A stretch of 64,000 bases of DNA from Chiloscyllium plagiosum (taxonomy: Eukaryota). Numbering within the stretch: the stretch's first letter is position 1; every line of letters begins with the position of its first letter. The notes under the pieces are model-generated. The model had not been told where the DNA came from and ran no database searches. It worked only from the letters and a program-made list of their open reading frames with translations. Positions 1 to 64,000 of the stretch are shown one piece after another. Both the position numbers and the translations under genes were made by a program. The stretch is from the NCBI RefSeq assembly GCF_004010195.1, contig NC_057717.1:74055424-74119423 (forward strand), read 5' to 3'.

Positions 1-260
1 GCCGGAGTGGAGTGGGGGCGGAGAGGTCAGGAAGAAGATTGCAGGTTAGGAAGACGGTGCACTCAGCGAGTCGTGAGTTCATGGAATGCCCTGCCAGTAG
101 CAGTGGTGGACTCTCCCTCATTATGGGCATTTAAGCGGGCATTGGATAGGCATATGGAGGATAGTGGGCTTAGATCGGCGCAACATCGAGGGCCGAAGGG
201 CCTGTACTGCGCTGTATTGTTCTCTGTTCTATGTTCTATGTTCTATGTTCTATGTTCTAT
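1..260 (+). mobile_element. CR1 LINE 3' end with (GTTCTAT)n tail
   Basis: TQRVVSSWNALPVAVV..FKRALDRHM (CR1 ORF2 C-terminus); GGGCCGAAGGGCCTGT; microsatellite tail. Confidence 0.85.
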
Positions 261-261
261 G

Positions 262-960
262 AGTTATAGACATGTACAGCACAGGAACAGACACTTCTGT
301 CCAACGTGTCCATGCCGACCAAATATGCTAGATTAATTTGGCCTCACATGCGAGCACTTTGTCCATATCCCTCAAAACCTTTCCTATTCATATACACATG
401 CAGATGCCTTTGAAGTGTTGTAACTGTATAAACCTCAAACACTTACACTGGCAGCTTATTCCATACACACACCACTCTATGTGTGAAAAGGTTGCCCTTA
501 CATCCCTTGTAATTTTTCCCCGCTCTCATCTTAAAGCTAAGCTATCTCGTTCTGGACTCCGATAAACCAGAGAAAATACTGTCTATTTACTATATCCATG
601 CACATCATGATTATATAAACCTCTGTAAGGTCACCCCTCAGCATCGGATGTCACAGGGAAAGTTGTCTCAGACTATTCAGCCTCTCCCTGTAGGTTAAGT
701 CCTCCAACCCTATCTTCGGATAGGAGTGAGACCAGAATTGTAGATAATATTCAAAAAATAGCCTAACCAATGCCCTGTACCGCCAAGACATGACGTTTCA
801 ATTCCTATACTCAATGCGCTGTCCAATAAAGGAAAGCATTCTTCATTATCCTATATACCTGTGACTCCAATTTCAAGGAACTATGATCCTGATTGTACAA
901 CAACACTTCTCAGGAACTTACCATTATGTGTATAATTCCTACTCGGATTTGTTTGTGGAA
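262..960 (-). mobile_element. CR1 LINE 3' fragment
   Basis: Reverse complement of the CR1 ORF2 C-terminal region and 3' UTR seen in other copies. Confidence 0.75.
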
Positions 961-2079
961 TTCATAGGCCGGTCATTGTTTGAAATTTTCTCCCCAACAC
1001 ATTTCAAGTCGTGATCCCTATCTCTCACTCGAGAAAGATCTCTTGCTCCCTCCAACATTGAACATGGCGGAAATGTACAGAATTTTAAATTTTTGTGGGG
1101 CTTTAAAGTCAATGTGGATTATTAAACCATAGATTTAATCTTGGAACAAGCACAAGAAGTTATCTTGTTCACTATTAATATGTACCTAATTTACAATAAT
1201 GTACCTCTATGGATGCAGTGCACGTCTCACATCACAAACAAAAAAAACATGACACGGAGTCACGTGAAACAAAAACCAGTTCCGTTTGTAAATGAGCCCT
1301 TAAGAAGCACAAGAGACCGAGAGTGAGACTGGGAGAGTCGCACAGAGAGAGATGGAATTTTAATGACAGATTTACACCGTTTAATATCCAACTGAATGAG
1401 CATATGCAATTCAATTGATGCACACTTCACTCGTTCCATGCAATGGCACAGTGTCCATAACCACGGTATACTACTTACTACGAGGAGGACTTTAGTCGAA
1501 TATCTTGGGATACTGTGTTTATTTGATGGGCAAACTTCAAAAATTCATTCGAGTGTATGGCATAAAAGATACATTAATGAGGAGATTGAAAGTGTGGCAT
1601 GATGGAGTTCCTACCCAGTATTGACTATGTAATGGATATTACGAGCTGAATTGCATGCATTTGTGTTTGTTTGTTTTTTGCAAATAGCATGAGACGTTTT
1701 AGGCTATAAGGTCAGAAGATTTCGAACAAAATGAGGACATTCAGCGTGTGCAGTCTGCTCCACCATTCATTAAGCTTATACCTGATGTGATAATGCTCAA
1801 CTGTTTGGTGTTTCCCTTTTAATCTTCATATCCTTACTGATTAAAATTCCTTTCTTCTAAGTTTTGAATATACTTAACTGTGAAGTGTCAACAGTCCTCT
1901 ATTTCAATACATTTGAGAGAAGAATTTCCAAAACATCACTCTTCTATATGGGCAACATTTACTTCTGCCTGTGGCTTACCTACCATTTGGACCATATGAC
2001 ATGGATGGCAAGATTTAACCACTTCTTTGTGCAGTCCAGTTCAATAGAAATGTTTTTGTACATTAGCTTACGTCGTTGG

Positions 2080-2820
2080 TGACCAAACAGGTCGATGAGG
2101 GTAAAACACTTGAAGTGGTGTATATGGATTTCAGTGAGGCGTTTGATTACTTTCCCCACTGTAGGCTATTACACAAAATGTGGAGGAAGGGAGTCAGGGT
2201 GATGTAGCTATTTGGATCAGAGGTTGGCTGCTGGAAAAAGACAGAGGGCGGTGGTTGATGGGAAATGTTCATCCTGGAGTTCAGGTACTCATGATGTGCC
2301 ACTGCTGTTTGTCATTCTTTATAAATGACCTGGAAGAGGGCGTAGAAGGATGGGTTAGTAAATGTATAGATGACACTGAGATTGGTGAAGTTCTGGACAG
2401 TGCTGAACGATGTTGCAGGTTACAACGGGACATTTCAAACCTGCAGAGCTGGGCTGAGAGATGGCAAATGGAGTTTAATGCAGAAAAGTGTGATGGAGCA
2501 ATAGGAAAGAGTACTTTGGCTAATGGTAGGATTTTTCTTCATATAGATGTGCAGACAGATCACAGTGTCCATTTGCATAGATCCAAGAAAGTTGCCATCA
2601 AGTTTGATAGGGTTGTTAATAAAGCATGCAGTGTGTTAGCTTTTATTGGTACAGAGATTGAGATTTGGAGCCTATTTTAATGGGATTTAAATGGTTAGTG
2701 GATAAACATATGATTGAAAATGGAATAGGGTAGGATAAATGAGTTTCAGATTGGTCGCACAGGTTGGCTCAACATCGATGTCTGAAGGGCCTGTACTGCG
2801 CTGTAATTTTCTATGTTCCA
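2080..2820 (+). mobile_element. CR1 LINE RT/3' fragment (internally deleted)
   Basis: FINDLEEGVEGWVSKCIDDT..WAERWQMEFNAEKC; 3' UTR GAAGGGCCTGTACTGCGCTG. Confidence 0.85.
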
Positions 2821-3099
2821 CATTCCTCATACCTATGTTACTGTCTACTGGTAATTAGTGTGCTACCTGTAACACATACTGTCTGTAAGCTACCACCAAT
2901 AAAATCTATAGATTGCTTCTCTGTGCTAACCTGCCATGGTCTTCATTTTCGCCTTAGGATTCTACCTTTATGATAATAACCCTCAGGAACAAATTCTGAT
3001 TCATTTTCTGAGCATAATTCTCTATATATATCTTTTATTCTCTCGTCTTTCTGTTGTAAGTCCATTAGCTTTTCTCGACTAAACACTTCTGCTGATCCT

Positions 3100-5220
3100 C
3101 TTCCTGTTCAGTTTTTTCTTGCACCATTGCATCAAACCGGGTTTCAGTTAACTGAACCTTAACTCCTTCATGTTTCTCTTTCGCTTTTGCTTCTTGCTGT
3201 GACTTATGACAATGGGATCTTATTACGTCCAAACATTTCATGGTATTTTGTTTTCTTTCATTTCCTCATTTCATCTTCCATTGGCTTCTCTACAAGCAGG
3301 GATGTCACTCCCACCTTGGAACTTGCTAAATCATCTCCATGCTCAAACTGCATTTCTGGAAGTGACACTCTATCAATCAGTCCCGCTGTTATTTCACAAG
3401 ACCTGATTTGGCTATCTAATCTGATTTTACACAAGGGAACGCTAAATCTCTGTTCATCTATTCCACATATTAACGATCTTTTGGGTAGCATGTCAGAAAG
3501 AATTCAAGTACGGTTATATTTTACTGTTAGAGACTGATTGTATCCCATCTCTCTCAAAGTTATAACTTCCTTCCCTTCTCCCCCCGTTCTTCCAGAGAAA
3601 ACGTGACCCACAGAGTCAGACACGTTGTTTCCCTCTATAACCTTCTATTTGTGTCCATTTAATCCAGTAATGGAACGCCTCCATCTGTCTGTCGATAACA
3701 AATTGGTAATTATGTTTCCTCGTTCTGCCACGTGCATAATTTTCAAATAGAATGACTGCAGTAATAAGCTCCATTCAAAAGTCGGGAATTTTTGCTCTTA
3801 AATTTCTCCAAAATGTTAATGGGTCATGATCATTGTATACAATTTTCTCAGAGACATTACTGGCAAGATAAATGTTGAAATGTTGCAACACCAACCCCAA
3901 GCTCAAGGTCTCCTCAATTGTGGATTTTTTCTGGTGATGAATATTCAATTTCATGGAAAACATGTTTTGCTTTTGCTTTCCTTCGCTACCAAAATGCTTC
4001 TCGAGCAAATTCAGTGGACAGGCTCTGTGAGATGTCTTTCTAACTGTGTTCTTACAAAACTCACGTTACAAAGTCTCCTTTCGATTTGATAAGGTCCAAT
4101 AAACTTTGCTGTTAAAGATTCATCTGTCATTGGAAGGAACACGAACACTTTATCACAAATCCCGAAACAGTGAATGCCTAATTTTGTGTTTGCTTCATGT
4201 TTCATTGCAAATTGCCCGACGTCTAAATTTTGTCTCGCCAACTCAACCATTCTATTTAATACTTCCCTGAAATTTTACGCGTGTTGTAAATATATGGTCT
4301 CTGAGCTCTGATTCACCAATCTCTCCTTAATTAATTTCAGTAGTCCTCTCACTCATGCCTAAAAGCTAATTCAAATGGAGTAAGTTTGGTAGATTAATTT
4401 GATAAGTCCCGAAGTGCAAAAGTCACGAATTCAATTCCTTTATCCAAATCGTCTGGATACTCCTGACTAAAAGTTCTCAAAATGATCTTTCAATTTCACT
4501 GCCACCGTTGTGATGCTCCCTGCGATTCTAGATGGCATGTGATGGATTTGAGTTTATATATACATATAAACTATCTATAAATTCCCTGAATTTGTTTGAT
4601 ATGAGATGTGACCCTAAATCTGATTCTACCTCTGTGGTTAATTCATACCGAGTGAAAAAAATGACTAAGTCCTCTGCAATCCTTTTAGCAATGATATTGT
4701 ATAATAGAATAATCTCTTAATATCTAGTGGATTCATCCATTCTGATCAGCAAATACTGCTTCCCACTTTGTTTGCCTTGGGTAGGGGTCCTACACAATCA
4801 ATAGACTCTCGTGAAATGATCCTCAAATGAAGGAATGGGTATGACATTTGCTGGTTTATCACTGTCTGAGATTTTCCAAATATCTGACAAGCATGAAATG
4901 TTTGCCAATATTCAAGTACATCCTGATGCAGTCCAGGCCAGTATTTTTTTTGTATGTTGTTTTCAGTTTTGCTTACTCTCAAATGAGTACCTATTGGTAA
5001 CTCGTGTGCTACCCGCAATAGCTGCTTTCCATAAACGACCAGCAATACAACTTGATGAACTTCTGCCCATTTCTCATTAGCTTGCAAGTTGTGGCTGGGA
5101 ACTGGAAATAGCCGAGACTTTTCAGAACTGTAACATTGACTTGGTGGCTCTTCTGACAAATGAAGGTCAAGAAGAAACCTTCGGATTAGTAAGTATCAGT
5201 TCAGCAGGTCACAGAATTCC
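3100..5220 (-). mobile_element. Gmr1-like LTR retrotransposon pol fragments (integrase, then RT/RNase H; separate protease-region piece)
   Basis: AHELPIGTH...YWPGLHQDV..CQIFGK (integrase Zn domain), IDCVGPLP, FIGPYQI (GPY/F). Downstream STIE..LQHF..VYNDHDPL (RNase H). VPLCKIRL..GDDLASSKVGV at 3258-3491. Confidence 0.8.
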
Positions 5221-5702
5221 TGCATTGGAGGCTTTTCAGCACTTTGAGTTTTCATTTCCAAAGATATCCAGATCCTCTTCATGCCAAGAATTTGCTATGA
5301 CTAACTGACATATCCCTGGAGACTTCGCGGCAATGTACCATAGCCAACCTTCATATGTTTAAACAGTAGAAGGAAAACAGAGCACCAGGCGTACACCCAC
5401 TCAGAGAGATAAAATGCAAACTCCACGCAGAGACTAGAATCAAACCATTGTGAAGCAGCTGTGATAGCCACTATACCATTGTGCCGTTCTAGTTTGAATT
5501 TAACTTGGTAACTGCTTCATACTGAGTTCCCAGAGACAAAAAAGAGAACGAAATGTGTTTCAGCTGACGAATGCAGTATTTCTGATTCATAAGCTTATAA
5601 CTATGTGAAACTCAGTGTAACTGAGCATCACTGAGTGACACTGGGAAGCATTGAATGACATTGGGTGTAATTAAGTGTCTCCAGATGTCACTGTGTATCA
5701 TC

Positions 5703-6055
5703 GCAGAATCATAAAATCCCGGCATTGGGTAAAGAGGCCATTCAGCCCTTCTATTCTTCACCGATTCTCCAAACAATCTCCCACCCAGACCCACCACCCT
5801 CCCCTTGCACAACACCCAATTCCAATAATCTTTCATTTACCATTTCAATCCATCCAGCTTGCACATCCCTAGGCATTACTGGGTAATTTAGCATGACTGA
5901 TCTACTTGCACTGCACATCTTTGGACCATGGGAAGAAATTGGATCAACCAGCCGTAATCCACACAGACATGGGGAGAAGACAAACTCCAATTAGATATTC
6001 ACACAAAGCTGGAATTGAACCAAGTCGCTGGCACTTTGACGTTGCTGTGCTCATT
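5703..6055 (-). mobile_element. HE1-type tRNA-derived shark SINE
   Basis: Reverse complement of the SINE at 23375/53405 (GGAGTTTG..TTCTCCCC..GTCTG core, CR1-like tail). A partial copy lies at ~5300-5487. Confidence 0.7.
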
Positions 6056-7341
6056 TTGAAATAAATCATTTAATGAACAAAAACTGGAGACTTCCTTTCT
6101 GGTTTTCTCTCTGTCTGTAACATTTGTTTCTTTTTTTTCTGCTGTTATTATTAGTCTATCTGTCTATATGCATCCGGGACTCTAATCTGTACCTGGAGGT
6201 TCAAACTATACATTTTAATTATTCTATTGAACTGTTTCTAAATTGCTGAAATTGTATCGCTCATAATAAATATTGATTCTCGTTAGGTGCAGACACCTTC
6301 TATGTTTCAATTAAGTTCTTTGACAACTCTCTGAGAGTCGTGTAGATTGGGGACTGCTGGAAATTTCTTTTAAATGCATGCATTTTTATGATGACTCCAG
6401 GAATCTGGCACTTAAAAATAAACTTGTAATCAAAACGGATCCTCATAGAAAGTACACCAGCTGATGATTTTTAAAATCGATTTTTAATGTGTGGTTTCAC
6501 AACATAAACACACTGACTGAATTTTTCATCTTTCAATTGTATTTGATAACATGTGAGCAAAGAAATAATATTGATACGAAAATTGAAACTGGACATTAGT
6601 TCACAAGTGAGCGTTCTGTTGAATTGCGAGGATGCATTTGCAATATTAATGCAGTCATGTATTGCTAATTTATGAACCTTGCATGGAAAAATATGATTAG
6701 AGCGTCATTTCTAAAAAGAATAATATAATATGCAATTCAGTATTTTCCTGTATTGTGATAGCATATTTTGAAGCATCCATGGCCTGAGAAGCAGAAATAA
6801 TTTTTTCAGTCCAATGACAGTTTCTTAGACACAACCTTTTAGGCGTTGCTAAATTCCGCATTACGTCTGCGTAATAGCTAAAATTTAATAGATAATTAGC
6901 AAACAAAGTTAAGCACTGCTCTATTTTTCCACCAATTAAGCAAACCTATGAATCATGGCATAGTTTTCCATAAGGTGAATATGTAGAAAGCACAAGGCAC
7001 CGTGTATTTACAAAAGTAAGGAAAAACAACAATGCAACGAGTTCATTAATATATATTCCATGTTGTAGGTTTAAGGAAGGCAAAAATTCTTATTTCAAAG
7101 CAATTCATCAGATTTATTTTTAATTGAAAGTGTACCATTAACTGTGTGCTAATTCAATTGTGAATTTGCAAGGAACTTAAATGTAATAGTAATGATATAT
7201 ATTTGACACTACTCAAAACCAAATCCAAATATTGACTGGTCTTTTATACAAAGGTGCAAACATAAACCCCCCAAAAAATGCATATCTGAATAATTATCTG
7301 CTCGTGTTTTTTTTTTGCTGGTAACAACGTTTATACTAATT

Positions 7342-7670
7342 GTCGAATCTCTACAGCGGCCATTCGGACCATTGATTCCACACTGGCTCTCTGAATAACA
7401 GCCCACCCACACCGATCCGAGTACACTGTCCCTTAAACACTGCTCCTCCATTGGCTAACCCACTTTACCTCCAAAACTCTGGATCGTTTGGACAAATTAG
7501 CATAGCTAATCCACCTAAGGACTTTTGGACAGTGCGAGGAAACCGGAGAATAAAGAGGAAATCCATTTTAAGATGGGGAGAACATGCAAATTCCACACAC
7601 TCAGTCACTCGAGGGCGGAATCAGATCCCCCTGTCACCGGCACTGTGAGGTAGCTGTGCTGACCATTCAG
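7342..7670 (-). mobile_element. HE1-type SINE
   Basis: TTTGGACAGTGCGAGGAAACCGGAG..GGGGAGAACATGCAAATTCCACAC core. Confidence 0.7.
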
Positions 7671-9254
7671 CAAATAATTTGAAATATGGTGTGATTGGCA
7701 TATTTCCCCGCTTTATAATGTCCTTCCATGAATTAGTATTGCAAATGCAACGTCGCTAGTAATGTGCTTAATTGTGTAACAGGCATCCAAAAATGAAGAC
7801 AAAATTTTCTTGTTCATGCTTGTATATTCCATCAAATCGACGGTACCAAATGCAAGTATTACATAAACTTTCTTCCTTTAAACAATTCAGGATACACGAA
7901 ATTCTCCTTTAATTCTTAGGGTAACTCTCTAAACATTGATTGCAACGATAGTTTGGAGAGAATGCAACCATTTATGATTTGAACAGTTGTTCAGTATTCT
8001 CTACTTGTTTTATTTATTTTGCATTATGTCAGGTTAATGAATATGTCGCTTTTCCTTAGTTTTCAGAAAAGAATATATTGAATATATGTGCCTCATGTTG
8101 TGTTCTACCACATTTACAATTAAGAATATTGTTGTGTCCTTTTTTTAACGATCCTCATTAATATAATCTAGAGGTTTCACCGCTTAGAAAAAGACTAGGC
8201 TATCTACCATTTGATGACAGCCTTTCTTTTCTAATTCTACAATTTTAACAAAAGATTTTCGATGATAATTTCAAGCAGGTGATAATGCTATCTGAGAGGA
8301 TCTCGATGACAATGTTTAATTTACATAATTAAACATTCATTTATCATAATCAGTTAAATCAACAGAAAAAAGCACCAACGATGTGTTGTGCATGCATTGA
8401 AATTGATAGCAATGAAAGCTGCCTTGTAATGAGACGATGGCTGAGTAATGCTATCATGAGACTATTGATTAATTAATGTTCTGGAGTCTCCATTGTTAAA
8501 TAACACCATGGCAGCTTCGCTCATACCGCTTAGAGACACGAAATCTGCCATTGTTACCTGGTCAGCCAGCATGTGACTCCAGACAGTAATATTGTGCATT
8601 GCCCTTGCGCTGGCGGGGAAAGTGATGCAGATATTTGGTGAATGAATGAGTAAGCAAATCAAAAATAATTCTATGCATAGAAAACTTCAATGTTTAAAAT
8701 ACGTTTAATAATTAGTTCATTTTCTAACTAAGGAAACGCCTATTGCACAGTGTATTTGGGTTTTATTCGAAATGATGCAGTTTTTCTTTTAAAATGTGAA
8801 ACATTACTAATAAATGCAAATTCAAGATGGAAAATAATTGCATGACCAATCCAGTCTCACGCATGTAATGTACAATATAAACATCGAAACTCTTCAGAGA
8901 TTCCCATCTAAATATAAATAAATAGACATGAAAAGTTTTGCTTTGTTCAGAGCTGCAGTTATTGTTGAATGCTGTTGACAGGAAAGGGCATCGTTGCAAA
9001 ACAATCAGTACAATAATATGTAATCATTTTCTAAAACTGTGACTGAGCAGAGAGATGAGCAAACCTAACATCTATAAAAATAAGCATATAGATAATGCAA
9101 GAAGTGCAGCAAGACCTGCTGCACATCAAGTGATAACAATCAGCAAATAATATTTAGATTTAATGCACTTATCGGATATAGTAAATTAAGAATGGATTTT
9201 AGAATCAAGAATGTCACAGAGAATCGTGCAAACAATTTCAAAGAATTATGAGGG

Positions 9255-9450
9255 TGCGGAAAGGGGCTAATCGACACATCGAGTAATGGCCAACTCTCCA
9301 CCAGCATCCAATCGAGATACAGTCCCCCATCTTATGTAACCTCCATTTCTTTGAACTGTGGGAGGAAACGGAAGCACCTGGCAGAAAACGACGCAGAAAT
9401 ACCAGAATGTTCAAACTCCACAGGGACAGTCACCCAATGCTGGAATGATG
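9255..9450 (-). mobile_element. HE1-type SINE fragment (absent from the homologous position of the intact gene copy)
   Basis: TGTGGGAGGAAACGGAAGCACC..AAACTCCACAGGGACAGTCACCCAA. Confidence 0.65.
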
Positions 9451-10329
9451 CACGTTTCGAAATGACATCACTATCTGAATGAGATTAATTGAACAGAAAA
9501 TTTACTCAACACAATGTTTAACAATCAGTAATTTGTGAAATATATCAAGTGTTTTTTCGAAAATGCTGTGAGAGGGAAGCATTTTATTCAAGCAAGTAGG
9601 AAATTTCACCTATTCTTCGTGAGACAAATGATAGTGTTTTGCAATAGATTGAAAGAGCAACATGAGTCACGTTATAATGTCTCGTCTAAAACAATATACA
9701 ATGGAACTTATATTATTCATGCAGTTTTGACTCTGATAGTGCTGAATATTAAATATTCGAAAATTCGCATGAACGTATGAGCTTCTGCATACAAGCCAGA
9801 TAATCGCTCTCTGAAGACCAGTTGATAGCTGATTAATCTAAGCTTTAAAAAAAAGCATGATGGATGCTGATTATAGCAATCTTCGAAACAAGTTACAGAA
9901 GTTTGAGCATTTTCAATAGAATCGGGTACACTTTTTCCAAGTTACAATTAATGTCTGTACATTCTAGACAAAGCAAACCTCAGAGTCAAACTATTTTCGC
10001 GCATACAAAAAAATCAACTAGGTAAGAATTCTAGCATTTGTATTATGCAGCATTTTCATTATTATATTGGACCGAAAAAGAGCCTTCTGAATATATTGAG
10101 AATTATATTCTTTACTCTGTTGACCTTTACAGGTATATCTCTGTGTGGACGATTATCATGTAAACAGGAAACCCAAAGCGATATGTTGCACTTTGCTGCA
10201 TTTTTTTCCATGCATCCTTTATTGTTTACTTTTGACAATTGAACACTTACCAAGTGTGTGCCTCCTGACTGAGCTTCATAAAACAAATAGTTAGTGTGAA
10301 AATGAAAGCCGCAGCCTCAACCTCCGACA

Positions 10330-11623
10330 ATTAACATTTTCCATCTATTTGTGCTGTTCCATCTTTTGACATTTCTTTTTGTACTGCTAATTGGGGTGGT
10401 AATTCCACGATAAAATTGTGGATAAATATGTTGAAGTGGGATGTTAAGCTGCTGTGTTCTGAAATATCAGTTTTGTGCTGAAGAAGCAAATTCTCAAAGT
10501 ACAAATAAAATGGAAGAGATTTTCATTATCCCTGGTCCATTTTGAGAAAACCAGAGGCTTGTCATTTTATGTTTTCCATCACTGCAGTAGAACAACGAAA
10601 AGCGTTTTTTTATCTTAATTTGACAGCAACGCTATATTTGGAATTATTCTGCATGCAAGTCTTGGTACCCTGATTACCAGAGCGTCAAAGTTTGACATGA
10701 TACTTCAAAAATCACAAAGAAGTATTATTTCATTTTTTCACTTTTTTTCATTCACATTTTCGTTGTCTAATTTTCTGTCTTTTGCAGCATTCCACATTAT
10801 AATTGACAATCGCCATAATCCTTCCTTGTTTTCCAGGCAGGAGTTACCGATTTTCTTTTCCTCCGTCTTTGCACCGCTTCTTTAATCTGTCAAGCATTTT
10901 CCCATTCGGTGCCTCTGGGAACGTTTTCCTGCAAACGCCATCCATCCAAACTGTTTTGGTGTGAAGTGCCATGAATTTGGGTTGCCACACGGGTTGGCTT
11001 CAAAGGGCAGTTGTTCATTGATACAAACAGCAACGGTGGCAATATATGAAACTCGTTTACATTGTCAGAAGAAGCGTTCTTCCACATCAAAGATTCTCAG
11101 CAAAAATTAACATTGAATCGTCTGTTTGTTCACTTGTAATTCAAGATGTGCAGAGAAATGAGTCGCGTCAATATTAGTGTGCAGCTCGGAAATTGTATGC
11201 ACCTCCTTTCATATTCGGAAATGACTCGAAATTGTTCATACCAGGTAAGAATTGAAAATCATTTAGTTCATCTACCCTAAACCCACGAACAATCAGTGAT
11301 TATTAATTGCAGATCCCCCAACTTTCTTCAGGTTCCTCAATCATAATAATATGTCCCAACCATTGAAAGATTTTTTTTCGTTGGAAAGCAGCCAATTGAT
11401 TTGCTTTGTGAAAATGCCAAATCAAATACACCTATTGTTGGTTGGAATGTTGCCACATGGAATGCCGTAGCTGGACAGCTACTGCGATAATGGACTGAAC
11501 TGAAGCATACAGCACTGTCAGCCTTATTAGAGCCCAATAGAAACTTGGAATCAATGTGCTGCATGTACGTCCATGTGTACTTGAAAAACACTTTTATCAA
11601 TGATAAAGTTTCACATAAGAGAG
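10330..11623 (+). pseudogene. Pseudogene paralogue of the VJ-C1 receptor (leader, VJ and C1 exons)
   Basis: Leader 10330-10372 has ATG->ATT and a lost donor. VJ exon 10906-11244 has the same 339-nt length, acceptor AG->AT and stops TGA 10962, TGA 11019 (the conserved Trp) and TAG 11175; it ends CAARKLYAPPFIFGNDSKLFIP|GTAAGA. An 87-nt intron leads to a frameshifted C1 exon 11332-11623. Confidence 0.9.
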
Positions 11624-11683
11624 GTAATTATTGATATCACTTTATTCATAGTTCAGATACTGGTGTGGGGTTTCTTGTTCGTG

Positions 11684-11902
11684 AGCTGAATATGTGTTGC
11701 TGGAAAAGCGCAGCAGGTCAGGCAGCATCCAAGGAGCAGGAGAATCGACGTTTCGGGCATGAGCCCTTCTTCAGGAATCTAAGCAGGGCTCATGCCCGAA
11801 ACGTCGATTCTCCTGCTCCTTGGATGCTGCCTGACCTGCTGCACTTTTCCAGCAACACATTTTCAACTTTGATCTCCAGCATCTGCAGTCCTCACTTTTT
11901 CC
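11684..11902. mobile_element. Non-autonomous Penelope terminal-repeat hairpin (inverted arms) with target-site-like duplication
   Basis: ATGTGTTGCTGGAAAAGCGCAGCAGG...GGGCATGAGCCC followed by its reverse complement. Flanked by TTTCTTGTTCGTG (11671-11683) and TTTCTTGGTCGTG (11903-11915). The same terminus occurs at 32303. Confidence 0.8.
11745..11775 (-). ncRNA. Minimal hammerhead ribozyme motif of the Penelope terminus
   Basis: Minus strand: cCUGAAGA-a-GGGC-ucau-GCCC-GAAA-cGUCga, i.e. CUGANGA core, 4-bp stem II, GAAA, and a GUC triplet. Confidence 0.6.
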
Positions 11903-12802
11903 TTTCTTGGTCGTGAAACGAGATCAGATATTTCAAATGCTTCTTTGCTTCATCAGTAGGTCTAATTATCTGCTAGTTTATATCTTCTATGTCGCTCACA
12001 ATGGTACTGTTTAGATTTTTCTGCTCCTTTTGCACTTGAGTATACCTCGATATGGAAAAATATGTAGAAATTTGAAACTTTGTCGCCTAAGTTGTAAAAT
12101 CCATTTTTTTTGCGACTTTCTCTCTTTTTGTCTCAGAAAGCAGTCTGCATTTTATGCGAATTAAATCTCAGAAATACATTGTTTAGCCAGTGTAGTCTTT
12201 CTTGTTCCATGCAAATTTGCTCCTAAGCTTATGAAACTTCTTACGATCAGTATATCTATATTTGCTGAAAGAACGTTTGCATTGAATTCCTTCAACCACA
12301 AACCTCCCAAAACATAACACACCTCTGACCATTTTTGAGATAGTGATGCCCTTTTTGCTTGGCATGACGTCAGGTTCACAAGAAATGGATGAAAGAAAGC
12401 CCAACTGGATGTATTGCAGCTATTTTTTCTGTCACAATGAGTCATATTCAGAAAAGGACTTGAGGCAGGCCAGATGAGAAGCTAAATATCAGGCCAAAGC
12501 ACAGACATTATACAATTACATATTGTTACGTTAAGAATCATTCATTCAAGAAGGCTAGGTTGAATTTGGATTCGATTCCAATAGACACCTGGAAAGTTAT
12601 CCTCGTTAGACAATTGAATTAGCATTCATAAAGCAAAGAATCAAACAATACATCAGATGTCTACTTCCCATTCCATTATTCCATTATTTCAAGGTCATGT
12701 TATTCTGTAATCGTTAATTATTTTCATGAGTAAATTTCTCTCAGATTATTAATTCAGTTTTCTCTCCACAGAGTGTATGAGTTTGTGTATGTGTGTCTGT
12801 GT

Positions 12803-13227
12803 GAGAGAGAGAGAGTGAGAGAGAGAATGTGAGTGTTTGTGTGTATGCACGCATGCGCATGTTTCTGCCTCTCTTTCTCTTTCATATTTTCTGGCTCAAT
12901 CTAGCTTTCTGTCATTCTAACAGTCTCTTGTTGTTTATTTACTCTAGTTGTAGGTGACCCTGCCAAATTTTTTTGTGTGAGTTTCCATTAGTTTTCTTTA
13001 ATAGGACATTGGCTTAGAGAGAGAGAGAGAGAGAGAGAGTGTGAGTGTTTGTGTGTATGCGCGCATGAGCATGTTTCTGCCTCTCTTTCTCTTTCATATT
13101 TTCTGGCTCAATCTAGCTTTCTGTCGTTCTAATAGTCTCTTGTTGTTTATTTACTCTAGTTGTAGGTGACCCTGCCAATTTTTTTGTGTGCGTTTCCATT
13201 AGTTTTCTTTAATAGGACATTGGCTTA
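12803..13227. repeat. ~212-bp tandem duplication beginning in a (GA)n microsatellite
   Basis: GTGAGTGTTTGTGTGTATGC..GGACATTGGCTT at 12829 and at 13041. Confidence 0.9.
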
Positions 13228-13265
13228 TCTTATGCATTTTTAAGAACTGTGCATTTCCTTTTCAG

Positions 13266-13393
13266 CAATGGGATATCCACCATATGTTTTAAACTTTTAT
13301 GGGAGTTCGCTGTTGCTGATTTTTCTCATTATTTTAAGTGTTACAACAGTGTTACAACAGGATAGAACTACAGGAATCAACATTCAGATATAG
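13266..13393 (+). pseudogene. Putative transmembrane exon of the upstream VJ-C1 pseudogene
   Basis: Acceptor TTTCCTTTTCAG in phase 1 (compatible with the C1 donor) reads AMGYPPYVLNFYGSSLLLIFLIILSVTTVLQQ...*. Hydrophobic stretch, about 1.6 kb after the C1 exon; contains an 11-nt tandem duplication. Confidence 0.5.
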
Positions 13394-13714
13394 AATGTAT
13401 TCAGGTGCTTTGAATCCATTGGCATCTACATCGCTGTATCTGTCTTACTGTGCTGCTTACTTTTTAGATGTTAATTAACCTGGTGGTAGTGAAATTCGAT
13501 AAACAATTAGCTTTCTCTTTCTAACAGGGAATTGGAAAACTGATGCCAGATCACGTGAAAAGAAACAAGCAGTATACACTTGACTTTTTTTAATGTTGTC
13601 AATATTTGTGATTTCCTTTCAGTGGTTTTTATAATTGACCGTTTAATGTTTATGATTACAGCAAAGTACTGACATGTTAAAAGTGCAAAATGCAAAAATG
13701 CATTGTTAACCACT

Positions 13715-14760
13715 TTCTTTTTCCAATTCATTCAAGTGAGTGTCTCTGGCTGTGGAAACATTTATTTCCCATGAGTAATTACCTTTGAAAAATCGGCAAT
13801 AAACTGCGTTTCTTGAGCTGATGAATTTCATTTAGTTTGTGAAATTCCACAATGCTATTATAGAGATTGTTCCAAGATGTTGAACGAGCGACATTCAATT
13901 TTGACTTGGAAATGAAAATTGCAAGTAGCCATGATTCCATGTCTGTGTTGCTTATGTTTATCCAAATGTTAGCGGATTTGGATTTGGAAGGTGCTGCTTG
14001 TAGCCCTTTGGTGAACTCTTACAGTGGTCCTTGTAGGTCGTACACATTTCTGTTACTGAGCATCAGTAGTGGAAGAACTGAATAGCGGTTGCTCAGGTGC
14101 TTACAACACGGGCAGCTTTGTGCCTGGACGGTGTCAACCATAGAAAGAATTGTTGCAACGAATTTCGGCAAAAGTGGAGTATTCTATATCACGTTGTTTA
14201 ATTGTGTCTTGTATACAGTAGACAGGATTTTGCAAGTGGAAGGTGAGTTACTCGATGCAAGACCACTCGGTTCCCAATACGTACAGTTTCTGTTCTTAGC
14301 ATTGGTAAACCCCGGCATGCTGAAAATTGGGTGGTGGCTTCAGTAATGGTGATTCCGTGAATTTCAAGGAGGAATGGTTAGCTTCGTTCTTTCTAGAGGT
14401 CATTTATGCCTGATGTTTGTGCGGCACATAAGTTACTTGACACCTTTCAAACCAAACATAAACACCATGGACCTGCTGAATTTGTGAATGGATTACCTGT
14501 ATATCTGAGAATTCTCAAATGTTGTTGAATACTGTTTAGTGATCAGCAAACATTCCCACTTCTGATTTCATGATGGCCAGAAAATAAATGATGAACCCTA
14601 GCTAAAAGTGGTTTGGCCAAGAGGAACACTCTAAATAATTTCTTCAAAGATATCCTTCAGCTGAGATGAACGACTTCCAGGCACCACAATCATTGCCCTT
14701 GTGCAAGGTACGACACCAAATTGCGGAGAAATTCCTCCACTGATTCTATTGACTCAGTTC
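13715..14760 (-). mobile_element. Ancient non-LTR retrotransposon 3' part (CR1/L2-group RT)
   Basis: Minus strand SEVGMFADH (decayed FADD motif) near 14540; 3' end resembles the SINE tail at 19490. Confidence 0.55.
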
Positions 14761-14879
14761 CTTTTTTTGGGGGTGGTGGAGGAGGGGGTCGGTGTGTTCT
14801 TGCTTGCCAGGTACTGTCAAATGTGGGCTTCATTTCACGGACTGTCAGTTACACCACATGGGGGAATTCATCCCTTTCT

Positions 14880-16770
14880 ATCGGTAGGTAATGATGTTTT
14901 GAAGAGTGTCTACATTACAGAAAAGAAGGTGCTTGACGTCTTAAAACGCATAAAGTAGATAAAACCCCCAGACCTGACGAAATGTACGCCAGGACCTTGT
15001 GACAAGCGAGGGAGGAAACTGGAGAACTCCTGGAAGAGATATTTGCATCATTGACAGCGACGGATTAAGCATCTGAAGATTGAAGGGTGCTTAATAAGAC
15101 CATAAGACCAAAAGACATAGGAGTGGAAGTAAATGATGGATTCTAGAATTTTACCAACAACCGAGGTTAAGCTGATTGGCCTATAATTTTCCATCTTTTG
15201 CCTTGATCCTTTCTTGAACAATGCTGTGCCAATATTTAAGGAAGGCTGCAGGGAAATGGCTGGGAACTACAGATGTATCAGCCAAATGCTTGTGGTGGAT
15301 AAGTTGTTCGAGGGGATTCTGAGAAATAGGATCTAAAGGCATTTGGTGAAGTAAAAACTCATTTGGGATAGTTATTATGGCTTTGTAGGTGCGAAATTGT
15401 GTCTCACGAATTTGATTTTTTTGTGAAGAAGTGACGAAGAAAGTAAATGAGGGCAGTGCAATAGGTGTTGTCTACAGGGATTTTAGCAAGGCCTTTGACA
15501 AGGTACTACACATAGGTTTTTCAGTAAGTTTAAATCTCATGGAATCCAGGGAGAGCTAGCCAAATGAATACAAAATTGGCTTGATGGTAGAAGACAGAGG
15601 GTCGTGGTAGAGGGTTGTTCAGACTGGAGGCCTGTGATCAGCGTTCTTCCACAAGGATCGTGCTGGGTCCACTATTATTCGAAATATATATGGAATCCAG
15701 GGAGAGCTAGCCAAATGAATACAAAATTGGCTTGATGGTAGAAGACAGAGGGTCGTGGTAGAGGGTTGTTTTTCAGATTGGAGGCCTGTGATCAGCGTTC
15801 TTCCACAAGGATCGTGCTGGGTCCACTATTATTCGAAATATTTATGATTTAAAAGAGAATTTAGGGGATATGGTTAATACTTTTTCTGAATGACACCAAG
15901 ATTAGTGGTATAATGGAGAGTGAAGAAGGGTATCGGGAATGCAGAGAGATCTTGATCAACTTGGCAGCGTGCTGAGGACGATTAATTGAAATAAATTCAA
16001 AGTGTTGCATTTTTGTAAGGCAACCCAGGGAAGGAAATACACAGTCAATGTTAGAGCCCTGGGGCGTGATATAGAACAGACAGATCCAGGTATACAGGTT
16101 CATAGCTTCTTGAAAATTGAGTCGTAAGTAGACAGGGCGGTGAAGAAGGCTTTGGACACGCTAGCTTTCATCCGTCAGAGAATTGAGTATAGGAGTTGGG
16201 AAGTCTTATTGCAGCTGCACATGACTTTGCTGAGATCACATTTGGAGGACTGTGTGCAATTCTGGTCGCCTACTTTAGAAAGGAAATCATTAAACTCGGA
16301 ATACTGCAAAAAAAGATTTATTAGGATGCTACCTGGACAGGAAGCATTGAGTTACAAGGAGAGGTTGGATCGTTTGGTACTTTTCTCACTGCAGCATGGA
16401 ACAATGAAGGGTGACCTAATAGTGGTCGATAAAATCGTGAGAGGTATAGATAAGGTAGATAACCAACAGCATTTCCCCATAATAGGTGAGGTTCAAACTC
16501 GATGGCATAGATTTGACGTGAGAGGGAAGAAAGATAAAAAGAGTCCAGAGGGTCAATTAATTCACAGAGGGTGATGAGTGCCTGAAACGGGCTGCCAGAT
16601 GTTGACGTGCAAGTGAATACAATTTCATCATTTAAGAAACATTTGGGCAGATATATGGATGGAATAAGTATGGAGGGAAATGCATTAAATGCAAGCAGAT
16701 GTGGCTAGATGAATTTTGGAAACTGGGCAGCATAAGCAAGTTGGGCTGAAGGGCCTGGCCCCATGTCGAA
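14880..16770 (+). mobile_element. CR1 LINE ORF2 (RT) fragment
   Basis: DFSKAFDKV, PQGS-like, LEDCVQFWSP motifs and 3' UTR; internal ~151-bp tandem duplication. Confidence 0.85.
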
Positions 16771-17219
16771 TAAAGCAAAACTGCAGAATAATGCTTCCAT
16801 GTAATGATAACCGGATAATGATACTCGAACAGTTGAGATGATTTTTTAATTATTGGTATAAAGTAAAGAAAGGCATGACCTAGTTGTGATGATTAAAATA
16901 AACAATTATTGTTGGAGTTACAAAGGGACAAACTGCATCTTTACAGTTTTTGGTACAATGATGTATAAACTTATATTTGAAGCAAGAATTTTAGAGGTTA
17001 CATCAAGAAGAAGCGGTTTAACGAAAAGCGTCAAAGTGAATTGTAGCAAACATATGCCCAGAAAATCGTGCATGTCTCGAATGAATTGGGACTGGACCGA
17101 AAGCAAAGAAGAATAATGTGAAAGCTACCAAAAGGAGTAAATCAGTGGTGCCCCTACACAAGTATAGAAACTGCAGGGGACGTCAGGAAAGCAATTAGGA
17201 GAGAACTCTAGAATTCCTA

Positions 17220-17495
17220 TCGAGTTCATACTGCCCCTGCGAAAAGCATGTAATCCAACACCAACCCCTAAATTCTCCCTGTAACCTTGTGTTTCCCATT
17301 GTTAACAAATATAGCATGAACGTTAGTGGACACTATGGGCAATTTAGCATCACCAAACCACCTCATCTACATACCTTTGTTATGTGGGAGAAAACCAGAG
17401 CACCTGGAGCAAACCCACTCAGACATGGGGAGAATGTAAAAACTCCGTGGCGCTGAGTGACTGCAGTGCTATCCATTGAGGCACGTCATCACCCA
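17220..17495 (-). mobile_element. HE1-type SINE
   Basis: GGGCAATTTAGCAT..TGTGGGAGAAAACCAGAGCACC..GGGGAGAATG. Confidence 0.65.
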
Positions 17496-18309
17496 AGAAT
17501 AGAGAAGGCTTTTTTAAAAAGAAACCTGATAGTCCAGATTTTGGTGGATTTCAAGATATTTTACTAATATGTAAAACGAAAGAGAAGAAACAAAAGAGTA
17601 GGCCAATGGAGAGACCAAGAAAAAAATCTTTACGTGGAGCCAGAGAACCTCAGTTACTAGTGTTGGGTTCACTCTTGTTGGTGATAAACGATATGAATCA
17701 CCACCAATAATGGTAAGGATTTCAAATTTGAACTTAGGCTGTTGTCAGGAGCAATGAGTATATGTAGACTTTTATTAACCACAAAATGACTTTTCATTTT
17801 AAAATAACACAAAAAAATGGCTTCAAGTTATGATTTGACACCGTGAACCTGCATTTCTGCTTTGCTGAGTCAGCTGAATTAGAAGACAAAGCAGACAATG
17901 GAGTCTTCATAAAATGAATTATAAGACATTAACTGACCACTCGAACTAACCTTGAACGGCAAGTATTACATGATGATTTACATAAGATAAGAACCATTTC
18001 CCAGGAAATATCATTAGATTAGCCTGCTGTCAATCTTGTCACCTTATTACATTTGATTGATCTCTTCTTGTAACTAAGGCTGTGCTATCTCTTAAAACAA
18101 ACCTATAAATAATGTTTAATTTTCGAATGCACTTGCGCAATTTCACCACGGAACACAGAAGCTTTAACCTCTGTGTTGTTGAATAAAACTGCACCAGTCT
18201 GCCTTATTTAATTCAACTGTTAACCTTGCTTTATGCAAATCGCATTCCTGTTGATTGTTTTGACCAATCGTGAAACCAAGAGGTCCCTCCTGGGATCAAG
18301 ATTTTCAAT

Positions 18310-19040
18310 GGATGGTTGTTAAGTACGTTCTTGGATGACACAAAGATTGGCAGAGTGATAGACAGTGAGGAAGAAAATCTTAGGTCACTGATAAATATAT
18401 AAAGATTGATCAGAAGGGTTGTTCAATAAGAAATGGAGTTTGAGTGGTCAATAAATAGCAGAACTCTGAAAATGAGAGGAATAGAGAAATCTTGGATCCT
18501 TCACCACCGATCGCTGACGGTCGCAACACAGATTAACAGGACATTTACTAAGACATACGACATGCTTGACTTTATTAGGCGAGACAGAGATTATAAGAAC
18601 AAGGACATTATTTTCGAGCTGAATAGTACTTTGGTTAGGCCACAGCTGGGAGCATTTTGTATTGTTCTGCTCACCACACTATAATAAAGATGTCATTGCA
18701 TTGGAGAGGGTGGAGCAGAAATTTCCGACGGCGCTTCCTGTGATGGCGAGCTTTAGCTATCATGGGAGTCTATATTAGCATGGGCTATTTCGTGGAATCA
18801 GATATAATTGAAGGGGGTCCTGCCACTGGTCTATATGATTATGAGGGACATGGACAGGGTGGATAGTGAGCAGCTGTTCCATTGAATTGACAACTCAATA
18901 AAAAAAAGACGGGGAGAGAATTTATACGTGTAACTCAGGAGGTTTAGAAGTCATTTGAGGGAAGAGAATCATAGAGACTGTGACAGAGTTCTGGGTATGC
19001 TGGAATAGTGTAGTTGAGGCGAGTAATCACACAACATTAT
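18310..19040 (+). mobile_element. Old CR1 LINE fragment
   Basis: LDDTKIG, MEF, TLVRPQLG motifs. Confidence 0.7.
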
Positions 19041-19489
19041 GGTCCCTGTTTTCTTCTGCAGACTGTCGATGTTCACTTGGCATTCAGTGCAAAACGAACA
19101 TTCTGATGGAAAAGTGAAGAAAGTATTCATATTCATATGCCGATTGGTGAAATGTTTCTAAGTCTGAGTCGATTTTTTTATGTTCAATCAGAAAATTTCC
19201 TGCGTGGTATGTTTATTCAAGATGTCATCTGAATACATTTTAGATAAAATTTCAATTTGAGCCTTCAGCAGCTTTTGAGGAATTGAGGACCAAGTTGCTA
19301 CAATCTTCCTGTGGAATATATTACCTTTGCAGGCATCATATCACTCAGTTCTTTTTAAGATGTTGCCCATTGTATCCTAATCTCTACGGTAAATTTTGTA
19401 ACTTATTCAGATTTACTTCACAACAACATGGCATAATTACGACAAGCCAACTGAGTTTTTTTTAGCACACAGGTTCGTAGATATCTTTT

Positions 19490-19840
19490 CCTTATTCAAT
19501 CACAGAATGACGGCGTCGGTGGTTGGGCCAGTATTTATTGCCTATCCCTAATTGCCCAGAGGGAAGTTGCGAGTCAACCACATTTCTGCTGGTTTGATGT
19601 CACTTTTAGGCCAGACCACGAAAGGATAGCAGTTTCCTTCTCACTGCAATATGTGAACCAGATGGGTTATTTTTCAATAATAGAGAATGGATTCACGACC
19701 ATGATGACACTCTTAATTGCAGACTTTTGTTGCATTCAAATTCCACCATCATTTGCGGCAGAATTTGAGCTCCTGCCCTCAAAGCATTTCCTGTTGTCAG
19801 GACTAACAGCCAAGTGAGAATATCGCTAGGCTGTCCCCTC
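19490..19840 (-). mobile_element. SacSINE1/DeuSINE-like ancient SINE
   Basis: ATTTATTGCCTATCCCTAATTGCCC..GAGTCAACCACATT..GTGAACCAGATGGG, matching my recollection of this family. Degenerate plus-strand copies at ~8470-8650 and ~59130-59390. Confidence 0.6.
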
Positions 19841-22050
19841 GGCTACACCCTTGCTAGTGAAGGTGGAGGAAGCTGATATGACAGCAACGTTTAAAAGGCA
19901 TTTGGATGGGCTATTGAACTAGAAGAGATTAGCGGGCAGGTGGGATTAGTTTAGAATGGCACCATGCTCGGCGCAGACACGGTGGACCAAAGGGCCGATT
20001 CCTGTTCTATACTTTCTTATATGTAATTATTCAGCCTCAGTTGTTCCAAGGAGAACACACCTACCTATCAAATACACAATCATTGTTATATTCCCTTTCC
20101 TAACTTCAAACTCTGAAAGCTACTCCATACCATAATCAGAGCAAATTATCTCCTCTCCTTGTAATATGCGAAAAGGAGAAAAGATAAACTCCAGTTCCCC
20201 ACACCTGTCTAAATCATCTGTTGTGCGCCACGTGGACTTCTGTTCCTCAACACGCCTCAAATTCCATCCCTGTATTGAAATTACATACCATTCTACATAT
20301 CTTGCTCTATTTCCTAGAATAATTTGCAAAGTTTCTAAATTTCATTCCATTTCACATTTGTTTTCTTTACCACAAGAAACATACACTTTATATCTTCCTG
20401 TTGATGTTACTGTTTGTTACTATCAAACTTGGAGCTCCATTCCAGCTTGAAAACTCATTCTTCTTATCTCTCATTTGATTTTAGAACATTAATAAACATT
20501 TCTAATGACAAGTGGTGTTCTCTCAAATTAAGCTCTAAGTTACACAGCAACTTAGTGATTGATGAAAATTTCTTCCGAAACTCATTGAATGTGGGTCCAA
20601 ACTTGCACCATCTCTGAATTGCAACGGAAGTTTTGCCTTTGATCATATTGCTGCTGAGAACTTGCCTAGAAGTCTTGTTAAAATTAGTTCTGACAATATA
20701 TTCGGATCATATAGCAAATTTCCAGTTCTTCATTACGTTTAATCAAGTTAAGAAAAAGATCTTTCCGTATTATATCTATGTACATTCTCTCAGATTGTTG
20801 CATGCCTTCGTAGATGAAGTGATACAAACATTATTCCAGAATTAATTTGATTTTTATAACTGAAATTGAATTTGAAAAAAAAAATGGCGTTTAATCATGT
20901 TAGTGTGCTGAGGTGTTTGGTTATCATTCATGAAGTTTCAGCAGAACCATCACAAACTGTATTTTAGTGACAACAGATTAACAACAACTGGAATTGATAC
21001 AGTTAGAAATTGTTCAGGAAAGTTGTAGATGGGTGGTACATTCCAACTCTATCAATACCTTCTCATAAATAAACACATATAAAATTCTACTCAATATGTT
21101 TATGTGTCTAAGTTAATTTGCTATTTACACGTTTAGATTGTTTTTTTTTTTTGTTTTGCTTTCGCCAGTGAGGATTACGTAATTCATATGCTTTTTACAA
21201 TAATCCAATGGACGATTGACAAATATTATGCAGCATACCTTGCAATATGTTGAGTTTGTTGTTTGAACTAAACTTAATGTTAATCTGTAAGCACTTCGTG
21301 CACAGTTTTGATGCCGAATATTGCATGACCACAGAATTAACGTACACCACCTATAAGTGAAGTTACAGTCAGTACTAGACTCTTTGCGATTCCCTGCTCA
21401 GTTGTAGTGAGTGAACAACCTCCTCCAAAAGTCCCCCTGAATCACTTTTCCATGCCGCTGTCTGCTGGATGTTTTTCCACCTTTTAAGCATCGAGTTCTC
21501 AACAACCCCCTGCTCACTGTGGTGATCGAGCTGCCATCTCCAAGTATTCTCCTGAGTCACTTCCCAATATTACACTCTTGGATGCTCATCCTTCTGTTAA
21601 ACGCCGAGTCCCTCGTGATCCCTTGCTCAGTTGTGGTGAGCGTGCCAACTTCTCCAAGAATCTGCCTGACTACGATCATCTTTGGATACTGTTCCTTCAC
21701 CACGCCCTCTGCTGTGTGTGGAATAGCATCTCTGGAGATTCTCCTCCGTCATTTTTCACTACTGTTATCTGCAAGCATTCTTCTCCGTCTGCTTTCAACG
21801 TTGCCCGTGTTGAAAACTCTTCCACTTTCACCCAGAATCCCTCTCAGTCACTTCTCAGCACCACCATATATCTGAGCCCTTGATTCTGTTGAGTACGAGC
21901 TCTTCTACGATTCTTTATTCATTTGCAATTACAGAGCTGCCTTCTCCCAGAATTCTCCTCCGTTACTATTCTCCTCCATTGCATGCATTTCCTTCTGTCG
22001 ACGAGCAGCTTCTCTGTGATTCCATTCCTATTTGCAGTGAATGAGCAGAC

Positions 22051-22858
22051 ATCTCCCAGACGCCACTCTGGTTTATGCACTTTCTCCTGTTCAGAATCTG
22101 ATCGTCTGCGATCCAGTCTCAGTTGTGCTGACCAAGTGTGGGTCACTCAGAATCTGCCTTCATCTGTTTTCACTTCCACACTCTGTTTTACGTTCTTACT
22201 CTTTTTGACAACCGTGTCCTCTGTGATCATCTTCAATTGCAGTCTGTAAACTGACTTCTCCAAGCATCCTCCTCAGTCATTTATAATTGTCGCTCTCTGT
22301 GCAGTGGTGTTCCACAGTTAAATAATGGATCCTTTTCCATTACCCATATTAATGACATAAGATGATTTCTCGATGAATCTTCCTCGATCGATTTTCTCTA
22401 CTGCCACTTTTGGCTACAGTAACAGCCATTGAGCCATAAGTTCTTAGCAATCCCTTCTTTTGTAAATCTCCCAGACGCCACTCTGGTTTATGCACTTTCT
22501 CCTGTTCAGAATCTGATCGTCTGCGATCCAGTCTCAGTTGTGCTGACCAAGTGTGGGTCACTCAGAATCTGCCTTCGTCTGTTTTCACTTCCACACTCTG
22601 TTTTACGTTCTTACTCTTTTTGACAATCATCTTCAATTGCAGTCGGTGAATTGACTTCTCCAAGCATCCTCCTCAGTCATTTATAATTTATATGCAGTGG
22701 TATTCCACAGTTAAATAATGGATCCTTTTCCATTGCCCATATTAATGACATAAGATGATTTATCGATGAATCTTCCTCGATCGATTTTCTCTACTGCCAC
22801 TTTTGGCTACAGTAACAGCCATTGAGCACTAAGTTCTCAGCAATCCCTTCTTTTGTAA
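22051..22858. repeat. Near-identical ~415-bp tandem duplication within the array
   Basis: 22051-22465 repeated at 22466-22858 with few substitutions and two small deletions. Confidence 0.9.
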
Positions 22859-23374
22859 TATGCAAGCCGACTTCTCCCTGAATACCCTTCAGAAATTTCT
22901 GCTATGCTATGACAGTCGTTCCCCTTTGCGCCTCGCACAATGGAAAATCGCTATAGAAAGTCGCTATACACATTCTGCTGAAAATTTGTATGATCCAAAC
23001 AGCGCGCAAAATTCGTCAAATGCATTATAGCCAATTCCCTCCGATGATACACGCGTTATAGCAGAAAGACCTGTATTAAGCACTGGGTCCTTTGTGATTC
23101 CATCTTCAGTTCCAGTGAGTGAGACGACTTCTCCAAGAATTCTCGCCAATATCTTGTCACTCAAGATGTGTGGTGCTGAAAAAGCACAGCAAGTCAGACA
23201 ACATCCGAGGAGCAGGAGATTCGACGTTTCGGGAATAAGCCCTTAATCATTAAACTTTTCTGATTAACAACATTTTATGGTGGCCTTTCTCCAATTCAGC
23301 CACATGTCTACCATGATACCTTACTTAGCTTTGGTGAACGATATGACTGCTTCCAGCATTCTCCTGCGAGGGTA

Positions 23375-23645
23375 TAATGCTGGCTCAGTGGTTAGCACTG
23401 CTGCCTCAAAACACCAGGGACTAGTGTTCAAAGCCCCTCTTTGGTGACTGTGGAGTTTCCATATTCTCCACGTGTTTGTGCGGGATTCCTTTCAAAGATG
23501 TTCAGGTTAGGAGAATCAGTTATTCTAAATTGCCCATAGTGTTAGTTGCATTAGTCAGAAGGAAGTGAATCTGAGTGGGATACCCTTCGGAGTAGACTTG
23601 TTGGGTCAAATGGCCTATTGCCACACTGTAAGTAATCTAATCTAG
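23375..23645 (+). mobile_element. HE1-type SINE inserted in the tandem array
   Basis: TGGCTCAGTGGTTAGCACTGCTGCCTCA (pol III A box), GTTCAAA B-box-like, TAATCTAATCTA tail. Confidence 0.75.
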
Positions 23646-25569
23646 TCACTTTCACGATCCTCCTCTGTAGAGTATTCTTTTAACCAAAGCCTTCTCCGTG
23701 ATCTCCTCTTCAAATATAGTGAATTCTCCCATAATCGGCATCATGCTTTTTTCATTACTGTTGCCACATTTAAGAGCAGTTCCTCCGGTTGAGCATTGTC
23801 CATCGTGATCGCCTCCACAAATGGATTGCATGAAGCAACATCTCTTTGAAACCTCCTCAGTCACTCCTCTGATGTAGCATGGTCATCTTCCTGTTGTGCA
23901 CAGGGTTGTCTGCAATTCCCCAATCAGTTGCAGTGAGTAAGCTGAAATCCGCCAAAAACTGTTTTGCCTATCACTTTCTGTTAGATGCGTGTCCTCCTGT
24001 TGAGCACTGGAATTCTGCGATCATCTCCTTAATTATGATGACCAACCGGTCTTGTCCAAGAATCCTAATTCTACACTTCTTGATATCATAGTCAGCCGAA
24101 CACACTTCCTCCTACTGAGGCATCAGGTCCTTCGCAGAACCCTTCCTTTGTTGTGGTGATCTAATCGACTTCGCCCAGAATCATCCAGAGGCATTTTTCA
24201 TTGCTGCTTCTGTTAAATGCTTTTCTTCCTGTTGAGCAGTAATCCTCTACGGTCCCCACCTCAATTGTGATGATAGAGCTGACTTCTCCAAGAATCATAC
24301 TCATTAATGTTTCAATGTCGCTGTATGTTGGATGCCCTTCCTGATCATGAGCAGCAGGTCCTCACCAATCATCTGCTCACTTGAGATGACCGTCTCGACT
24401 TCGCATGAATACCTTCTCAGCCTGTCTTCACTACTGACATCTACAGGAAGAACTTCTTCCGTTTGATCACCATGTTCTCCATGTGCCAGTCTTGTTATGA
24501 GAGAACCGGCATGTCCAAGAATACTCTAAGAGTATGAAGAAATCTTACAACTGCACATTGTGGGATGCTATGTATTACATTGCATTTGGCGAGCTTGGGT
24601 GCTTCCACGGTCCCCTCTTCAGAGGTATTTGTAGTGATGATTTCTTCACAAAACTACTTCAGTCACTTCTACCTCAATCTGTTGGTTGACTTTCAATTCG
24701 TGTTAAGCATTGTATCCACTGCGAACCCCTCCTTAGTTGTGCTGAGCAACTCAGCTTGTGCCAGAATCCTTCAGAGCTATTTATACGTAGTCCTCACTAT
24801 TGGATACTTTTCATTCTGTTGAACACAAGATACACTGCAATTTCCTTGTTGGTTGTGGGGACAGATCTGATTTATTGATTCATACAGTGTAGAAAAGGTT
24901 ATTCAGAACCAATCTTCCTGCGACTCCACTATCAAGGAGCAATGAACTTGCACTCCAAGGTCTTTTCGTTCAGCGCACTCGCCAAGACCTCGCCATTACG
25001 TCTATAAACCCTGCCCTGATTTGCCTTTCCAAAATGCTGCACCGCACAGCATTTATGAACAACAGAATTCGGACCACAAAAAATAATCAAAAAATGAAAC
25101 TTCACGGCTGACCTTGAAGAGACCTCGTTATCAGAACTAATTGCAGTTGGGGATCAGTTGATTTTTTTTGAGCTTTAAGAACATAGATCTGAATGCGAAA
25201 ACTGAAAGAACGGTCGATTCCATAATCAGAAACAAACAAAGAAATTGTTGGAAAACCTGAGAAGGTCTGGCAGCATCTGTGAGAGAAATCAGAGTTAGTG
25301 TTTCCGTAGAACTCTTTAGTCTTAAATCTTTCTCAATGTAAAGAGTCATTTCCCTCACATTTAATTTAAAAAAAAAACACAGGTAGCTAAAATTAAACAA
25401 ATGTTCTCACCTAAGTCTTAATTAAAGCTATCGGAGTCTACGTGGCAATGTTTATGTCTGTTGGGATCTTTCATCCATCACATCGGTTCAGATCTGCCCT
25501 AAACCCTGAATGGATCTGCTTAAAACTGTTCAAATGTCGGACCCGTGCGCCCAACCTGCTACCCCACAG

Positions 25570-26975
25570 AGGTGAACCGCTCTGTTAATTGATTCAAACG
25601 CTCAGCATGTTGTTCTTCTGTGTTCTTCCAATGCATCTGCCTCTGCCCCATCTGCTTGGAAGTGGAGACATTCCACTTCCAAGCCTCCCAGATGTCCACC
25701 TTTTTCGAACAACCCTGCTTTTCCTCCCCCTGTAATCCAAGCAGACCTCCACTGCATCACATCCATTCTCTGTTCCACTCTTCTAAACCCCACCCCCACC
25801 AAACGCAACAAAAACAGAGACTCCTTGTTGTCACCCACCACCCCACCAGTCTCCGCACATAGCGCATCATCCATAAAATCTTCTACCAAACGAAAATAGT
25901 GGTGGAGTCGAGTTGGAATTGGCGGAGACTGATGGGATGGTAGGTGATGAGAAAGGGACTCTCTCTTTATTGCGTTTGGAAGGGGGTATAGAGCAGTCGA
26001 ATGGGGAACGGAGGGGATGCGGTGGAGGGCTGTCTGGATGACAGAGGGAGGTCAAACACGTTGTTCAAATAGGTGGACACCTCGAATAGTTGGGAGTTGA
26101 ATGTCTCCTCGCCCGAGAAATACGGCAGAGGCCGAGGAATTGGGAGAACATGGTGGAACAATGTGTTTTTCCTCCCTCTGGCATGCAGACAGCCGTACAC
26201 CGCATCACATCCACTCCCGATTCCACTGCTCTAAACCACCCCAAATGCAATAAAGAAAGAGTCACCCTGCTCCTCACCTACCACCCCACTGGTCTCTACA
26301 TCCAGTGCACCCCCCCCCCCCACCGAAACACCAGGTACTTTCCCTTGCAAGCAGAAAAGACGCAAAATCTGCTGGTACATACCTATTCAGGCCCCAAATA
26401 CTCCTTCATGGTGAGACAAAAGTTCACCGGCGTCTCTTCCACTCCAGTATTATGCATCCGTGATCGCGATATGGCATTTTCTACATTAAGGAGACCAAAC
26501 ATAAACATAAGGAATGGTTCGCTGAGCATTTCAGCCAGGTCCACAGGGGCTGACCATAACTCCCAGTCACTGTCCATGTTAATTCCCCTTCTCATTCCAT
26601 TTCCGACATGGCCATCCTTGGCCTCTTCTATTGCCACAATGAACCAAACCGCAAACTGGAGAAACAGCACCTCATTGAGATGTCCAATTTCAAATAACCT
26701 CCCTTCCCATCACCACACCTACTTCTCAGCCCCACCCGGATCTTGCACCCCTCTCTTTTACCAACCAGATGCATTCCTCCCACCAACCAACCTGGTTGCA
26801 CCCTCTAACTGGTTTCACATATACCCACTTCACCACCTTGCACCCGTCAAGCCTTTTATCTGCAGCTTGCCCTACACTCATATCCATTCCTGAAAAGGGT
26901 TGCACCAGAAACATCGCCTTCTCCGCCTCCTCTGCTGCCTGTCTTGCTGTGCTCTTCTAGACTCCTGCTTGTCTA
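25570..26975. mobile_element. Older Penelope fragments in alternating orientation (+/-/+)
   Basis: Similarity to the 32.3-34.4 kb element (TYHPT, linker and GIY-YIG-region remnants); degenerate terminus CCTGAAAAGGGTTGCACCAGAAACATCG near 26890. Confidence 0.7.
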
Positions 26976-26984
26976 CTTAAAAAT

Positions 26985-27300
26985 AGATAAGGCGTACGAA
27001 TGTCTAAGAGAGATTATTCTGTTGGAGGAGTTTAAAAACTCACTTCACCAGAGATGATAAGATTTCATGCGGATGAACAGAAATTTTATTAAGTGAGAAG
27101 AGCAGCAAAGATGGCAGATGAATATGCATTAGTGCATACGGTGAAATGTAGCTTCCAACAAGAATTTCACCCTTGGGAACAATAGAAATTGGAAGAAGAG
27201 GAGATCCTTCACTGCAAAAGCAACAGTAGAGCACACTGGTAATAGTTTACCACAGGTGAATAAAGAAGCCCAAAGGGTGAAAAGAATGAGAAAGGTCGTA
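26985..27300 (+). mobile_element. Gmr1-like gag (SCAN-related) fragment
   Basis: LREIILLEEFKNSL..HADEQ..MADEYALVH, homologous to 35640-35770. Confidence 0.6.
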
Positions 27301-27639
27301 GGTTTTAATGACTGGTGCCTCAGGGAATGTTAGGCTCCTAATAACCGAAAAAAAACCGGCAGGTCCCCAAGCTCTCAGGTGAATTGCTTGTTGAAACTGC
27401 CTTCGAGACAGAAATTTGTGGAGAGCCAGCTTTTTTCTCTCCAATAAATTAGGAAACGCTCTCAATCAAAGGTACCTTTTCATATTAGCAGTAAACAGAA
27501 AGAAGACGGCCCAGGGAGAACTTCAGTCTCAAGAAGAAAGTCACAGAAGACGACAGTTATTGTATGGTTTTGAAATTAAGTTGATGTAATATTAATAAGT
27601 GTCTTGCTGGAACACCATATTAGTTTTTCAGTTGTCTCA

Positions 27640-30600
27640 TTGGAAATTAAGAATTGTGGTAATGCAGATTAGGGCAGTTGAATGTCCCTCCTGAGAAATG
27701 TGGGAGGTATGGGTCACCAGTAGTGTCTCTGCTGACTGCATTTGTGTGAGGTGCACCCAAATCCAGCTCCTCGAAAACCGAGATAGGGAAATGGAGGTGT
27801 AGCTGGTTGAACTTTGGATCATTCGGGAGGCGGAGTCGTTATTGAGAGGAGTTACATTGATGTAGGCACAACTCAAGTAATAGAAGAAGGTAGATGGGTT
27901 GCCATCAGGCGACAGAAGGGGAACTGATATGCAGTGCAGGGATCACTTGTGGCCGTTCCCCTCAGCAACAAGTATACAGTTTTGAATACTGTTGGGGGAG
28001 ACGACATACCAAGGATAAGCAATTGGGCACAGGTCTCTGGCACAGAGCCTGTCCCTGTTGCTCAGAAGAGAAGGGGAAAGAGGAGCAGAACGTTGGTCAT
28101 TGGGGGCTCCATAGTTAGGGGGACAGACAGGAGGTTCTGTGGGAACGAGACAGAGTCACGTTTGACGTGTTGCCTCCCAGGTGACGGGCTTCAAGATGTC
28201 TCTGATAGTGTTTTTGTAATCCTTGCGGGGGAGCGGGAGTAGCCTCAAGTTGTGGTCCACATAGGCACCAACGACATAGGTAGGAAGAGAGATGGGAATT
28301 TAAAGCAAAAACGTATGGGACTAGGGTGGAAGCTTAGAGCTAGAAAAAAAAACAGAGTTGTTACCTTGGATTTATTGCCCATGCCACGTGCTAGTAAAGC
28401 GAGGAAATGGGGAGAACTGGATTCCTGGGTAATTGGGGTTCTTTCTGGGGTAGATGGGACCTCTACAAATAGGATGGCCTTCACCTGAACCAGAGGGGTA
28501 CCAACGTTCTTGGGGGGAGGGAGCAGAATTTGCTCATGCTCTTCATTTGGGTTTAAACTAATTCAGCAAGGGGATGGGAACCGAAATTGTAGTTCGAGTT
28601 TCGGGAGGATAAGAGTAGTGAAGTCAGAATTAAGATTTCAAGATCGCAACAAAACAGCAGCAGGAAGGAAGTTGGTTTGGAGTGTGCATACTACAATGCC
28701 AGGAGCATCTGCGATAAGGTGGGTGAGCTGCAGCATGGTTTTGTACCTGGGATTTAGATACTGTGGCCATTTCTACATGGGTAGAGCAGGGAAAGGAATG
28801 GTTATTGGAGTTTCCGGGATTTTGATGTGTCAGTAAGAACAGAGAAAATGGTAAAAGAGAAGATGGTGTGGCACTGTTAGTCTTGGACAGAATTCCAGTT
28901 GCAGAATGGACGTGTGAGGACACCTGTACTGAAGCGCAGCAGGTCAGGCAGCATCCAAGAAGCAGGAGAATCGACGTTTTGGCTCATGCCCGAAACGTCG
29001 ATTCTCCTGCTCCTTGGATGCTGCCTGACCTTCCGCGCTTTTCCAGCAACACATTTTCAGCTCTGATCTCCAGCATCTGCATTCCTCACTTTCTCCTGGG
29101 CTGAGATTAAAAACAGGAAAGAAGAGGTTAAGGAAGCGGGCATGGAGATAATTGAAATGTGGAGCTCGTTCAAGGACCATTGCGGGTCGTTGATAAGTAT
29201 GTACTTGTCAGGAAGGAAGGAAGTTGTCGAGCATGGGAGCCGTGGTTTACTAAGGAAGTTGAATCTCTTGTCAAGAGGACGAAGAAGGCTTATGTTAGGA
29301 CGACATGTAAGGGTTCAGTTATGGCGCTTGAGAATCACAATTTAGCCAGGGAAGACCTAAAGAGCGCTAAGAAGAGCCAGGAGGGGACGGGAGATAGGAT
29401 CAAGGAAAACCCAAAGGCATTCTGTAGGTAAATCAGGAATAAAACAATAACAAGAGTAAGGTTACGGCCAATCATGGGTGTTAGTGGGAAGTTGAGTGTA
29501 GAGTCAGGGGAGATAGGGGAAGCACTAAATGAGTACTTTTCGTCAATATTCACATGAGAAAAAGAGAATGTGATGAGAGGAGAATACTGAGATACAGGCT
29601 ACTAGACTAGATAGGATTGAGGTGCATAAGGAGGAGATGTTAGCAATTCTGGAAAGTGTAAAAATAGGTAAATCGCCTGCTGCAGATGGGCTTTTTCGTG
29701 AAATTCCCTCTGAAGCCAGGGAGGAGATTGCCAAATATTTGGCTTTGATATTTGTGTCGTCAATGCCGACAGGAATTGTGCCAGGATACTGGGGAATAGC
29801 AAATGTTGTTTCCTTGTTCAATGGGAGTAGAGACAAACCTCGAAATTATACATCTGTTAACCTTAATTTGGTTGGGGGTAAAATGTTGGAAAATGTTGTA
29901 TGAGATAGGATTTATAATCATCGAGAGATGAAAAAGTTGATTAGAGATAGTCAACACGTTTTTGTGAAGTGAAGGTCGTGCCCCACAAACATTATTAAGT
30001 TCTTTGAGAAGGAGAGTAAATAGATGGATGAGGGTAAAGCGGTTGATGTGGTGTATATGGATTTCAGTAAGGCGTTTGATAAAGTTCCCCACGGAAAGCT
30101 ATTGCACAAAATACAGAGGCATGAGAGTGAGGGTAATTTAGCTGTTTGGATCAGAGATTAGCTAGATGCCAGAAGACAGAGAGTGGTTGTTGATGGGAAA
30201 TATTCATCCTGGAGTTCAGTTACTGGTGGGGTAAAGCAGGGATCTGTTTTGGGTCCACTACTGTGTATCATTTATATAAAGGACCTTGATGTGGGCATAG
30301 AAGGATAGCTTAGTAAATTTGCGGATGACACTCAGGTCGGTAGAGTTGCAGATAGTTACAAAAGATGTTGTAGGTTCATAAAGACATAGATAAGCTGCAG
30401 AGCTGGGCTGAGAGGTGGAAAATGGAGTTTAATGCAGAAACGTTTGAGGTGGTTCACTTTGGAAGGAGTAACAGGAATGCAGAATTTTGAGTTAATGGCA
30501 AGATTCTTGGTAGTGCAGATGAACAGAGAGGTCACAGTGTCCAGGTACATCGATCCTTCAAAATTGCCACACAGGTTGATAAAGTTGTTAAGAAAGCCTA

Positions 30601-31219
30601 CAGTGTGTTAGTATTTATTGGGAGAGGGGTTGAGTTTCGGAACCATGCGATCATGCTGCAGCTGCACAAAACTCTGGCGCGGCCACATTTCGAGTATTGT
30701 GTACAGTTCTGGTCACCTCATTCTCGGAAGTATGTCGAAGCTTTGGAAATGGTTCAGTGCAGATTTACCAGGATGTTGCCTGGTATGAAGGAAAGGTCTT
30801 ACGAGGAAAGGCTGGGGGCTGGAGGTTGTTTTCATTCGTGAGAACAAGGTTGAGAGGCGACTTAACTGAGACTTTTAAGATAATCAGAGGTTTAGATCGG
30901 TTGGACAGTGAGAGCATTTTCCCTTGGATGGCGATGGCTAGCACCAGAGCACATAGTTTAAAATTGTGGAGTGATTGATATAGGACAGATGTCAGAGGTA
31001 ATTTCTTAACTGAGAGAGTAGTAGGGGCGTGGAGCGCACTGCCTGCAACAGAAGTAGACTCGCCACCTTTAAGGACATTTAAATAGTCAGTGGATAGGCA
31101 TAAGGACCAGAATGGAATAATGTAGGTTAAATGGACTTCAGATTGTTTTCACAGGTCGGCGCAACATTGAGGGCCGAAAGGACTGTACTGCGCTGTAATG
31201 TTCTCTGTTCTATGTTCTC
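27640..31219 (+). mobile_element. Near full-length decayed CR1 LINE (ORF1 zinc finger + SGNH esterase, deleted ORF2)
   Basis: CxxC..CVRCTQIQLL; LVIGGSIVRGTDRRFCG; VVHIGTNDIG; MDFSKAFDKVPH; FADDT; EYCVQFWSPH; tail TGTTCTCTGTTCTATGTTCT. Confidence 0.9.
28931..29097. mobile_element. Second Penelope terminal hairpin inserted in a CR1 copy
   Basis: AAGCGCAGCAGGTCAGGCAGCATCC...TCGACGTTT followed by the inverted arm ...CCAGCAACACATTTTCAGCTCTGATCTCCAGC. Confidence 0.75.
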
Positions 31220-32302
31220 ATGTAACAAATCTTAGCAAATTCAGCCAAAAAAATTAAATCAAGCACTTAGCTACCAAAACTTATTAAATTTAAATCTGCT
31301 GAATTTGACTCCCTAGAATACGCACAATTGTAAAAAAATAATTAATACGGTCATCTTAGGTATACAAGATGAGGTCTTTTGAAAATCGATGAGAGCCAAC
31401 TGCCATCTGCCAAGAGATAACAACATTCAGCTCTCAGAGAAAGCACGGTTTAATTAATAAGCGTGCCACGGCACTCTTAGCTAACATTCCATACAGCAGA
31501 ATTCACAGAGAAACACTGCGAACACATGAATTCGGCAGACACAGACGTCCCTGGCGCAAGAAGTCGAAGGAGAGAGATGTTCCTGAAAGAAAAGAAGCAG
31601 AGAGAGAAAGGAGCATTCCAGAAGAGGTATCCAACTCTAATTTTGGAGAGATCAAAGTCTATTTTTTAATTGGATAAATGGAACTTGTATTTATTGAAAC
31701 AGCCTAACATTTAGATTTTGTTTTATTCTGTTTGTTAGTAATTCAGTAAATATGTTCATATTAGAGTTGGATGAATGCATTATTACTTGTTGATTTCGGA
31801 GTGAGTGAAAGGATTTCATTACATTCACCCAATCCTTTGTAATAGTTTAAGGGAGAGAGGTAGGTCATACAAGCTGTCACACTTCTTCAAACAGGTAATG
31901 GAGCGAGTTGAGACTCTCGAAGTGTTTCAGCTTTCAGTTTCAGAGAGGGATGAACACGATTTAATAAGATTGGATTATTCCAGTTGATACGTGCTAATTA
32001 GAGTGGGAATATGAAGATCGATCAGACGACGGCATGGTTGAGGTGATGGTGCAGAGGAGAAAGATACACAACTTTAGATCATTGGAATCTTTTCTAGGGT
32101 AAAAGTGACTTGCATAAGCAGAACGAATGCACCTGAATTGAAGGGGGACGAAAATATTGGTTGGAAGATTTGCCAGTGCCACTAGGGAGGATTTAAATTC
32201 TTAAAGGTGGAAGGGGACTAGGACTCAGAGAGACAGTGAGAAAAATGATCCGTCTGACGCTGCTGCAGTTGAGCACAGGAGCAAGTCAAAAGGTCAAGGG
32301 AA

Positions 32303-34430
32303 AGAGCTGAAAATGTGTTGCTGGAAAAGCGCAGCAGGTCAGGCAGCATCCAAGGTTGCTGAGTTCGAGGGATTTGACTGAGACAAGGTGGGGGGAGGGG
32401 GAATGAGGAAACTGGAGAAATCTGAGTTCATTCCTTGTGGTTGGAGGGTTCCCAGGCAGAAGATGAGGCGCTCTTCCTCCGACTGTCGTGTTGCCATGGT
32501 CTGGCGATGGAGGAGTCCAAGGACCTGCATGTCCTTGGTGGAGTGCCTGCATGTCCTTGGTGGAGTGGGAGGGGGAGTTAAAGTGTTGGGCTACAGGGTG
32601 GTTGGGTTGTTTGGTCCGGGTGTCCCAGAGGTGTTCTCTGAAATGTTCCGCAAGTAGGCGGCCTGTCTCCTCAATATAGAGGAGGCCACATCGGGTGCAG
32701 CAGATGCAATAGATGATGTGTGTGTTTTGCAGGTGAATTTGTGGCGGATATCGAAGTGTCCTTTGGGGCCTTGGAGGGAAGTAAGGGGGGAGGTGTGGGC
32801 GCAAGTTTTGCATTTCTTGCGGTTGCAGTGGAAGGTGCCGGGAGTGGAGGTTGGGTTGGTGGGGGGTGTGGACCTGACGAGGGAGTCACGGAGGGAGTGG
32901 TCTTTTCGGAACGCTGATAGGGGAGGGGAGGGAAATATATCCCTGGTGGTGGGGTCCGTTTGGAGGCGGCAGAAATGACGGCGGATGATACGTTGTACAT
33001 GGAGGTTGGTGGGGTGATAGGTGAGGACCAGTGGGGTTCTGTCCTGGTGGTGGTTGGAGGGGCGGGGCTCAAGAGCGGAGGAGCGGAAAGTGGAAGAGAT
33101 GCGGTGGAGGGCATCGTCGACTACGTCTGGCGGGAAATTGCGGTCCTTGAAGAAGGAGGTCATCTGGGTTGTACAGTTTTGGAACTGGTCCTCCTGGGAG
33201 CAGATGCGGCGGAGACGAAGGAATTGGGAATATGGGATGGCGTTTTTACAGGGGGCAGGGTGGGAGGAGGTGTAGTCTAGGTAGCTGTGGGAGTCGGTCG
33301 GTTTATAGTAAATGTCCGTGTCGATTCAGTCACCCGAGATAGACATAGAAAGGTCTAGGAAGGGGAGGGAGGACTCTGAGACGGTCCAGGTGAATTGAAG
33401 GTCGGGGTGGAAGGTGTTGCTAAAGTGGATGAACTGTTCAACCTCCTCGTGGGAGCACGAGGCAGCGCCGATACAGTCATCGATGGAGCTGGGAAAAAAG
33501 ACTGTTCCACATATCCTACGAAGAGGCAGGCATAGCTCGGGCCCATTCGGGTGCCCATGGCTACTCCTTGGGTTTGGAGGAAGTGGGAGGATTGGAAAGA
33601 GAAGTTGTTCAGGGTGAGGACCAGTTCAGTCAGTCGAAGGAGGGTATCAGTAGAAGGGTACTGGTTGGTACGGCGGGAAAGGAAGAAGCGGAGGGCTTTA
33701 AGTCCTTCGTGATGGGGGATGAAGGTGTACAGGGACTGGATGTCCATGGTGAAGAGAAGGCGTTGGGGACCGGGGAAGCGAAAATCATGGAGGAGGTGGA
33801 GGGCTTGGGTGGTGTCCCGAACGTAGGTGGGGAGTTCTTGGACTAAGGGGGACAGGACCGTGTCGAGGTATGCAGAGATGAGTTCGGTGGGGCAGGAGCA
33901 GGCCGAGACAATGGGTCGGCTGGGGCATTCAGGTTTGTGGATTTTGGGTAGGAGGTAGAAACGGACGGTGCGGGACTATGAGGTTGGAGGTGNNNNNNNN
34001 NNNNNNNNNNNNNNNNNNNNNNNNNNNNNNNNNNNNNNNNNNNNNNNNNNNNNNNNNNNNNNNNNNNNNNNNNNNNNNNNNNNNNNNNNNNNNNNNNNNN
34101 NNNNNNNNNNNNNNNNNNNNNNNNNNNNNNNNNNNNNNNNNNNNNNNNNNNNNNNNNNNNNNNNNNNNNNNNNNNNNNNNNNNNNNNNNNNNNNNNNNNN
34201 NNNNNNNNNNNNNCACGGGGTGTCCAGGTGGATGGGGTGTGTTGGAGGCGGGAGAATGTGTCGTCAGAGGGTGGGCGAGAATCTTGGTTGAAGAAGTAGG
34301 CGCGGAGGCGAAGGCGGCGGAAGAATTGTTTGATGTCACGCCGCATGTTGAACTCGTTGATCCGAGAGCGTAGGGTAATGAAGGTGAGACCTCTGCTGAG
34401 GACTGATCTTTCATCCTCAGAGAGGGGTAG
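32303..34430 (-). mobile_element. Penelope-like retroelement (RT + GIY-YIG endonuclease), relatively young, frameshifted
   Basis: ORF pieces LSRGLTF..FFRRLRLRAYFF; MDIQSLYTFIPH..NNFSF..QTQGVAMGTRMGPSYACLF (PLE RT); IYCICCTRCGLLYIEETGRLLAEHFREHL (GIY-YIG). Terminal sequence at 32303-32354. Confidence 0.92.
33993..34213. other. Assembly gap (221 N)
   Basis: Run of n characters inside the Penelope element. Confidence 1.
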
Positions 34431-34537
34431 TGAGACAGGACCAAGGCAGAGAACGAAGTAAGACTGATCAATTAAATTCAATTTATTTCAATGAGAGAGC
34501 TCTGACAGTAAATTCAGATAATTTCGGTTCAAGTTTA

Positions 34538-36789
34538 TATGATAATGCTGTGGCTTTAACAGGTTATTTGTCCTTTTTTTTGAAGAGACGTTTTAAGATA
34601 AAGGTGCAGAATTGTCTACTTGGAGAGCCAGTAAAGTAAGCATCTTGCTAGGCCTTGGGTTTTCCTTTCAAGTTGGATCAATTGAAGCAAACTGAATGCT
34701 TGTCGCCAGCTCTTACAGTTAAAGATTTTTTGAGGTTTTTTTGGTTATTTGGTGTTACTTAAGCTGTTACTATTATGGGTTTGCAGAGTGAAATGTTTCC
34801 CTCTCTAGATTAAAACCAAAAGCTGGGTGTTCTCTTCCAAGGTTGCTAGATTGCATCAGAGACAAAATATTTTAATTGGTTGTATTTTAACTAAACTTTC
34901 TAAATAAATAATGTTTTGCTTAACATGGAAAAGTTTGAAAAAGCGCATTGCATCTAAAACACAGCATTTTACATTTGCCTTAAAAATAAGAAAATGTTGG
35001 GATCTGGGTTACCGTCTCACAATAATTTGAGGAGGTCCTATCTTCCCCATAACAAATCAGGGGCTCCTGTCCAGAAAAAAATCCAGGTTGGACTGCGGAT
35101 TATTGAATTCAATGCCAGCGAGTGGTCCGTGTAAATTACGATTTGGAATTTGAATTCGATTAGTCTAAAAAGGATGTGTCTTCTGTAGGACTGGGTCTTT
35201 CAGTCACGAACAAACTTCTAGAGGTGGAAGATGTCGCATCCGGAGTTTTATGGAAAGTGAACAAGAGAAAACTGTGGAAATTAGCAGACCACCTGGAGTT
35301 GGGGCTAGCTTTGCCCATGTAAAAATGACAAGGAATCGCAGCAATAGCTCGACATATATAATTGCTGGAATTACCATTTGAATCTTTACAAATGGTTCGA
35401 ATGCAATTGCAGATGAAGAAGCTTGGACATGAAAAAGAAATGAAATACTTTGAATTAAGTTTTTTTCAGAGGGAAAATATTATCACCAGCAGAAGAAAAA
35501 GAAAAGTAACGGATGGCTGTCGCAGAAGAAAATCAGAGACAGAAGAAAAGCAGAAACAGAGGGAGGAGGAAGTAAGATTTTAGCATATGAAGAGGAAAGT
35601 TGACTCAAAATGCAACTGAAAATAAATCAAGCATACGACGCCCGAGGGAAACGAATATTTTGGAAGACTTCAAGAATTCACTTCCTCATATGGTGAGAAC
35701 TCATTTGGAAGAGCAGAGAGATAAAACGGGAAGATTAGCAGTGGAAATGACCCAGGATTATGAGTTGGATAATAAATCAAAATCTGGCTTCCGTCATCAA
35801 CATCAGTCTGTGAGAGATAGAAATTCGGGAAAGGAGAAATCCTCATTTGGTAAGGGGAAAGAAGACCTCATTGAAAATTTAAAAACATTTGTCACAGGTT
35901 AAAAAGGAAACGTATGTGGGGGAAACAGAAGTAACAAAGCTTAGGTGTTGTCACTGCAATAAACTAGTTGCAGTGGTGGCATAATCAAAAAAGCACTGGG
36001 AAGATGGATGTGGGAAAACTGTTTAAGTCAGTATTCTGTTAAAGTGGTAACGGAAATCACAATTGAAGCTAAAACGTTGGAACGGAATGTACTATCGAAA
36101 AAGGGATTGGTTGAGAGGAAACTGCAACATCTCCTTAATAAATTTACTTGCACGAGTAAGGTTTGCTCAAATATGTCAGAAGGAACAGGTGAACAAATAT
36201 AAAGTTTGCAGGGATACAGGAGCATGTTTTGACCATGCTGTCACTTTAACAAGGTTATTTTGTCCTTGATATTTTTTTCAACAGAGGTGTCAAAATGTCT
36301 AATTTACAATGACAGAGTAGTGGCCAGTACTCCCAGTTCGGATTTCTTCTAGTGAGATTCAGTTGTAACAGTGAGAAACTGCTAGATTAGCTGTTGCACA
36401 GAAGATGCTGCAGTCCAGTTAAAGATTTCAAGCTTCAGCAGATTATTGACTGATGTGTCTCTGAAATCTTTTCTGCCACTAGTTGCCCGTGCCTAAATTT
36501 ACTTTTTGCCAAGGTGTATGTTACGGGAATGGGATAGTTCCTTAGTTAACTTGCTGTGTCTGATCAGTTAAGTTTTCAAACAGTTATGTTACACTAAATT
36601 CCATTCCCTTCTGTTCGTGTTTCAATTGCAGTCTTCAAATAAACTTTATTTTGCTGAAAGCCAAGAGGTTTGACCAACTGCATCCCACCTGGAATATGTA
36701 CTTCGTATCTGCCTTTAAAATAAGAAACAGTTATTAAGCTCGGCTAACTTTTGAAAATATGTTGCGGGGTTCTGGCCTGGTACATAACA
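34538..36789 (+). mobile_element. Truncated Gmr1-like LTR element: LTR, decayed tRNA-Pro-like PBS, gag/protease remnant, second LTR
   Basis: Related LTR-like units ~34538-35054 and ~36225-36789 (shared GCTGT..CTTTAACA.GTTATTT near the start, GCCTT.AAAATAAGAAA and CATAACA at the end). AATCAGGGGCTCCTGTCC follows the first. ILEDFKNSLP..RTHLEEQ (SCAN-like gag), CCHCNK, RDTGA. Confidence 0.7.
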
Positions 36790-36889
36790 ATGTCAATTTT
36801 TGATGGTGAGAGTCGAGGAGTCGAGACCAGAATTTCAGAAGGACAATTGGCAGAAAATTGGTACAAGAGGAATTTATGGAACAATTAAA

Positions 36890-37430
36890 ACTGTCATTGG
36901 ATACGTGGGGTTGGAAAGTCTGGTGGAAAGGGTAGAAGAGGTAATAGGTGTACAACTGAAACTCTCGTCTCCAGGTGTACAATTTGTCTGTGGTAGTGAT
37001 GTGCTGGGATCACAGGTCGGAGACTTGCCTGCAGTGGTTGAAAAGTTAGGACAGCATCAGGCAACTTAGGTACGACAGGAAGTATATCACGGGATTCTTC
37101 CCGACTGTGTGATGAGAAAGTCACAAAGCTAGGGTGTGAAACAGAGGCGAAACCAAAGAACAAACATAAGGAATTGACATACAATTATCACAGACAATGT
37201 TTGATGAAGTGGTTGAGAGAAAAGATCACATTGGAGCGTATATACAAACCACTGCAATGGAAAGTCAGAGCTGGCACCAACTAGAAAAGGTCAAACAGGA
37301 TCGCATAAATTCAAAGCAGAACAGTGCAGCAGCCCTTCACAGGAGACAACAAAGGACTGACGATGTCACCTAGAAAGGGGACAAAACGTCCGCAACAAAT
37401 CTACCAGCTCGGCGCACAGACCAGCAAAGA
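36890..37430. mobile_element. Fragments of a second Penelope lineage, including a degenerate hammerhead terminus
   Basis: Minus-strand LRPVIPAH-like RT remnant; plus-strand CTGACGA-TGTCACC-TAGAAA-GGGGAC-AAAA-CGTC at 37357-37390. Confidence 0.45.
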
Positions 37431-38149
37431 ATCCAACCAAGATTCGTGGTTTAATGGATAGCGAAGAAGGTTACCTCAGAGCAACTTGATTAGATAGACC
37501 TAAGGACCTAGTCCTGGCAGATGAATTTTAATGTAGGTAAATGTGGTATATTAAATATTGTCCGGAAAATCAGGCAAGAGCTAATACACTTAATGTTAAA
37601 TTCCTGGGATTATTTGAACAGCCTTCGACCATGACCTTTTATTGCCAATTACTAAGCCAGTTTCCAATCCATCTCGACAGGTTTCGCTCAGTTTCATGTG
37701 ATTTAATCGTCTCAGCTTCCCATGTGGGACGTTGTAAAACCGTTGCTAAAATCCACATAAACTACATAAATTAAACTTCCCTAATCCACTCATTTGACCA
37801 TATTTTCAGAAAATATTCTAACAAAATTGTAGGCATGACATTTCTCTGGAAAAGCCATACTGACTATTCATTTCCTTTCCAAATGATATTAATTCGCTCC
37901 ATCAGATTTTTCTCCAGTATTTTCAGCGGTCTGACGTTTCCTTGTTCATCTCTGTTCCCCTTCATAAAAAGTGAAATCACATGTACGGTCCTCTAGTCAT
38001 ATGACACATTCTCCATGGCCAAAGAGGGGTGAAATTTTTTTGCCAAAGCCTCTGAAATTATTTACCTCACCTCCCTCAGCAGCCTGGATGCAATTTATCC
38101 GGATCTAGGGATTTGTCTATTTTAACTCCGACAGATACTTCACTAGAAA

Positions 38150-38645
38150 GACTTCAATTCGAACGCATCACAGCTTGGTATGGCAACTGTTCTGACCAGG
38201 ACGGTAAGAAACTACAGAGAACACAGCCCAGTCGATTACACAAGCCAGCCTTCCATCCACCAACTCCATCCAAACTTCCCATTGGCTCAGGAATGCAGCC
38301 AAATCAATCCCAAATCATTTCCAGAGAAATGTCATGCCTACAACCACCGAGGTTATAATCTCTTCCACGCTCGTCCATTGGATGGAGAATACCAACGATT
38401 AAATACACGTACCAACAGATACAAGAGCAGCTCCTTCCACATTGTTACTCGACCTTTGAGTGAACCTGTCAAGGTTTAAACTTAATAATGTTCTTGCTCT
38501 TTGTGCGCCTTCCCCCCAGCCATGATATTGTATTTCTTGCTCTGTTCTATTAACCTTATGTATTTTGTATGGTATGATCTGCCTGTACTACACACAAAGA
38601 CAAAACTTTTCATTCTATCTAGATAAATGTGAGAATCCTAAATCA
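38150..38645 (+). mobile_element. Rex1/Babar-type LINE 3' fragment
   Basis: ITAWYGNCSDQDGKKLQR..RTNRYKSSSF, typical of the Rex1 RT C-terminus. Confidence 0.65.
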
Positions 38646-38649
38646 CTAG

Positions 38650-41460
38650 TAGCCCACTTCTAATGTCAAACTGTACAGGCTCCTCACAGTCTCTTTTCCT
38701 GAATTCTGTACCTACATTCTCCTATGCCAGAGTGAAGACCAAAGAGAAGTACTCATTCAACAGCGTTCCAATATGCTGCAACGTCACTCACAGGTTACCT
38801 CTTACTAGTTGATGACCCCTACTCTTTCCTTAATTAACTCTTCCCTTTCATGTGTTCATAAAATATCTTAGGCTTAACCCTAATCATGTTCACAAGTCCT
38901 TTTCCATGCCCCTTTTCCGCTTCTGTCGTCACTTTCTTACGTTTCCACTTGCACATCCTACATTTTTCTATGGCCACAGTTGAATTGCTCCTTTTGAACT
39001 TCCTAAAAGGCTTATTCTTCCTTTTCCAGTCCTGAATTGTCTTAGACATCCAGGGTTCGCTGAACTTATTGTTCCTTTATTACCCTCGAAAGTTCTTCTC
39101 CCGAGTTCCTTCCTTTAAATCCTCTCAATTTTTCACGCTGTGTATTTACTTGCAATTAACTCTTCCTGGGCTAGTGCGAGCACATCCTGCATCATTTTAA
39201 TGAAACCTACGTTCCCAAACCCAAAGCTGTCTTTTGCATGCCATCTTTTTCCTTAAAGTTAAAACCTGCCCTGCTTTGATCGCTATTGCTAAAATGGTAC
39301 CCCACTCCCACATCCAACACTCATTTGGCTCTTTTCTCCAGAACCAGTTTCAGCACTGCGCCGTCCCTTGTTGGGCCTTTTGTGTATTGATACAGAAGAT
39401 GTATCCCCGATGCATTTCAATAAATCTGTCCCGTCTAAAGCCCTAAAACTCCGTGGGAAAGTTGAAATACCCTAGTATAATTACTCGGTTATTTTTCTTA
39501 CACACGTCTATGAACTGTCGAAATATTTGCTCCTCTCTTTCCCCCTGACTGCGTGGGGGCCGATAATATACGCGCAGAAACGTAGCTCCTTCCTTAGTTC
39601 TACCCAAAAAGCCTCGGTTGAGGACCTTTCCAAGACATCAACACATTTTAATATAGTAACTGACTCCTTAATTAATAGTGCAAGACCACCGTTTTTACAC
39701 CCTCCTTTGTCTCACTAAAAGCTCCTGCATTTCGAAATGTTGAGTTGCCAGTCCAGCCCTTCCCTCAACCAACTCATGCATTCATATATCAGTCCAGGCC
39801 ATTAACATATCAGTCTTACCTTTCATACTGCTAGCATCAATGACCATCTAACCTTGCTTCACTCTCATGATACTCAACATAGCTGAAATCATGGTGATAT
39901 GTTTTCTTTGTTTTAGAATTATGTGTCACTGTTTACTCGATATTCTGTGCACCTTCAGCAAGTCAGATGAATTTAAATTCCTCCCAAAAGCACGAGAAAA
40001 CCTACTTGCAAGGATTTTCTTCATAATATGATTCAGGTGCAGACTGCCCCGTTTGTAAATGTCCCAAGATCCAAGAAAACGTCTGAATGAACTAAGAATC
40101 TAAAACCCTCCCTCGTCTGTTTTATTTTCCCATTACAAAACTCGTTAATTCGTGGCACTGGGAGTATTCCTGAGACTGCAACCATCAAGATCCTGCTTTA
40201 TAATCTATTACTTAGCTTCCTGAATTCTGGATAAAATTCAGGATTCATGACTGTTCCCATATCATTAGTCATAACATGTAACACGACCTCTAAATTATTG
40301 ACCACCCTTTCAGAATCTAGATTAGAGTGGTGCTGGAAAAGCACATCCTGCTCCTCGGATGCTGCATGACCTACATAGAACATAGAACATAGAACAATAG
40401 AGCACAGAACAGGTCCTTCGGCCCACGATGTTGTGCCGAACATTTGTCCTAGGTTAAGCACCCATCCATGTACCTATCCACGACCTGTTCTCCATTCCAG
40501 GCAACATCCTGGTAAATTTTCTCTGCACCCTCTCCAAAGCTTCCACGTCTTTCCTAAAGTGAGGCGACCAGAACTGCACACAGTATTCCAAGTGTGGCCT
40601 AACCAAAGTCCTGTACAGTTGCAACATTACTTTACGACTCTTGAATTCAATCCTTCTGCTAATGAACGCTAATACACCATTGGCCTTCTTTGGCCTAACC
40701 AAAGTCCTGTACAGTTGCAACATCACTTCACGACTCTTGAATTCAATCCCTCTGCTAATGAACGCTAATACACCATAGGCTTTATTACAAGCTCTGTCCA
40801 CCTGAGTGGCAACTTTCAAAGTGGTGCTGGAAAAGCACCTGCTGTGCTTTTCCAGCACCACTCTAATCTAGACTCTGATCTCCAGCATCTGCAGGCCTCA
40901 CTTTTGCCTACCCTCCCCTATCAGGATACCCAGTAACCATAGCAGCAGGGAAGCAATTCATCACCATTGAATCATTTCTTCGACTGCAGAAAAGCGTGTC
41001 TGCTACCCTGACTAAAGAGTCCCCCATCACTATTGTTTTTCCTTTCTTCTTCCTTCCGTCCTCTACAGTCAAATCATGTGTGGTGCTGGAAGCTTGGCTC
41101 TGACTGCATTGTTCCGAGGGACTAGCTCCCTCATCAGCTTCCCAAGTGGAATACCAATTTCTGAGTGGGTCCGAAGCGGACTGTCCCACTGCCTGTTTGT
41201 TGTTTCTACACCGTCTAGTCTGGACTATCTGGTGGTCACCCATTTCCTTCTTTTCCGTCATCCATTGTTCAGCAATCTGACCACCTATCCAATGCCTTAC
41301 AAACATCACTGTCAGCCTCGCAGATATGCAGCAATGTCCCCACTGTTCTGAGATCTAAAGCTCAAGCTTCTATAGCTGACAGCACTCCGTGTGCATGTGA
41401 ATATCTAGGGCACAGGTAGCGTCCATGGCTCCCCACATATGATAAGCAGCACATGTCATT
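38650..41460 (-). mobile_element. Old CR1 LINE 5' half, interrupted at ~40320-40910 by a younger CR1 3' end and Penelope termini
   Basis: IVMGDSLVRVADTLFC (ORF1); KPKIFYEHMKGK (ORF2 linker); nested copy YRTLVRPHLEYCVQFWSPH with (CATAGAA)n tail at ~40375. Confidence 0.75.
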
Positions 41461-41569
41461 CGTATAGCCACTCCAAACATCTCTTAAATTTACAATTCAC
41501 GCCTTAGACTGGAATGACTAGTCTTCTTTTGAGACTTTATTTTCTATCACTAGGTTTTGAAAACATTAA

Positions 41570-41945
41570 CTCGAACTGTGTACTCTGCAATTCCCTTTTC
41601 TGTTGCGTGACCTAGCTAACCTCTCTGAGAATGCATTTCTGCACTGTTTTCACGGTGGCCTCTGTTGGATATTCTTCCTCTTGTTGTGCAGTGGGCGCTG
41701 TGTAATTCCATCTATAGTTGTGGTGTTCGAACCGAATTCTCCATGAATCCTCAGTCATTTCTCAGTGTCACCCTGTACCGCATGTTATTTATTCTGTTCA
41801 GAACCGTGACCTCCACAATCACGTCTTTAGTTCTGCTAACTCAGCAGACCTACTCAGCAATGCCCATCAGTCACTTTTCTGTACCAACTTCTGTTCTTGG
41901 CTCATCTTCCTTTTCAGCACCGTGTCCTGGATAATCCACTTATCA
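41570..41945. repeat. Block of the same ~115-bp repeat
   Basis: TAGTTGTGGTG..TTCTCCATGAATCCTCAGTCA units. Confidence 0.6.
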
Positions 41946-41949
41946 GTAA

Positions 41950-42487
41950 GAATCACAGAGAGAGTCATAGAGTCCCACAGCACGGAGACAGGCCCTTTGG
42001 CTCAAAATGGTCCAGCCAAACAAAATGTCCATCCCTGCTAACTCAACTTCAATGCACTTGGCAGATATCCTTCTAAATCATTCCTATCCACGTATTTGTC
42101 CAAACGCCTTTTAAATGTTGTTAAGGTACCTACCTCAACCATTTCTGCCGGTAACTCATTCCATATGCATACCACTCTCTGTGTATGCAAGTTGTCTCTC
42201 AGGTTCTCTTTTATCTTTTTCCCTCCAACAGTAAACTGAAGATCGTCTCGTCCTCGGTTGTCCACAGCTGGGAAAAAGACGAAGCGCATTCACCTTATTC
42301 ATACCTCTCATGATTTTATATACATCTATAAGATCTCCCCTCAGTCTGCTACGCTCTGAAGAAAAAGCTACTAGCTTGTTAAAACATTCTTGTAAATTTC
42401 TTCTGCACTCTTTCCAGCTTAATCCTTTAGCAAGGTGACCAAAACTGAACACAATAGTCCAAGTGGGGCCTCACCGACATCCTGCAC
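41950..42487 (-). mobile_element. CR1 LINE 3' fragment
   Basis: RLRGDLIDVYKIMRG; QRVVCIWNELPAEMVE. Confidence 0.85.
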
Positions 42488-45480
42488 AAAGAACAAAGAA
42501 AAGTTACAGCCTATGTACAGGCCCTTCCGCCCTCCAAGCCTGAGCCGATAAAAATCCATTGTCTAAACCTATCACCCAATTCCTAAGCTTTTGTATCCGG
42601 CTGCTCCTGACCTACTCTAGCATCTGTCCAGACGCACCTTAAATGAAACTACAGTGCCTGCCTCTACTACCTCTGCTGGCAACGCGTTCCAGGCACCTAT
42701 CATCCTCTGCGCAAAGTACTTAAACTTTTCACCTCTTACCTTAAATGTGTGACCTCTCGTTATTGAATCCCTCACCCTGGGAAAAAAAGCTTTATCTATC
42801 CAGTCTATACCCTTCATGACTTTGTAGACCTCAGTCAGGTTGCCCCCTCAATCTCCTTTTTACTAATGAAAACAATCTTAAACTACTCTTGATAGCTAGC
42901 ACCTTCCTCACTAGGCAACATCCTCGTAAACCTTATCTGCACCCTATCCAAAGCCTCCGCATCCTTTTCATAATGTGGCGACCAGAACTGTACACAGTAT
43001 TCTAAATGCAGCCGAACCAAAGTCTTGTACAATTTTAACATGCCAGCTCTTATACTCAATACCCCGTCCGATGGAGGCAAGCATATCATATTACTTCTTG
43101 ACCACTCTATCCACCTGTGCAGCCACCTTCAGGGAAAAATGGACGTGAACGCCCAGATCTTCCTACTCATCAACTTTTCTCAAGGCTCTGCCGTTTACTG
43201 TATAGTTCGCTCTTGAATTAGACTTCCCAAAACGCATCACCTCACATTTGGCTGGATTGAACGCCATCTGCATCTTCTGCGCCCAAGTCTCCAGTCTATC
43301 TATATTCTCCTGTATTCATTCATCGTCCCCTATGCTTTCTGACACTCCACCAATCTTCGTGTCATTTTCAAACTTACTGATCAGACCAACAATACCCTGT
43401 TCCAGATCATATATGAATATTGCAAACAACAGTGACACTAGCACTGATCCCTGTGAACACCACTGGTCACCTTTCTCTATTTCGAGAAACTCCCTTCAAC
43501 TGCTATGCTCTGTCTCCTCTTACTCAACCAGTTCTTTATCCACCTAGCTAGAACACCCTGCACACCATCTGACTTTACTTTCTCCATTAGTTTACCACGG
43601 GGAACCTTATTGAACGCTTTACTAAAGTCCATGTATATGACATCTACAGCCCTTCCTTCATCTATCATCTTGGTCACTTCCTCAAAGAACTCTATTAAGT
43701 TGGTAAGGCACAATCTACCCCGCACAAAACCATGTTGGCTATCACTGATAAGCCCATTCTCTTCCAAATATAAATAGATTTTATCCCACAGTACCTTCTC
43801 CAGCAATTTTCCCACCACTGACGTCAGGCTTACTGGTCTGTAGTTACCTGGAATATCCCTACTGCCCTTCTTGTACAAGAGGACAACATGTGCAATCCTC
43901 CAGTCCTCTGACACCTCATCTATGTTTAAGGGTGCCATAAAGATATCTGTCAGGGTCCCAGCTATTTCCTCTCTCGCCTCCCTCAGCAAACTGAGATAGA
44001 TCCCATCCGGTCTTGGGGATTTGTATGCCTTAATGACCTTTAGCCCACCCAACACATCTTCCCTCCTGATGTCAACATGATCCAATATCTAATCACAAAA
44101 TTCATCACCTTCCGTTCCTCAGTGAACACTGATGCAAACCATATCATTGAGAGTCTCACACATTTTCTCAGTTTCGACATACAGCCTCCCTTCCGTATCC
44201 TTTAGTGGAACAACCCTTTCTCTGGTTACCCTCTTGCTTCTTATTAAGTATAAAATTCTTTGGCATTCACCCTAATTCTGCTCGCCAAAGTTATTTCACG
44301 ACCCACTTTAGCCCGCTTGATTCCTCATTTAAGATTGGTCCTATTCTTCCAATATTCCTCCAAGGTCCGTTCTGTTCTTAGCTGTCTGGACCTTATGTAG
44401 GCATCCCTTTTCCTCTTAGCTCGTCGCACGATTTCTTCTGTCATCCATGGTTTACGAATCTTGCCTTTCCTATCCCTTGTTTTCAAAGGGACATGCCTAT
44501 CCTGCATCATCTTTAACCTATCTTTGAAAGCCTCCAACATATGAAATGCGGACTTTCCTTCAAATAGTTGTGCCCAATCCACATTTCCCAACTCCTGCCT
44601 AATTTTGATATAATTGGCCTTGGCCCAGATTAGTACTCGTCCCTTAGGACCACTCTCATCTTTGTCTACGAATATTCTAAAGCTTACAGAATGGTGGTGG
44701 CTATTCCCAAAACAATCCCCCACGGCAACTTCTATCACCTGGCCTGGCTCATTCCCCAACACTAGGTCCAAAATAGTGCCTTCCCTTGTGGGACTACTGA
44801 TATACTGCTCTTGAAAACCTTCCTGGACGCTCCTTACAAATTCTGCCCCAGCCAGTCCTCTGACACTAAGTGTATCCAAGTCAATGTTGGGGAAATTAAA
44901 ATCTCCCATCACCACCACACTGTTGCCTCTGCATCTTTCCATAATCTATTTACCTATTTGTTCTTCTACCTCACGATCTCTGTCGGCAGGCCTGTAATAC
45001 AGCCCCACCAATGTAACTGCACCCTTCTTATTTCTCAGCGCCACCCATAACACCTCACTACTCAAACCCTCTATAGTGTCCTCCTTTACCACAGTCGTGA
45101 TATCATCCCTGAGCAGCATACCCCCTCCCCCCCCCCCCCCCCCCCCAACTTTTACTTCCCTCCCTGTCCTGTCTGAGGCATTTATATCCTGGAACATTTA
45201 GTTGTCATTCATGGTCTTCCTTCGACCAAGTCTCTGTGATCGCAATAACGTCATACTCCCAGGTACCAATCCATGCTCTAAGTTCATCTGCCTGACCCAC
45301 TATATTCCTTGCATTAATGTATATGTAATTCAGGCCGCCAGCTCTTCAGCTTTCATCTGCTCCTTGCCCACTCTTCCCCTTGGTCATCCTAACTTTGTGA
45401 TCCATACAGTCTCCAGTTTCCACCTCACTAACTAGTAGTCTTCTCTTCTGGTTCCCAGCCCCCTGCCACATTAGCTTTAA
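42488..45480 (-). mobile_element. CR1 LINE ORF2 (APE endonuclease + RT), frameshifted
   Basis: VGLYYRP; MGDFNFPNID; ILDLVLGNEP; NYRPVSLTSVVGKLLE; QHGFVRG; YMDFSKAF; EYCVQFWSPH. Confidence 0.92.
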
Positions 45481-45559
45481 ACTTCCCCAACAGCAGTAGC
45501 AACAAACTCCCCAAGGACATTAGTTCTAGTTTGGTTCAAGTATCGACTATTGCACAACT

Positions 45560-48000
45560 ACAACACAGCTTTCAAACCTCTATACCCAATGCCCTGGCTG
45601 ATAACATCCATTGTGCCAAAAGCCTTCTTCACTGCCTTGTCGACCTGTGACTCCAATTTCAGAGAACAGTGCACCTGAATTCCAAGGTCCCTCTGTTCCA
45701 CGATACTCTTTAAGGACCTATGATTCACCATGAGATTCCAACCTTGCTTTGATTTTCCAAAATGCAACACATCACACTTATCTATACTAAACTCCATTTG
45801 CCATTTCTCGACCCAATTCCCCAGCTGAACACGTTGCTGCTGCAATATCTGATAACCCTAGGCACTGTCTGCGAAAATTCCTATTTAAGTATCATCTGCA
45901 AACCTACTAATCATGCCTTGTACATTCTCATTCAAACCATTGATACAGATAACAAACACTAATGGGCCCAGCACGGACCCTGAGATACTCCATTAGTCAG
46001 GGGCATCTAGTCTGACAAGCGTCTTACCACTATATTTTAACCTCCGCTTGCTACCGTCAAGCCAATTGTATATCCAACTGGCCAGGTCCCCATGGATTCC
46101 ATGCGATCTAACCCTCCAAAGCAGACAATGTGGAAACTTAGCAAAAACCTTACTGAAATCTACAAAGACAACATCTACCGTCCTGCCCTCGTCAACCTTC
46201 CTGATCACTTCATCAAAGAACTCTAACAAATTTGTGGGTGATGATCTCCCACGCACAAAGCCATGCTAACTATTCCAAATCAAACCCTATCTTTCCAAAT
46301 GTACGGTTATCCTATCTCAGAATTTTCTCAAGTAATTTACTCACCAAAGATGATGGGCTTACTGGTCTAGAGCTCTCAAATTGTTCTTTGCAGCCCTTCT
46401 TGAATTAAGGCACAATACGCATTACTCTCCAGTCTTGCAGAAACTCACCCGTGGCTAGCAAACATGCAAAAATATCAGACAGGGCCCGTGCAATTTCCTC
46501 TCTCGCCTCTTGAAATGTTCTTGGACATAACTGTCGGGACCAGGAGATTTATCCACTTTCATACATTGTAACATCTCCTCTACTGTGGTATGGACTGCCC
46601 CCAAGACATTATCAATAACTTCTACAACATCCGAATTCTACTTGTCATTCTCCACGGTAAACACAGAGGAGAAAGGTTAATTCAGCTGCTTGCCTTCTCT
46701 TGCAGTTCTACACATCCGTCGTCCTAATCTCTTTCTAATTATTCTTTTTTTCTTTAATATACTTAAAGAACCTCTTTGGATTCATCATAATTTTCTAAGT
46801 CAAATTTATCTCGTGATACTTTTTCGCCCTCCTGATTTCCATCTTCAATAAACTCCTGTTCGCCATATGTAGCAGAAGCGATTCCCTTGATCCATGGTGC
46901 CAGGATGTGAGCCATGCTTCCTTCTGTTTGCTGGTCAAAGCTTCAATATCTCTTGTCATCTATGGTTCCCTATTCCTGCCAATCTTGCCGTTCATCCACA
47001 TAGGAACATACAGAACTTGAACTCTAGCTATCTCACTTTCAAATATCTCCGACTTGCCAGAGGTCACCTTGCCTGCCATTCAAATACTCCAAACAACCCC
47101 TCCAAGCTCCTGTCTAATTCCATCAAAATTCGCCTTGCCCCAGTTTAGAACTTGAACCTGTGGTTCCGTTTTGTCCCTCTTGCACAGGTCACCTCTGCCC
47201 CAGAAAAGATCCCAACGATCAAATGATCCGAATTCCTCCCTCGTGCATCAATTCTTTAACTACGCATTCATCTGCAATTTCCTTCTGTTTTACCCTCACT
47301 AGCATGTGGCACTGGAAGTAATCCAGATACTACCAGCAACGAGGTCCTGGTTTTGAACTTTTGTCCTCGTTCTTAACCATCACTTCGCAGGACCTCATCC
47401 CTATTTCTAACTAAGTAATTTCTGCCAACATGCGCAATGTCTTCTGGCCGCTCACCTTCCTTCTTGAGAACGTTCTGCAGCCGGTGTGAGACATCCTGGA
47501 CCCTGGCACCAGGGAGGCGACACACCATCTTGGATTCCAGTCTGCCCCCATAACTATCGAGTCTCCTGTCACTAAGGCCCTGTTTAACTTTACCTTTGCT
47601 GCTATGCCCCAGAGCCAGTCAGTGCCACTGATCTGACTGCTTCTGCTTTCCCCTGAACACTCATCCCTGCAACAGTATCCAAAACGGTAAATTCGTTTTT
47701 CAGGGGAATGGCCACATGGGATACGTGCACTATCTGTTTTCTCCCTTTGCCCTTTCATCGTTCTCACCCTGATACTCTCTGCCCGCATCTTAGGTTTACC
47801 ACCTCACTAAAACACATCTCTGAAGAGCTCGGCATCTCGGATGATCCTGAGTAAATCCAAATCCTAACACGGTCTCCCAGGAGCTGAAGCTGCGTGCACT
47901 TCCCACACGTGTGGTCATCAGGAAAGATGGCAACCTCCTGAAGCTCCCATATCCTGCGAGAGGAACATGTGACTGCCATAATTGCCATCTCAATTGCTGT
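45560..48000 (-). mobile_element. CR1 LINE (ORF1 and ORF2 remnants)
   Basis: TCGKCTQLQLL; VTGDSIV; TNLLEFFDEV..DFSKVF; WQMEFSIDKC. Confidence 0.85.
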
Positions 48001-48139
48001 AAGACTAATGCATAAAATCAAAAAAATGACTTTACCTGAGCTTAACTGTATTTTTTACTGAGCCAGTGCTCTGCAAAGTGTCTCGAGCCAAAGCCTTACC
48101 AGTTACTTTGCTGTGGTGTGAAAGCTGATATTTGGCAGA

Positions 48140-49020
48140 ATCCTCCTAAGGTATTTAAAACGAGAACCGTCTGGTGAATTCTCCTGTTGAGCAGCCTTCT
48201 CAGAGCTTGCTTCTTCCAAAATCGTCCTCAGTCATATCTCATTACTGCCCTATGTTGGATGTTCTTCCTGTGCAGCTCTGGGTCCGATAAAATTTCTTTT
48301 GCAGTTGCAGTAAACGAGTTGACCACTCTTGTCATCCTCTTGAATTACTTCTCTCTACTGCACTGTGTTCGATGCTCTTTCTGTTTTCAGCAAGTGGTCC
48401 TCAACGATCTCCATCTCAGCTACGTTCATTCTGCCGGGATCATCCAGAGTCTACTTCAGTCCCTCCACACCATCGATCTCTGTTTGACTCACTTTCCCAA
48501 CCAAGCACCAGACACCCCGTGAAGATCTCCTCAGTTCTGCTCAGAGAGGTAACTTCTTCCAGAATCCTCTCCAATAACGTTTCTACCATCCTCTGTTGGG
48601 TGCTGTTCCTCCTCTTCATCACTGCACTTTCTATCATTCCCTCCGCAGAATATGAGCAAGCTGCGGTCTTTGAGAATCCTCGTCAGTCATTTCACAAATT
48701 GCCTTTGGTTAGCTGATTGCATCCTGCTGCTCACTGGATTCTCTGCAATTCCCATTCAGTTGTGGTGAGTAAACTGACTTCACTCTGAGCTCTTCTTGGT
48801 GATTTCACAATATCAGTCTCTGTTGAATGTCTTTCTTTAGAGCACCGCATCCTCTGTTATCATTCTTTAGTTGTGCTGAATGAGTCAGGTTCTCCCAAAA
48901 TCCTCATGACACCACAAGCCAACTCCAAAATGAATCCTTCTCAGTCAATCTTAACTCCTGCCCTTTGCTGGATGCTCTTCCATCCATCAGCTGCTCATAC
49001 CTCTGTGACCAGTTTCTCAA
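48140..49020. repeat. Block of the same ~115-bp repeat
   Basis: CAGTTGTGGTGAG, CTTCTTCCAGAATCCTC units. Confidence 0.7.
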
Positions 49021-49029
49021 TTCATACGT

Positions 49030-51440
49030 TCGTAAGTTCTTAACATATAGGAACCGAATTAGGCCATTCAGTCCATTGAGTCTGTTCTGCCATTCGATCA
49101 TGGCTGAAACGTTCCTCACTCCCAATTTCCTGCCTTCACTCTGAATGCATTACCAATTAAACGTCGATCTAGATCCTCCTTAAATTTGTTTACTGCCCCA
49201 ACATGCACTGCACTTTGGGGTAGCGAATTCCACAGATTCACAACCCTTTGGGAGAAGTAGTTTCTCCTCAATACAGTTTTAAATTTGCTTCCCCTTACCC
49301 TATGACCTCTCATCCCAGAATGCCCCACAAGAGGAAGCATTCACACTCCGTCTATTTTATCTATACCTTTCATCACTTGAATACCTCATTCTATCTCCTC
49401 TCATTCTTCTAAATTTCAGAGAGTATGAGCCTAAACTGTTCAATCTCTCCTCATACAACAACCGCCTTATCTCTGGAATCAATCTAGTGAACCTCCTGTA
49501 AACTGCCTCCAATGTCATTACATCTTACCTCAAATAAGGGAATAAACTGTGCACAATACTCCATGTGTGGTCTCACCAACAGCTTGCATAGCTGCAACAA
49601 TGCTTCCTTACCTTCATATTCTATTTCTTTCGTTACAAAAGCTAACATTTCGTCTTCTTTATTGTTTGCTATATCTGCATGCTCGTATACTGTGACTCAT
49701 GAACGGGTACACCTACATCCCTCTGTACTGGAGCACCCCGAAGACTCTCCCCATTAAGATAATATTTTTCCCTCCCATTTTTCAATCAAAGTGCATGCTT
49801 TCACCCTTATCCACGTTAAACTCCACCTGCCACATTTGGCCCACTCTCCTATCCTAACCATATCCATACGTGAGGTTGTTATTTCCTCATTGCAATTTAC
49901 TGTTCTGGCTATTGTTGTGTCATCAGAAAATGCGGCTATCGAGTCTTCTATCAATGTATCCAATTGGTTAATGTAGAATGTAAATAGCTGAGGTTCCATG
50001 AGTGAATCCTACAGCACTCCACTAGTTACAGCTTGCCGTCCAGAAAAAAAAAACATTTATCTGGCCTCTCTCTCTCTTCTGTCCATCAACCAGTCTTCTA
50101 TCCATGCTAAGAAATTTACCTGATCCCAAATGATATAGCCTTATGATTGTTTTTGTGGCATCTTCCTGTTGTCCATATAAATTTCATTACAGAATCACCG
50201 TTATCCATGCTTGTTACATCTTCGAAGAACTCTAGCAAATTAGTCAAATATAATTTGCCTTTCCTAAAACCGTGCTGACTCCGATGGATAGATTTTTGAC
50301 TTTCCACATGTCCTGATATTGCTTCCTGAAAAATTTATTCTAACGCTCTCCCAACAATACATGTTCAACTAACTGGTCTGTTGTTTCCTACATTTTACCT
50401 CCCTCCATTTTTGAATATGGGTGTTATATCAGCCATTTTCCAATCCACTGGAATCTTTTCCGTATTCAGGGAATTTTGGAATAATATAATCAATGGGTCT
50501 GCTGTCTGCACTCTCACTTCTTTAAATACCCTAGGAAGTAGGCCATCAGGCCTAGGGAACTCAAATCTGTTAGTTTTATTAGGGCATTCCCCCTATCGAT
50601 GTTGATTGTTCTAAGTTCTACAAAATCTATTGTCTCTGGCTTGCTCGTTCCAACAGGAATGTTACTATTGTCGTCGATCGTGAAAACAGAGGCTAAGTTT
50701 TGATTCAGCATCTCTGCCACCTCAGTGTTCCCACTATTAACTGTCCGGTTTCATCTTCCAAGGGACCAACTCTCACATTAGAGATTCTTTCCTTTTATAT
50801 GCCTACAGAAGCTTTAGCTATACTTTTTGATAGTTTGTGCTAGTTTTCTTTCATACGTTCCCTAAGATATTTTTTAGTATTCCTATGTTTATGTTTGAAA
50901 GTTTTCCAATCTTCCAAACTGCCACTGGACTTCTCAATATTGCACACCTTAGGTTTTAACTTTATATTATCCTTGACCTCCTTGTTTAGCCATGCATAAT
51001 GTTTATCCACCTTGCTATCATTCTTTCTTCCTGTGATATATTTCAGTTCTGAGCACTTGAGTAGCTTCTTAAATATCTGCCACTGCTCATCCAATGTATT
51101 AGCATTTAGCCTTCCTGTTCAATCTACTACAGTCAAATCAGTCCTCATGCCTTAATATATATCTTTTGTTTAATTCCAGAACACTACTGTGGGGCTCGAC
51201 GTTCTCACCCCCACACTGAATTTTGAATTCTGTCATACAATGGTCAGTACTCCCTACAGGATCCGTAACTATTTAGTCATCAATTAATCTCAACCCCAAC
51301 ACTGATAACCAAATCCAGAGTAGCCTGCCCCTGATTGGTTCCACAACATAGTGCACCAAGATACAATCCCGAACACATTCATGCCTCCACGCTACCCTTG
51401 CCAATTTGATTTTTCCTATCTATGTGCATGTCAAAATCAT
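49030..51440 (-). mobile_element. CR1 LINE ORF2 remnant
   Basis: DDFDMHID; SQHGFRKG..TNLLEFFED; FSDDT; SQRVVNLWNSLP. Confidence 0.85.
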
Positions 51441-51870
51441 CTATGATTATTGCATTGGTGATCAGGCTGACATCTTTCAGAATATTCCTCAGAGACGTTT
51501 CAATATCTCCCACTATTGGATGGTTTCTATCCTGTGTGTGTATCAGGTCCTTCGTCATTGTCTTTTCAGTTATCATGATGGAGCTGACTTCTTCCAGAAT
51601 CTTCCTCAGTTTCTTCACATCACTGCGTCCATGGAATTCAATTTCTCCTGTTGAGCATTGGATCCTATGCATTCCAAACATTAATTGATTTCACTGAGCC
51701 AACTTCTCCAAGAAACCGGCTCAAATTGTTCTCACTACGGCTGTCTCTTGAATGGTAGGCCTTCTGCCTTCTGCCGCCCTTCTGATCATCTGCAGTACCA
51801 TCTCAGCACTGCTGAGCAAGCCAACTTCGCAGAATCCTCCTCAGCTGCTTCTTACCATCAGTCTCTGCTG
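51440..51870. repeat. Block of the same ~115-bp repeat
   Basis: GAGCTGACTTCTTCCAGAATCTTCCTCAG, CCAACTTCTCCAAGAA units. Confidence 0.65.
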
Positions 51871-51872
51871 TG

Positions 51873-52628
51873 TCATAGAGTCATAGAGATGTACAGCATG
51901 GAAACAGGCCCTTCGGTCCAACCCGTCCATGCCGACCATATATCCTAACCCAATCTAGTGCCACCTGCCAGCACCCGGCCTATATCCCTCCAAACCCTTC
52001 CTATTCATATACCCATCCAAGTGCCTCTTAACTTTTGCAATTGTACCAGCCTCCACCACTTCCTCTGGCAGCTTATTCCACATACACAAGACCCTCTGTG
52101 TGAAAAGGTTGCCCCTTAGGTCTCTTTTATATCTTTCCCCTCTCACCTACACCTATGCCCTCTCGTCCTGGACTCCCCGACCCCAGACACAAAGTAGAGG
52201 ACCCAGCACCGATCCCGGTGGTACTTCACAAGTTACAGGCTTCCAGTATGAGTGATAGCTTCTTATGAAATCTGTCATCTCCCAGAATACATTTGACAAA
52301 AAAATGTATTGTTATTAAATGTGTAAAATCAGAGTGGATGTCATGAGGAATTTTTATACCTTCGGTAAAGATATAAAAGAGAGCTAAGGGGCAACTTATT
52401 AACACAGAGGGTGGTACGTGTATGTAATGAGCTGCCAGAGGAAGTGGTGGAGGCTGGTGCAATTGCAACATTTAAGAGGCATTTAGATGGGTATATGAAT
52501 CGGAAGGATTTGGGGGGATATGAGCCAGGTGCTGGCAGTTGGGACTGGATTGGGTTAGGATATCTGGTCGGCATGTACGGGTTGGACTGAATGGTCTGTT
52601 TCCATGCTGTACATCTCTATGACTCTAT
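51873..52628. mobile_element. Two CR1 3' ends of one family in inverted orientation
   Basis: 51873-~52150 (-) and ~52365-52628 (+) are near reverse complements (TCATAGAGATGTACAGCATGGAAACAG / CTGTTTCCATGCTGTACATCTCTATGA). Confidence 0.8.
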
Positions 52629-53404
52629 ACTGTTGATTTTTATATTGAAGTTTACATGTTCCAGTTAAGATTTCTCATGCATCATCTCCTATCACATTAC
52701 GTCATCGATGGAACGATGATGCTAAACATCTCGATTTCACAAGCAGATGATTTAAGAGGGCAGGGAGTTGACGTTATCCAGGTGGAATTTAATAAAACAT
52801 TTGACAACATTAATTATGGTTGGATGTTCCGGAAGCTTAAGTCACATTAAATCAACGGTGTTGTTGGCAAGTTGGTAAGTTGAATTAAAACAAAACTTGC
52901 CTAGTCATTGTAGACAGACTGGAGCTGTGGAGGGTTTTGTTTTCTATCTTACTGGAGATTTGTGACCAGTGATAATGAAGTCACAGTCATACATCATCCA
53001 AAAAGATCATTTTGGACCAACAAATACCAAACTACTAAATGAAACCGAATGAACTGCCGGTCCTGAAATTGAAACAAAGACAGAGGTTTCTGGAAAATCT
53101 CTGCAGCTGTGGTATCATCTGTGAAAAGAAAACAATGTTCATGCGTTGGGTCTCATAACCCTTCCTCACAACAGCAAACGACATTCATCCCATTTACGTG
53201 AATTTGACCCATAACCTACTAAACCCTGGCAATTTGTCTGCCTATTCACATCTCAAACATGCAAGATCATCTACCTCGACGAAACTCTCAGTTGACACAA
53301 TCTATATTACCTTTGAATCATAAAAGCCTTTCTCTGATCCCCTCTTAGCAGTTGCTCCTCACATTAAATTTATGCCCGCTGAAGTTCAACATCTCTGCCC
53401 TGGG

Positions 53405-53752
53405 AAAGGATGGTGGCTCAGTGATTCGCACTGATGCCTCACAGTTCCTTGAATCCGCGTTCAGTTCTGGCCTTGGGTGACAGTCTGTGCAGACTTTGCA
53501 TATTTTTCGTGTTTCTGCTAGTTTCATCTGGGTGCTCTACTTTCAGTCCAACGACGTGAAGGTTACGAATGTTGGCCATGCTAAAGTATGATTGTTTCAG
53601 TGATGTGAAGTCTAGGGGCATTAGCCATGGGAAATTCAGGGTTACAAGGAAAGGGTAAGGGGGTGGGTCTGGGTAGGATGATCTTCGAGTGTCTGTGTGG
53701 ACTCGAGGTACCAAATGATCCTTTTCTAAACTCAAGGGATTCTATGGTTCTG
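53405..53752 (+). mobile_element. HE1-type SINE
   Basis: GGTGGCTCAGTGATTCGCACTGATGCCTCACAG head; GGGATTCTATG tail. Confidence 0.7.
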
Positions 53753-53754
53753 TG

Positions 53755-55330
53755 AAGAGATTCTCATGAAGTCCTATGTCAGTACCTCTCAAAACGTCAT
53801 ATTCCTCAACGGGATACTCCTCAACCTCAACTGCTCTGAGGAAACCAAGTCCAGTCTCTCCTCATAGCTGAAACTTTTCATTCCAGCCAACATCTTGCTA
53901 AATTTCCTCTACACCCTCCCCAATTCAATCCTGTCCTTCCGATAATGTGGTGAACAGAAGTGTACACAGTATTCCATCTGTGACCTTACCAAAGTTTTAT
54001 AAATTTGTAATAAGACTTATTTGCTCCTTTATTCTCTACTCATCCTCTTTGCCTTCTTCAACAAACTGTCAACAAAGCTGACACTTTCAGGGGTCCATCG
54101 ACTTGTACATGTATTTTGTTCCTCAGTACTCCTCTGGGAACTACTATCCATTATGAATCCCCTCCTTTGATTTGAGCTCCCAACATGCATCATGTCACAC
54201 TCGTCGATATTAAATTTCATTTGATGTTTCCCTACTCAATTTGCTAGCTGATCAATATCAGACTGAACCGGAGACCATCCTGATTATGAGAAACACATCA
54301 ACTTTGGTGCCATTTTAAAATTTAGTAATTCTTTCTTTTCCATTGCCAGCTAGTTGTTAATGTTTCACAAGAATCTGTGCTGGGTCCTCTGTTGTTTGTA
54401 ATAGTTATAAATGATTTGGATGAAAATGCGAGTTGTCTGAGTCGTAGGCTTGTGGGCAACAGAAAGCTTGATGGAATTGCCGACAGTGAAGAAGATTGTC
54501 AAAAGATACCACCGGACATAAAATGGTTGGCAATTTGGCACATGGAGTTTAATCCAGATGAATATCAGTTTGTGTATTTTGGGATATTAAATGCAAGAGG
54601 AAAGTATACAGTGAATGTCACAACACTTTGGTACATTGATATGATCATGGATTCTGTCTGCAAATACATAGCCCCCTGAACGTAACAACTCAGGTACATA
54701 AAGTGATAAAGAAAATGTGTAGCAAGTCATCTATCAGGACTTGAGCATAAAATTGGCTAATCATATTGCAGCTGTATAAACATTGAGTACTTCATATTTG
54801 GAGTGTTGTGTGCAATTCCAGTCGTCACATTATAGGATTTTACGGAGAGGGTGCAAAAGAGATTCATAAGAATGTTGGATAAGGATATAGTAGTGTCTCA
54901 GCTTTACAGGAGGCTGGATGAATTTGGAACATTTGCAAAAGCTTTGGAAATTGTGGCATGATCTGGTCTAATTACATGAAATTTTTGAAGGTTCAGATGA
55001 ATAGTTGGAGTCGTTGCCTCAGGATTCAAATGCCAAATACTAAGGAGGATAACGTTAAGATGAAGGAGGAAAAGTTTAAAGGCGATGTTCGAGGTCAGTT
55101 TTTTTTTAACGCAGAGAGTTTTAGGTGTCTGGAGCACACCACCAGGATGTTGGTAGAAGCAGATTCGACAGCAACGTTTTAGAGTCATTTGGACAGATAG
55201 TTGAATAGGGAGGGAACGTATGTATGTGAACCATGTGCACATAGATGAGATCATTTTAGAATGGAATCATGGTCGGCACAGACATGATATGCTTAAGGGC
55301 CTGTTCCTGCACGGAACTGCTCTAATCGCT
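53755..55330. mobile_element. CR1 fragments (minus ~53755-54300, plus ~54370-55330)
   Basis: MKFNIDEC; LGPLLFVIVINDLDE..WHMEFNPDE; FKGDVRGQFFF. Confidence 0.75.
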
Positions 55331-55532
55331 GTGTTTTATTTAGTGCTATGAGTATGCCATGTCATTTCAAAATGCGTACAAATCGAATTTATTGAACATT
55401 ATTGGGTTTATATGAATTACAGCAAAATTAAATATGACTTCACTTTGTGCTAGAGAACAAAGGGAGAAAGACATCACGTAGGAAAACGTAAGGAATCCAT
55501 AAACTGTGACTCTGGACACAAAAGCTTGACAG

Positions 55533-58071
55533 GAGATTATAACCTGCTTTAAAGTGCAACTCACCACCTATGTTCATTGACATAGTTCAGCTGAAGAATA
55601 CATAAAATATAACATGACTTTGTATCAACAAGCTCGATCAAAAGAAAACATTTGTGGATAGGAGCGTTGCAAGATGAAAGTGGTATAAGGTACCCATAAA
55701 CTTACTTGGTAGCAATTTTGATCTTCTATTTTGAATCAGAGAAGGCAAAATCAAGAGACAAAAATGCAACCTTCAGTAAAACAGGAGGAAAATATTAATG
55801 AGTGTATTAATATTTGGATACTTCAATTTGTCTCCTAAATACGGAGAGGAAGTGGAGTCATATCATAAAGGCACAAGAGCTCATAGAATACTACAGAATT
55901 TACGTTGTTAAAAAATTGAACGTTTTCTTTTCTTCTGTTGTTTCTCTACTTCTTTGAAGAAACAATATCTTCTTCATGCCTATCTGTACAACCTGTTTAA
56001 CTTAATTAGTAACTTTATGTTAATATCATTGTAATCTTGAAAGAGTATGGCTGCTTATGCAACTTTAAATGTAGACTGAAGTTATTTTCAAACATAGAGA
56101 TTTATAAGGATTGCCACAGTTCTTGAAAGTAATGAATATTTTTACCATTTTTCAAGTCTGTTTGTGTACCTGCTGGATCTGCGCATGTACAGATGAATTG
56201 GACTCGAAAGGGCTTGATATAAGTGAAGTTGAACTGTTTGTGAGCTAAAGATCAATGATAAATGTACAAAGGACCTCTACCTGACAACAGCAAAGTGATT
56301 GATTCTCATTTAGTTGAACAAGAGAGAAGCTAGCTTGCCAGATCAGCAGAGTAATAAGTAGGTTTGTGTTTATCCAAAAGCGCAATATTTCTGTTCTCTC
56401 CATTAAGCCACTTTAAAACTAAAGAAGACCAATGTTTCCTTGAATTTAAAATGTCACGGACATTTAACAAATGACGGAAATACTCTGTGCCACTTCCAAA
56501 CTGGTGGAACTGTACACGAAAATGAACTTCAAGGAGAAAATATTGAACAGCAAGAACCAGCACAGCAATGAACACAGGCATAGTGTTCTGTCTGTTTCCT
56601 CTCTGTCCATGCCATGGGTGTGGTTTTCTCGATGTTTTCGTCTGTCTGCATCTCTTTCTATGAAGGCGGTAGGTAGGGTGCTGTTAAAAGGTGTTTTGAC
56701 TTTTAAATTGTACAGTTTACTTAATTTTCGTTTACTAATTACCAGTTCCTCGATTTGAATCACCTGTGATAAATAGCGACTGTTATTAAGTACAAGAAAA
56801 TTCGGTACATTATTTTAACCTGGGTCTGAAAATCTGTTAGTCTGGGGATTTGAATATTTCTTCTAAAATATTTCTTGCAGTGATAACTACGGGACTGGGT
56901 GTTGGGGTTGTTGTTGATTTCCGGCATGCTGTCCCAGTCAGTCATGATTATGACATAAGCCACAATGTGTGGTTTGTGTCGTGTTCCCACAATACTAGCC
57001 TGGCCTCTGTCTGTCCTGGGTGTGGCATCTTCAACGGTTTTACAATAAACTCACATTACTAATCTGCATATTAGAAACATTAACAATAATTTTACTTCTC
57101 TCAGCATTGTTTTTCAGAGTTTAACTAACGTTGGTTACATCTACTGGGATATAATTTTCCATATCAATTTTGAATCACTGGAATATTACTGATTCATCAG
57201 TCTTTCTGATGACTTTTGATTAGAATTAACTAAAATGTTAACTAACCAGTGCATTACATATTTCCAGAGTTGATAATTTAATGTACCTATAGAATCCATG
57301 CAATGGTTTTAAGCCGTCATATTTATTTGAGTAGAGAAATTATTATAAAAGTTATTATATTTATGCTTCTGATCATTGTTGCATACTATTTAATAATATC
57401 TGTAACTTTATTTTAGAGTACCTTAATGTGTAACTTTTTTTTTAAAGAAAGGACGCTGTAAGCATTTTTGGTTTTATGTTGCATTTAGGTTCAATTTTAA
57501 AAAGTTGTTGTCGTTCACTATTAGCTACAATCTAACAAATGAACATTGATAAATTGAATCTCTCATGATTAACTATTTGGCTAAATAGGAAATAACAACA
57601 ATTCATCAGTTGTGCACCGTGAAATATATCCAATGTGAAAACTCCAATATTATATGTTGTTCATAAATTGATAAGGAATACGTTATAACTACGTTACAGC
57701 ATCCAGTCGAGCATTTCAACATGGCGTTCACATGTAAGTTAGTGTAATTTACCAGCTTTGAAATCAGCTATATTCCTTTATTTATCAGTTATTGATATGC
57801 AACTTTAAAATACATACTTTATTTTCAATGTGTTTTAGGATGAAGTTATAATTAAAAATAAGTGGAAACTTCATTGACTACTGCAGTTTTTTGTCATATT
57901 GTTTTTTATTTATATTTTAAAAAATCAGTGGTGCATTTCTTGAAATGCCAATTTCCATTCATTTTGAGGAATACTTTTACAGGTGAATGGCTCCATTTTG
58001 ACCGTTGAGCTGTGCACCACATAGACCATGAATTCTATATCTGTGAATTCCTTACCAAATGCAATTTTTAA
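55533..58071 (+). pseudogene. Decayed C-type lectin domain gene (three exon remnants)
   Basis: ~55533-55689: HLCSL/HSSAEE...LWIGALQDESGI|GT (phase 2). ~56157-56263: LFV/AGSAHVQMNW.../ELKINDK (phase 2 in). 57983-58071: AG|xEWLHFD...FYICEF. Motifs are in C-type lectin order, with stops and frameshifts. Confidence 0.55.
56500..57063 (-). pseudogene. Possible decayed Link-module (LYVE1/CD44-like) type I membrane protein remnant
   Basis: After an AG acceptor, the minus strand reads EFIVKPLKMPHP-GQTEARLVLWEHDTNHT(F)VAY(C)HN when two single-T deletions are restored. Then an S/T/P-rich stalk (STTTPTPSPVV) and a hydrophobic segment VFIAVLVLAVQYFLL. Confidence 0.42.
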
Positions 58072-60651
58072 AAACACTTTAACATTGGCTGCATTGCTAT
58101 GAGAAATAATACCACAACAAAGCATAACTGCATAATTTCTAAGTGAGATGTTCTGAAGTTTTTTTTTGTATTTTGATCAATGAATGCTACTACGTTTATA
58201 TACTGAAAAACAGAGTTAGTTCTTCCCATTCAATAACACTTGCTCAGATATAGCATCGTAGTTGGGGCTGATTCCGGTACTCACATATAAATAATCGAAG
58301 GGCTGAATCCCCTACACCCTATTTTGATTCCTAGATCTTGATGTCCCTATAATGGATCAAATGTAATAGCAAATTAGGAAACAAAGTCAAAAGTTACACT
58401 ATTTTTCTTAATTAAAAATGCAAGTTGAAGCTGTTTTCCTTTAATTCAAGATGTCGAAAACAAAACAATCGCTTCAAAGCTATGCCTTTGATTTCTCTTC
58501 AATTGAAATTATGTACCCGTGAACAAATACTTTCACACCTAACGTTTCTTTTAAACCACAATCAAGATGTATGTAATTCACTCTTTAATTCTGAAAGTAT
58601 TCCTACAAGTATTGTTTGTACTATCCAAAATGAAAAAGTGTGCACACATTTATAAGTACAATATGTGCTAACCTTTCTCAATTTGTTCTTTTTTTCTGTG
58701 CAGGGGTGTTCAAATAAGCAATATGTTAAGGACTTATGCCACATAGGGTGATTTACCAACTTTGCTGCTTTGAATATTGTTTTGCTTTTTAAGCAATGTT
58801 CTGTAACACAATCTGGATTTTTCATAGAATAGAAAATGAAGAAGGTTGCGATATTATTCTACCATTCGATTATGGTCTCCATCCTATTTTCCCATCGCCA
58901 CGTAACTTTAACAAACGCCTATTAGGAGCAATTTCAAGTTCACACCATGCAGGAGGAAATAAATTCTGGGGGTCACTAAGACATTGCCTCATTCCCTTTA
59001 TAAAAAATGCATTCCCCATAAACATGAAGGGACAAAGGGAAAAATGCACTAATCGTGTCTGTGTAAATTTAGAAGTCTCAGGGATGAGAGACAATTTCCT
59101 AATGATATTATTGCCAAACTCTCAGTCCATGAATGTTCTGGAGATTCGTGTTTGAATCCGTCACTGGCAAGTAGTGGAACTGACCTGAATAAATATTTAG
59201 CCAACACAATCCATTGCCACTTGTTGGATAATCCAGCTCGTTCATTGATGACGTTTTGCGAAGGGAGGTCTGCCGTACTTATCTCAGCTGGCCAGCACGT
59301 GAACACCAGACCCTTGGAAAAATGTTTGATTCTCCCCTGGGATGTAGATGCTGCCCAGACAAGTGATACCCACATCCTATAAAAACATAAAGAAACTCAT
59401 ACAATTCTCCTAATCTGAACATGAAACGTTCATATATTTTTGCAATCTAGTTCCTTTTGAAAGTAAGGGGTGCATCTATTAATCGGTGCATTTAAGCTTT
59501 ATTTGAAACAGTAAAATCCTTCTCTTTAAAATGTGGAACATTACAACTAAATGCAAATTTGAACAGTCCAGCTCATTCATTAAAACATACATACATCAAC
59601 TGAAATATTTCAATGAGCTCTCTCAAAATGAAAGCAAATATACATTGAATCAGAACTTCTTTTATTCGGTGCTCGTAGTTTTGTCGATTCAAGTTGAAAG
59701 GACAGGAACCTGTTGGAAACCATGCACTGCAAGGATGTCTGACTATTTTCTAAACATGTAGCTGAGCAGAGTTGAGCAAATCCAAGATCACTGAGCCTTA
59801 GTATGTAATTAAGGAAAAGTGTGCAAAGAGAATAGTTGTACATAAAATGATGATCAGCTCGGGTAGCATTTAGGTTTAATGCTCAACTACAGGCCAATGT
59901 TAACCATGGCGTGTAGTTAATCAAAATTAAGATTTATAATCATGGTCAACACAAAGCATCATACTATCAATGTGGCATTAAAATGGCATCACTGCCTGAA
60001 TGCGATAAATTGAGCAATATGTTTTTACAGCTGAAGTTCGAACTAACTATAATTTGTGAAAACTCAAGATTTTCATGAGACAGAAAACGTTTGTACAAAC
60101 ACTCGGGAAATTTCACGCGCTTTTGGCCAAAGTAATGTAGAGTGGTTTTTTGTAACAACCTATAAGTATAAAATGGTGTCTCCTTGTTATGCATCACCAA
60201 AAAACTAACCTGAAAGGTATGTTGTTCCTCCTGTGCTGGCATTAGCAATGTTTTCCGGATTTTTGAGTGCCTGAAAAGGTACCTGAAACTTTAACCTTCT
60301 GCATCAGAAGCCAGATGTCCACCCACTGAGTATGAGTTGATATGCTATGAATGAAGCCAAACCATCCATGAGATTAGATTCATTAGTAGAAAGAAGTTAC
60401 TAATCTTTTAACTTTTATTATACAATCTAACACAATTTTGCTCTTGCAAGTAATGGCTGCATATGTAAGAGCGAGAAAACTTCAAAATCAAAATATGACC
60501 GCATATAAGATGCACTGAAAATGCTAAAATCAGCATTATGCAACATTTTCATTTTTATGTTGGACCGGAAACCGCCTCTCAACATATTGAGAATTATATT
60601 TTTCTCTCTATCTGTTGGCCTTTGTATATACATTTGTGTGTGGACAAAGCG

Positions 60652-60666
60652 TGTAAACAGGAAACC
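60652..60666 (+). promoter_or_regulatory. Conserved forkhead+ETS-like motif TGTAAACAGGAAACC upstream of the leader exon
   Basis: Identical 15-mer at 10159-10173 in the pseudogene copy, about 170-180 nt upstream of the (former) ATG in both, while the flanks are diverged. Confidence 0.4.
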
Positions 60667-60830
60667 AAAAGCGTTCATTTGCACTGTGTTCTAGTTTCCA
60701 TGCAGCTATTTTTTAAATGCAGCAAATAATCTCCACAGCAGTGCACTTCACAAGTTGGTGTCTCCTGATCGATATTCACGAAAGCAAAGAGTTATTGTGA
60801 AACTGACAACAACAACCTCAGCATCTAAAA

Positions 60831-60873
60831 ATGAACGTTTTCACTCGATGTGCACTGTTCCATCTTTTGCCAG
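60831..60873 (+). CDS. Exon 1: signal peptide (leader) of the VJ-C1 gene
   Basis: AAAATG start, 14 codons + 1 nt (MNVFTRCALFHLLP), strong donor CAG|GTGAGA. Phase 1 matches the V exon acceptor, and a homologous decayed exon is present at 10330. Confidence 0.8.
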
Positions 60874-62217
60874 GTGAGATGTTCATATTTCCATCGTAAA
60901 ATTGCTGAGAATTTGGTCACATAGAATATCAAGTAGCAATATTTTACAATAACATTCTGTTGAAGAGCTAAATTATCAAAGATCAATCAAAATGGGAGAA
61001 ATTATCACAACCCCTGACAAATATTGGGAAAACAAGGTCTGTCGTTCTATTGACAATGGACATTGTCCATAATCGCTGCTCCAAAACAATCAAAACTGTT
61101 TATCTTAAATTTATGGCAGAGGCGTTTGTGGTCTTATCCGTTCAGTAGATTTGTCTGCTGCGTTTCTGAGATTACAAGAGTGATTATGTTTGATATGATG
61201 TTTCATTAGATACAAACTGTCATTCTGCATTTAAATTTAATCTTTCTTTCTTTCTGTCTGTCTTCATTTCCTCCTTTTCTTCTTTCTTCATTTTTCTTCT
61301 TTCTTTCTTTCCTTCTTTCTTTCCTTCTGTTTTTTTTATTCTCTTTTTGTTTGTCTCACCATGTCGTAGAATTACACAATATGGCTCTTAAACTTCAATG
61401 ATCCTTCGCTCAGTTTTAAGCCAGATATTGCTAAAGGTTTTTATTTTCTCGGTCTTTTCAACGTTGATGTTCTTTTTTTTCTCAGTTATTGTCTCTGAGA
61501 CAGTCTTCCTGCAGACCCCACCAATCCAGAGTGTTTCTGTTGGAAGTACTATTAAACTGCATTGCCACACGGGTTGGTTTGCAAGTGGAGCTGTTCTGTG
61601 GTACAAACGCCATCAGCGAGAATATCTACAACTTGTTTATATTGTGAGGAAAGACTTCCCCCAAAAGCAACGATTTTCGGGTGAAATTAACAAAGATGCA
61701 TCTATTTATTCTCTTGTGATTGAAGATGTTCAAAGGCATGACTCTGGTCAGTATTACTGCGCAGCTCGGAAATCCTATGGAACGGCTTTCATTTTTGGAA
61801 ATGGCTCGACATTGCACATCGCGGGTAAGAATTGAAACCCATTCAGATAGCACAGCATTAACCCTAAGAATAATGATCGAATATTAATTCTCACATTCCT
61901 CCCAATCTTAGCAGGTCCCTCAAATATATTGATGTTATACCCATCACGGAATGAATTTTTTCAGATGGACGTTGTCCCATTGATTTGTTTAGTTAAAAAT
62001 GTCAAATCCAAAACGCTCACCATCCATTGGAATGCTTCCACATGGAACTCTGTGGGTTCGATGGTTACTGAGGCAATAGACTCTGACGGGGCATACAGCA
62101 TCATCAGCCACATAAGAGTGCCGACGGAAGCTTGGAACCATGATCCTGTCTGCAGTTGCTCAGCTGAAATCAACTCAAAAGAAATTCTCATCTCTGAATG
62201 TGTTTCACAAAAGAAAG
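60831..62217 (+). CDS. Germline-joined VJ + C1 immunoglobulin-superfamily receptor gene (antigen-receptor-like, non-rearranging); 3' exons not found in window
   Basis: Three exons joined in phase 1 by GT-AG introns: 60831-60873, 61486-61824, 61915-62217. The spliced product is open: MNVFTRCALFHLLPVIVS-ETVFLQTPPIQSVSVGSTIKLHCHTGWFASGAVLWYKR...DSGQYYCAARKSYGTAFIFGNGSTLHIA-GPSNILMLYPSRNEFF...LICLVKN...IHWN...DGAYSIISHIRVPTEAWNHDPVCSC...SQKK(G). Confidence 0.88.
61486..61824 (+). CDS. Exon 2: V-set Ig domain with in-exon J-like G strand
   Basis: Acceptor TTTTTTTTCTCAG|TT, donor GCGG|GTAAGA. B-strand Cys (LHC), C-strand Trp (LWYK), RFSG, DSGQYYC, then FGNGSTLHI (FGxG motif). Confidence 0.92.
61915..62217 (+). 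CDS. Exon 3: C1-set Ig constant-like domain
   Basis: Acceptor CTTAGCAG|GT, donor AAAG|GTAACG. Motifs LYPSxxE, LICLV, IHW, DGAYSxxSxIxVxxxxW and xSC resemble Ig light-chain/TCR constant C1 domains. Confidence 0.85.
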
Positions 62218-62555
62218 GTAACGATTAAATGTCACTTCAATTTTTGTTGTAAGGTCGAACTATAGCTGCATTATTAGCAATACGAAATGTTATATTCCAA
62301 AAGCTGCCTTGTTTAATTATCTTACAACTTGTAACTTTCATTCACAAATACTTCTGATGTTTAGCTTTCTATATCATTGACATTTGTTTGCGCTTGACAT
62401 TCTTCTGTAGTGGAGGATATGAATTAATTTGAAATTTTGCCGACTGAGGTTGGGAAATGCAATTTTCATTTTGTGACTTTAGTCTTACTGCCTTTGAATA
62501 GTATCTGTATTTCATGGCATTTGCAAAACATTTGAAAATACTATTTAGGTCAGTA

Positions 62556-64000
62556 GAGAACAAAGAACAAAGAAAATTACAGTGCAGGAACAGTCCCTTC
62601 AGTCCTCTAGATCCTCTGTCTCAACTTGTCGCCTGTTTTCTAAGAATCTATATCCCTCTGCTCTCTGCCCAATGATTTATAGCAGCACGGGCCTGGGCTC
62701 AATTCCAGCTTTGGTGATTGCCTGCGTGGAATTTGAATATTCTCCCCGTGTCTGTATGGGTTTCCTCCAGGTGCTCTGGTTTCCTCCCACAATCCGAAGA
62801 TGTGCTGGTTAGGTGAATTAGTTATGATAAATTGTCCATAATGTTCAGTGATGTGTAAATTGGGGAAATTGGTCAGGGGCAAATATAAGGTAGGGAATGG
62901 GCCTGGTGGGTTACTCTTTGGAGCGTTAGTGTGCACTTGTGGTCCTGAAAGGACTGTTTCCACACTGTACTGATTCTGACATATTTTAAATGACTCGAAT
63001 ATGCCTGCCTCTACCACCTCCGCTGGAAATACGTTGTCTCCATCACCCTCTGCATAAACAACTTCCTATGCATTACTCCCTGAAACATTTCTCCTCTCAC
63101 CTTGAACTCGTGATCCCCATTACTTTTGACCATACTTTTAGAAGAAGCGTCTTGCTATCCACCCTGTCTACACCTCTCAAGATTTTGTAGACCTCAATCA
63201 AGCCACCTTCAACCTCCTTATTTCTAGTGAAAGAAATCCTGATCTTCTCTTCGCAACCAGTGCCCTCCATACCAGGCAACATGCTTGAAACTCCTCTGCA
63301 CCCTCCCCAAAGCATCCACATCCTTTTGACAATGTGGTGAACAGAATTTATGCAGTATTCCAAATGTGGCCGAACTAAGTCTTATACAACTGTAACATGA
63401 GCTGCCAACTCTTGTATTCAATACACCGATTGATGAAGAAAAGCATGCCTATTGCCTTCTTGACCACTATTACGACTTGCATTGCCACCTTCAGGATACA
63501 ATGGACCTGAACACCCAAATCTATCTGTGCATCAATTTTTCCCAGTACCTTTCCATTTAACATGTAGTTCGCTCTTGAATTTGACTTTCCAAAATGCATC
63601 ACTTCGTATTTGCCCAAAGTGAACACCATCTGCCATTTCTCTGCCAAACTCTCCACTCTATCTCTATTCTGCTGTATCTCTGACAGTCGCCTTCACTATG
63701 TACTACTTCACCAACTTTAATGTCATCTGCTCACTTGCTAATGAGAACACCTATACCTTCCTCCAGATCACTTTTGTATATCACAAACAACAGTGATCCC
63801 AGGATAGATCACTGTGGAAAAGCATTGGTCACAGTTCTCCATTTTGAGAAACTCCTTTCCACTAATACTCTCTGTCTCCTGTTGCCCATCGAGCTAGTAC
63901 ACCCTGGACCCCATGCGACTTCACTTTCTTCATCAGCCTACCATGGGAAACCTGAACAAATACCTTACTTCACTTCATGTATAGGACATCCAAAGGCCTT
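62556..64000 (-). mobile_element. CR1 LINE RT/3' portion in the intron after the C1 exon (with nested HE1 SINE)
   Basis: AEKWQMVFTLGKYEVMHFG; LIEVYKILRGVDRVD; (GAACAAA)n tail at ~62558. Confidence 0.85.
62680..62975 (+). mobile_element. HE1-type SINE nested in CR1
   Basis: TTCTCCCCGTGTCTGTATGGGTTTCCTCCAGGTGCTCTGGTTTCCTCCCACAATCC core. Confidence 0.75.

What the first reader, a model, noticed from the sequence alone, without database searches (positions are those of the whole stretch)
8470..12100. Tandem duplication of the whole receptor unit: birth-and-death gene cluster
Seen: ~8470-12100 aligns by eye with ~59130-62400 in the same orientation. Shared parts are an old SINE remnant (8470/59130), upstream non-coding blocks (8780/59520, 9030/59750, 9461/59981, 10045/60538), the leader, a 339-nt VJ exon, an 87/90-nt intron and the C1 exon. 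The upstream copy has lost its ATG, a donor and an acceptor, and carries three V-exon stops plus C1 frameshifts. Inference: the gene belongs to a multicopy tandem family, with likely more members beyond the window.
Basis: seen in the sequence. Interest (0 to 1): 0.7.

Follow-up and report, generated by a model that had tools for sequence, protein, structure and literature searches.

The report
Shark non-rearranging immune receptor gene cluster
The window holds one dead and one intact copy from a bamboo-shark cluster of 13 genes shaped like a single T-cell-receptor chain but never rearranged, which likely work as a diversified set of inborn off-switch receptors on immune cells and have relatives from rays to turtles.

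Summary
The duplication is real and larger than reported. Window ~6,900-21,100 is collinear with ~58,350 to about 16 kb past the window's end, non-coding DNA included (58-75% identity, above all shuffles). The two copies are sisters (99% bootstrap) in a cluster of 13 V-exon copies over 0.77 Mb of G000:C8: 8 have open frames and 5 are broken. The full gene has six exons: leader, pre-joined VJ, C1, transmembrane, two tail exons ending in TxYAxL. A close relative splices leader-V-C1-TM. There are no recombination signals, and a tree rejects origin from the shark light chain tested. The family groups with VJ-C1-TM proteins of lungfish, sturgeon, amphibians and reptiles, beside a second ancient subfamily. 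This best fits PRARP/VJC1 non-rearranging receptors; those papers were not held, so membership is not shown directly. Paralogues pair with whale-shark copies, which fits birth-and-death evolution. Inhibitory signalling and pairing are inferred. One copy has lost its C1 domain, in three carpet sharks.

The parts
7861..10329 (+). Upstream non-coding DNA of the dead copy (c09), collinear with 58537-60830; an unshared repeat is inserted near 9337-9446
   Evidence: blocks 59420-60540 are shared with this copy only, within 1.06 Mb
8493..8584 (.).
10159..10171 (+). Conserved promoter element TGTAAACAGGAAA (forkhead plus ETS-like site; label recalled)
   Evidence: core AAACAGGAAA in 12 of 12 aligned promoters; the 13-mer occurs 10 times in 1.46 Mb
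10330..10372 (+). c09 leader exon, dead: ATG is ATT, donor lost
10906..11244 (+). c09 pre-joined VJ exon, 339 nt, acceptor lost, three stops
11332..11623 (+). c09 C1 exon, frameshifted (net -11 nt)
11683..11903 (.). Younger repeat inserted after the C1 exon in c09 only; not part of the duplicated unit
13528..13571 (+). c09 first tail exon (approximate end)
19062..19106 (+). c09 last exon; the motif tyrosine is now aspartate
58537..60830 (+). Upstream non-coding DNA of the intact copy (c10), with the promoter element at 60652-60664
60831..60873 (+). c10 leader exon (43 nt, split leader)
   Evidence: leader joined to V in transcript-type contigs X1 and X2; matches the start of RefSeq model P0003
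61486..61824 (+). c10 pre-joined VJ exon, open, YYC and FGxG in one exon
   Evidence: Pfam V-set 55.6 bits
61915..62217 (+). c10 C1 exon (alternative acceptor at 61912). TM, tail-1 and tail-2 exons lie past the window at G000:C8:74123358-74123471, 74123612-74123649 and 74127727-74127771
   Evidence: Pfam C1-set 32.6 bits, cut-off 21

Best explanation
The two stretches are a dead and an intact sister copy of a six-exon gene in a 13-copy tandem cluster of non-rearranging VJ-C1 membrane proteins, likely of the PRARP/VJC1 kind, that likely act as inborn inhibitory receptors on immune cells. Shown: the duplication, exon structure, copy count, lesions, splicing in a close relative, absence of recombination signals, and kinship with bony-vertebrate VJ-C1-TM proteins. 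Inferred: whole genes were copied with their flanks by unequal crossing-over, and this pair long ago (about 0.45 changes per non-coding site). Each surviving copy binds its own ligand through diverging V loops. The tail tyrosine is phosphorylated and recruits an SH2 phosphatase or adaptor. The cysteine before the membrane makes a disulfide-linked dimer. Copies that lose use decay, as c09 did soon after it arose.
For: Collinear non-coding DNA. c09+c10 99%. 8 of 13 copies open, with GT-AG sites. Leader-V-C1 joined in 2 of 2 transcript-type contigs of a ~96% identical relative, C1-TM in 1 of 2. Tail motif TxYAxL in 7 of 8 intact copies, GLYAQL in c12, and a cysteine at the start of the TM exon in 8 of 8. 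A YxxL-type tail motif in 27 of the 30 shark and ray records that passed the TM filter. No Lys or Arg in the TM core of the intact copies. V framework dN/dS 0.30 against 0.66 in the loops (28 non-independent pairs). 0 of 8 genes carry a recombination signal, while the scan found signals in 3 of 5 light-chain stretches on C39. VJ-C1-TM proteins from sharks to turtles lie on one side of a 98/94 branch from Ig, TCR and UrIg-like rows; shark and bony subfamily A V domains group at 99/93. Several copies per species, on contigs of equal length, in whale, horn and basking shark records and in turtles.
Against: No PRARP sequence or paper was in hand; no hit carried that name and no bird protein was among the 120 of 252 listed hits. 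Synteny could not be tested. One tyrosine motif is weak for phosphatase recruitment, and TxYxxL lies between the ITIM and ITSM consensus (recalled). The loops show no dN/dS above 1. The c05 TM segment failed the hydropathy filter. In the V+C tree the shark-bony A link is only 91/84. The tissue and cell type of expression are unknown. c13 rests on one frameshift and a missing last exon near assembly gaps.
Confidence: 0.72

Rival explanations
1. The cluster is the variable half of a germline two-chain receptor: each subfamily-A chain pairs with a near-invariant subfamily-B chain as alpha pairs with beta in a T-cell receptor, so copy number replaces rearrangement. This can hold together with the best explanation.
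For: This genome has 8 intact A copies and only 2 B copies found. A and B are both older than the shark-bony fish split and share contigs of equal length in horn shark, zebra shark, manta and turtle records. The complex model supports binding of c10 V-C1 to a zebra-shark B V-C1: score 0.69, best of 3 controls 0.00, runs agree in at least 85% of contacts, partner pLDDT 81; the mark was reached by 51 of 78 solved and 2 of 108 mismatched pairs.
Against: The pass very likely reflects likeness to solved Fab and TCR structures. The controls were unrelated non-Ig proteins, antibodies are untested in that calibration, the partner came from another species, and no A-A homodimer control was run. In this assembly A and B lie on different contigs, and turtles expanded B too. 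c12 lacks C1. Co-expression is unknown.
Confidence: 0.2
2. The genes descend from a germline-joined antibody light-chain cluster that gained membrane and tail exons within sharks.
For: VJ-C1 layout, split leader, best solved-structure hits are light chains; a fragment of the family sits among light-chain clusters on C39, some of them pre-joined.
Against: Forcing subfamily A together with the shark light chain P0165 is rejected (p-AU 8.5e-5; only that isotype was tested). 17 kappa-type V exons of this genome group elsewhere. Relatives occur in lungfish, sturgeon, amphibians and reptiles. No octamer in 12 of 12 promoters. The V-C intron is about 90 nt.
Confidence: 0.04
3. The family is a separate non-rearranging VJ-C1-TM lineage that works the same way but is not orthologous to chicken PRARP.
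For: No direct sequence or synteny test was possible; earlier notes in this genome describe other VJ-C1 receptor families (unchecked).
Against: Architecture, tail motif, two ancient subfamilies and species range match my recall of PRARP; a Xenopus member exists.
Confidence: 0.2
4. The second copy is an assembly artefact or an uncollapsed haplotype.
For: The assembly has gaps (59,898 N in 1.46 Mb).
Against: The copies differ at about 30% of sites; other DNA runs hold the dead copy at 98-100% where they cover it.
Confidence: 0.01

Closest known systems
[quoted passage not shown] 2019, PMID 30770416) and Xenopus VJC1 genes (Ohta et al. 2019, PMID 31492741). Neither paper held; titles and one-line mentions seen in PMC10751288 and PMC11599192; content recalled
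   Same: Non-rearranging single-exon VJ; V-C1 in non-avian members; membrane protein with one ITIM/ITSM-like motif; a pair of gene types; present in bony fish, amphibians and reptiles (all recalled).
   Different: Described as a pair in chicken (recalled); here 13 tandem copies with 5 broken. The C1-less form arose separately in carpet sharks. I saw no account of a shark cluster. No direct sequence comparison was possible.
UrIg and UrIg2 (PMC12227049: abstract, introduction, results and part 1 of the discussion read)
   Same: Elasmobranch, non-rearranging VJ in one exon, split leader, C1-set constant domains.
   Different: UrIg has 3 and UrIg2 up to 9-11 C1 domains; UrIg is secreted; both were described as single genes expressed in liver or gill. 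Here one C1, a tyrosine tail, many copies, and relatives in bony vertebrates.
NITR (teleost novel immune-type receptors; passage in PMC7916673)
   Same: Tandem multigene complex of non-rearranging receptors with joined VJ, evolving by birth and death, inhibitory and activating forms.
   Different: NITR's second domain is an I-type domain (recalled), not C1. No intact activating form was found among the 8 copies here.
Germline-joined shark Ig light-chain clusters
   Same: Leader, joined VJ and one C1 per unit; many units.
   Different: No TM or tail in light chains; tree separates them; no octamer here.

Membership tests
PRARP/VJC1 | VJ domain in one exon with a J-like FGxG strand, no recombination signals | tested here: met
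   339-342 nt exons; FGxG in 6 of 8 intact copies (c05 MGNG, c03 lost it); 0 of 8 with signals
PRARP/VJC1 | One C1-set domain after V (non-avian members; recalled) | tested here: met
   Pfam C1-set above cut-off for c10; full C1 exon in 7 of 8 intact copies, reduced to 42 nt in c12
PRARP/VJC1 | Transmembrane segment and a cytoplasmic ITIM/ITSM-like motif (recalled) | tested here: met
   c05 TM weak, c12 motif off-consensus
PRARP/VJC1 | Homologues in bony fish, amphibians and reptiles (recalled) | tested here: met
   sturgeon, bichir, paddlefish, lungfish, coelacanth, caecilian, newt, Xenopus, turtles, lizards, alligator
PRARP/VJC1 | Clade with chicken PRARP1/2 | not testable with these tools
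   no named PRARP sequence retrieved; no bird among the 120 of 252 hits shown
PRARP/VJC1 | Conserved synteny with the PRARP region | tested here: inconclusive
   no intact flanking gene recognised among long unique ORFs within about 0.32 Mb left and 0.37 Mb right; UFC1 and COPA markers lie on unplaced contigs
PRARP/VJC1 | Lymphocyte expression, surface display, disulfide-linked dimers (recalled) | not testable with these tools
   spliced contigs exist but tissue is not on record; dimer only modelled
UrIg/UrIg2 | Three or more C1 domains | tested here: not met
   one C1 exon per gene, then TM
Ig light chain (germline-joined) | V and C group with a light-chain isotype; ends after C; octamer promoter | tested here: not met
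   four further exons after C are three here (TM, two tail exons)
NITR | V plus I-type second domain (recalled) | tested here: not met
   second domain is C1-set only
Paired activating/inhibitory receptor family | Intact members with a charged TM residue and no inhibitory motif | tested here: not met
   0 of 8 intact copies have TM Lys or Arg; dead copy c08 has a mid-TM Arg. Holds for this cluster only.
Birth-and-death multigene family | Live and dead copies of mixed age; cross-species clustering of paralogues | tested here: met

The most novel reading that the evidence does not exclude
Sharks keep a germline-encoded two-chain receptor: a tandem array of diversified A chains pairs with a near-invariant B chain in T-cell-receptor geometry and signals through tail tyrosines. 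It would be a living model of the receptor that existed before RAG split the VJ exon, with diversity made by gene copying, and a closer match to the TCR chain layout (V-C1-Cys-TM) than UrIg2.
Probability: 0.15. Interest if true: 0.8.

Novelty: new member of a known kind. Interest (0 to 1): 0.45.

Why it matters
The tandem duplication alone is ordinary. Its value is that it exposes a family which databases label as 'uncharacterized' or misname as Ig or TCR chains. It has the exact domain layout proposed for the pre-RAG antigen-receptor precursor and has been expanded in sharks and turtles. It gives a defined set of 8 genes with which to test whether cartilaginous fish have an NITR/KIR-like inborn receptor complex, and whether two non-rearranging chains pair like a T-cell receptor. 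Searches for a description found none on a shark cluster, but the three key J Immunol papers were not held, so novelty in print is not established.

Tried and rejected
Expression in the window's species: no RNA holder listed; single-cell runs X7 and X8 gave 0 reads at 2-6% sampling, which is no test; X1 and X2 laid nothing on the dead copy, no proof of silence. Synteny: a PBX gene lies 11 Mb away on C8 and its paralogue type could be judged only from recall; 1q23-type markers are unplaced; flanks showed only repeats and pseudogene pieces by eye, with no Pfam scan. Bird PRARP sequences not recovered; the Atlas gave only generic V/C1 clusters. Positive selection: not shown. A first V-only tree lost 17 of 18 genome rows to a parsing fault and was redone. 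In the DNA tree the C39 row kept its intron and c12 lacked C1. The tree label 'IgL_lambda' for P0165 and 'UrIglike' for P0122/P0129 are my guesses; the C39 light chains mix split and joined V exons, so the isotype is open. Papers not held: PMID 30770416, PMC6761025, PMC10530332, 10.1007/s00251-021-01232-7. PMC10751288: passages and the supplement list seen, the supplement not opened; it may hold synteny tables that bear on this. PMC11599192, PMC7916673, PMC7677710: passages only; the last was not used. No earlier findings by place or sequence.
Full report
Observation. A self-comparison of the window finds same-strand matches between ~8,700-11,550 and ~59,450-62,140, and a gapped alignment joins them into one collinear run. 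All 11 non-coding blocks tested scored above the best of 30-100 composition-preserving shuffles, at 58-75% identity. The homology starts near 6,870/58,350 and runs to about 21,100 in the upstream copy and about 16 kb past the window's end in the downstream copy, so the unit is at least 14 kb. The blocks at 59,420-60,540 match only the upstream copy in 1.06 Mb. The '8470/59130' block is the weakest (z 7) and has 4 dispersed hits on other contigs: an old repeat, class untested.

The gene. The downstream copy (c10) has six exons: leader 60,831-60,873, VJ 61,486-61,824, C1 61,915-62,217, and past the window a TM exon and two tail exons. They give a 293-residue protein ending in TVYADL. Pfam calls V-set and C1-set above cut-off. 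The RefSeq model P0003 is 99% identical over V, is labelled Chiloscyllium plagiosum, and skips the TM exon. Two transcript-type contigs from a ~96% identical relative join leader to V and V to C1 (skipping 87 or 90 nt), and one runs on into the TM exon; their RNA status is the tool's guess, but the GT-AG joints show splicing.

The dead copy (c09). It keeps all six exons. It has lost the ATG, the leader donor, the V acceptor and the TM donor, has three V stops and frameshifts in C1 and TM, and the tail tyrosine is changed. Other DNA runs confirm the lesions they cover. Its V exon shows 35 replacement and 13 silent changes, as expected without selection, against 13 and 13 in c10. It therefore likely died early. 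Non-coding divergence of about 0.42-0.49 per site makes the duplication old; I did not date it.

The cluster. The window is G000:C8:74,055,424-74,119,423. Profile searches of 1.46 Mb find 13 V exons and 13 C1 exons or remnants between 73.577 and 74.349 Mb, on average 64 kb apart. c01-c05, c07, c10 and c12 are open with canonical sites. c06, c08, c09, c11 and c13 are broken; c13 is the least certain. Orphan TM, tail and leader exons mark further lost units. A genome-wide search scored 150 of 302 candidates and found close V matches only here and once on C39. The DNA tree pairs c09 with c10 (99) and groups c01-c04 (100). Intact V domains are 45-75% identical. c04 and c01 each pair with a whale-shark paralogue. 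V framework is under purifying selection (0.30) and the loops less so (0.66), without proof of positive selection. All 12 promoters aligned share AAACAGGAAA 150-180 nt before the ATG, and none has an octamer.

Family. Homologues occur in several copies in whale, horn and basking sharks and in rays, and a V-domain fragment in a chimaera. A profile search of 1.84 billion representatives returned single V-C1-TM proteins of lungfish, coelacanth, sturgeon, bichir, paddlefish, amphibians and reptiles (names for 30 of the 150 listed hits). None of those 30 was a mammal, bird or teleost. On V+C1 these lie on one side of a 98/94 branch from Ig, TCR and UrIg-like rows and split into subfamily A (this cluster), subfamily B (99/96) and a lungfish-coelacanth group. 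On V alone, shark and bony A group at 99/93 and A+B at 96/84, apart from 17 kappa-type V exons and one TCR-like V of this genome. A clade of A with the shark light chain tested is rejected. Recombination signals are absent from 8 of 8 genes and present in 3 of 5 light-chain controls. G000 has two B copies, on C39 among light-chain clusters and beside a frameshifted A fragment.

How it likely works. A type I membrane protein with an uncharged TM, a cysteine before it and one TxYAxL motif on its own last exon is best read as a dimeric inhibitory receptor whose paralogues differ in ligand. This follows from established ITIM/ITSM biology (recalled) and is untested. No intact activating form exists in this cluster, though dead c08 has a TM arginine. 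Notes from other shark genomes claim activating members (unchecked). A model of c10 with a B chain passes (0.69 against 0.00), but likeness to solved Fab and TCR structures can explain that, so it is a lead only.

Comparison. The features match my recall of PRARP (Fu 2019) and VJC1 (Ohta 2019), whose names I saw only in passages and reference lists. Four architectural and range tests are met; the clade and synteny tests could not be done. It is not UrIg/UrIg2 (one C1), not a light chain and not NITR, though it is organised like NITR.

Verdict. Observation confirmed, interpretation supported and extended. A new, expanded member of a known kind; machine gene models exist but are misnamed, and other notes of this scan met what is probably the same family. 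Interest 0.45.

Noticed in passing
G000:C8:74248613-74257421 (-), copy c12: The C1 exon has an internal deletion and a new acceptor leaves a 42-nt in-frame mini-exon, giving a V-only receptor. The same form is in epaulette shark (P0010) and zebra shark (P0052) models, so it is old and likely functional. It parallels the C1 loss recalled for bird PRARP.
   Followed up: partly
G000:C39:27.70-27.87 Mb (L151-L167): Two subfamily-B VJ-C1 genes and one frameshifted A fragment lie among light-chain clusters that mix split (with signals) and pre-joined V exons. TM and tail exons were found only for the second B copy.
   Followed up: partly
G000:C8 versus C39: A and B share a contig, judged by equal contig length, in horn shark, zebra shark, manta and turtle records, several of them only 8-25 Mb long. 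Here A sits in a gene-poor part of a 108-Mb contig, away from B: a lineage-specific move or a scaffolding effect.
   Followed up: partly
G000:C8:74014701-74014814, dead copy c08: The TM exon reads with an arginine in mid-membrane and the next donor looks lost; possibly a former activating member.
   Followed up: no
window 10159-10171 and 60652-60664: A 13-nt promoter element kept in live and dead copies alike; resembles a forkhead-ETS composite site (recalled).
   Followed up: partly
G000:C8:73687835-73688173, copy c03: Open frame but the FGxG strand reads FRKE; the same in a sister-species model (P0023), so it is not an error. It may change V pairing.
   Followed up: no
G000:C8:74174697-74176595, 74236267-74236309, ~73809700, ~73917000: Orphan TM, tail, leader and promoter remnants with no V exon nearby: traces of deleted units or of assembly gaps.
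   Followed up: partly
window 12804-13227, 15539-15846, 22051-22858, 40595-40786: Adjacent near-identical direct duplications of 96-415 nt (92-97%), possibly scaffolding overlaps; a 221-nt N gap at 33993-34213.
   Followed up: no
G000:C8:73517028-73518093, 74156264-74156683, 74232852-74233283, L188:5591-6019: Decayed zinc-finger, two GPCR-like and one KDM4-like processed fragments in and beside the cluster (judged by eye).
   Followed up: no
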